A DNA stretch of 32,000 bases from Fibrobacter succinogenes subsp. succinogenes S85 (GTDB taxonomy: Bacteria > Fibrobacterota > Fibrobacteria > Fibrobacterales > Fibrobacteraceae). The translations under genes were made by a program, and so were the position numbers. Shown in pieces: positions 1 through 32,000 of this stretch (position 1 is the first letter of the stretch; every line of letters starts with the position of its first letter). A model generated the notes under the pieces. That model was not told the origin of the DNA. It was given only the letters and a program-made list of their open reading frames with translations, and searched no databases. The stretch spans positions 270,001 through 302,000 of the forward strand of contig NC_017448.1 of assembly GCF_000146505.1 (NCBI RefSeq). Direction: 5' to 3'.

Positions 1-467
1 CAAAGAAATGCGTGTACATGCGGAAAAGCATGAGCGCCCAGTCCTGGGACTCCGTACCACCTGCACCCGGATGAATAGACATGAGGCATGCACAGGCATC
101 GTCCGGACCGTTCAGCATCTTCTTGAATTCCATCGCTTCAACTCTGGACTTGAGGTCGGCAATGTCGGATTCAAGCGTCGCCGTGAGGTCGGCTGATTCT
201 TCGTCCTTGCTCATTTCGTAAAGCTCGGCAAGGTCGTCGCATGTCTGGGAAACTTCTTTCCAGGAATCAATGAGTCCCTTGAGGTTCCCAATCTTTTTCA
301 TCATCGATTGCGCCTTTTCCTGATCGTTCCACAGGTTCGGGTCGCCGGAATCCTTTTCAAGGACGTAGAGTTCTTCGGTCTTTGCCTCTAAGTCAAAGAT
401 ACCCCCAGAGTTTATCGATGCGGCTGCGCAACTCGATAAGCCCAGTATGTGTAGTGTTGAATGCCAT
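1..467 (-). CDS. prfB: Peptide chain release factor 2, 5' part (gene continues beyond the left edge); two frames joined by a programmed +1 frameshift (467..396 then 394..1)
   Basis: Minus-strand ATG at 467..465 with GGAG 7 nt upstream. Frame 0 reads MAFNTTHTGLIELRSRIDKLWGYL, then an in-frame TGA (395..393). The +1 frame continues DLEAKTEELYVLEKDSGDPNLWNDQEKAQ...MSIHPGAGGTESQDWALMLFRMYTHFF to position 1, the RF2 'AGAGGTE.QDWA.ML.RMY' signature. It is absent from the ORF track because it is split and open-ended. Confidence 0.9.
392..406 (-). promoter_or_regulatory. RF2 autoregulatory +1 frameshift site
   Basis: The minus strand reads GGGGG TAT CTT TGA C: an internal SD-like element, a 3-nt spacer, slippery CUU, and an in-frame UGA followed by C. 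This is the same arrangement as the classical E. coli prfB site. Confidence 0.85.
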
Positions 468-504
468 TTACAACTCCATTTTTCAAATTTTTCTGGTCTT
501 CCAG

Positions 505-532
505 AACAAAAGAGGATGCCATTTAGCATCCT
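505..532 (-). terminator. Putative intrinsic terminator after the PPIase gene
   Basis: The minus strand has AGGATGC-TAAATG-GCATCCT (7-bp stem) followed by CTTTTGTTC. A second GC-rich hairpin (GGGCGC..GCGCCC, 542-560) lies just upstream but has no U-tract. Confidence 0.4.
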
Positions 533-573
533 TGGGGTAATGGGGCGCACGTTGGCGCCCTCTTAGCTCTAAA

Positions 574-1581
574 TTACTTAGTAGCGCCGATTGCCTGAGG
601 CGGTTCGTACTTCTTGTCGAGGTACTGGACCTTGTAGGTCTTGCCGAGGTCATCAAGGTAAGCCTTGAGCTTAGCCTGGCGTTCCTGTTCAGCCTGCACA
701 CGGAGAATGTAATCAATCTGGTGCTTGTAGCTTTCAAACTTGCCGTCATTCTTTTCGGTAAGCATGAAGATAGAGACACCGTCATTTTCCGTGATAACTT
801 CAGAGATATCACCGACCTTGATCTTGCCGACAGCCTTAGCGAAAGCTGCGCTCTTGGACTTGGCAACAAACTTGTTCATGATGCCGCCCGTCTTCTTGGC
901 TTCCTTGTCGTCGCTATACATGGCTGCGAGCTGAGCAAACGTAGCCTTCTTGGAGCGAACCTGGGCTGCAAGACCCTTCAACATATCCTTGGCGTCGCTG
1001 ATTTCCTGAGCATTCTTACCCTTGGTAGAGATAAAGATGCGGGCGCCGCTAATCGTATCGTTGATAGCAACCTTGCTCTTGTTGAGCTGCCAGAAAGCTT
1101 CGAGATCCTTTTCGGTCGGAGCAGACGGATATGGGACCTTCTTTTCAAGAATCTGTTCGCTCTTGAGCTGGTCTTCAATCTTTTCCTTGAATTGCTTCAT
1201 CGTCGTGTTAGACTTCTTGAGTTCCTTCTGGAAAGCGTCTTCGCTCGGGAACTGCTTCTTGAAGAGGTTGGTCAAGCTATCTACCTTAGCCGGAGCGACC
1301 TTGATACCCATCTTCTTTGCTTCAAGTTTGATGAGTTCTTGGCCAACGAGATTATCAACAACTGCATAGCGAAGTTGGGTCATCATTTCGTCGGTCAACT
1401 TCTGGCCCGGAGCCTGCTGTTGGCCAAGCATGGTAGCAAGGCTATCAATCTTACCAGCAGAAATACCCGTCTTTTCGACGCGGATGACATCGAGACTTTT
1501 CGAATTCATCAACTGAGCAGAAGCAATACCGGCGGTAAGGAGCACGGCAGCAGCACCACGAGAAATGAGTTTAAGAGACAT
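574..1581 (-). CDS. Periplasmic peptidyl-prolyl cis-trans isomerase, SurA/PrsA (parvulin) family
   Basis: 335-aa ORF with a signal peptide (MSLKLISRGAAAVLLTAGIASAQ). A SurA-N-like helical region is followed by a parvulin block (ARIFISTKGKN...FAQLAAMYSDDKEAKKTGGIMNKF...GDISEVITENDGVSIFML). Confidence 0.8.
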   Translation of the reverse strand: MSLKLISRGAAAVLLTAGIASAQLMNSKSLDVIRVEKTGISAGKIDSLATMLGQQQAPGQKLTDEMMTQLRYAVVDNLVGQELIKLEAKKMGIKVAPAKVDSLTNLFKKQFPSEDAFQKELKKSNTTMKQFKEKIEDQLKSEQILEKKVPYPSAPTEKDLEAFWQLNKSKVAINDTISGARIFISTKGKNAQEISDAKDMLKGLAAQVRSKKATFAQLAAMYSDDKEAKKTGGIMNKFVAKSKSAAFAKAVGKIKVGDISEVITENDGVSIFMLTEKNDGKFESYKHQIDYILRVQAEQERQAKLKAYLDDLGKTYKVQYLDKKYEPPQAIGATK

Positions 1582-1741
1582 TATTTATCCTTTTATTAAA
1601 AAATCAAGGGTTTTAAAAATTCAAGGGTTAATATAGAAAACTTACAACACGCAAAAGCCCACTCTGTGTGATTTTACGCAAACAAAACAATGTTCTTACA
1701 AAAAATTGAAGTTATGGCTCGTTTTTGCTAAATTATTGCAC

Positions 1742-2605
1742 ATGAACAAGATTAAAGTATATACGTTGCAAGGCAAGTGGACCGGGGATTTCGATTCCAA
1801 TAACAAGTGGTATAAGGACGAAGCGCTCAAGCTCAAGGGCAAGGACATTGATTTACTCGTCCTCCCCGAACTTTTCCACACTCCTTACTTCCCGTTCGAA
1901 GAAAACGCAGACTTTTTCGATTTGGCGATTGAAAAGGATCACCCGATTGTCGCTGAATGGCAAGAAATTGCAAAGGAACTGAACGCCGTTGTCGTGTTCC
2001 CGTTCTTTGAAAAGCGCGCCCGTGGCATTTACCACAACTCCGCATTCGTATTTGAACGCGATGGAAGCATCGCTGGGCTTTACCGCAAGAGCCATATTCC
2101 CGATGACCCCGCCTTCTACGAAAAGTATTACTTTATTCCAGGTGACACCGGTTTTGAACCAATCAAGACCAGCGCCGGTACGCTCGGCGTACTTATTTGC
2201 TGGGACCAGTGGTTCCCCGAAGCAGCCCGCATCATGAGCCTCAAGGGCGCCGACGTGCTTATCTACCCGACCGCTATCGGCTGGATGGATTCTGAGCCCA
2301 AGGAAATTTACCCGAGACAGCAAGATAGCTGGATGACAGTCATGCGCGGACACGCCATTGCAAACCGCACGTTCGTGATTGCAGCCAACCGCTCAGGCGT
2401 CGAAGGACACCTCACGTTCTGGGGTACAAGTTTTGTCGCAGCACCGGATGGTTACATCTTGCAAAAGTGCGATCCTGAATTCCTGGGTGCAAGCTATGTT
2501 GAACTTGACCTTGCCGAAACCGAAGAAAATCGCCGCTGGTGGCCGCATTTCCGCGACAGACGCGTGGACTTGTACAAGGACATCCTCAAGATTTGGGCAG
2601 ATTAA
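1742..2605 (+). CDS. aguB: N-carbamoylputrescine amidase (carbon-nitrogen hydrolase family)
   Basis: Catalytic-Cys block LICWDQWFPEAARIMSLKGADVLIYPTAIGW, typical of this CN-hydrolase subfamily. It sits next to agmatine deiminase. The ATG at 1742 (MNKIKVYTLQ) is preferred over the TTG that opens the track ORF at 1706. Confidence 0.88.
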   Translation: MNKIKVYTLQGKWTGDFDSNNKWYKDEALKLKGKDIDLLVLPELFHTPYFPFEENADFFDLAIEKDHPIVAEWQEIAKELNAVVVFPFFEKRARGIYHNSAFVFERDGSIAGLYRKSHIPDDPAFYEKYYFIPGDTGFEPIKTSAGTLGVLICWDQWFPEAARIMSLKGADVLIYPTAIGWMDSEPKEIYPRQQDSWMTVMRGHAIANRTFVIAANRSGVEGHLTFWGTSFVAAPDGYILQKCDPEFLGASYVELDLAETEENRRWWPHFRDRRVDLYKDILKIWAD

Positions 2606-2644
2606 GGCGGCGGAGCCGCAGTAGACAGTAGGAAGTAGACAGTG

Positions 2645-2677
2645 ATTAGGAATTAGGACTTTTCCTAAGACCTAAAA
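2645..2677 (+). repeat. Intercistronic imperfect hairpin built from tandem heptamers (ATTAGGA x2 / CCTAAGA-CCTAAAA)
   Basis: ATTAGGAATTAGGA-CTTT-TCCTAAGACCTAA, with 11 of 14 positions pairing. It is preceded by the 10-bp direct repeat AGTAGACAGT (2620-2629 and 2634-2643). Confidence 0.5.
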
Positions 2678-2704
2678 CCTACAACCCTTTAAAGGACTTA
2701 TTAC

Positions 2705-3730
2705 ATGACAACGAAATCTTCTGTCCGCTATCCGGCGGAATGGGAAAAGCAGAGTGCCACGTGGCTTGCATTCCCGCACAACAAGACGAACTGGTATGGT
2801 GAACGCGGCATCAACATCCGCAAGTTCTATGTAGAGCTTATCCGTAACATTACGGAATTCCAGCCGGTGAATCTGTTGCTCCCCGCCAAGAACTTCTTGA
2901 CCGACGAAGAAAAGGCAGCTCTCGCCAATCGTCCGTTCCCGGTGAACTTTATCGTCATCAAGACGAACGACATCTGGATTCGCGACTACGGTCCGTTCTT
3001 TATGAAAAAGGGCGACAAGAAGGTCGTTACCGAAACGCAGTTTAACGCCTGGGGTGCCAAGTTCCCGCCATGGGGACTCGACAACGCCATTCCGCAGAAG
3101 ATTGCCGAAAAGCAGGGACTCCCGCTCAACGAAAGCGTCCCGTTCATCTTTGAAGGCGGCGCTATTGAAGTCAACGGAGACGGTCTCGGCATAACGACTG
3201 AAGACTGCCTTGTCGGCAAGAACCGCAATGACGAAAAGGACTTGAAAAAGGTCGTGAAATCTCTCTGCAAGGCATTCGGCCTCAAGGAAATGCTCGTGCT
3301 CCCGCACGGATTACACGGTGACCACACGGACGGCCATATCGATAACGTCGCACGCTTTGTCGCTAAAGACAGAGTCGTCATGTGCATGACGGACAACAAG
3401 CGCTCCCCCAACTACGCGATTTTGACCGAAGCCCAGCAGTTCATCGAAAGCTGGCTCAAGGAACATTACGAAACCGCAAAGGTCGATACGCTCCCGCTCC
3501 CGCCGCAGCGCGTGCTCGATGACGGACAAATTCTCCCGGCATCGTACATGAACTACATTTATGTGAACGGAGGACTTATCTTCCCGAAATACAAATGCCC
3601 GAACGACGCGAAGGCCAAGAAGTATTTTGAGAGCGTGTACCCGGATCGCAAGGTAATTGGTATTGATTGCCGTACTGTCATCGAAGAGGGCGGCAGCCTC
3701 CACTGCATGAGCAAGCACGAGAATGAATAA
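2705..3730 (+). CDS. aguA: Agmatine deiminase (Porphyromonas-type peptidyl-arginine deiminase family)
   Basis: 341 aa with motifs IWIRDYGPFF, HGDHTDGHIDN and the C-terminal catalytic-Cys motif EEGGSLHCMS. AAAGGA lies upstream of the ATG. Confidence 0.92.
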   Translation: MTTKSSVRYPAEWEKQSATWLAFPHNKTNWYGERGINIRKFYVELIRNITEFQPVNLLLPAKNFLTDEEKAALANRPFPVNFIVIKTNDIWIRDYGPFFMKKGDKKVVTETQFNAWGAKFPPWGLDNAIPQKIAEKQGLPLNESVPFIFEGGAIEVNGDGLGITTEDCLVGKNRNDEKDLKKVVKSLCKAFGLKEMLVLPHGLHGDHTDGHIDNVARFVAKDRVVMCMTDNKRSPNYAILTEAQQFIESWLKEHYETAKVDTLPLPPQRVLDDGQILPASYMNYIYVNGGLIFPKYKCPNDAKAKKYFESVYPDRKVIGIDCRTVIEEGGSLHCMSKHENE

Positions 3731-3749
3731 AAGCACCTTCGGTGCAGTT

Positions 3750-3836
3750 GGCAGAACTTAGTCGGCAGAACTTAGAAATGCTTAAAGATAATAGAGAGTG
3801 TTCTAAGTTCTAAGAGCGAAGCGAGCTAAGTTCTAC
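3750..3836. repeat. Nested inverted repeat made of doubled 11-12-mers between convergent genes
   Basis: GGCAGAACTTAG occurs twice (3750-3761, 3764-3775). It faces CTAAGTTCT at 3803-3811 and CTAAGTTCTAC at 3826-3836, with an extra overlapping CTAAG at 3810-3814. There is no U-tract. A small GCACC-TTC-GGTGC hairpin lies at 3733-3745. Confidence 0.55.
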
Positions 3837-3840
3837 AATC

Positions 3841-4428
3841 CTATTTGCACTTCTTAGCTTTTGCGATTGCTTCTTTTGCTAGTTTATCTACAAGCTCATT
3901 CCACTTGACGCCAGTATGGGCGGCGACCTTTTCGAACTGCACTCGGTGCAAATAAGGTTTTGCAGCCGCCACATACATCTTGGCGATATTACTCTTAGCT
4001 TGCCATTCTCCCTTAGCCCAGCGCGCAATGCCTTCGTAGTCGTGGCAAATAACGCCCTTCATATCGTGCGCATCTAGCCATCTCATCGCCTGGAACGAAG
4101 CCATCACTTCCCCATCGATATTCCTACTTTCAGCATCGAATGCCGTAATTCCCGAACCACGGGCAAGTTCGTTGTCGTCTTCAGTTACAACAAACGCCCA
4201 GCCGGCAGGGCCAAATCCCGGCGAAAACGAACCATCGACAAATACACGAATCCCATCGGGCGCAGGAGCCTCCATTCCGTCGAGCCAAGCCTGAGCCTCC
4301 TCGCGGGAACCGAAGGATTTGAACAAAACACCTTTAACCCCATGCGTGAGCTTAAGGCACTCGTCCCATGTGGTTACGATTTTCTTTTCATTTTCGCTTT
4401 TTACGGCATAGAACTTCTGTTTAGGCAT
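3841..4428 (-). CDS. Ribonuclease H1-type protein (N-terminal hybrid-binding/Cauli_VI domain + RNase H domain)
   Basis: The N-terminus KFYAVKSENEKKIVTTWDECLKLTHGVKGVLFKSFGSREEAQAWL matches the RNase H1 N-terminal domain pattern. The C-terminal part carries RNase H acidic positions (VFVDGS, DGEVMA, CHDYEG, NELVDKLAKEA). Confidence 0.8.
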   Translation of the reverse strand: MPKQKFYAVKSENEKKIVTTWDECLKLTHGVKGVLFKSFGSREEAQAWLDGMEAPAPDGIRVFVDGSFSPGFGPAGWAFVVTEDDNELARGSGITAFDAESRNIDGEVMASFQAMRWLDAHDMKGVICHDYEGIARWAKGEWQAKSNIAKMYVAAAKPYLHRVQFEKVAAHTGVKWNELVDKLAKEAIAKAKKCK

Positions 4429-4476
4429 GGCCCAAATTTAATATATTTCTACTGAAATAAAAAAATAGGAGCCTCT

Positions 4477-5043
4477 TTGTTTTCTTCTCGATACTTTGCT
4501 GATGGCAAACGATATTTCGCAATGCGTTTACTCTGTAAGCCATTGCTATACCGTTGGTTCCTCCGCAAGGCGGGATATAACAAGAGTTCAGATACATTTT
4601 CGTTTCCACAGTCGCTGCAAGATCACGAAAAAACGGTGTTCTTTATGCCTGAGGACAAAAAAATCGCCAAGGTCATTCTGGACGAACTCCCCGAAGAGAG
4701 TTTCAAGTCCATTTTATTCATTGCCCATAGCGATTTAGAGGCCCTCTTGCAGAAAAAAAAGGCTACAGCCTCTTATTACACCGATAAAGATTGCCGCTAT
4801 GGCGAACCACTATTCGATAGACTAGAATATCAGGTAAAAACTTACGCCCCCCTCGCTTGTGTCTATCTGGGAACTTACAAACCACAGTTTTTGTACCTCG
4901 CCTTAATCAGTGGTGCTGTACTACGCGTTGGATTCGATTGCGCTCGTGAATATCCGTTCTTAAACTTGAGCCTACATGCGCTCAAGACTATTTCACCTGC
5001 AAGGATGATGGCTCGCTATTTTTCAAAGGATAACGAGGATTAG
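4477..5043 (+). CDS. Hypothetical protein (no family recognised)
   Basis: 188-aa ORF opening with TTG 5 nt after AGGAG (4467-4471). In-frame ATG alternatives are at 4522 and 4648. It stops 2 nt before the PHP gene start, suggesting co-translation. Confidence 0.5.
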   Translation: MFSSRYFADGKRYFAMRLLCKPLLYRWFLRKAGYNKSSDTFSFPQSLQDHEKTVFFMPEDKKIAKVILDELPEESFKSILFIAHSDLEALLQKKKATASYYTDKDCRYGEPLFDRLEYQVKTYAPLACVYLGTYKPQFLYLALISGAVLRVGFDCAREYPFLNLSLHALKTISPARMMARYFSKDNED

Positions 5044-5045
5044 CC

Positions 5046-5918
5046 ATGCAAAAGATGTTTTCGACAATCATCACCGAAAATGGCGGCTATGCAGACTTGC
5101 ACATGCACACCAAGCTCTCTGACGGCACTCTATCCGTTGATGAGTTGCTCATGCTCTGCAAGCGCAAAGGTCTCCGTTGCATTTCTATCACGGATCACGA
5201 CAACCTGGATAGCTATAAGCTAGCCGAAGAGCCCGCCAAGGAAATCGGTCTTGAAATCATCCCAGGGATTGAAATTTCTGCTGTGTGGCAGGGCAAGGAC
5301 ATCCACATTCTGGGTTACTTCTGCGACCCGACGAACCTCGCCTTGAACATGGAACTTGAAGATTTCGCCAAGCAGCGCATCGCACGCGTGAAGGCGATTA
5401 TCAAAAAACTGAACGCGCTCGGCATCGGCATCACATTTGAAAAGGTACATTCGTACTGCAAGGGTAAAATCATCGGTCGCCCGCACATAGCCATGTCGCT
5501 CGTCGATGAAGAATACATTTCAAACTTTTCCGAAGCGTTCACGAAGTACCTCGGTGACGGTTGCATTGCGTTCGTCGAAAAGAAGGGCCTCAATCCGCAA
5601 GAAACAATCCGACTGATTGAAAATGCAGGCGGCATCGCGGTACTCGCCCACCCGTACAAGTCCGGGCTCAGCGACAAGTTCATCGAGAACATGGTAGAAT
5701 GGGGTATCCAGGGCATGGAAGTCTACAGCCCTGCACAAAAGGGTGCTGTTGGCCGCAAGTATAAAGAAATGGCGCAAAGGTTTGGTCTTGTGGGTACAGG
5801 CGGTTCCGACTTCCACACAGAGAACGGGACTTACCCCCCTGGTTGCATGAAAATGCCTTACACCGTTGTTCAAGCGCTCCGTGAAAGGCGCGAAAAGTCC
5901 CGCGCAGAATGGTTCTAA
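5046..5918 (+). CDS. PHP-domain metal-dependent phosphoesterase (TrpH/YciV-like)
   Basis: N-terminal YADLHMHTKLSDGTLSVDELL and ISITDHDNLD, later AHPY and GGSDFH. These are the His/Asp metal ligands of the PHP fold. Confidence 0.85.
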   Translation: MQKMFSTIITENGGYADLHMHTKLSDGTLSVDELLMLCKRKGLRCISITDHDNLDSYKLAEEPAKEIGLEIIPGIEISAVWQGKDIHILGYFCDPTNLALNMELEDFAKQRIARVKAIIKKLNALGIGITFEKVHSYCKGKIIGRPHIAMSLVDEEYISNFSEAFTKYLGDGCIAFVEKKGLNPQETIRLIENAGGIAVLAHPYKSGLSDKFIENMVEWGIQGMEVYSPAQKGAVGRKYKEMAQRFGLVGTGGSDFHTENGTYPPGCMKMPYTVVQALRERREKSRAEWF

Positions 5919-7975
5919 TGAATCGTGGAATTCTTTTTTTAGCTGTTATATGGACGCTGACGACCAGCGTTTTTGCCGATGTCATCCACGCAAAACCGAG
6001 CAAGCTCCCCGCACCGCAGGACTCTGTTTTTGAGACGCCCAATGCCCCCGACCCGGCCCCTCGAGAAACCGATGCTGGACGTTGGGTCATTCCACTGCGC
6101 GAAGTCATGCAGCGTACTTACGATGTCGCGGGACAAAAATCTGAATGGGTGCTTGGCACGTCCATCCTTGGCAGTCCGGAACTTCCGGCAAAGTCTCTTG
6201 GCATAGGTAGCTTAAGCAAACGCTACCCGAGCAAACTTGCTGGCATTTACACAACGCGTTTAAGCTATGACGCCTCTACGCTTGCGCTTAACGGCGAAAA
6301 CGGCATTCTATTTGAGGAGCGACACGGCATCCCGGTCGATACGCCAATTACAGACGTGAACTGGGAACGAGGAGCATTCGAAGGAAACGCCCTGCGCCTT
6401 GAATTCCGCCGCCTTATTACAGATTCTGTGACGCTCGATCTCGGTGTATCAAGCCATTCCGACATGCTTTCGAAGCCCTACGAATACCAACCCGTGACGC
6501 ATTCGCCATTCTTTGCTCTCGGCCGTGACTCCACGCAAATTCCGTTTGGCGGTCGAAACATCGCGATGAACAGCATGCACCTCCAGCCCATAGTCACTTG
6601 GCGATTTGGCTACGGCAAGGCTTTTGTTAAGATAAACTATTTAAGCCTTGACAACGCCGACAATACAACGCATAAAGTTCTGCTCGATACACTTGACCCG
6701 ACAGCCCGCAATTTCCAGACGGACCCGTACAGGATTATCATTGAATCTCGCACGTATGGCGGTGGCGTTGAATTCTACCCCATCAAGGATTTGACGCTCG
6801 GCACAGAAATCCACTATGGAAATCATGAAATAGAACTGCGCAATCTTTCCAAAATTATAAAAGGCTCGGACACAACTTACAACGAAAACGGGCTACGCAG
6901 CATCACTACCAGCTATTACGACACTAGCAAAGTCCGCAACTACGAAACAATTCTCGGAAACTTCGATATTCGTTACAGTTCATTCCTGAACCCGCGAATC
7001 CGTTTTGAATATGAATTCCTCAACACCGAAGAATCGGGCCACGAAAAGACTAAGCAAAAATTCTATCAAGACCGCGAAATTGGCTACGCTGAAGTTTCGG
7101 ACACACTATTCGGAAAAGCTCTGTTCCGCGTGCAAGCCGGCATGCAACGCAACAGTTCGCTTTTGGACTCCGTTGAATTTGCACCCGCATTTTCAATTGA
7201 CGGAACTTACCTGCTCCCCCACGACTTGATGGCAAGCGCCTCGTACCGCCATGACAACAAGTTCCCGGATGTTACGCAACTCAAGCTTGTTGAAACTGGA
7301 AGAGTCGCATTCCCTAACGAGAATCTCAAACACGAAGTACGCGACCGAGTGACAGCAAATCTCGTCTGGCAAAAGCGCGATGTCTTTTATGGTCTAGGCC
7401 TCCGTTACGAGCACGCCAACAACTTGATCAAGCCCCACTGGGCAATTGCAGGAAGAATCGATTCAACGAGTTCATATGATGACATTAACGATGTGACGAT
7501 CTCCGAAGTGACCGATTCCGTACAGTCCGCATTCCGTTACGAAAATCTTGACCACGCCCATACGCTTGACTGGCTCATGCAAGTCGGCTTCCGCCTGGGA
7601 AACTGGAAATTCTACCTGGAACGCGGGCAAAAGATGACACGCACCAAGCTTATCGATACGCCTTCGCTTTACTACAAGGGCAGCATCCATTGGCAGAACC
7701 GTTTTGTCAAGGACAGGCTTGGCGTGAGTGTCCGTGTGGACTTCCAATGGTTTAACAACCGCTACGACTGCACCATCAATGAAAAAGGCGAGCCGGAGCT
7801 CGTCTCTCTCAAGAAATATTTAGCGATGGATTTCGAAGCGCGAATGCAGATTCTTTCGTTTGAGCTCTACAACCGCATCGAGAATTTCAACCACAGCATC
7901 TACGCACCGGAATCCGGCTACACGCCTGAAGGATTGCGATTCGCATACGGCATCGTCTGGACTTTCGGGAATTAG
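5918..7975 (+). CDS. Large secreted protein, probable outer-membrane beta-barrel (family not recognised)
   Basis: Signal peptide MNRGILFLAVIWTLTTSVFA. The start ATG at 5918 overlaps the PHP stop as TAATG; the track ORF starts at 5909. The sequence is long with alternating-hydrophobic, Tyr/Gly/Asn-rich strands and the C-terminus ...FAYGIVWTFGN. Confidence 0.6.
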   Translation: MNRGILFLAVIWTLTTSVFADVIHAKPSKLPAPQDSVFETPNAPDPAPRETDAGRWVIPLREVMQRTYDVAGQKSEWVLGTSILGSPELPAKSLGIGSLSKRYPSKLAGIYTTRLSYDASTLALNGENGILFEERHGIPVDTPITDVNWERGAFEGNALRLEFRRLITDSVTLDLGVSSHSDMLSKPYEYQPVTHSPFFALGRDSTQIPFGGRNIAMNSMHLQPIVTWRFGYGKAFVKINYLSLDNADNTTHKVLLDTLDPTARNFQTDPYRIIIESRTYGGGVEFYPIKDLTLGTEIHYGNHEIELRNLSKIIKGSDTTYNENGLRSITTSYYDTSKVRNYETILGNFDIRYSSFLNPRIRFEYEFLNTEESGHEKTKQKFYQDREIGYAEVSDTLFGKALFRVQAGMQRNSSLLDSVEFAPAFSIDGTYLLPHDLMASASYRHDNKFPDVTQLKLVETGRVAFPNENLKHEVRDRVTANLVWQKRDVFYGLGLRYEHANNLIKPHWAIAGRIDSTSSYDDINDVTISEVTDSVQSAFRYENLDHAHTLDWLMQVGFRLGNWKFYLERGQKMTRTKLIDTPSLYYKGSIHWQNRFVKDRLGVSVRVDFQWFNNRYDCTINEKGEPELVSLKKYLAMDFEARMQILSFELYNRIENFNHSIYAPESGYTPEGLRFAYGIVWTFGN

Positions 7976-7992
7976 GATTGCGGATTCAGGAT

Positions 7993-8988
7993 TTAGACAG
8001 CCTGAATTCCGAGCAATACTAAATATGCAACGTACAGACTTAAGAAGAACGCTCCACCAATTCTTCCAAAACCGCTAACACGCTTGCCATTCTTTTTCTT
8101 GAACGGAATACAAATAAAGAAGAGCAATAGTGTCAGCGCAGACATAATCGGCAAGTCACGAATCAGAACTTCCGGCTCCATAGCCTTAATCGGGGTAATG
8201 ACAGCGGCAAGTCCGACAACGACAAGCGTATTAAAAATGTTCGAGCCGATGACGTTTCCGACGGCCAAATCATTCTCTCCCCTACGGGCTGCAGCAATCG
8301 AGCTTGCCAGTTCCGGAAGCGACGTTCCTACGGCAACAATCGTAAGTCCAATCAGCAAATCGCTTACGCCAAGAGCCTGAGCCACGTTGATTGCACCCCA
8401 CACAAGCATGCGGGAACTCACAATCAAAAGCACAAGCCCCAAAAGCAACAGCAACGAAGACTTAACGATTGAAACCTGTTCGGTAGACTCGGATTCAAGT
8501 TCGTCATGCACTTCTGCAGACTTTTTACGTTTGCGTTTTTGCCTGAGTTCGCTTAAAATGTTGAAGGTCATGATGGCAGCAAAAGCAACCAACAAAACAA
8601 CACCATCGACAAGCGAGACATTGCCGTCCCACAGCAACAAGACCGTCAAGACCGTCATCGCCAACAAGACAGGAATATCGCGTGACATAGCCTGCTTTTG
8701 TACGACAACAGGAGCAATAAGTGCAGTCGTTCCAAGAATCAACGCAATGTTTGCAATATTGGAGCCATAAGCATTGCCCAAAGCAAGCTGAGGCGTATCG
8801 TTCATCGCAGATAAGATAGAAACGACCATTTCAGGCGCGGATGTTCCGAACCCGACAATCACCATCCCGATAAGGAAGGTGCTCATACCTAAAAATCGGG
8901 CCACGCCGACAGCCCCATCCACAAACCGGTCTGCACTCCAGACCAGAAGAACAAGGCCTACGACAATGGCCACAATAGAAAGAATCAT
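7993..8988 (-). CDS. Ca2+/Na+ antiporter, CaCA (YrbG) family
   Basis: Polytopic membrane protein with the duplicated alpha-repeat motifs GTSAPEMVVS and GTSLPELASS and a charged central loop (RQKRKRKKSAEVHDELESE). Confidence 0.9.
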   Translation of the reverse strand: MILSIVAIVVGLVLLVWSADRFVDGAVGVARFLGMSTFLIGMVIVGFGTSAPEMVVSILSAMNDTPQLALGNAYGSNIANIALILGTTALIAPVVVQKQAMSRDIPVLLAMTVLTVLLLWDGNVSLVDGVVLLVAFAAIMTFNILSELRQKRKRKKSAEVHDELESESTEQVSIVKSSLLLLLGLVLLIVSSRMLVWGAINVAQALGVSDLLIGLTIVAVGTSLPELASSIAAARRGENDLAVGNVIGSNIFNTLVVVGLAAVITPIKAMEPEVLIRDLPIMSALTLLLFFICIPFKKKNGKRVSGFGRIGGAFFLSLYVAYLVLLGIQAV

Positions 8989-8994
8989 GTTATA

Positions 8995-9987
8995 CTAGAA
9001 TGCGTAGAATGTTGCGCCCACCGTAATGGACTTCGAAGACAAGTTATTGATAGACCAGACATCGTAATCGTCATACTGGTTGTTGATACCCCAAGTGAAG
9101 CGGGCATCGAAACCGATATAGCGATTGGCACGGATGCCGAAGCCAAAGACGATAGACCAGTCAATCACCGAGCGGCAATCATTATCCATCATATCATCCT
9201 TGATGTAAACAGACTTGTCCGAAGACTTCATTCTAAACTTGTCTGCAACAGCAAAGGACGGTTGCACACCGACATCAAAATAGACATTGGACTTAGCGCT
9301 CTTCAACGAGAGGAGGAGCGGCAGAGAAATGCGGTACTGGCTAAACGAGAAACGGTATTCGCCAAAAGTTTCCTTATAAGTTTCGCTGTAGCTGTTGCTA
9401 ACCTTGTCATGTTCAAACAAGACTCCCGTCTTAAACGCCATGTTGTACTCATCCAGCGGGAACAAGGCAAAAGCACCGATGCTCCAAGTCAAGCCAGAAT
9501 AACGGTCATATTCATAGCGACCGTTATCCCCCGAAAGGAACGAATTACCGATAAAGCCTTGAAGACCGAAAGTAAACTTGAGCGGGATAAGACCACGCAG
9601 CTGGTCCATGTCAATAGTATCGGCCGTGGCTGTTTCGGTCACGTAAATCGTCTTGACATTGCCGCTGGTATTTTCAATTTCAGATGCGGAATAGACCGGG
9701 CGATAAACAAACTTCTTTGTCGTCTTTTTGACAACCGGTTTTGCAGCATCTTCACCACGAACAGCAGTCGGTTCATTGAAAAGATTTTCCGGAGCAAGTT
9801 CCTGTTCCACAGCAGTAAACTTATCTTCAGCAGGAGCGGCCTGAGCGGGAGCAACTTCTGCAGCCGGGGCAGCTTGTTCTGCAACAGGAGCCGGAGCAAC
9901 GGGAGCCGTTTCAACAGGAGCAGCCTCCTGTGCCATCACGGCAGAAACGGCGAGAGCCGTCAAAATTCCAGTACATTTCAGATTCAT
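8995..9987 (-). CDS. Outer-membrane beta-barrel (porin-like) protein with Ala/Pro-rich linker
   Basis: Signal peptide (..AVSAVMAQE), a low-complexity APVETAPVAPAPVAEQAAPAAEVAPAQAAPAE segment, amphipathic strands, and the C-terminal ...TVGATFYAF ending in Phe. Its stop lies 6 nt before the antiporter start. Confidence 0.7.
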   Translation of the reverse strand: MNLKCTGILTALAVSAVMAQEAAPVETAPVAPAPVAEQAAPAAEVAPAQAAPAEDKFTAVEQELAPENLFNEPTAVRGEDAAKPVVKKTTKKFVYRPVYSASEIENTSGNVKTIYVTETATADTIDMDQLRGLIPLKFTFGLQGFIGNSFLSGDNGRYEYDRYSGLTWSIGAFALFPLDEYNMAFKTGVLFEHDKVSNSYSETYKETFGEYRFSFSQYRISLPLLLSLKSAKSNVYFDVGVQPSFAVADKFRMKSSDKSVYIKDDMMDNDCRSVIDWSIVFGFGIRANRYIGFDARFTWGINNQYDDYDVWSINNLSSKSITVGATFYAF

Positions 9988-10091
9988 AATGATCCTCCAA
10001 TGATAATCATTGTAATATTATAGTATTTTTGTATTCGAAAAACCAATATAAAATACAAGCTCCCCGTTTATAAAATACTAGATTACGCTAT

Positions 10092-11630
10092 ATGAAAACA
10101 AATATAGTTACCACAGCTTCGGGCAAGGCCAATGCTTACGCCCTCTTTTTCGTTAAAAAATCCGTTCAGTTTTCCAACGTCCTTTCGGAAAATGCTGAAA
10201 AGCAAGTCGAATCCGTATTGAACGGCATGGAAGACGGTCCATTCGAAGACCTTGAATTTTTGGAAATCGATAACCAGCCGACCATTTTTGTGAATGCAGC
10301 CAAAGAACGCGGTCTTTCGTCGCTCGACCACCTGCGCATGGCCGCATTCCGCCTCGCCAAGAAGGCTAGCAAGCGCCAGATTCCGGTCGTATCCATCATG
10401 CTTGCAGACGCCGCACCGGAACAGTTCAAGAGCATTTTGCTTGGGCTTCACTATGCAGACTACAAGTTTGACGCCTACAAAAGCAAGCAGAAAGACTCCT
10501 TCCAGGTCACGTTCGAACTCGTTGCTGGCGAACACACTGCAGAATTCAAGAAGATTGCAGATGTCGTCGCCATAGAAAACAAGGCAATAGTCCTTGCCAA
10601 AAACTTGATCAACACAAGCTCCAGCGACCTCACGCCTGCTGAATTTGTTGAAAACGCAAATACCATTGCAAAATACACACCGGGTCTTTCAATCAAGGTT
10701 CGCAACATGAAGCAACTCGAAAAGGAAGGCTTCATGGGACATGTGACTGTCGGCAAGGGCAGCTCTCACGAACCGTACATGATTACGCTTAGCTACGATG
10801 GAAGCAAGAGCTCCAAGAAAGCAGCGAAAAATGCGCGCACTTCCGCCGACCACTTGGTATTTGTCGGTAAGGGTCTTACGTTTGATACGGGTGGTCTCTG
10901 CCTCAAGCCGCCTAAATCCATGCCCGAGATGATTAGCGATATGAGCGGTGCTGCAACAGTACTTGCCGCCATCCAGGCCATTGCGACACTTGAGCTCCCG
11001 ATTAAAGTAAGCGCAGTCTGCTGCCTCGCCGAAAATGCAATTGGCAACAAGTCTGTATTGCCGGGCGATATCTTTACCGCCAAGAACGGTAAGACTGTCA
11101 TGGTCGACAATACCGATGCCGAAGGACGCTTGGTTCTCTCGGACGGCCTTGCAGAAGCAGGCCTCATCGGAGCAACGCACATTGTTGACCTCGCGACGCT
11201 CACAGGAGCCATGGTTCGCGCACTCGGTTACGCCGTTGCCGGATTCTTCAGCAATGACGATGACCTCGCCTTGAAGGTCATCAACTGTGGTGAAGCCTGC
11301 TGCGAAAAATTCTGGAGCATGCCGCTCGAAGAAGAATACGCCGATGCCTTAAAGGATCACTTTGCAGACCTCAAGAACACCGGAAGCGACGCGGGCGCTA
11401 TTGCCGCCGCCCTCTTCTTGCAGGAATTCGTTCCAGAAAACACTGCCTGGACACACTGGGATATCGCAGGTACAGCGTTTGTCAACAAGACCTGGAAATA
11501 CACCGATTTCGGTGCCACCGGATTCGGCGTGCAGACGCTCATTGAACTTGCAAGACGCATGTCCGGTATGGTTTGCGAAGATACTGCAAACGAAGATGCC
11601 GACGGCGAATATGTTGCAGTGGAAGCATAA
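10092..11630 (+). CDS. pepA: Leucyl aminopeptidase (M17 family)
   Basis: VGKGLTFDTGGLCLKP and NTDAEGRLVLSD, the M17 metal-binding signatures. Confidence 0.92.
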   Translation: MKTNIVTTASGKANAYALFFVKKSVQFSNVLSENAEKQVESVLNGMEDGPFEDLEFLEIDNQPTIFVNAAKERGLSSLDHLRMAAFRLAKKASKRQIPVVSIMLADAAPEQFKSILLGLHYADYKFDAYKSKQKDSFQVTFELVAGEHTAEFKKIADVVAIENKAIVLAKNLINTSSSDLTPAEFVENANTIAKYTPGLSIKVRNMKQLEKEGFMGHVTVGKGSSHEPYMITLSYDGSKSSKKAAKNARTSADHLVFVGKGLTFDTGGLCLKPPKSMPEMISDMSGAATVLAAIQAIATLELPIKVSAVCCLAENAIGNKSVLPGDIFTAKNGKTVMVDNTDAEGRLVLSDGLAEAGLIGATHIVDLATLTGAMVRALGYAVAGFFSNDDDLALKVINCGEACCEKFWSMPLEEEYADALKDHFADLKNTGSDAGAIAAALFLQEFVPENTAWTHWDIAGTAFVNKTWKYTDFGATGFGVQTLIELARRMSGMVCEDTANEDADGEYVAVEA

Positions 11631-11680
11631 GCGGTTTCTTAAATAATTTGCTTATCAAATCACCAAAGTGAGTATTAAAA

Positions 11681-11706
11681 AACCTTCAGATTTCTGAAGG
11701 TTTTTC
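11681..11706 (+). terminator. Intrinsic terminator after pepA
   Basis: AACCTTCAG-ATTT-CTGAAGGTT (9-bp stem) followed by TTTCT and preceded by an A-run. It ends about 15 nt before the guaA ATG. Confidence 0.7.
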
Positions 11707-11720
11707 TATCTTTTAGATGT

Positions 11721-13556
11721 ATGAAAAACGTTGATACTATTGCCGTTTTGGACTTTGGTGGGCAGTATGCTCACTTGATTGCCAACCGTGTACGCCGTCT
11801 TGGCGTGTTTACCGAAATCCACTCCCCTGCCGCCCCGGTTTCTGAACTCGAAGGCGTGAAGGGCATCATTTACAGTGGCGGTCCGTCTAGCGTTTATGCG
11901 GCTGACGCTCCGGAATACAATCCTGAAATTTTGAACCTCCCGGTGCCGAAGCTCGGCATCTGCTACGGCCACCAGCTCATCGCCCAGCAGTTGGGCGGTC
12001 ACGTGGAACCGGGCAAGGTCAAGGAATACGGCATTGCAGACCTCATCGTGGGCGATGAAAAATGCCCGCTTTTGAAGGGTCTCCCGAAAGCATCCCCGAT
12101 GTGGATGAGCCATGGCGACCAGGTCACCAAGCTTCCCGAAGGCTACAAGATTGTGGCAAGCACCAAGGACTGCGAAATCGCCGCCGTTGCATTTGATAGC
12201 GATAAGCCTGAACGCCAGATTTTCGGCATCCAGTTCCATCCCGAAGTCACGCACAGCAAGTTCGGCATGAAGCTTCTCGAAAACTTCGTCGACTTTACGG
12301 GCGCCAAGAAGACTTGGAACATGAAGAGCTACTTGCCGCTCATCACGCAGCGCATTAAGGACCAAGTCAAGGACCGCAAGGTGTTCTTACTCGTCTCCGG
12401 TGGCGTGGACTCCACCGTGGCATTTGTGCTCTTGAACCGCGTGCTCGGACCGGAAAAAGTTCTCGGCTTGCATGTGGATAACGGCATGATGCGCCTCGGC
12501 GAATCCCAGAAGATTATGGACTTCCTCACGAAGGAAGGTATGAACAACCTCAAGATCCGTGACGCTAGCAAACACTTCCTTGCCAAGCTCAAGGGCGTGA
12601 CTGCTCCGGAAACCAAGCGCGGCATCATCGGTAAGGAATTCTTGACGGTCAAGGACGAGGAAATGGCTAAGCTCAACCTCGATCCGAACGAATGGATGAT
12701 GGCACAAGGTACCATCTACCCCGACACCATCGAAAGCGGCGGCACCAAGAATGCCGACAAGATCAAGACGCACCACAACCGCGTGCAAGAAGTTTTGGAC
12801 CTCATGGAAAAGGGTCTCGTCTTGGAACCGCTCGCCGACTTGTACAAGGACGAAGTCCGCGCACTCGGCGAAGAACTCGGCATTCCGCACAACCTCGTGT
12901 GGCGCCACCCGTTCCCGGGTCCAGGTCTCGGCGTTCGTTTGCTCTGCAGCGAAGGCAAGCTCACAAGCGACATGGTAAAGTTCGAAGACGTGAAGGACAC
13001 CGCAGGTCAGTCCCTCGCCGATTACCTCAAGGCAAACAACATTGCTGGTCGCATGCTCCCGATTAAGAGCGTTGGCGTCCAGGGTGACGGCCGTACTTAC
13101 GCACAGCCGTTCCTCATCACCACTCCGGGCCTCAGCTGGAAGGAATGCGAAAAGTTCTCTACAGAACTTGCCAACCGCTTCAAGGCCATCAACCGCGTGA
13201 TTTACCAGATTGGTAGCGTGGCAGACGAAGATCCGAAGCTTGTTGAACAGTACGCCACCCGCGAAAACTTCGATACGCTCCGCAAGTTCGACAACATCTG
13301 CACCGAATTCTTGCAGGCAAACGACTTGTACGAAAAGATTTGGCAGATGCCGGTCGTGCTCGTTCCGCTCCGCACGGCTAACAAGCCCTGCATCGTGATG
13401 CGCCCAGTGAACTCCACCGAAGCCATGACGGCAAACTTCGCCGAAATCGACCAGGGAATGCTCGCCGGTCTCTGGCGCAAGTTCGAAGCCGAAGGCGCTG
13501 GCAGCCTGTGGTACGACGTGACGCACAAGCCCCCCGGAACCATTGAGTGGGAGTAA
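11721..13556 (+). CDS. guaA: GMP synthase (glutamine-hydrolysing), long form
   Basis: GATase-1 motifs (GICYGHQL, IQFHPE), the ATP-PPase P-loop LVSGGVDST, and the C-terminal HKPPGTIEWE. At 611 aa it carries extra C-terminal material (see findings). Confidence 0.95.
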   Translation: MKNVDTIAVLDFGGQYAHLIANRVRRLGVFTEIHSPAAPVSELEGVKGIIYSGGPSSVYAADAPEYNPEILNLPVPKLGICYGHQLIAQQLGGHVEPGKVKEYGIADLIVGDEKCPLLKGLPKASPMWMSHGDQVTKLPEGYKIVASTKDCEIAAVAFDSDKPERQIFGIQFHPEVTHSKFGMKLLENFVDFTGAKKTWNMKSYLPLITQRIKDQVKDRKVFLLVSGGVDSTVAFVLLNRVLGPEKVLGLHVDNGMMRLGESQKIMDFLTKEGMNNLKIRDASKHFLAKLKGVTAPETKRGIIGKEFLTVKDEEMAKLNLDPNEWMMAQGTIYPDTIESGGTKNADKIKTHHNRVQEVLDLMEKGLVLEPLADLYKDEVRALGEELGIPHNLVWRHPFPGPGLGVRLLCSEGKLTSDMVKFEDVKDTAGQSLADYLKANNIAGRMLPIKSVGVQGDGRTYAQPFLITTPGLSWKECEKFSTELANRFKAINRVIYQIGSVADEDPKLVEQYATRENFDTLRKFDNICTEFLQANDLYEKIWQMPVVLVPLRTANKPCIVMRPVNSTEAMTANFAEIDQGMLAGLWRKFEAEGAGSLWYDVTHKPPGTIEWE

Positions 13557-13812
13557 GCCGAGTGCTGCGAAAACATGCTCGCATGTTTTCATAGCCGAGG
13601 CGCGCGAACACGCGACAAGCGTAGCGCAGTTGCAATGGGAATAAGGCGAGAGCCGCGTGAACACGCGCTTGAACAAAGTGAAAGCGCCGTGGGAGTAGCG
13701 CGGAGCCGAGTGTCGCAAAAATGAGCTTGCTCATTTTTATGACCGAGGCGAACAAGCAGACGTTGAAGCCGTAGGCGTAAGCGTCAGTAAGGCGAGAGTC
13801 GCGACAAATTTT
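13547..13812. repeat. Degenerate tandem duplication (about 147-bp period, 2 units), each unit holding a perfect palindrome
   Basis: Anchors repeat at an offset of 142-148 nt:
- GTGGGAGTA (13547 / 13689)
- AGCCGAGTG (13556 / 13704)
- palindromes AAAACATGC-TC-GCATGTTTT (13570-13589) and AAAAATGAGC-TT-GCTCATTTTT (13717-13738)
- (G/A)CCGAGGCG (13594 / 13742)
- TAAGGCGAGAG(C/T)CGCG (13642 / 13788). Confidence 0.65.
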
Positions 13813-13847
13813 AAATCCGGATGAGACAAACTCTTCCGGATTTTTTT
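13813..13847 (+). terminator. Intrinsic terminator closing the guaA 3' region
   Basis: AAATCCGGA-(13-nt loop)-TCCGGATTT followed by a T-run on the plus strand. On the minus strand the hairpin is followed by only a short T-run, so it is a weaker terminator for the convergent permease gene. Confidence 0.7.
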
Positions 13848-13870
13848 ATCAAATTAAAAACAAATTGCAA

Positions 13871-14887
13871 TTACGAGAACTTAATTCTCGGATCGACAAG
13901 CGTATAAAGTATATCGCTAAAGAGACGGCCCACCATCGCCATAAGGCTACTGAGGAAGATAATTCCCATCACCACGTTGTAATCGCGATTGACCATCGAA
14001 TTGTAATACAAGAGCCCCATGCCATCGATATCAAAGACCTTCTCGATGAGGAGCGCGCCCGCAAACATAAGCGTACAAATTTCGGAAAGGCGAGTCGCAA
14101 TCGGGATCAGCGCATTGCGGAGAGCATGGCGTACAAGAGCCTGTTTGAAACTCAAGCCCTTTGCCAAAGCTGTTCGCATGTAATCGCGGCCCAGTTCCTC
14201 AAGCGCAGAATTCTTCATGAGGAACGTGAGGAACGCAAATTCGCTAATCATGTAGCAGAAAATCGGGAGCGCCAAATGCTGCGCCAAGTCAAACACTTTC
14301 CCGAAGAACGTGAAATCCTCAAAGTCATCGCTCGTGAGCCCACCGAGCGGAAAAATGTCCAAGTACGAACCACCCGCCAAAAAGATGATAAGCAAAATGC
14401 CAAGCGCATAACCCGGCATCACGTAACCCGAGAAAATAAGACCACTCGTAAAAGAATCAAGCTTGCTTCCGTGATGCACCGCCTTCCAGAGCCCAAGCGG
14501 AATGCAGATAAGATAACTCAAGAAGAACGATGTCACACCAAAGAACAATGAAATCGGGAATCGGCTTACAATCACGTCCCAGACCGGGAGCCCGTACGTG
14601 TAACTTTCCCCAAGATTCAAATGCAAAACGTTCCAAAGCCACGTAAGGTAACGTTTCCACGCGGGCTGGTCAAAGCCAAAGTACGCCTGGATTTGCGCAA
14701 TTTGGTCCGGCGAGAGCGCCTTGGAAGCATCTACGCCACCCTTCATCGAAGCCGCCTGCTGCGCACGAGAAATCAGCTCTTCCACAGGGCCACCCGGCAA
14801 GAGCTGAATCAAGATAAAGCACACCAACGAAATCCCGATTAATGTCGGGATCATTAGCAACAAACGACGAAGGATGTACGAACGCAT
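13871..14887 (-). CDS. yejB: ABC transporter permease, peptide/microcin-C type (YejB-like)
   Basis: N-terminus MRSYILRRLLLMIPTLIGISLVCFILIQLLPGGP, the conserved loop DYMRTALAKGLSFKQALVRHALRNA, and the C-terminus SDILYTLVDPRIKFS. It is colinear with the E. coli YejB pattern as I remember it. Confidence 0.88.
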   Translation of the reverse strand: MRSYILRRLLLMIPTLIGISLVCFILIQLLPGGPVEELISRAQQAASMKGGVDASKALSPDQIAQIQAYFGFDQPAWKRYLTWLWNVLHLNLGESYTYGLPVWDVIVSRFPISLFFGVTSFFLSYLICIPLGLWKAVHHGSKLDSFTSGLIFSGYVMPGYALGILLIIFLAGGSYLDIFPLGGLTSDDFEDFTFFGKVFDLAQHLALPIFCYMISEFAFLTFLMKNSALEELGRDYMRTALAKGLSFKQALVRHALRNALIPIATRLSEICTLMFAGALLIEKVFDIDGMGLLYYNSMVNRDYNVVMGIIFLSSLMAMVGRLFSDILYTLVDPRIKFS

Positions 14888-15718
14888 TTATCTCATTTTT
14901 CCAGAACGCAAGACGTCCATCATGTTGAACGGCTTTGCTGTACCAGCGGCAATCTGGTCAGCGAGGAAGTTCACAGCATCAACAGTGCCTTCGGCATAAA
15001 TCTTGCGACCGCAAACATTGTGCTGGAATTCAAAGTGAACCGTACCATCGGCACTATCAAGGCTGTAGGTGTGGAAAGCGTGACCGCCGAGGTATTCTTC
15101 AGGCACATGCATGCGTTCCATCTGTTCCTTTTCGTTACGGACCTTTTCGATATCGTCCGGTGTGTAGTCAAAGCCCATCTTCTGGAAGGTGCCTACGACT
15201 GCACGTGCTGTGCCGCTCGTATCAGCCTTGGTCTTCTGGTGGCTTTCAACCACGGAAAGCTTGTAGCCTTCAAATGCGGTCGGGAATTCCTTGGCCAAGA
15301 ATTCAATCATCATCTGGAAAGCGACAATCTGCTTAGCCATGTTCGGAGCGATGACGCTCGGATGGTTGGCATCGGCAACGAGCTTAGCAAGGGCTTCGCG
15401 GTCACCGCCGGTCGTTCCCATCACGAACGGAATCTTGTGCTTTACGTAGAAAGCAGCATTGTCGTTCACAGCCGTCGGGTGCGTGTAGTCAATGCAAATC
15501 ATGTTCGGATACTTGGCAAGCACTTCGCCAATGCGGGCTTCACGGTTGGAGGGCTTCAAGAGCTGAATCGTCTTGCCTGCAACTTCGGCTTCATTTTCAA
15601 CGATAATTTCTCCCGTCAAAGAATACGGGACGAGTTCCAAACCGCGGGCAACGCAAGTTTCGGCCACGATGCGGCCCATGTTACCCGGAATACCATTAAC
15701 CATCACTTGAACGGACAT
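14888..15718 (-). CDS. dapB: 4-hydroxy-tetrahydrodipicolinate reductase (DapB, plant/Bacteroidetes-like subtype)
   Basis: NAD-binding VNGIPGNMGR and the substrate signature ESHQKTKADTSGTA. AGGAG lies 6 nt upstream of the ATG at 15718; the track ORF opens at an upstream TTG at 15748. The stop TAA abuts the permease ATG directly. Confidence 0.9.
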   Translation of the reverse strand: MSVQVMVNGIPGNMGRIVAETCVARGLELVPYSLTGEIIVENEAEVAGKTIQLLKPSNREARIGEVLAKYPNMICIDYTHPTAVNDNAAFYVKHKIPFVMGTTGGDREALAKLVADANHPSVIAPNMAKQIVAFQMMIEFLAKEFPTAFEGYKLSVVESHQKTKADTSGTARAVVGTFQKMGFDYTPDDIEKVRNEKEQMERMHVPEEYLGGHAFHTYSLDSADGTVHFEFQHNVCGRKIYAEGTVDAVNFLADQIAAGTAKPFNMMDVLRSGKMR

Positions 15719-15752
15719 AAAATCTCCTGTTGTTTTTCCGTTTGACAAGATA

Positions 15753-15782
15753 GAAAAAAAAGGCGGGCTTTAAGCCCGTCCT
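15753..15782 (-). terminator. Intrinsic terminator after the ankyrin lipoprotein gene
   Basis: The minus strand reads GGACGGGC-TTAAA-GCCCGCC (one bulge) followed by TTTTTTTT. Confidence 0.7.
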
Positions 15783-15807
15783 GTAAATTCAAGCAGAAAA
15801 GATTCGC

Positions 15808-16548
15808 TTATCTGCCACGAGAATCGAGCATATACTTTGGAGTATTCTTGGCCCCCTTCTTCTTCAAAGCCTTGATGAGACGAGTATAGCCTTCGTTCGT
15901 AGCCCAGTCGAGCACGGAGTACCCCTGACCGCACTTGGCGTTCACATCGACACCCTTATTGATGAGGAACATCATAGCGTCGTAGTTACCGGACTTGACA
16001 GCCCAATGAATCGGCATATAGCCATCCGGGCTGCGGTTTTCAAGCGGAGCACCAGCGTTAGCGAGCACTTCGAGCATGTCAGCCTTGCCTGTCTTAGCAG
16101 CGATAAGAACTGCGGTAGCGAGGTTCTGCGGTTCAACGCCTTCCTTCTTGAGCTGATCCAAGATGCGGACGACAACTTCCTTGTTGCCCATCATGACAGC
16201 GTTATCGATAACCGGTTCACCATTGCCGTTGTTGACATTAGCTTTTGCACCGTGATCAAACAAGTAGTTGAGCACCATCATGTTGCCCTTATTGGCAGCG
16301 ATGGCGACAGCGTTATTGCCGTTATCTGCCGGCTGATCAATTTCGAAAGAAGCCTGGAGGAACAAAGTCATCTTGGCGGTATCGCTATTGACGGCATAAG
16401 AGACGAACTGGTTCGGCGTAAAGCCAATCTGCTTCTTCGTCAAATATCTACGAACAGACTGCGGGTCGTTCGGGTCCATGGTTTCTTCACAACCAGTCAA
16501 GGAAAAAATAAGACCAGCAGCACAGAGAGCCAAGATTTTCTTCTTCAT
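15808..16548 (-). CDS. Ankyrin-repeat lipoprotein
   Basis: Signal peptide with lipobox MKKKILALCAAGLIFSLTGC and GGAG 6 nt upstream of the ATG at 16548. It has several ankyrin repeats, e.g. NGNNAVAIAANKGNMMVLNYLFDHGAKANV, DGYMPIHWAVKSGNYDAMMFLINKGVDVNA and GYSVLDWATNEGYTRLIKALKKKGA. Confidence 0.85.
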   Translation of the reverse strand: MKKKILALCAAGLIFSLTGCEETMDPNDPQSVRRYLTKKQIGFTPNQFVSYAVNSDTAKMTLFLQASFEIDQPADNGNNAVAIAANKGNMMVLNYLFDHGAKANVNNGNGEPVIDNAVMMGNKEVVVRILDQLKKEGVEPQNLATAVLIAAKTGKADMLEVLANAGAPLENRSPDGYMPIHWAVKSGNYDAMMFLINKGVDVNAKCGQGYSVLDWATNEGYTRLIKALKKKGAKNTPKYMLDSRGR

Positions 16549-16656
16549 ATTATACTCCAATGAATTTTTGATTTTTCAAGTTAAAACTACACTATTTTTT
16601 TCAATTTATTACAAAAAAAACACGAATTTACACATTTTTTTATAAAAAACAAACGA

Positions 16657-19035
16657 TTATTTCTTGATTTTCTTGGTTGTCTTGATTTTTAGCTTCTCAT
16701 TGATCTTGATTTTCGTGTCTTTCAGGCCATTCCACTTCACAATATCTTCAATTGTCACGCCGTACTGGCGCGAAATATCCCAAAGGCCCTCACCCTTTTT
16801 GACCACATGAGTAATCTCTTCCACCTTCGGAGCGCTCGGTGCCGGAGCAGCAGAGCCCGGAATCTTGAGCTTTTGACCGACCTTGATATTTGAAGAATTG
16901 CCCATTTCGTTCATGTCGCGGATAGCGGCAACCGTCGTGGAAAACTTCTTGGAAATGGCAAAGAGATTGTCCCCAGGCTCAACGGTATAAATAATAGTCG
17001 TATTGACCGGGGCCTTCTTTGAAGTCTTTGTTGCAGGTTCTGGAGTCTTCTCAGCCGTCTTTTTAGCGGTCTTGCTAGACTTTTTAGAATCCGTAACGGG
17101 TTCGTTAGACTTGGAAGGTTCCACTTCAGGAACACCATCATCAACAGCGCCAGACATCCGGCGGAGTGGGCGGACATAAGCAGGAATCACAAGAGAATCA
17201 CCAATCGTCAAGCGCTTTGTAAAACCCTGATTTGCCTGCAACAGCAAGAATACAGGAACCTTGTACTTCTTAGCAATCTGAGCGTAGGTATCCCCCGCCT
17301 TGACCACATACTTTTCGCCCTTTTTAAGCGCCACACGCTGTTGGATAAAGCTCGTTGGCTTTAAATCCGGCTTAGAGACGTAAATAGTATCGCCTTTCTT
17401 GACGTTATAACCAGTTTCAATATTATTCCAAACGCGAAGCGATTCCTGAGAAACTCCAAAGCGGCGAGAAATCGAGCCAAGATTGTCGCCCAACTGAACC
17501 ACGTATGTGCGAACCTTAGTCGGCTTTTTGCCAGTAGACCTGCGCGGAGCAACCTTGATCGGAATAAGGAGCGTACGGCCGGGCTTGAGCTTGGTCTTCT
17601 TCAAGTCATTCGCTCGCTGAATTTCGGCCACGCGAACGCCATACTGCTGAGCAATCGCGCCAAGGGATTCGCCCTTGCGGACTTTGTGCTGTTTCCAGCT
17701 CGAAAAGCCGTTCTTTTCCATGCGGTCGTAATTTTGCACAAACGCAGCACGCGTCCCGTAAGGCAAACGGAGCAAATAGGCATCGCGATTGGGTGGCGTA
17801 CACCACATGGTGAGTTCCATGTTCAAAGTACGGAGCGTATCTTCGGGGACCTTCAGGAACTTAGAGATTTCGTCCATCGAGAAGGAATCGTAAACGGTTA
17901 CCGTATCGTAAGGAGCCAGCTGATGCTTGGTAACAGACACGTCGTAATGCTCTGGATAATGGCCAATGACCATCGCCGCAAGGATTCGCGGCACATAATG
18001 CATGGTCTCTTGCGGGAGCTGCAAGTCCCAATACGTTACAGGGCGATTGCCCCATGTAGAATCAGCCTTCTTTTCTCGGATCAATCGACGAATTCGGCCT
18101 TCACCGCAGTTGTAAGCGGCCATTGACAAAAGCCAGTCGCCAAATTCAGCATACAAGGTTGAAAGATAGCTCAAAGCGGCTTCGGTCGCCATTTCAGGAT
18201 TGCGACGCATATCGACCCAAAAATCAACTTCCAGGCCATAGCGGATACCCGTTTCCGGAATGAATTGCCACATACCCGCGGCCTTAGCTCGGCTATATGC
18301 CTTCACATTAAAACCAGATTCCACCAACGCCAAATAAATGAGGTCTCGCGGCATGCGCTTTTGGGCAAGCTTGGAGTAAATCAAGGAATCATAGGCCGTC
18401 TTGCGAGAAAGCGAACGCGTGATAAAACCACGTGCAGACGTCGTCATGTAGTAAATTTCTTGCATGACACGTTCGTTAAAGCGAATCGGAAGCGAAAAAC
18501 GCCCGGCATCAACGGTGTCGAGGAAATTTTCGATGACTCGCATCGATGCGCTATCCGCCGCATTTTCATCATAAGCATCCACGCCATCTATGGAAAGGCT
18601 ATCCGTCGAAGTGGAATCACTCCCCTCCTGCTCGGCTAGATTCGGGTATACATCTTCAAGAGCCTGAACAATGCGCACAGGCATCTGCATCTTGTAAATG
18701 GAATCTTCGGAACGGGTCAGCTTGCTCTTTGTTGAATCGTACTTTTCCGTTACCAAGAGACGCAAAGATTCTTCAAGATAGTGTTTAGAAACAGCCCACT
18801 GGTTGTTGTCTATCGCCTGTAAGCCATACTGATAATAGACCCAGGATGGCCTCGTGGAATCCCCTACGACTTCCTTACCCGGATTTGGTCCAGGTACATC
18901 AATAGACACCTTCTCCAGCTGGATAGGTTTCCCCTGCGATGACGCGGCAAGCTTCGCCTGCTTAGGTGCGCAGGCGGTCAGGATCAAAAAAGCAAGTGCA
19001 AGGCCGAGTCTTACAAATTTATTCGACCATATCAC
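16657..19035 (-). CDS. mltD: Membrane-bound lytic murein transglycosylase (MltD-like) with five LysM domains
   Basis: GTG start and lipobox FLILTAC. The SLT catalytic block is LALVESGFNVKAYSRAKAAGMWQFIPETG. Five LysM units are present (e.g. HKVRKGESLGAIAQQYGVRVAEIQRAN, YVVQLGDNLGSISRRFGVS, YTVEPGDNLFAISKKFSTTVAAIRDMN), separated by a Lys/Thr/Pro-rich linker. Confidence 0.9.
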   Translation of the reverse strand: MIWSNKFVRLGLALAFLILTACAPKQAKLAASSQGKPIQLEKVSIDVPGPNPGKEVVGDSTRPSWVYYQYGLQAIDNNQWAVSKHYLEESLRLLVTEKYDSTKSKLTRSEDSIYKMQMPVRIVQALEDVYPNLAEQEGSDSTSTDSLSIDGVDAYDENAADSASMRVIENFLDTVDAGRFSLPIRFNERVMQEIYYMTTSARGFITRSLSRKTAYDSLIYSKLAQKRMPRDLIYLALVESGFNVKAYSRAKAAGMWQFIPETGIRYGLEVDFWVDMRRNPEMATEAALSYLSTLYAEFGDWLLSMAAYNCGEGRIRRLIREKKADSTWGNRPVTYWDLQLPQETMHYVPRILAAMVIGHYPEHYDVSVTKHQLAPYDTVTVYDSFSMDEISKFLKVPEDTLRTLNMELTMWCTPPNRDAYLLRLPYGTRAAFVQNYDRMEKNGFSSWKQHKVRKGESLGAIAQQYGVRVAEIQRANDLKKTKLKPGRTLLIPIKVAPRRSTGKKPTKVRTYVVQLGDNLGSISRRFGVSQESLRVWNNIETGYNVKKGDTIYVSKPDLKPTSFIQQRVALKKGEKYVVKAGDTYAQIAKKYKVPVFLLLQANQGFTKRLTIGDSLVIPAYVRPLRRMSGAVDDGVPEVEPSKSNEPVTDSKKSSKTAKKTAEKTPEPATKTSKKAPVNTTIIYTVEPGDNLFAISKKFSTTVAAIRDMNEMGNSSNIKVGQKLKIPGSAAPAPSAPKVEEITHVVKKGEGLWDISRQYGVTIEDIVKWNGLKDTKIKINEKLKIKTTKKIKK

Positions 19036-19247
19036 TGGTCGAAATCCATGTCCTCGCCGTAGTCAGACCAAATGGGGTTACGGCCAAAGGATGGCTTGTC
19101 AAAATCAACTTCTTCGTCGACTTCTTCTTCCTGCGGTTCTTCTTCTTCCTTGATCAGATCATCTTCTTCGCCCAAATAGGTTGGATCCGGCGTATCATCA
19201 AACGCATCACTCTTAGGACGACGACCACAATAGTAAGCTTTATTCAT
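19032..19247 (-). CDS. Small, highly acidic hypothetical protein (71 aa)
   Basis: ATG at 19247 preceded by GAGGAA (7-nt spacer). The sequence is MNKAYYCGRRPKSDAFDDTPDPTYLGEEDDLIKEEEEPQEEEVDEEVDFDKPSFGRNPIWSDYGEDMDFDQ. Its TGA overlaps the GTG start of the mltD-like gene as GTGA. Confidence 0.5.
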   Translation of the reverse strand: MNKAYYCGRRPKSDAFDDTPDPTYLGEEDDLIKEEEEPQEEEVDEEVDFDKPSFGRNPIWSDYGEDMDFDQ

Positions 19248-19498
19248 ATAAGCTTTCCTCCAGTTTATTGCATCAATCTGTTCATGCCATATAGAATAAC
19301 TCCACACATCGCCAGTGCGGTCACGATTTGCAGGATTATAATAATCCTGTTCACCTTGTACGCCTTCTGCGACTTTCTATGCCATGGCGGCAATTTGTTT
19401 GCGGAGTTCTTGTTTCTCACTTCGGAAGTGAAATATATACATAAATTTGAAAATGCAAACAGTTAATCAAAAAAAATGTCTAAATTCTTTACGAAAAA

Positions 19499-21625
19499 AT
19501 GAAACTACTCCTATCAACCATTCTATTTTGCGCCGTTTTTCTGTTTGCGCAGTCTGGATTTTCCTTCAACAGCAGTGGAATCCATGTTCCCGGAGCCCGT
19601 ACACTCAATCCGGGTGACCTTTTTATCATGGGCGGGTTTGACATGGCTAGCAGCAACAAGCCAGCAAGCCTAGAAGGCTACATCACCGATGAAGACGGCA
19701 ATCAGAAAAAGCTCACAGAATCCCCGTCAAACTCGGTTCTCGGGTATATCGGCTATGGACTTTTGGACTATTTAGAGCTCGGACTTCACCTGAGCGTCCA
19801 TTACGATGGAGATGCAGCAGGAACAAAGCTCAAAGGTCTAGGTTTTGGCGACATAGGACTCATGGTCAAGGCTCAACCTCCAAGCCAGTCATCTAGAGAC
19901 TTGCTGAACGCCTCAGCCGCCATTGAATTTTTCCTCCCGACCGGTACAAACGAAAAAGGTCTCCGTCCAAGACACCTCTGGTACATCCACAAGAACTCAA
20001 CAACGCATTCGTATTCCTCGGCAGACTATGTCATCTCAGGAACATTGTTCTTGACAATGAACATCCACCGGAATCTCCGGTGGAACAACTATGCAGGCAT
20101 TCTTAGGACTCTGGAAAACCACGAAAACATATTCATCTGGGGCTCGGGGTTGACGCTATTCCCTTACGAATGGGTATCGCTAATTCTGGAAGCATCCGGT
20201 GAAACATGGGTGCGTTCCAAGTATATCAAGAGCGGATTCGTAAACGACCAAATCCGATTTTCTCCCGGCTTAAAGCTTAGGTTGCCTAAGTTCACGACTC
20301 TTTCTATCAATGCAGACCTCGGCATGGATCTCTTCCGCACGCGCAAGATCGGCCGTGGTCACCCCATCACCGTAAAGAACAACAGCCATACCTATAAATA
20401 CACAGTCCCCGGAAGCCCTCCTATTGCGGCATCCATCAAGCTCAGTCGAACATTTGACCTGAATGGGAAAATTGAAGACTACAAGAAGCGCATGGACTCA
20501 TGCCCCAAGTCTAGCCGAACTCTCAAGGAGAATGGTTACAAGTGCGCCCCGGACGAAGATAACGACGGCATTGCAGACGATATGGACCAATGCCCCAATA
20601 CCCCAGAAGCGGTCCTTATTGATGGCTGGGGATGTCCGTTTGACCACGATAACGACGGTGTTCCAGACTACAAGGACAAGTGTCCTGACACTAAGGAAGG
20701 ATACCCTGTTGACGAAAATGGATGTATCCGCGACGCCGACAACGACGGCGTTCCGGACGAACTGGACCAGTGTCCCGAGAGCACTCCAGACGAAGAAATC
20801 AACGAACGCGGTTGTATTCTAGATACTGATGAAGACGGCGTTCCGAACGCATTGGATTCCTGCCCGAACACCCCTGCAGGGCTCACCGTGAATAAATACG
20901 GATGTTTCTTGGACAGAGACAGAGACGGCGTTCCGGATGAATGGGACAAGTGTCCCGACAGCGCCCCAAACGAGATCGTGAACATGTACGGTTGCCCCAT
21001 TGATTCCGACGAAGACGGCATTCCCGACTTTATGGACAAATGCACAAACACACCGGCAGGCGTTAAGGTTGACAGCATTGGATGCAGACTAGACTTTGAT
21101 GGCGATGGCGTTTTTGACGAAGAGGACAAGTGTCCGGATACGCCAGAAAATGCACCAGTCGACAAGCAAGGTTGTCCGCTTGATTCGGACAAGGATGGTG
21201 TTTTTGACTATCTCGACAACTGCCCGAATACACTGGAACGTACGGAAGTTGACGTGAACGGCTGCCCCATTCGCGAAAAACTGAACTTGGACAAAATCGC
21301 AAGGCGCATCCAGTTCCACAAGGGTACCGACAAGCCGCTTAATTCCTCGTACACGGCGTTAAGCGATGTCGTATCTGTCATGCGCCATAACAAACAAATT
21401 GCGATTGAAATCCAGTGCAGCGTAAAGCCAGGTGAATCAAAGGACCCGCAAGCATTATCTGACGCCCGAGCCACCATGGTCTATGAGTTCATCGTGAACA
21501 AGGGAATCAAGGAAGAAAAGCTCAGAGCGAACGGATTTGGATTACAGCTACCACAAGTGCGTGGGCATTCAAAGCTCAACCCTGTTGGCGTGAGACTTTT
21601 GCCGTACAACATCAAGGACGAGTAG
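19499..21625 (+). CDS. OmpA-family outer-membrane protein with thrombospondin type-3 (TSP3) calcium-binding repeats
   Basis: Signal peptide MKLLLSTILFCAVFLFAQS, an N-terminal barrel-like region, eight D-x-D-x-DG-x-x-D-x-x-D-x-C repeats, and a C-terminal OmpA-like domain (IQFHKGTDKPL...LSDARATMVYEFIVNKGIKEEKLRANGFG). Confidence 0.9.
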   Translation: MKLLLSTILFCAVFLFAQSGFSFNSSGIHVPGARTLNPGDLFIMGGFDMASSNKPASLEGYITDEDGNQKKLTESPSNSVLGYIGYGLLDYLELGLHLSVHYDGDAAGTKLKGLGFGDIGLMVKAQPPSQSSRDLLNASAAIEFFLPTGTNEKGLRPRHLWYIHKNSTTHSYSSADYVISGTLFLTMNIHRNLRWNNYAGILRTLENHENIFIWGSGLTLFPYEWVSLILEASGETWVRSKYIKSGFVNDQIRFSPGLKLRLPKFTTLSINADLGMDLFRTRKIGRGHPITVKNNSHTYKYTVPGSPPIAASIKLSRTFDLNGKIEDYKKRMDSCPKSSRTLKENGYKCAPDEDNDGIADDMDQCPNTPEAVLIDGWGCPFDHDNDGVPDYKDKCPDTKEGYPVDENGCIRDADNDGVPDELDQCPESTPDEEINERGCILDTDEDGVPNALDSCPNTPAGLTVNKYGCFLDRDRDGVPDEWDKCPDSAPNEIVNMYGCPIDSDEDGIPDFMDKCTNTPAGVKVDSIGCRLDFDGDGVFDEEDKCPDTPENAPVDKQGCPLDSDKDGVFDYLDNCPNTLERTEVDVNGCPIREKLNLDKIARRIQFHKGTDKPLNSSYTALSDVVSVMRHNKQIAIEIQCSVKPGESKDPQALSDARATMVYEFIVNKGIKEEKLRANGFGLQLPQVRGHSKLNPVGVRLLPYNIKDE
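20552..21268 (+). repeat. In-frame array of eight roughly 29-30-aa TSP3 repeats
   Basis: The array runs DEDNDGIADDMDQCPNTPEAVLIDGWGCP, FDHDNDGVPDYKDKCPDTKEGYPVDENGCI, ... LDSDKDGVFDYLDNCPNTLERTEVDVNGCP. The DNA period is about 87-90 bp, with recurring GACGGCGTTCCGGA. Confidence 0.85.
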
Positions 21626-21630
21626 CTTTT

Positions 21631-21804
21631 TTAGGATTTCTTGTTGAAGAGTAATGCTATGACGAGCGCGACAACGACGTAAAGCGCGACGGCAGAAAAT
21701 AGCCCGAGAATCTCCGAGCCAGAAAGAGCCTCCACCTTGATGTACAAGAGGACGGAAAGAGGCATGGCGAGTAAAAAGAGGATTCCGGGGATTTTCTGTT
21801 TCAT
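21631..21804 (-). CDS. Possible small two-helix membrane protein (57 aa)
   Basis: MKQKIPGILFLLAMPLSVLLYIKVEALSGSEILGLFSAVALYVVVALVIALLFNKKS has two clear hydrophobic helices. There is no SD, and it begins only about 15 nt after a strong terminator, so expression is uncertain. Confidence 0.35.
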   Translation of the reverse strand: MKQKIPGILFLLAMPLSVLLYIKVEALSGSEILGLFSAVALYVVVALVIALLFNKKS

Positions 21805-21818
21805 GGAAAGCAAGATAG

Positions 21819-21843
21819 TAAAAAAGCCGCATAACGCGGCTTT
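21819..21843 (-). terminator. Intrinsic terminator after the xylanase gene
   Basis: The minus strand reads AAAGCCGC-GTTAT-GCGGCTTT followed by further Ts (GCGGCTTTTTTA). Confidence 0.75.
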
Positions 21844-21882
21844 GAAACTTGACTGGAATCCTCGCCCGTAAAGGGCTCGTCA

Positions 21883-23532
21883 TTACTTCACGGTAATCTG
21901 GAATTTCTTGTCGCCAGCGTTGACCTGGTAGTAACCCTTGAAACCGCGGAACTTGGCTTCGCCATTTTCATCAGCGGTAGCGTAGAGGTCCGTTGTCCAG
22001 ACCTTGTGCCACAAGTCGTAAACGCGCTTTGCAGCAGGCTTTTCGCGACCATCAGAAGCGATCATGCCGCCATTCTTGACCCAGTGACGGTTGTCCCAGA
22101 AGCCCCAGAACACAATGCCGTTCACAGCCGGGTGGCTAAATGCGGTACGAAGGAAAGTTTCGAACTTTTCAGCCTGGACTTCTTCGGTGTCGTTCATACC
22201 AGCCTGCCAGTCGCCCACGTCGAATTCTGTAACCTTGATCGGGAGGCCAAGGGAAGCGAGCTTGTCCAAGCGTTCCTTGATGAGGCTCGGCACAACCGGA
22301 CGGAGCCCAAAGTGGCACTGCACGCCAATGCCCATCACAGGCACCTTGCGTTCGAGCATACCCTTAATCAAGCCATAATAGCGATCCGTTTCACCTGCAG
22401 CAACGACGTTGTAATCGTTGATGTAAAGGAATGCGCTCGGATCAGCCTTGTGAGCCCAAATGAAGGCACTGTCGAGAATGCCCCAGCCGCACTTGTTGAA
22501 CGTCCAGGATTCGTGAATCGGTTCGTTCCACACGTCGTATTCCGTAATCTTGCCCTTGTATTCCTTGAGGTCGCGATAGATACGTGCCTTGAGCTTTTCA
22601 GCCATTTCTTCGCAGCGACCCTTGTTGCTGTAGTGCTTGTCAAAACCATAGCCCTGGTGGCTCCACATGAGCGCGTGACCGCGGAGTTTCCAGTGATTTT
22701 GAGCTGTGAAGTCCGTGTATTCCTTCATTTCATCACGCTTGATTTTGCCCTTCTTCGGTTCGTATTCCGGCCACTTGAACTGGTTTTCAGAAACGCCATG
22801 CCAGAAGTACTTTTTGGCAGCGTTGCGGTACCAATTTTCGGTGCTATCCTTGGTGTCGTAGAGAGCGAGCGCCGTACCGAACGGGAACGAATGGCGCAAC
22901 AGCTTCACGTGGACTTTTTCGCCCGGATTTGCCTTGACCGTGAAATCCACCTTGCGGAGGCTATCGATACGGGCATCGGCATTGTTATACCAGGACGGGT
23001 CAGACATTTCGTCCATCTTTTCGACTTCGACATCGTCGAGCTGGATCCAGCCCTTCTTAAGCCCAATCTGGAACGTAATGTTGTTGAGACCGTAACCCTT
23101 CTGGTCGGCAAGGAAAATCATTTCATAAGTCTGCCACTTGTCTGTCAAGTCAAACGAAGCGCTTTCTTTTTGGCGGTAGTCCGGAGGGCCGCCCTGCACC
23201 ACAGAATTGATAGGCATATTGCCCTTAGCCTTGAACGAGAGCTTGTAAAAACCGGAGTCTGCCAAGAATTTAGGCGGTTGGAGCTGCAAGCCCCACCACG
23301 GATTTGGAAGTTCCTTCACGACGACCTTAGCGCCCTGGGAACCATCGACACCGAGCCCCTGCACGGCAATTTGCGATTCGGCTACAGCTGGACCATCAGG
23401 ATTGTTCCACAGATACCAGCCGCCGTCACCATACTCCATATCACCATTGTTCAACTGTGCAAAAGACGGCACAGAAAGCGCCATGGCGACGGTCGCCGCA
23501 ATCGCAAAAGCTTTATTCTTTTTAAAATTCAT
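21883..23532 (-). CDS. Secreted endo-1,4-beta-xylanase, GH10 catalytic domain with N-terminal CBM4_9/CBM22-like module
   Basis: Signal peptide MNFKKNKAFAIAATVAMALSVPSFAQ, starting at the internal ATG at 23532 with GAGGTG upstream. GH10 blocks are RGHALMWSHQ, YDVWNEPIHE (acid/base Glu), LYINDYN, GIGVQCH, IKVTEFDV (nucleophile Glu) and VFWGFWD. Confidence 0.9.
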   Translation of the reverse strand: MNFKKNKAFAIAATVAMALSVPSFAQLNNGDMEYGDGGWYLWNNPDGPAVAESQIAVQGLGVDGSQGAKVVVKELPNPWWGLQLQPPKFLADSGFYKLSFKAKGNMPINSVVQGGPPDYRQKESASFDLTDKWQTYEMIFLADQKGYGLNNITFQIGLKKGWIQLDDVEVEKMDEMSDPSWYNNADARIDSLRKVDFTVKANPGEKVHVKLLRHSFPFGTALALYDTKDSTENWYRNAAKKYFWHGVSENQFKWPEYEPKKGKIKRDEMKEYTDFTAQNHWKLRGHALMWSHQGYGFDKHYSNKGRCEEMAEKLKARIYRDLKEYKGKITEYDVWNEPIHESWTFNKCGWGILDSAFIWAHKADPSAFLYINDYNVVAAGETDRYYGLIKGMLERKVPVMGIGVQCHFGLRPVVPSLIKERLDKLASLGLPIKVTEFDVGDWQAGMNDTEEVQAEKFETFLRTAFSHPAVNGIVFWGFWDNRHWVKNGGMIASDGREKPAAKRVYDLWHKVWTTDLYATADENGEAKFRGFKGYYQVNAGDKKFQITVK

Positions 23533-23764
23533 GAGGACACCTCGGTTATGTTTACAGGTTAAATATATACTCGAAGTGCGTTTTTCGGGCGATTTAGGGC
23601 ATATTTTAGGCAGACTAAAACACAAACGAGAGAAAAAATGTAACAAGTGTATCAATCCTATACAATTGCGATTCTCTAATTTTACAAGTTTTCCTGATGA
23701 AGCGTATTTTTTCAAGAGATGAAGAGATTTGAGATTTTCAATACAAATTGTATATTATAAGCAA

Positions 23765-24724
23765 ATGAAATTCTCAAAACTCTTTATTATTGTTTTGTTT
23801 TTTGCATTTATGACCGCCTGCGATAATGGCGATAGTTTAGACATCACAAGCGTCGAAGAAAACAAGCAATTTTCATTCGAAGTCTATTTAGAAAGCCGCA
23901 TCATCCCCGATTCCGCAATCGTTTCAATGTACAATAGCAGCAACCGTCTTGAAAAAACGGTCAAGACGCGAAAAAAATGCTTTGCGGGAGCAAAATGCAT
24001 GTTTGAAACTGCGCCGCTTAAATATGAGGAATATGCAAAAATCACTTTATTCGCCCATGCCACAACCGAAAACAAAACAATCCAAATGGAATTTGAGCGA
24101 TACGCTCCAATGAACACATCAACGTCAACAATAAACGTTTATTACGGAACTCCAGTTTTAAATATTTACACAGCAGCCGCATCAAAAGCGATTGAATACA
24201 ACTTGCTCGAAAAGAACATGTCATACGGTGATGCGACGCAAAATGCATACGACAATATGAAAAATTTCGGGATTTCAGACCGAGAATACGAAAAAGACCA
24301 ATATTTTCCGAATGTTTCTTCAATGAACCCCATACAACTCCCCTACATTTATTGCCGCTATTTTCTCTCTGATTCCGTATTTTACAGCGACTTTCTCGAA
24401 TTGCAAGAGGCCATCCGCGACGGAGAATGGGCAGATACGTTATTCCGCATCCGAGCCGCCGACGATTTAGCACGCACTTATCAAAACCCAAACTGGGTCG
24501 ATGTTCCTGGAATGACTTTTTACAACCAAAATGAATATATTCCCAACTTTTGGGAAAGTGCCTTCGGCATGGAAGTCTGCAACGACAAGAATATTGGAGA
24601 TACGCTTATCAACGCCAACCGAAGAAGCTCACTCTACGATAGCGTTTTCGTTTGCACAGAACAAATGTATTCCTACTATGCCAAATGGCAGCACTGGGTA
24701 CTCAGCCGACCACAACGAGATTAA
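23765..24724 (+). CDS. Lipoprotein A of the island operon (shared N-module + one Cys-pair repeat)
   Basis: Lipobox MKFSKLFIIVLFFAFMTAC. It shares motifs with the next two genes (SDSVFYSDFLELQEAIRDGEWADTLF; FWESAFGMEVCND). The track ORF opens at an upstream TTG at 23729. Confidence 0.7.
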   Translation: MKFSKLFIIVLFFAFMTACDNGDSLDITSVEENKQFSFEVYLESRIIPDSAIVSMYNSSNRLEKTVKTRKKCFAGAKCMFETAPLKYEEYAKITLFAHATTENKTIQMEFERYAPMNTSTSTINVYYGTPVLNIYTAAASKAIEYNLLEKNMSYGDATQNAYDNMKNFGISDREYEKDQYFPNVSSMNPIQLPYIYCRYFLSDSVFYSDFLELQEAIRDGEWADTLFRIRAADDLARTYQNPNWVDVPGMTFYNQNEYIPNFWESAFGMEVCNDKNIGDTLINANRRSSLYDSVFVCTEQMYSYYAKWQHWVLSRPQRD

Positions 24725-24742
24725 AAGATAATGGGTGTGGAA

Positions 24743-26986
24743 ATGAAATCTAAGATATTATTTGGTGTTTTGATCTCAATGTTCATCGCCATACTGGCGG
24801 CGTGTGGTTCGGACACTTATTACTCCGGCCATTTTGAAGATTTAGATGATAATTTCGGCAAGTCCTCTTCTAAAATCACAAGTAGCACAAGCCAAATATT
24901 CAACGAAAACATTGCTTTTGAAGGCCGATTCAACCTAGTATCCGTTTTTGAGCCTATTAAACTTGAAATATCCGCACTGGACGAAAACTTTGAAAAAACA
25001 CAAACCATCGAAGCACGCATTGTAAGGAACAGGCTAGAGTTTACATACAAAGCTCCAGAAATTCACTTTTATAGACCTTTTGCTCAACTGGATTTCACTT
25101 GCCGATTCCGCGACACAAAAGACAATACCGAAATGCAGTTCACCATCATCGCTGACATGAACGAAAAAGAGTACTACAATATTGATTTTTATAGAACTCT
25201 AGAAAGCGGATACATGAAAAAGCTCTTACAACAGAAGGAAAACTTTGACATAGCAAGGCAACACACTCGTGAAGCAATACACAATCTTTTAGATCCAGAA
25301 CTTGAACACGAATACGGCATTAGTAATGCCCCATACGGCAAGGACACACTTGAAGCACTTGCTTATAACTACAGTCTTTTTTTCACATGGGATTCCACAT
25401 TCTACAAGAATTTCAAGAAACTTTCGCAGGCTGTAGGAAGCGACAAGACTTGGGATGAAATTTTATCTGTTTCTGATATTTCGGAACGGCTTATTGACCA
25501 TTATAGACTTGAAGAATCCCGCTGCGACAAGAACGTTCTCGAAAACATCGCTCAAGACCGTGATTTTTCTCAGCTCCGTTATAATATGGCCATATGGATT
25601 GCACAAGGGAAAAATGACATTGACTGCAATGCCATCCCACAAAAACCGGCAATTGATACAACAAAAAAAGATACAACTTCAAAAGACCCTATTATCGAAA
25701 AATTTGGGAACTGCACAGTCAACAGAAAGCACACCAAAGCAAAACTTGGAGACGGTGAATATTACAGCTGCAACGGAACCAAATGGATTTCCGTAAGCGC
25801 CCCAGAATACCATGAAGATTTCGGCAAAAGAGGTGAAATAGTCACCTACGATGACTCTTACTTCATGTGCAATTACGAGTATTCGTGGCGCCTTTTAAAT
25901 GACGATGAAATTCTCCCGCCTGTCAAAGACTTATTAAAATGCAATGACCATCAAGTTGTTGAATACGACAACAAATATTACCGTTGCAGATTCGAATACG
26001 TTTCGCTCGTAAATCAAGACGCTTGGCTTGAAATTCCAGAGGACAGTGTTGCGCAGTACCAAAAGAATGGCAAATTCTGCACAGATTCCACACAAGGAAT
26101 TACCGAGGAAGAAAATGGTTCATACTTTACCTGCAATCATTATTCGTGGACTAAACTTTTGGACTATGAGAAAAAACAGTACGAACACGAATTAGCCCAC
26201 AAAGATGAATGCAAAAACGGCAACAAAGGAACTGCGATATATTGGAACAACTCAAACTACTTCTACTGCAATAACGATACGCGCAATTGGAAATCCATGG
26301 GCATTCAAAATCAAGAGCACTATGGATTAGGAATATTTGATGGAGGCGTATTCATAAGTAAAGACACCCTTGAAAAGGAAATAGACGATTTTACGATTAA
26401 AGCTTCGCAAAGACCTGGATGGATTGCAGGGTTATTCGACGTCATAAATGTTACGGCAAATATTAATTCGCATCCCTACGGAGCATTTTTCAAAAAGACT
26501 CGCCCTTACCTTTCAGGATTACGAGGAGACAAGACTATAGACTTTAAAAATCTGTCTGACCAAAGCGAAAGCTTTGACAAATTCATGGAACAGTACACGC
26601 ACCCCGAAAGCGCCTACCCTGCCTATATCGCTCAATTGACAAACGTAGGCGAAGAATCCTATATAGATTTTGCTACAGCCGATAAATTCTGCCCTAAAGG
26701 CTACCACATCCCCGATACAACCGAATGGAGGACGGATTCGTTAAATGCACTTCCGATAAACGCAAGTATTTACCACGACAGCCCATTATACGTACGTTAC
26801 AACGGGAAAACATACCTCTACGATATTTACTGGACAAAGACTCCCGTAAATTCAACGACCCAATACTGTATCGAAAATCATTCTGAAAACAACCAAAACA
26901 CATCAAGCCGAATAATTGAATGCCCCAAAGACTTGTATCCAGGCGTACAAACATTATGCATTAAGGATGGTGAGTCAAATGATTAG
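24743..26986 (+). CDS. Lipoprotein B (shared N-module, five Cys-pair-type repeats, FISUMP-like C-terminal domain)
   Basis: Lipobox MKSKILFGVLISMFIAILAAC. The C-terminus ...ADKFCPKGYHIPDTTEWR...YWTKTPVNSTTQYCIE...IIECPKDLYPGVQTLCIKD resembles the Fibrobacter succinogenes major paralogous domain (TIGR02145). Confidence 0.8.
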   Translation: MKSKILFGVLISMFIAILAACGSDTYYSGHFEDLDDNFGKSSSKITSSTSQIFNENIAFEGRFNLVSVFEPIKLEISALDENFEKTQTIEARIVRNRLEFTYKAPEIHFYRPFAQLDFTCRFRDTKDNTEMQFTIIADMNEKEYYNIDFYRTLESGYMKKLLQQKENFDIARQHTREAIHNLLDPELEHEYGISNAPYGKDTLEALAYNYSLFFTWDSTFYKNFKKLSQAVGSDKTWDEILSVSDISERLIDHYRLEESRCDKNVLENIAQDRDFSQLRYNMAIWIAQGKNDIDCNAIPQKPAIDTTKKDTTSKDPIIEKFGNCTVNRKHTKAKLGDGEYYSCNGTKWISVSAPEYHEDFGKRGEIVTYDDSYFMCNYEYSWRLLNDDEILPPVKDLLKCNDHQVVEYDNKYYRCRFEYVSLVNQDAWLEIPEDSVAQYQKNGKFCTDSTQGITEEENGSYFTCNHYSWTKLLDYEKKQYEHELAHKDECKNGNKGTAIYWNNSNYFYCNNDTRNWKSMGIQNQEHYGLGIFDGGVFISKDTLEKEIDDFTIKASQRPGWIAGLFDVINVTANINSHPYGAFFKKTRPYLSGLRGDKTIDFKNLSDQSESFDKFMEQYTHPESAYPAYIAQLTNVGEESYIDFATADKFCPKGYHIPDTTEWRTDSLNALPINASIYHDSPLYVRYNGKTYLYDIYWTKTPVNSTTQYCIENHSENNQNTSSRIIECPKDLYPGVQTLCIKDGESND

Positions 26987-29543
26987 ATATTTCTTGATTC
27001 TTTGCTTAGGAATTTTTCTCACCTCTTGTAGCGACGACAATTCAGCAGGTTCTAGCATTCATTATGTTGAAGGCAATGAAAATGTTGAAAGTCGGACCTT
27101 GGCGCTTCAAGGCAAATTCAGCCTAAACAACAAGCTTATTCCTGTTAAAATAGACATTGATGTTGTTGATGAAAATCTTGATTCCATAGCGACGATAAAA
27201 GCGTCATTGAAAAAAGAGCGAAACGGCACCATTACATTTTCATCGGATTACGACGATTTTGCATCGTCAATCGTACGCATCAAGTATACTTGCGCTTATA
27301 ACGATTCTTCTAGCAAGCTTAAAATGGATTTTGTTGAATACATCAATATTGATAAGAATCCAAGACCAACATTAAATCTGCCCATGGCGTTGGCAAGCGA
27401 ACGTATCAAAGAACTCGTGCAAGAAGACGGATTTTATCTTGCCCGTGCTAAAGAAAAAGTACTCCGAGAAATTTTTGAACTTCTGGATTACAACAACAAG
27501 CAGATTATAGATTTTGAGCAAGATTCAAGCAGCAAGCATCTTGCAGGACTGAATCAACATGTCAATATGATAAGCACGGTTGAAAAGAGCGATAGCGCTT
27601 TTTACAAGAACTACAAATCATTACGTTCTGCAGTCGGCAGCGAAAAAACATGGCAAGATATTCTTTCGGAAACAGAAATTGCGGACATGGCTTTTGCACA
27701 CGATCCCGACATCATTTACGCCGATTATTGGACGAAAGCTTTTGGACTCGGAAGTTGTGACAGCACCCATTTTCAAGACACAACGATAATTTCAAATAAA
27801 GAAAGCGTTTACAATAAAAAGAAATTCTTGTGCGATTACAAAAACAAGACATATTATTGGCGCACATTTAACGATGTAGAAGCAGTAAATGGCTTATGCA
27901 CGTACGACAGAAAAGATACCGTCATTCAAGATAGTCTCGTATGGACTTGTGATTCAGCTAAGACAAAATGGAACGTAATGTCAGGGGAACAAGCACTCCC
28001 CTATAAGAACATCAGCTGTGATAAAATTTTAGAAGGCACATACATCAACTATAATTCAAATAATTTTGCATGCGTCTACGAAAACAACAAATTCATTTGG
28101 AAAGACAGTGTTTCCGAAAACTACAAATGGCGCAATTCATTGGACGTCTACCTCAAAAATAAAGTCGGCTTGTGCGATGAAGACAACTCGCTTGGAAGAT
28201 CAACCATTATGGATAACAAGTATTATCAATGTCGCGATGGTATTTGGACCGAAGTAGACAAGATTTCGTATTACTTGGGATACTGCAACAAATCTAGAAC
28301 CAACGACAAAGCCATGCACGATTCTGTCGGGTATTTCATTTGCAATGACAAATGGACTGAAATTCCAATACCACAATATTACGGCGATATATGCACAAAA
28401 GGATTTGTTCATTACGCAAAAAAATACGGCGATACCTATTACATTTGTAAAGACCAACCAAATTACTATTGGTCTGTAGCGTTAAAAGAAGAACTTTCTA
28501 TCCCTATACAGAACGATTATTTTTGCGAAGAAGAAAACAATGGTGAAGTTTTTGAACTTGATGCTGTAGGCTATAAATGCGTTTACCCAATATGGCAATA
28601 TGCCCAAGATTTTGAAGTTAAAGTCAGTAAAGCAATGGAGCGTAACAAATATTCCAAAGACATGTGCAAAAAAGGCCCCGCCAACTCATCTATATTTTGG
28701 GATAAAATAGATTCAACATTCTACGGGTGTGTCGATAACTATACAGAAGCCAACTACGGATGGGGCAAAGTATTTTGGAACAATTACAACAACCCTCTTA
28801 CTAAATTTAAGAGTCCTGAAGAGTTCGCAGGTGGCACTTATGATAGCTTGAAAAACTATAAAGTAAACGGATGGACATTAACATTTTCGTATGGTTCCTC
28901 TTCATTAAATGGTAGTATAGAGTACATAACACTCTACCTGAAAAAAGCTATATCACCTAAAGGTGATGAATACGATATTCAAGAGGGGAATAATGTAACC
29001 GTCATTCGTGCCGCCGCAGGAAATAAAACTGTTTCTTTCGACAGCATTACAAACAAAAGCGATTCCTTTGACAAATACTTTACCGATTGGAAAAATAAAA
29101 TCATCGAATCCACACAATGCCCCACCCCGATGTTACCTGAATTTAAATGCGTTTCAAATTGGGATGAATCCGACATCGAAATCAATTTCACCAATTACAA
29201 CCAAAATTCATACACAACTTGGAATCAAGCAAAAAGTTTTTGCCCAGAAGGCACACATATTCCAAGTGCCGAAGAATTGTCCATTAGCAATTATGCCGCT
29301 TCGTTCAATAACGAGCGCTTTACCGCAGTGCAGCAGAAAATGAACAATGGTAAAAAAGGGAGTTTTTCAGCAAACTACGCTCTTGTATGGACAAGCACAG
29401 AAAAAGATTCAAAGACACAATACTGCCTTGAATATGTGAAATCCAATAGCAATCAAGTTGTTGCAAGCGGCATTGTAGAATGCCCGAAAGACCTCTACCC
29501 CATGGCACAAGCTATCTGCATTAGCGACCGGAGCAAAAAATGA
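26979..29543 (+). CDS. Lipoprotein C (paralog of B; eight Cys-pair repeats, FISUMP-like C-terminal domain)
   Basis: Lipobox MIRYFLILCLGIFLTSC. The ATG at 26979 overlaps the end of gene B by 8 nt. The C-terminus reads ...AKSFCPEGTHIPSAEEL...VWTSTEKDSKTQYCLE...IVECPKDLYPMAQAICISD. Confidence 0.8.
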   Translation: MIRYFLILCLGIFLTSCSDDNSAGSSIHYVEGNENVESRTLALQGKFSLNNKLIPVKIDIDVVDENLDSIATIKASLKKERNGTITFSSDYDDFASSIVRIKYTCAYNDSSSKLKMDFVEYINIDKNPRPTLNLPMALASERIKELVQEDGFYLARAKEKVLREIFELLDYNNKQIIDFEQDSSSKHLAGLNQHVNMISTVEKSDSAFYKNYKSLRSAVGSEKTWQDILSETEIADMAFAHDPDIIYADYWTKAFGLGSCDSTHFQDTTIISNKESVYNKKKFLCDYKNKTYYWRTFNDVEAVNGLCTYDRKDTVIQDSLVWTCDSAKTKWNVMSGEQALPYKNISCDKILEGTYINYNSNNFACVYENNKFIWKDSVSENYKWRNSLDVYLKNKVGLCDEDNSLGRSTIMDNKYYQCRDGIWTEVDKISYYLGYCNKSRTNDKAMHDSVGYFICNDKWTEIPIPQYYGDICTKGFVHYAKKYGDTYYICKDQPNYYWSVALKEELSIPIQNDYFCEEENNGEVFELDAVGYKCVYPIWQYAQDFEVKVSKAMERNKYSKDMCKKGPANSSIFWDKIDSTFYGCVDNYTEANYGWGKVFWNNYNNPLTKFKSPEEFAGGTYDSLKNYKVNGWTLTFSYGSSSLNGSIEYITLYLKKAISPKGDEYDIQEGNNVTVIRAAAGNKTVSFDSITNKSDSFDKYFTDWKNKIIESTQCPTPMLPEFKCVSNWDESDIEINFTNYNQNSYTTWNQAKSFCPEGTHIPSAEELSISNYAASFNNERFTAVQQKMNNGKKGSFSANYALVWTSTEKDSKTQYCLEYVKSNSNQVVASGIVECPKDLYPMAQAICISDRSKK

Positions 29544-30157
29544 TGAAGTATTTAAAAAGCATATTTACTTTTTTAGTTGTTTTGACTGCGCTATTTTGGA
29601 GCGGTTGCACAACCGATTATGAAATTGAAAAGGAAGTTCATAATTGGAGCTTTGTCGGGCTTGATAACGACTCCACCGCAGTTGTCAAAGTGGTTTTGGA
29701 GCAATGGGGAACCTCACACGACCATCATCTTATGGGATGGGACGATGACTTTCACAATACCACAGACTTAAAATACTACTCCGTCAATATCAATTCTTAT
29801 AAGATAAGTGAACGACTGAACGGAGACAGAAAAATGCTGCCGGAGCAAGATTCAACAGAAGAATACCGCATAAAAGCTGAAAAGATTGTAGACTATTCTT
29901 GGACATGCGCAATTATTTTACAGGACAAGAAAAAGAAAAATCTGGACACCTTGGAAATTGACTATTGCCCCAAAGAAAATTCTGCAGAAACACCAAAGTT
30001 TGTCGGCCGCTATTTAAAAATCAACAACTGTTTCTACAAAATTGAAAAAGGGAAATTTCCGATTCAAAAGCCCGAATTTTGCTTCGACCATACAGATTAT
30101 AGCGTAAAATTCACCCATACCGATGGCAAATTTATCATGTACGGTGGTGAACCGTAA
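29540..30157 (+). CDS. Lipoprotein D (205 aa, no family recognised)
   Basis: Lipobox MMKYLKSIFTFLVVLTALFWSGC. Its start overlaps the stop of gene C as ATGA. Confidence 0.7.
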   Translation: MMKYLKSIFTFLVVLTALFWSGCTTDYEIEKEVHNWSFVGLDNDSTAVVKVVLEQWGTSHDHHLMGWDDDFHNTTDLKYYSVNINSYKISERLNGDRKMLPEQDSTEEYRIKAEKIVDYSWTCAIILQDKKKKNLDTLEIDYCPKENSAETPKFVGRYLKINNCFYKIEKGKFPIQKPEFCFDHTDYSVKFTHTDGKFIMYGGEP

Positions 30158-30174
30158 CCACTATTAACTATTTT

Positions 30175-31062
30175 ATGGGCATGCATTACAAACCTTATCG
30201 CGATTTACTTTTGGAGCTTTTCCCCAACTATCTCAAGGTGCGCAAACTCCCGCTCAACGGCGGCATGAGCTGCCCAAACCTCGACGGAACCAAAGGGTTT
30301 TCGGGTTGCAGCTACTGCAACAACCGCAGCTTTAGCCCTGTCTTTGATGAAGCTAAAGTCTCGATTCAGGAACAGCTCAAAAAGTACATTCCGAAGCTTC
30401 GCGACAAGTACCCGAATGCAGGCATCCTCGCCTACTTGCAGCCGTACACGAATACGCACGCGCCGCTTGAACATCTGCGCGAAATCATCGATCCGATTAT
30501 CAAGCACAAGGAAATTGCAGGGCTAGCCATTGGGACGCGCCCGGATTGCCTTGAAGACGAAAAGATTGAATACCTTGCTGAGCTCAACCACAAGAAACCA
30601 ATTATCGTTGAAATCGGCCTCCAAACAGCAAATGACTTGACGCTCGCGGGCATCAACCGCAGGCATACGCTTGCGGAATTTGAAGATGCTGTAAAGCGCT
30701 GTCAAGCCGCAGGCCTCACCGTCACGACACATGTGATTGTTGGGCTCCCTGGCGAAAAGATGGAAGACTTTAAGCACACGGCACAAGTCGTTCACGATTT
30801 GAAACTTGCAGCGGTCAAAATCCACCCATTACACATTGTGGTCGGCACGGTCATGGCGCAGGATTACGCCAATGGCGAAGTCAAATTGCTCTCGTTCGAG
30901 GAATACTGCGAAGCGGTTGCCGAGATGATCAAGATTATTGGCAAGGATATCGCGATTGAGCGATTCAGCGGCGAAAGCCCGAGCGAGCTTTTGATTGCAC
31001 CGAACTGGTGCGGAGAACGCGACAAGATTATTACAACAGTCGAAAAACTGCTCAGCGCATAA
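30175..31062 (+). CDS. Radical SAM protein, TIGR01212 (YhcC) family
   Basis: Cluster motif SCPNLDGTKGFSGCSYCNN with TIM-barrel-like downstream blocks (GTRPDCL, VEIGLQTAND, HVIVGLPGE). Confidence 0.88.
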   Translation: MGMHYKPYRDLLLELFPNYLKVRKLPLNGGMSCPNLDGTKGFSGCSYCNNRSFSPVFDEAKVSIQEQLKKYIPKLRDKYPNAGILAYLQPYTNTHAPLEHLREIIDPIIKHKEIAGLAIGTRPDCLEDEKIEYLAELNHKKPIIVEIGLQTANDLTLAGINRRHTLAEFEDAVKRCQAAGLTVTTHVIVGLPGEKMEDFKHTAQVVHDLKLAAVKIHPLHIVVGTVMAQDYANGEVKLLSFEEYCEAVAEMIKIIGKDIAIERFSGESPSELLIAPNWCGERDKIITTVEKLLSA

Positions 31063-31082
31063 GCAACGAATGAGAGGGGAAA

Positions 31083-31598
31083 ATGAAACGTATTGAAGAT
31101 TACATTATTGCGGTTCCGGATTTTCCCAAGCCGGGAGTTTTGTTCCGTGACATCACAGGAATTTTGAGCGATCCCGATGGATTAAAGCTCACGCTTGATA
31201 CTTTCTATAAGACGCTTGAAAATGTTGATTTTGACGTAGTCGTAGGGCTAGAAGCACGCGGATTCCTATTTGGTGTTCCGATTGCAGAGCATTTCCACAA
31301 GCCGTTTGTCCCTGAGCGCAAAAAAGGGAAACTCCCCCGCGAGACTGTAGAAATCACTTACAATCTCGAATACGGAACCGCCTGTATGGAAGTCCATAAA
31401 GATGCGATAAAGCCAGGGCAACGCGTTGTTATCGTCGATGACTTGCTCGCCACTGGCGGAACTGCAAAAGCTGCCGCCCATCTTGTAGAGAAAATGGGCG
31501 GTAAAGTAGAATGTTTTGCTTTTGTCATTGAGCTTGCGGACCTTAAAGGTAGCGAAGTTCTTGATGGCTACCGCGTGGAATCGCTGACGAAGTTTTAA
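31083..31598 (+). CDS. apt: Adenine phosphoribosyltransferase
   Basis: 171 aa with FPKPGVLFRDIT, GLEARGFLFG and the PRPP-binding VVIVDDLLATGGTAKAA. GAGGGGA lies upstream of the ATG. Confidence 0.93.
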   Translation: MKRIEDYIIAVPDFPKPGVLFRDITGILSDPDGLKLTLDTFYKTLENVDFDVVVGLEARGFLFGVPIAEHFHKPFVPERKKGKLPRETVEITYNLEYGTACMEVHKDAIKPGQRVVIVDDLLATGGTAKAAAHLVEKMGGKVECFAFVIELADLKGSEVLDGYRVESLTKF

Positions 31599-32000
31599 AC
31601 ACGCTTGAAGATAAGCGAAGTATTGATGCCGCCGAACGCAAAGTTATTCGACATAAAATATTCCGTATCAATTTCACGCCCGGAACCCGTGATGTAATCC
31701 AACGGAGCGCATTCCGGGTCCACATTTTTCAAATTCAAATTCGGGCTAAACCATCCGCGATTCATCATGTTGATGCCAAGCCAGGCCTCGATACCGCCGC
31801 ATGCGCCAAGCGTATGGCCCATGTAGCTCTTGAGGCTAGAAATCGCCACGGCACGCTGCTTAAAAGCGTTGTATGTCGCCCAGCTTTCAGCAATATCGCC
31901 ATGATGCGTTGCGGTACCATGGCCATTCACATAGCCAATCGCATCCGTTGAAATTTCGGCATCTTTTAAAGCCAATTCCAGCGCACGTTGCATCGTATCT
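31595..32000 (-). CDS. Beta-ketoacyl-ACP synthase (KAS I/II family), C-terminal part; N-terminus lies beyond the right edge
   Basis: NGHGTATHHGD and SYMGHTLGACGG (the active-site His blocks), with C-terminal NNFAFGGINTSLIFKRV. The ORF is open to position 32000. Confidence 0.85.
   Translation of the reverse strand, partial: DTMQRALELALKDAEISTDAIGYVNGHGTATHHGDIAESWATYNAFKQRAVAISSLKSYMGHTLGACGGIEAWLGINMMNRGWFSPNLNLKNVDPECAPLDYITGSGREIDTEYFMSNNFAFGGINTSLIFKRV

Follow-up and report, generated by a model that had tools for sequence, protein, structure and literature searches.

A hypervariable cassette of four predicted lipoprotein genes in Fibrobacter succinogenes S85 and its relatives

Background

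Fibrobacter succinogenes S85 is a cellulose-degrading rumen bacterium. Four consecutive genes of this strain, here called A to D (Table 1), lie in the 32-kb stretch of DNA analysed here (the window) and were singled out in an initial annotation as a candidate for an undescribed cell-surface system. What kind of system do they form, and why does the block differ so much from the genes around it? Our new result, missed by that annotation, is that the cassette is hypervariable between strains and that the locus is a recombination hotspot. Piecemeal swapping between strains makes it look like a rapidly evolving recognition module of the cell envelope, and on balance we regard A to D as an operon of four cell-envelope lipoproteins specific to the genus Fibrobacter.

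The literature searched yielded no paper discussing the four-gene block. As initially supposed, apart from the FISUMP-like ends of B and C, none of the four proteins matches a recognisable family of known function: no significant match was obtained in Pfam, NCBIfam, PADLOC or PHROGs (PADLOC, which covers known anti-phage defence systems, gave no match and PHROGs, for phage proteins, only noise at E > 0.06). The description as an undescribed system holds to that extent, no function being assignable, but the cassette is no orphan system, since A, B and C are members of a large lipoprotein superfamily of Fibrobacter.

Organization and base composition of the locus

The gene coordinates, shared strand and lipobox endings given initially all checked out, as did the spacing, with an 18-nt gap between A and B, an 8-nt overlap of B and C and a 4-nt (ATGA) overlap of C and D. 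All four N-termini obey a PROSITE-type lipoprotein rule, and the lipobox cysteine is invariant or nearly so in alignments of orthologues. The overlapping junctions are retained by orthologues. At the one orthologous locus examined for the A/B junction, that of isolate UWB12, the two genes overlap by 4 nt; the gap in S85 exists because A is C-terminally truncated there. Relatives of A at 92% identity have 442 aa and three cysteine modules vs. 319 aa in S85, and no remnant of the lost tail was found within the window. The GenBank start of B is an upstream ATG at 24731, which gives a protein of 751 aa and an A/B gap of 6 nt.

The upstream intergenic region, presumed to hold the cassette promoter, keeps long stretches in common among four divergent alleles. 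It contains no inverted repeat of the invertible-promoter type, and its sigma-70-like matches are no better than chance.

The GC content of the block is 39.3% vs. 49.4% in the remainder of the window, and GC at third codon positions (GC3) is 0.40-0.46 in the cassette vs. 0.57-0.65 in the OmpA-like, GH10 and radical-SAM genes next to it, which confirms by calculation the GC dip and compositional distinctness noticed earlier. In lineages with 56% GC, the cassette is near the host in GC content.

Table 1 Features of the four-gene cassette and its surroundings (nucleotide positions are those of the window; aa positions are those of protein C)
Feature	Nucleotides	aa	Strand	Description or evidence
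Upstream intergenic region	23533..23764		+	between cassette and divergently transcribed GH10 gene
Gene A (Fisuc_2993 / FSU_0258)	23765..24724		+	319 aa; lipobox MTAC, Cys19
Gene B (Fisuc_2994 / FSU_0259)	24743..26986		+	747 aa; lipobox LAAC, Cys21
B cysteine modules (5)	about 25625-26290		+	module scan
B FISUMP-like C-terminal domain	about 26558-26983		+	motif alignment
Gene C (Fisuc_2995 / FSU_0260)	26979..29543		+	854 aa; lipobox LTSC, Cys17
C linker		18-43	+	AlphaFold2 model, orthologue alignment
C beta-sandwich	27108-27377	44-133	+	AlphaFold2 model, orthologue alignment
C helical domain	27378-27743	134-255	+	AlphaFold2 model, orthologue alignment
C cysteine modules (8)	27744-28778	256-600	+	AlphaFold2 model, orthologue alignment
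C variable beta-domain	28779-29054	601-692	+	AlphaFold2 model, conservation 34-37%
C FISUMP-like lectin-class domain	29055-29528	693-850	+	hhalign, conservation 64%
Gene D (Fisuc_2996 / FSU_0261)	29540..30157		+	205 aa; lipobox WSGC, Cys23
B-C segment	24830..29480		.	sliding nucleotide identity, about 99% to metagenome contig L020

Hypervariability and allelic exchange

Between strains, the proteins encoded by the flanking genes are 93-100% identical, whereas A to D are only 52-68% identical. For S85 and UWB12 the values are 94% for the GH10 protein, 97% for the radical-SAM protein (rSAM) and 58-68% for A to D, with dN of 0.23-0.31 in the cassette vs. 0.02-0.03 in the flanks.

The alleles are mosaic in comparisons for which S85 and UWB12 are the only isolates and several other sequences come from MAGs or metagenome contigs, in which a chimeric assembly might pass for recombination. 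S85 and L020 share B and C at 96-97% protein identity, with A and D at 63-65%; at the nucleotide level the nearly identical B-C segment (Table 1) is set in flanks of only about 94% identity, with A and D at 57-78%, and dS is 0.05-0.06 in B and C vs. 0.22-0.36 in the flanks. A recent allelic exchange probably had its breakpoints near the two ends of this segment. L010 and RUG12208, with flanks 99-100% identical, agree to 99% in A, 61% in B, 52% in C and 75% in D, and the breakpoints are sharp. Between S85 and L018, dS is 0.01-0.05 in the cassette vs. 0.17-0.54 in the flanks and dN/dS is 0.22-0.49 vs. 0.04-0.05. Judging from these alignments, the units of exchange are whole genes or gene pairs with sharp breakpoints.

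Domain architecture of A, B and C

The paralogy of A, B and C proposed initially is real, though weak for A: B and C are homologous over their full length (E 3e-41, 23% identity), whereas A matches C at E 2e-9 and B at E 5e-5, in both cases over the N-terminal ~300 aa. In all three, an N-terminal beta-sandwich is followed by a helical domain and a series of two-cysteine modules, of which the module scan counted one in A, five in B and eight in C, in agreement with the earlier view that they diverge by module number. In S85, A consists of the base and one module, without a lectin tip. The cysteine pair is invariant in every module by alignment and module scan, invariant Cys, Trp and Tyr residues recur at regular spacing in the C orthologue alignment, and the modules are probably small disulfide-bonded beta-hairpins. 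The AlphaFold2 model of C has a pLDDT of 70.6. No part of C is better conserved than the tip, which lies far above the adjoining beta-domain (Table 1). Such conservation is not expected of a binding site under simple antigenic variation.

FISUMP is a lipoprotein-associated, cysteine-containing family (PMC5758913), described in the literature as a C-type-lectin-class domain targeted by diversity-generating retroelements (DGRs), with 54 copies in S85. FISUMP/TIGR02145 domains have been proposed as cellulose-binding or cohesin-like, the function being uncharacterised for all members. B and C have no match to PF09603 or TIGR02145 even at E ≤ 1 (below curated thresholds). Sub-threshold matches to these models occur in five of 11 C orthologues (E at least 0.033). 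An hhalign comparison of the C-terminal domain of B and C with FISUMP domains gave a probability of 92% (E 5.6e-7); the confidently aligned core spans 18 columns only (FCPeGsHIPsAeE), with motif order held over 130 columns in a relaxed alignment. At this motif, close paralogues match TIGR02145 at E 2e-4 to 1e-3, likewise below threshold. The motif of B, FCPKGYHIPDTTEW ... YWTKT ... ECPKDLYPGVQTLCIKD, aligns with the C family and the FISUMP profiles. A profile of C retrieved 306 representative proteins at E ≤ 1e-3; true PF09603 was found at the C-terminus of 33 of the 43 relatives scanned, matched profile positions being about 115-550, and by these matches the N-terminal architecture of C is common to true PF09603 members. 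B and C also show the family's lipoprotein signal and its conserved cysteines, which presumably form disulfides. These profile-level data support the FISUMP-like ends noted initially, and B and C appear to carry a divergent FISUMP domain, of the C-type-lectin class, at the C-terminus. The tip of C is modelled as beta, alpha, alpha and then five strands, an order compatible with a C-type-lectin-like fold; Foldseek with the whole 854-aa model gave no C-type-lectin structure among the top PDB matches listed, so it is sequence profiles and motif order that carry the lectin-class assignment.

A to C thus resemble FISUMP lipoproteins (PF09603 Fib_succ_major) in the lipoprotein signal, the N-terminal helical region and the repeated G-x-C ... 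Y-x-C-x4-W modules, and the tips of B and C in CPxG(W)H(L/I)P, a later W-[ST] and a terminal Cys-x-x-D in the same order. They differ in that A has no tip, that the tips of B and C fall below curated thresholds and that the genes stand in a fixed A-B-C-D order with a unique protein, D. The cassette locus is, moreover, hypervariable and mosaic, of which we found no report for FISUMP genes.

Protein D

D, a small all-beta lipoprotein, is peculiar to this cassette. None of 21 clusters of D homologues has a Pfam match, and D lies directly downstream of a B/C-like gene at every locus analysed. Its AlphaFold2 model is confident (pLDDT 87.6, pTM 0.76) and all-beta, with no structural match in PDB or BFVD, and no relative was found in IMG/VR. 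Invariant features are a His/Asp loop (aa 57-71, nt 29708-29752, 'GTSHDHHLMGWDDDF') and a C-terminal YGGxP. D may bind a metal.

Distribution, genomic neighbours and expression

The cassette was found only in Fibrobacter, in flanks that vary by lineage. The A-B-C-D order is kept in every related locus long enough to reveal it. In S85 the immediate neighbours are the GH10 gene and an OmpA/TSP3 protein gene on one side and the radical-SAM gene and apt on the other; other neighbours occur in five other contexts (e.g. UDG/PGM, HD-domain/Plug), and adjacency to GH10 is limited to the F. succinogenes-like clade. The initial annotation rightly placed the GH10 gene back to back with the cassette but called it a xylanase, whereas the S85 genome paper, citing a study of cellulose-binding proteins, equates Fisuc_2992 with the chloride-stimulated cellobiosidase.

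In published RNA-seq data the RPKM values on cellulose/glucose are 13/6 for A, 25/11 for B, 26/12 for C and 29/11 for D, vs. 178/18 for GH10 and 182/154 for rSAM. Expression is low and uniform across the cassette, which fits co-transcription, and is slightly induced on cellulose, about 2.3-fold vs. about 10-fold for GH10, the level of the cassette being roughly 10-fold below that of GH10. This disparity and the restriction of the linkage to one clade speak against the functional tie to the "xylanase" suggested earlier. In the published cell-envelope proteome of S85, C and D are absent from the list of identified proteins though their neighbours are present, and no accession has the prefix of B.

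Possible function of the cassette

The best explanation, to which we give a probability of about 0.55, is a lectin-like recognition array of four lipoproteins on the outer membrane, the diversity of which is selected. A, B and C would be lipid-anchored "stalks", in each of which a flexible linker leads to an Ig-like beta-sandwich, the helical domain and a module chain of graded length (A 1-3, B 5, C 8). The FISUMP domain at the far end of B and C would most likely be a ligand-binding tip, because it is of the C-type-lectin class and a DGR target in other bacteria. D could serve the other three as a metal-binding partner or assembly factor, and all four may be exposed at the surface and physically associated. 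An outside antagonist or a variable ligand would select for diversity of the array, so that strains carry very different alleles, and homologous recombination would swap whole genes or gene pairs inside a conserved frame. The low expression and the absence of C and D from the envelope proteome list count against this proposal, as do the high conservation of the tip of C and the lack of a C-type-lectin structure among the top Foldseek matches of the C model.

It is also conceivable, if unlikely, that A to D are plant-fibre adhesins working with the adjacent GH10 enzyme, the tips binding cellulose or hemicellulose and holding the cell or the enzyme on the fibre. The functions proposed for FISUMP/TIGR02145 domains, the back-to-back position of a gene named as a cellobiosidase and the response of all four genes to cellulose would agree with such a role. 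However, the linkage to GH10 is confined to one clade and gives way to UDG/PGM, HD-domain/Plug or other neighbours elsewhere, expression on cellulose is about 7-14 times below that of GH10, and an invariant cellulose does not account for allelic divergence to 52-68% identity and for swapping between near-identical strains.

A lipobox alone is silent on the orientation of a lipoprotein, and the four could be outer-membrane lipoproteins that face the periplasm and have a structural or housekeeping role, evolving fast from weak constraint without external selection. We consider this rather unlikely, in spite of the low expression, dN/dS below 1 (0.22-0.49) and a truncation of A in S85 that has no obvious consequence. 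The dS of the cassette is far below that of the flanks in some strain pairs and saturated in others, a pattern of balancing or diversifying selection and not of drift alone. The residues after the lipid-modified cysteine are acidic in all four proteins (CDNGD, CGSD, CSDD and CTTD), a stretch that we take to resemble the surface-export signal of Bacteroidota lipoproteins. In addition, long modular stalks with lectin-class tips resemble surface proteins, and the related LdtA of Legionella is a surface-exposed lipoprotein.

Decaying foreign DNA, i.e. a poorly expressed, AT-rich acquired island of no present function, would explain the 10-point GC dip, low GC3, low RPKM values, lack of detection in the envelope proteome and truncated A, but is improbable. 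The four reading frames are intact and in unchanged order in lineages only 30-45% identical, many residues are invariant (the cysteine scaffold and the His/Asp loop in D among them), dN/dS values stay well under 1, and in the 56%-GC lineages the cassette has nearly the GC content of its host. No tRNA and no phage-family match was found, and the adjacent genes that were scanned have no integrase-type domain in Pfam.

The FimA/Mfa pilin fold consists of two transthyretin-like beta-sandwich domains. A type V (Mfa/FimA-like) pilus or other fibre polymerised from lipoprotein precursors, as suggested initially, is very improbable: four lipoprotein genes of graded size with a small accessory gene are superficially like fim/mfa operons and the extreme C-terminus of D is invariant, but there is no FimA/Mfa Pfam family, no pilin-like structure in the PDB matches that Foldseek gave for C or D, and the model of C has a helical domain, cysteine modules and a lectin-like tip instead.

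Comparison with known systems

Like type V pili and Sus-like lipoproteins of Bacteroidota, the cassette is a lipoprotein gene cluster of the FCB group thought to act at the surface. It differs from Sus-like loci in that A to D have no SusD/E/F family or fold, and no SusC-type TonB-dependent transporter lies beside it in the window.

With the variable proteins of DGRs (DUF1566 / Fib_succ_major class, e.g. Legionella LdtA) it has in common the lipoprotein nature, a C-terminal lectin-class domain and strong variation between cells or strains. The cassette, however, varies by allelic recombination across whole genes, and the tip of C is its most conserved domain, not the most variable. No reverse-transcriptase domain occurs among the ten window ORFs scanned, which include the immediate neighbours, and there is no template/variable repeat pair, the only direct repeats of at least 40 nt in the window being the TSP3 repeats of the OmpA-like gene.

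The O-antigen and capsule clusters of Enterobacteria are hypervariable surface-structure loci between conserved flanking genes. By analogy, the recognition array proposed here may be compared with them in its GC content below that of the genome, its conserved flanks, its deeply diverged alleles at one site and their apparent replacement through homologous recombination within the flanks or at junctions that are conserved. It differs in encoding lipoproteins instead of sugar-biosynthesis enzymes and in that the units replaced appear to be single genes or gene pairs.

Gene content of the lipoprotein cassette

The four genes A-D, lying between a divergent GH10 gene and a radical-SAM gene (rSAM), form a cassette whose four ORFs, strand and junctions were confirmed when the gene coordinates were checked, and all four N-termini conform to a PROSITE-type lipobox rule. 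With 100% identity, protein A matches a 'putative lipoprotein' of Fibrobacter succinogenes subsp. succinogenes S85, and the annotation of A-D offers nothing beyond hypothetical or putative lipoprotein. The S85 genome paper equates Fisuc_2992 with FSU_0257 and the proteome table lists apt as FSU_0263; A-D are therefore FSU_0258-0261. The paralogy of A, B and C seen in the initial annotation held up: B and C are homologous over full length (E 3e-41), and A aligns with the N-terminal ~300 residues of C (2e-9) and B (5e-5). So did the difference in module number, with 1 two-cysteine module in A, 5 in B and 8 in C by a regular-expression scan. The 18-nt gap between A and B is real in S85 but is a by-product of a C-terminal deletion in A: 92%-identical relatives are 442 aa long with two more cysteine modules, the deletion of ~125 codons stops just short of B (24700-24742) with no remnant left in S85, and A and B overlap by 4 nt in the orthologous locus of the Fibrobacter isolate UWB12, where gene calls were checked. 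The 319-aa form of A is present on many further contigs. The start of B is ambiguous (GenBank ATG 24731, 751 aa; RefSeq ATG 24743, 747 aa), the lipobox being intact either way.

Features of the cassette, its variants and its neighbours (window coordinates unless a contig or aa is named; Fisuc and UniProt identifiers of A-D, GH10 and rSAM by exact-sequence look-up; domains of C from the AlphaFold2 model)
Feature	Location	Strand	Identifiers or content
Cassette A-B-C-D	23765-30157	+	
A			Fisuc_2993; FSU_0258
B			Fisuc_2994; FSU_0259; UniProt D9S580
C			Fisuc_2995; FSU_0260; UniProt C9RPP3
D			Fisuc_2996; FSU_0261; UniProt C9RPP4
GH10 neighbour	21883-23532	minus	Fisuc_2992 / FSU_0257
Radical SAM (TIGR01212 family)			Fisuc_2997
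C model	N-terminal		signal peptide, then disordered linker
C model	aa 44-133		beta-sandwich
C model	aa 134-255		helical domain
C model	aa 256-600		chain of small three-stranded modules, each with conserved Cys pair and aromatics
C model	aa 601-692		beta-domain
C model	aa 693-850		alpha/beta C-terminal domain
Variant cassette	L007 1087-6971		B-like, C-like, D
Variant cassette	L008/L009 5949-10651		A-like 449 aa, C-like 899 aa, D-like 216 aa
Variant context (56%-GC lineage)	L003 3130-4993	opposite	two canonical FISUMP genes, within ~2 kb upstream
OmpA-family protein	19499-21625		
Seven 90-nt DNA repeats in it	20540-21230		
apt	31083-31598		FSU_0263
Downstream gene cluster	31595-32000, on into L012 9421-16888	minus	

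Hypervariability and allele exchange

The main new result is a hypervariable and mosaic locus. Between S85 and UWB12, the only isolates in these comparisons, GH10 and rSAM are 94% and 97% identical at the protein level, whereas A-D reach only 63, 58, 61 and 68%; dN is 0.23-0.31 in the cassette against 0.02-0.03 in the flanks, and dS is saturated in the cassette against ~0.8. All other sequences compared are from MAGs or metagenome contigs, in which chimeric assembly can imitate mosaics; the S85-UWB12 contrast is independent of such contigs. The rumen contig L010 and the MAG RUG12208 share nearly identical GH10 (99%), A (99%) and rSAM (100%), but B, C and D are 61, 52 and 75% identical; at the A/B junction nucleotide identity drops from 98-100% to 53-81%, and within D it is back at 100%. 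UWB12 and RUG12208 are 89-90% identical in B and C and 76-77% in A and D. Between S85 and contig L020, DNA identity is ~99% in B and C, ~94% in the flanks and 57-78% in A and D, with breakpoints near 24830 and 29480. For contig L018 the whole cassette shows a dS to S85 of 0.01-0.05, against 0.17-0.54 in the flanks. Cluster sizes at 90% identity (418 members for GH10, 720 for rSAM, 19-36 for A-D) point in the same direction as the pairwise comparisons.

Together these patterns indicate that the cassette alleles are old, deeply diverged and moved between backgrounds by homologous recombination, with A, the B-C pair and D behaving as separate units of exchange, and that selection on the cassette is relaxed or partly diversifying. 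Between S85 and L018, dN/dS is 0.22-0.49 in the cassette and 0.04-0.05 in the flanks.

Domain architecture and FISUMP kinship

None of A-D has a significant match in Pfam, NCBIfam, PADLOC or PHROGs, in line with the first reading, which recognised no family of known function in them beyond the FISUMP-like ends of B and C. C was modelled with AlphaFold2 from 11 sequences (mean pLDDT 70.6). A word-indexed search returned only 10 clusters of homologues for C; HMMER, run exhaustively with the C profile, returned 306 representatives at E<=1e-3, 152 of them at <=1e-10, many being 900-1400 aa long and matching the helical region plus several modules. A true PF09603 (Fib_succ_major) domain, which together with TIGR02145 defines the FISUMP domain, is found at the C-terminus of 33 of the 43 C-profile relatives scanned, and the consensus of these relatives runs from lipobox and N-domain through many 'GxC...YxCxxxxW' repeats to the canonical FISUMP motifs. 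In a profile-profile comparison, the C-terminal 165 residues of the B/C family matched FISUMP domains with 92% probability (E 5.6e-7); the confident core of the alignment pairs FCPeGsHIPsAeE with CPxGWHLP, and in a relaxed alignment the W-[ST] motif further on and the Cys at the end also keep their order. Sub-threshold PF09603 or TIGR02145 matches occur in 5 of 11 C orthologues and in nearer paralogues.

We conclude from these profiles that A, B and C are members of a large Fibrobacter FISUMP-lipoprotein superfamily, the C-terminal tip of B and C being a divergent FISUMP domain missed by curated models and A a tip-less paralogue. Because the curated family thresholds are not reached, we file the cassette as a divergent variant rather than a standard FISUMP member. 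Module grading recurs across lineages (A-, B- and C-type lengths of 435-450, 740-765 and 854-899 aa). Among the domains of C, conservation is highest in the lectin-like tip (mean pairwise identity 64%) and lowest in the beta-domain immediately preceding it (34-37%). Searched against PDB sequences, the profiles of C, D and canonical relatives had no match, and Foldseek of the C and D models against PDB gave none with a meaningful TM-score.

Homologues of D form 21 clusters, none with a Pfam domain. They share an invariant loop (G57, H60, D61, H63, M65, G66, D68, D69, D70, F71) and an invariant extreme C-terminus (Y201, G202, G203, P205), and the His/Asp cluster suggests a putative metal site. 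The model of D is all-beta and confident (pLDDT 87.6, pTM 0.76); Foldseek returned nothing meaningful from PDB or BFVD (TM-scores <0.3), and the D sequence profile had no match in PDB. A search for D-like domains fused to large relatives found none.

Distribution and genomic context

All taxonomically labelled relatives belong to Fibrobacter, and D lies directly 3' of a C-like gene in every locus long enough to judge. The A-B-C-D order between GH10 and rSAM is found in UWB12, RUG12208 and the rumen contigs L010, L011, L018, L019 and L020. Lineages of 54-56% GC (L003, L004, L006, L022-L025) keep the order but have different neighbours, with UDG and phosphoglucomutase genes downstream and canonical FISUMP genes upstream. 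What is conserved is therefore the cassette rather than its surroundings, and the link to GH10, present in some lineages only, is clade-specific. The variant cassette of L008/L009 adjoins HD-domain and Plug genes, and its C-like protein (899 aa) gives a faint PF09603 match.

Base composition and mobile elements

The GC dip estimated by hand in the initial annotation was borne out (39.3% in the block, 49.4% elsewhere in the window). GC3 is 0.40-0.46 in A-D against 0.57-0.65 in adjacent genes, so the dip is a codon-level one that amino-acid composition by itself does not explain. It is repeated in UWB12 (37.7% vs. 45-48%), RUG12208, L019-L021 and L007, and narrows to 1-4 points in lineages of 54-56% GC. 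The dip is most simply explained by alleles that, circulating in a recombining pool and being weakly expressed, keep an AT-rich codon usage; a one-off acquisition from a remote source need not be invoked. A classical mobile island was rejected: tRNAs, viral contigs and, in those neighbouring genes that were scanned, integrase-type domains were all lacking. The FISUMP domain is of the C-type-lectin class targeted by diversity-generating retroelements (DGRs), LdtA, a surface lipoprotein of Legionella, being one example (PMC5758913). A DGR was rejected for the cassette, as neither a repeat pair among the window repeats nor a reverse transcriptase among the scanned ORFs was found. A phase-variable invertible promoter was rejected too, since the only candidate, an imperfect inverted repeat of 22 nt, overlaps the start of A and the region upstream of A is conserved among alleles. 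Three further short GC dips (0.39-0.41) at 1501-2000, 16501-17000 and 19001-19500 are probably intergenic.

Expression

In the RNA-seq data of Burnet et al. 2015 (S1 Table; PMC4668043), RPKM values on cellulose and glucose are 13 and 6 for A, 25 and 11 for B, 26 and 12 for C, and 29 and 11 for D, compared with 178 and 18 for GH10 (~10-fold induction), 182 and 154 for rSAM and 169 and 108 for apt. Transcription of A-D is thus low, uniform and modestly up on cellulose, and the uniform level fits one transcript. Although rSAM starts only 17 nt past the D stop codon (30158-30174), it must have its own promoter. Counts from sigma-70 promoter and intrinsic terminator scans were no higher than in shuffled sequence, and operon boundaries therefore cannot be set from sequence. 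The identified-protein list of the envelope proteome (Raut et al. 2019) passes from FSU_0253 to FSU_0263 with nothing between, so that C and D are absent from it; the accession prefix of B had no match in the same list. No study of A-D came up when the literature was searched by locus tag, one RNA-seq supplementary table excepted.

Possible role of the cassette

The cassette had at first been proposed as a xylanase-linked fibre adhesin or type V pilus. The neighbour does belong to GH10, but it is not simply a xylanase: the S85 genome paper, citing a cellulose-binding-protein study, equates Fisuc_2992 with the chloride-stimulated cellobiosidase. Given its low expression and its absence from the envelope proteome, the cassette probably does not explain cellulose adhesion itself. 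The family and fold features that define a type V pilus, and the features that define a Sus-like locus or PUL, were not found, and both readings were rejected. Nor is the cassette a known defence system or prophage cargo: A-D have no significant PADLOC or PHROGs match, D has no relative on viral contigs, and there is no phage signal.

We infer instead that the cassette acts like a set of surface lectins, with FISUMP kin at the superfamily level. A, B and C would be lipid-anchored stalks of graded length (1-3, 5 and 8 modules), B and C displaying a lectin-class tip, and D would be their dedicated partner, probably metal-binding. In Bacteroidota, acidic residues after the lipidated Cys are the surface-export signal for lipoproteins, and the acidic residues at this position in A-D appear to resemble it. 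The allele dynamics suggest that A-D meet an external selective agent, which is compatible with surface exposure; candidates are phage, protozoa, host antibody, competitors and variable glycans.

A bolder reading, to which we give a probability of only about 12%, is a Fibrobacter-specific strain-identity system or 'surface barcode', in which three lectin-tipped stalks of fixed, graded heights and a new-fold metal-binding lipoprotein mediate cell recognition and swap alleles under frequency-dependent selection. Recognition by or of other cells might then mean the attachment of phage or protozoa, discrimination of kin, or the docking of partner proteins, in which case the cassette would be the long-suspected cohesin analogue, and frequency-dependent selection would drive the gene-by-gene swapping between strains. 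The FISUMP model matches the S85 genome 54 times, always in proteins without an assigned function, and FISUMP proteins have been proposed, untried, as cellulose binders or cohesin analogues (PMC4704652). If the barcode reading were true, D would represent a new protein fold and family, and the cassette would give the first functional handle on the 54-member FISUMP family of F. succinogenes, a main rumen cellulose degrader.

Three elements are new here: A-B-C-D as a fixed arrangement, protein D, and the exchange of alleles gene by gene. The cassette is tractable: its four genes form a fixed unit with clear domain boundaries, its dedicated partner protein carries a conserved His/Asp site, and the population-genetic signal of selection from outside the cell is strong. 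It would be useful for typing rumen Fibrobacter strains, and its alleles could be compared with phage host range or inter-strain competition. For the surface biology and strain typing of Fibrobacter it makes a good lead, although its function is inferred and its expression low.

Neighbouring genes

An OmpA-family protein with thrombospondin type 3 repeats is encoded before GH10. Its identity is 77-79% between strains whose GH10 proteins are 93-94% identical, and it is therefore another fast-evolving envelope protein. The apt gene (GC3 0.44) sits between rSAM and a ketoacyl synthase gene only in S85-type loci (also L012-L018) and is absent there in UWB12, RUG12208, L010/L011 and L021, which looks like a strain-specific insertion or deletion beside the cassette. 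The minus-strand cluster downstream encodes two ketoacyl synthases, a ketoreductase, an ApeP-like dehydratase, an MMPL exporter, a LolA-like protein, a thioesterase and an aromatic ammonia-lyase, a gene set typical of aryl-polyene pigment biosynthesis.
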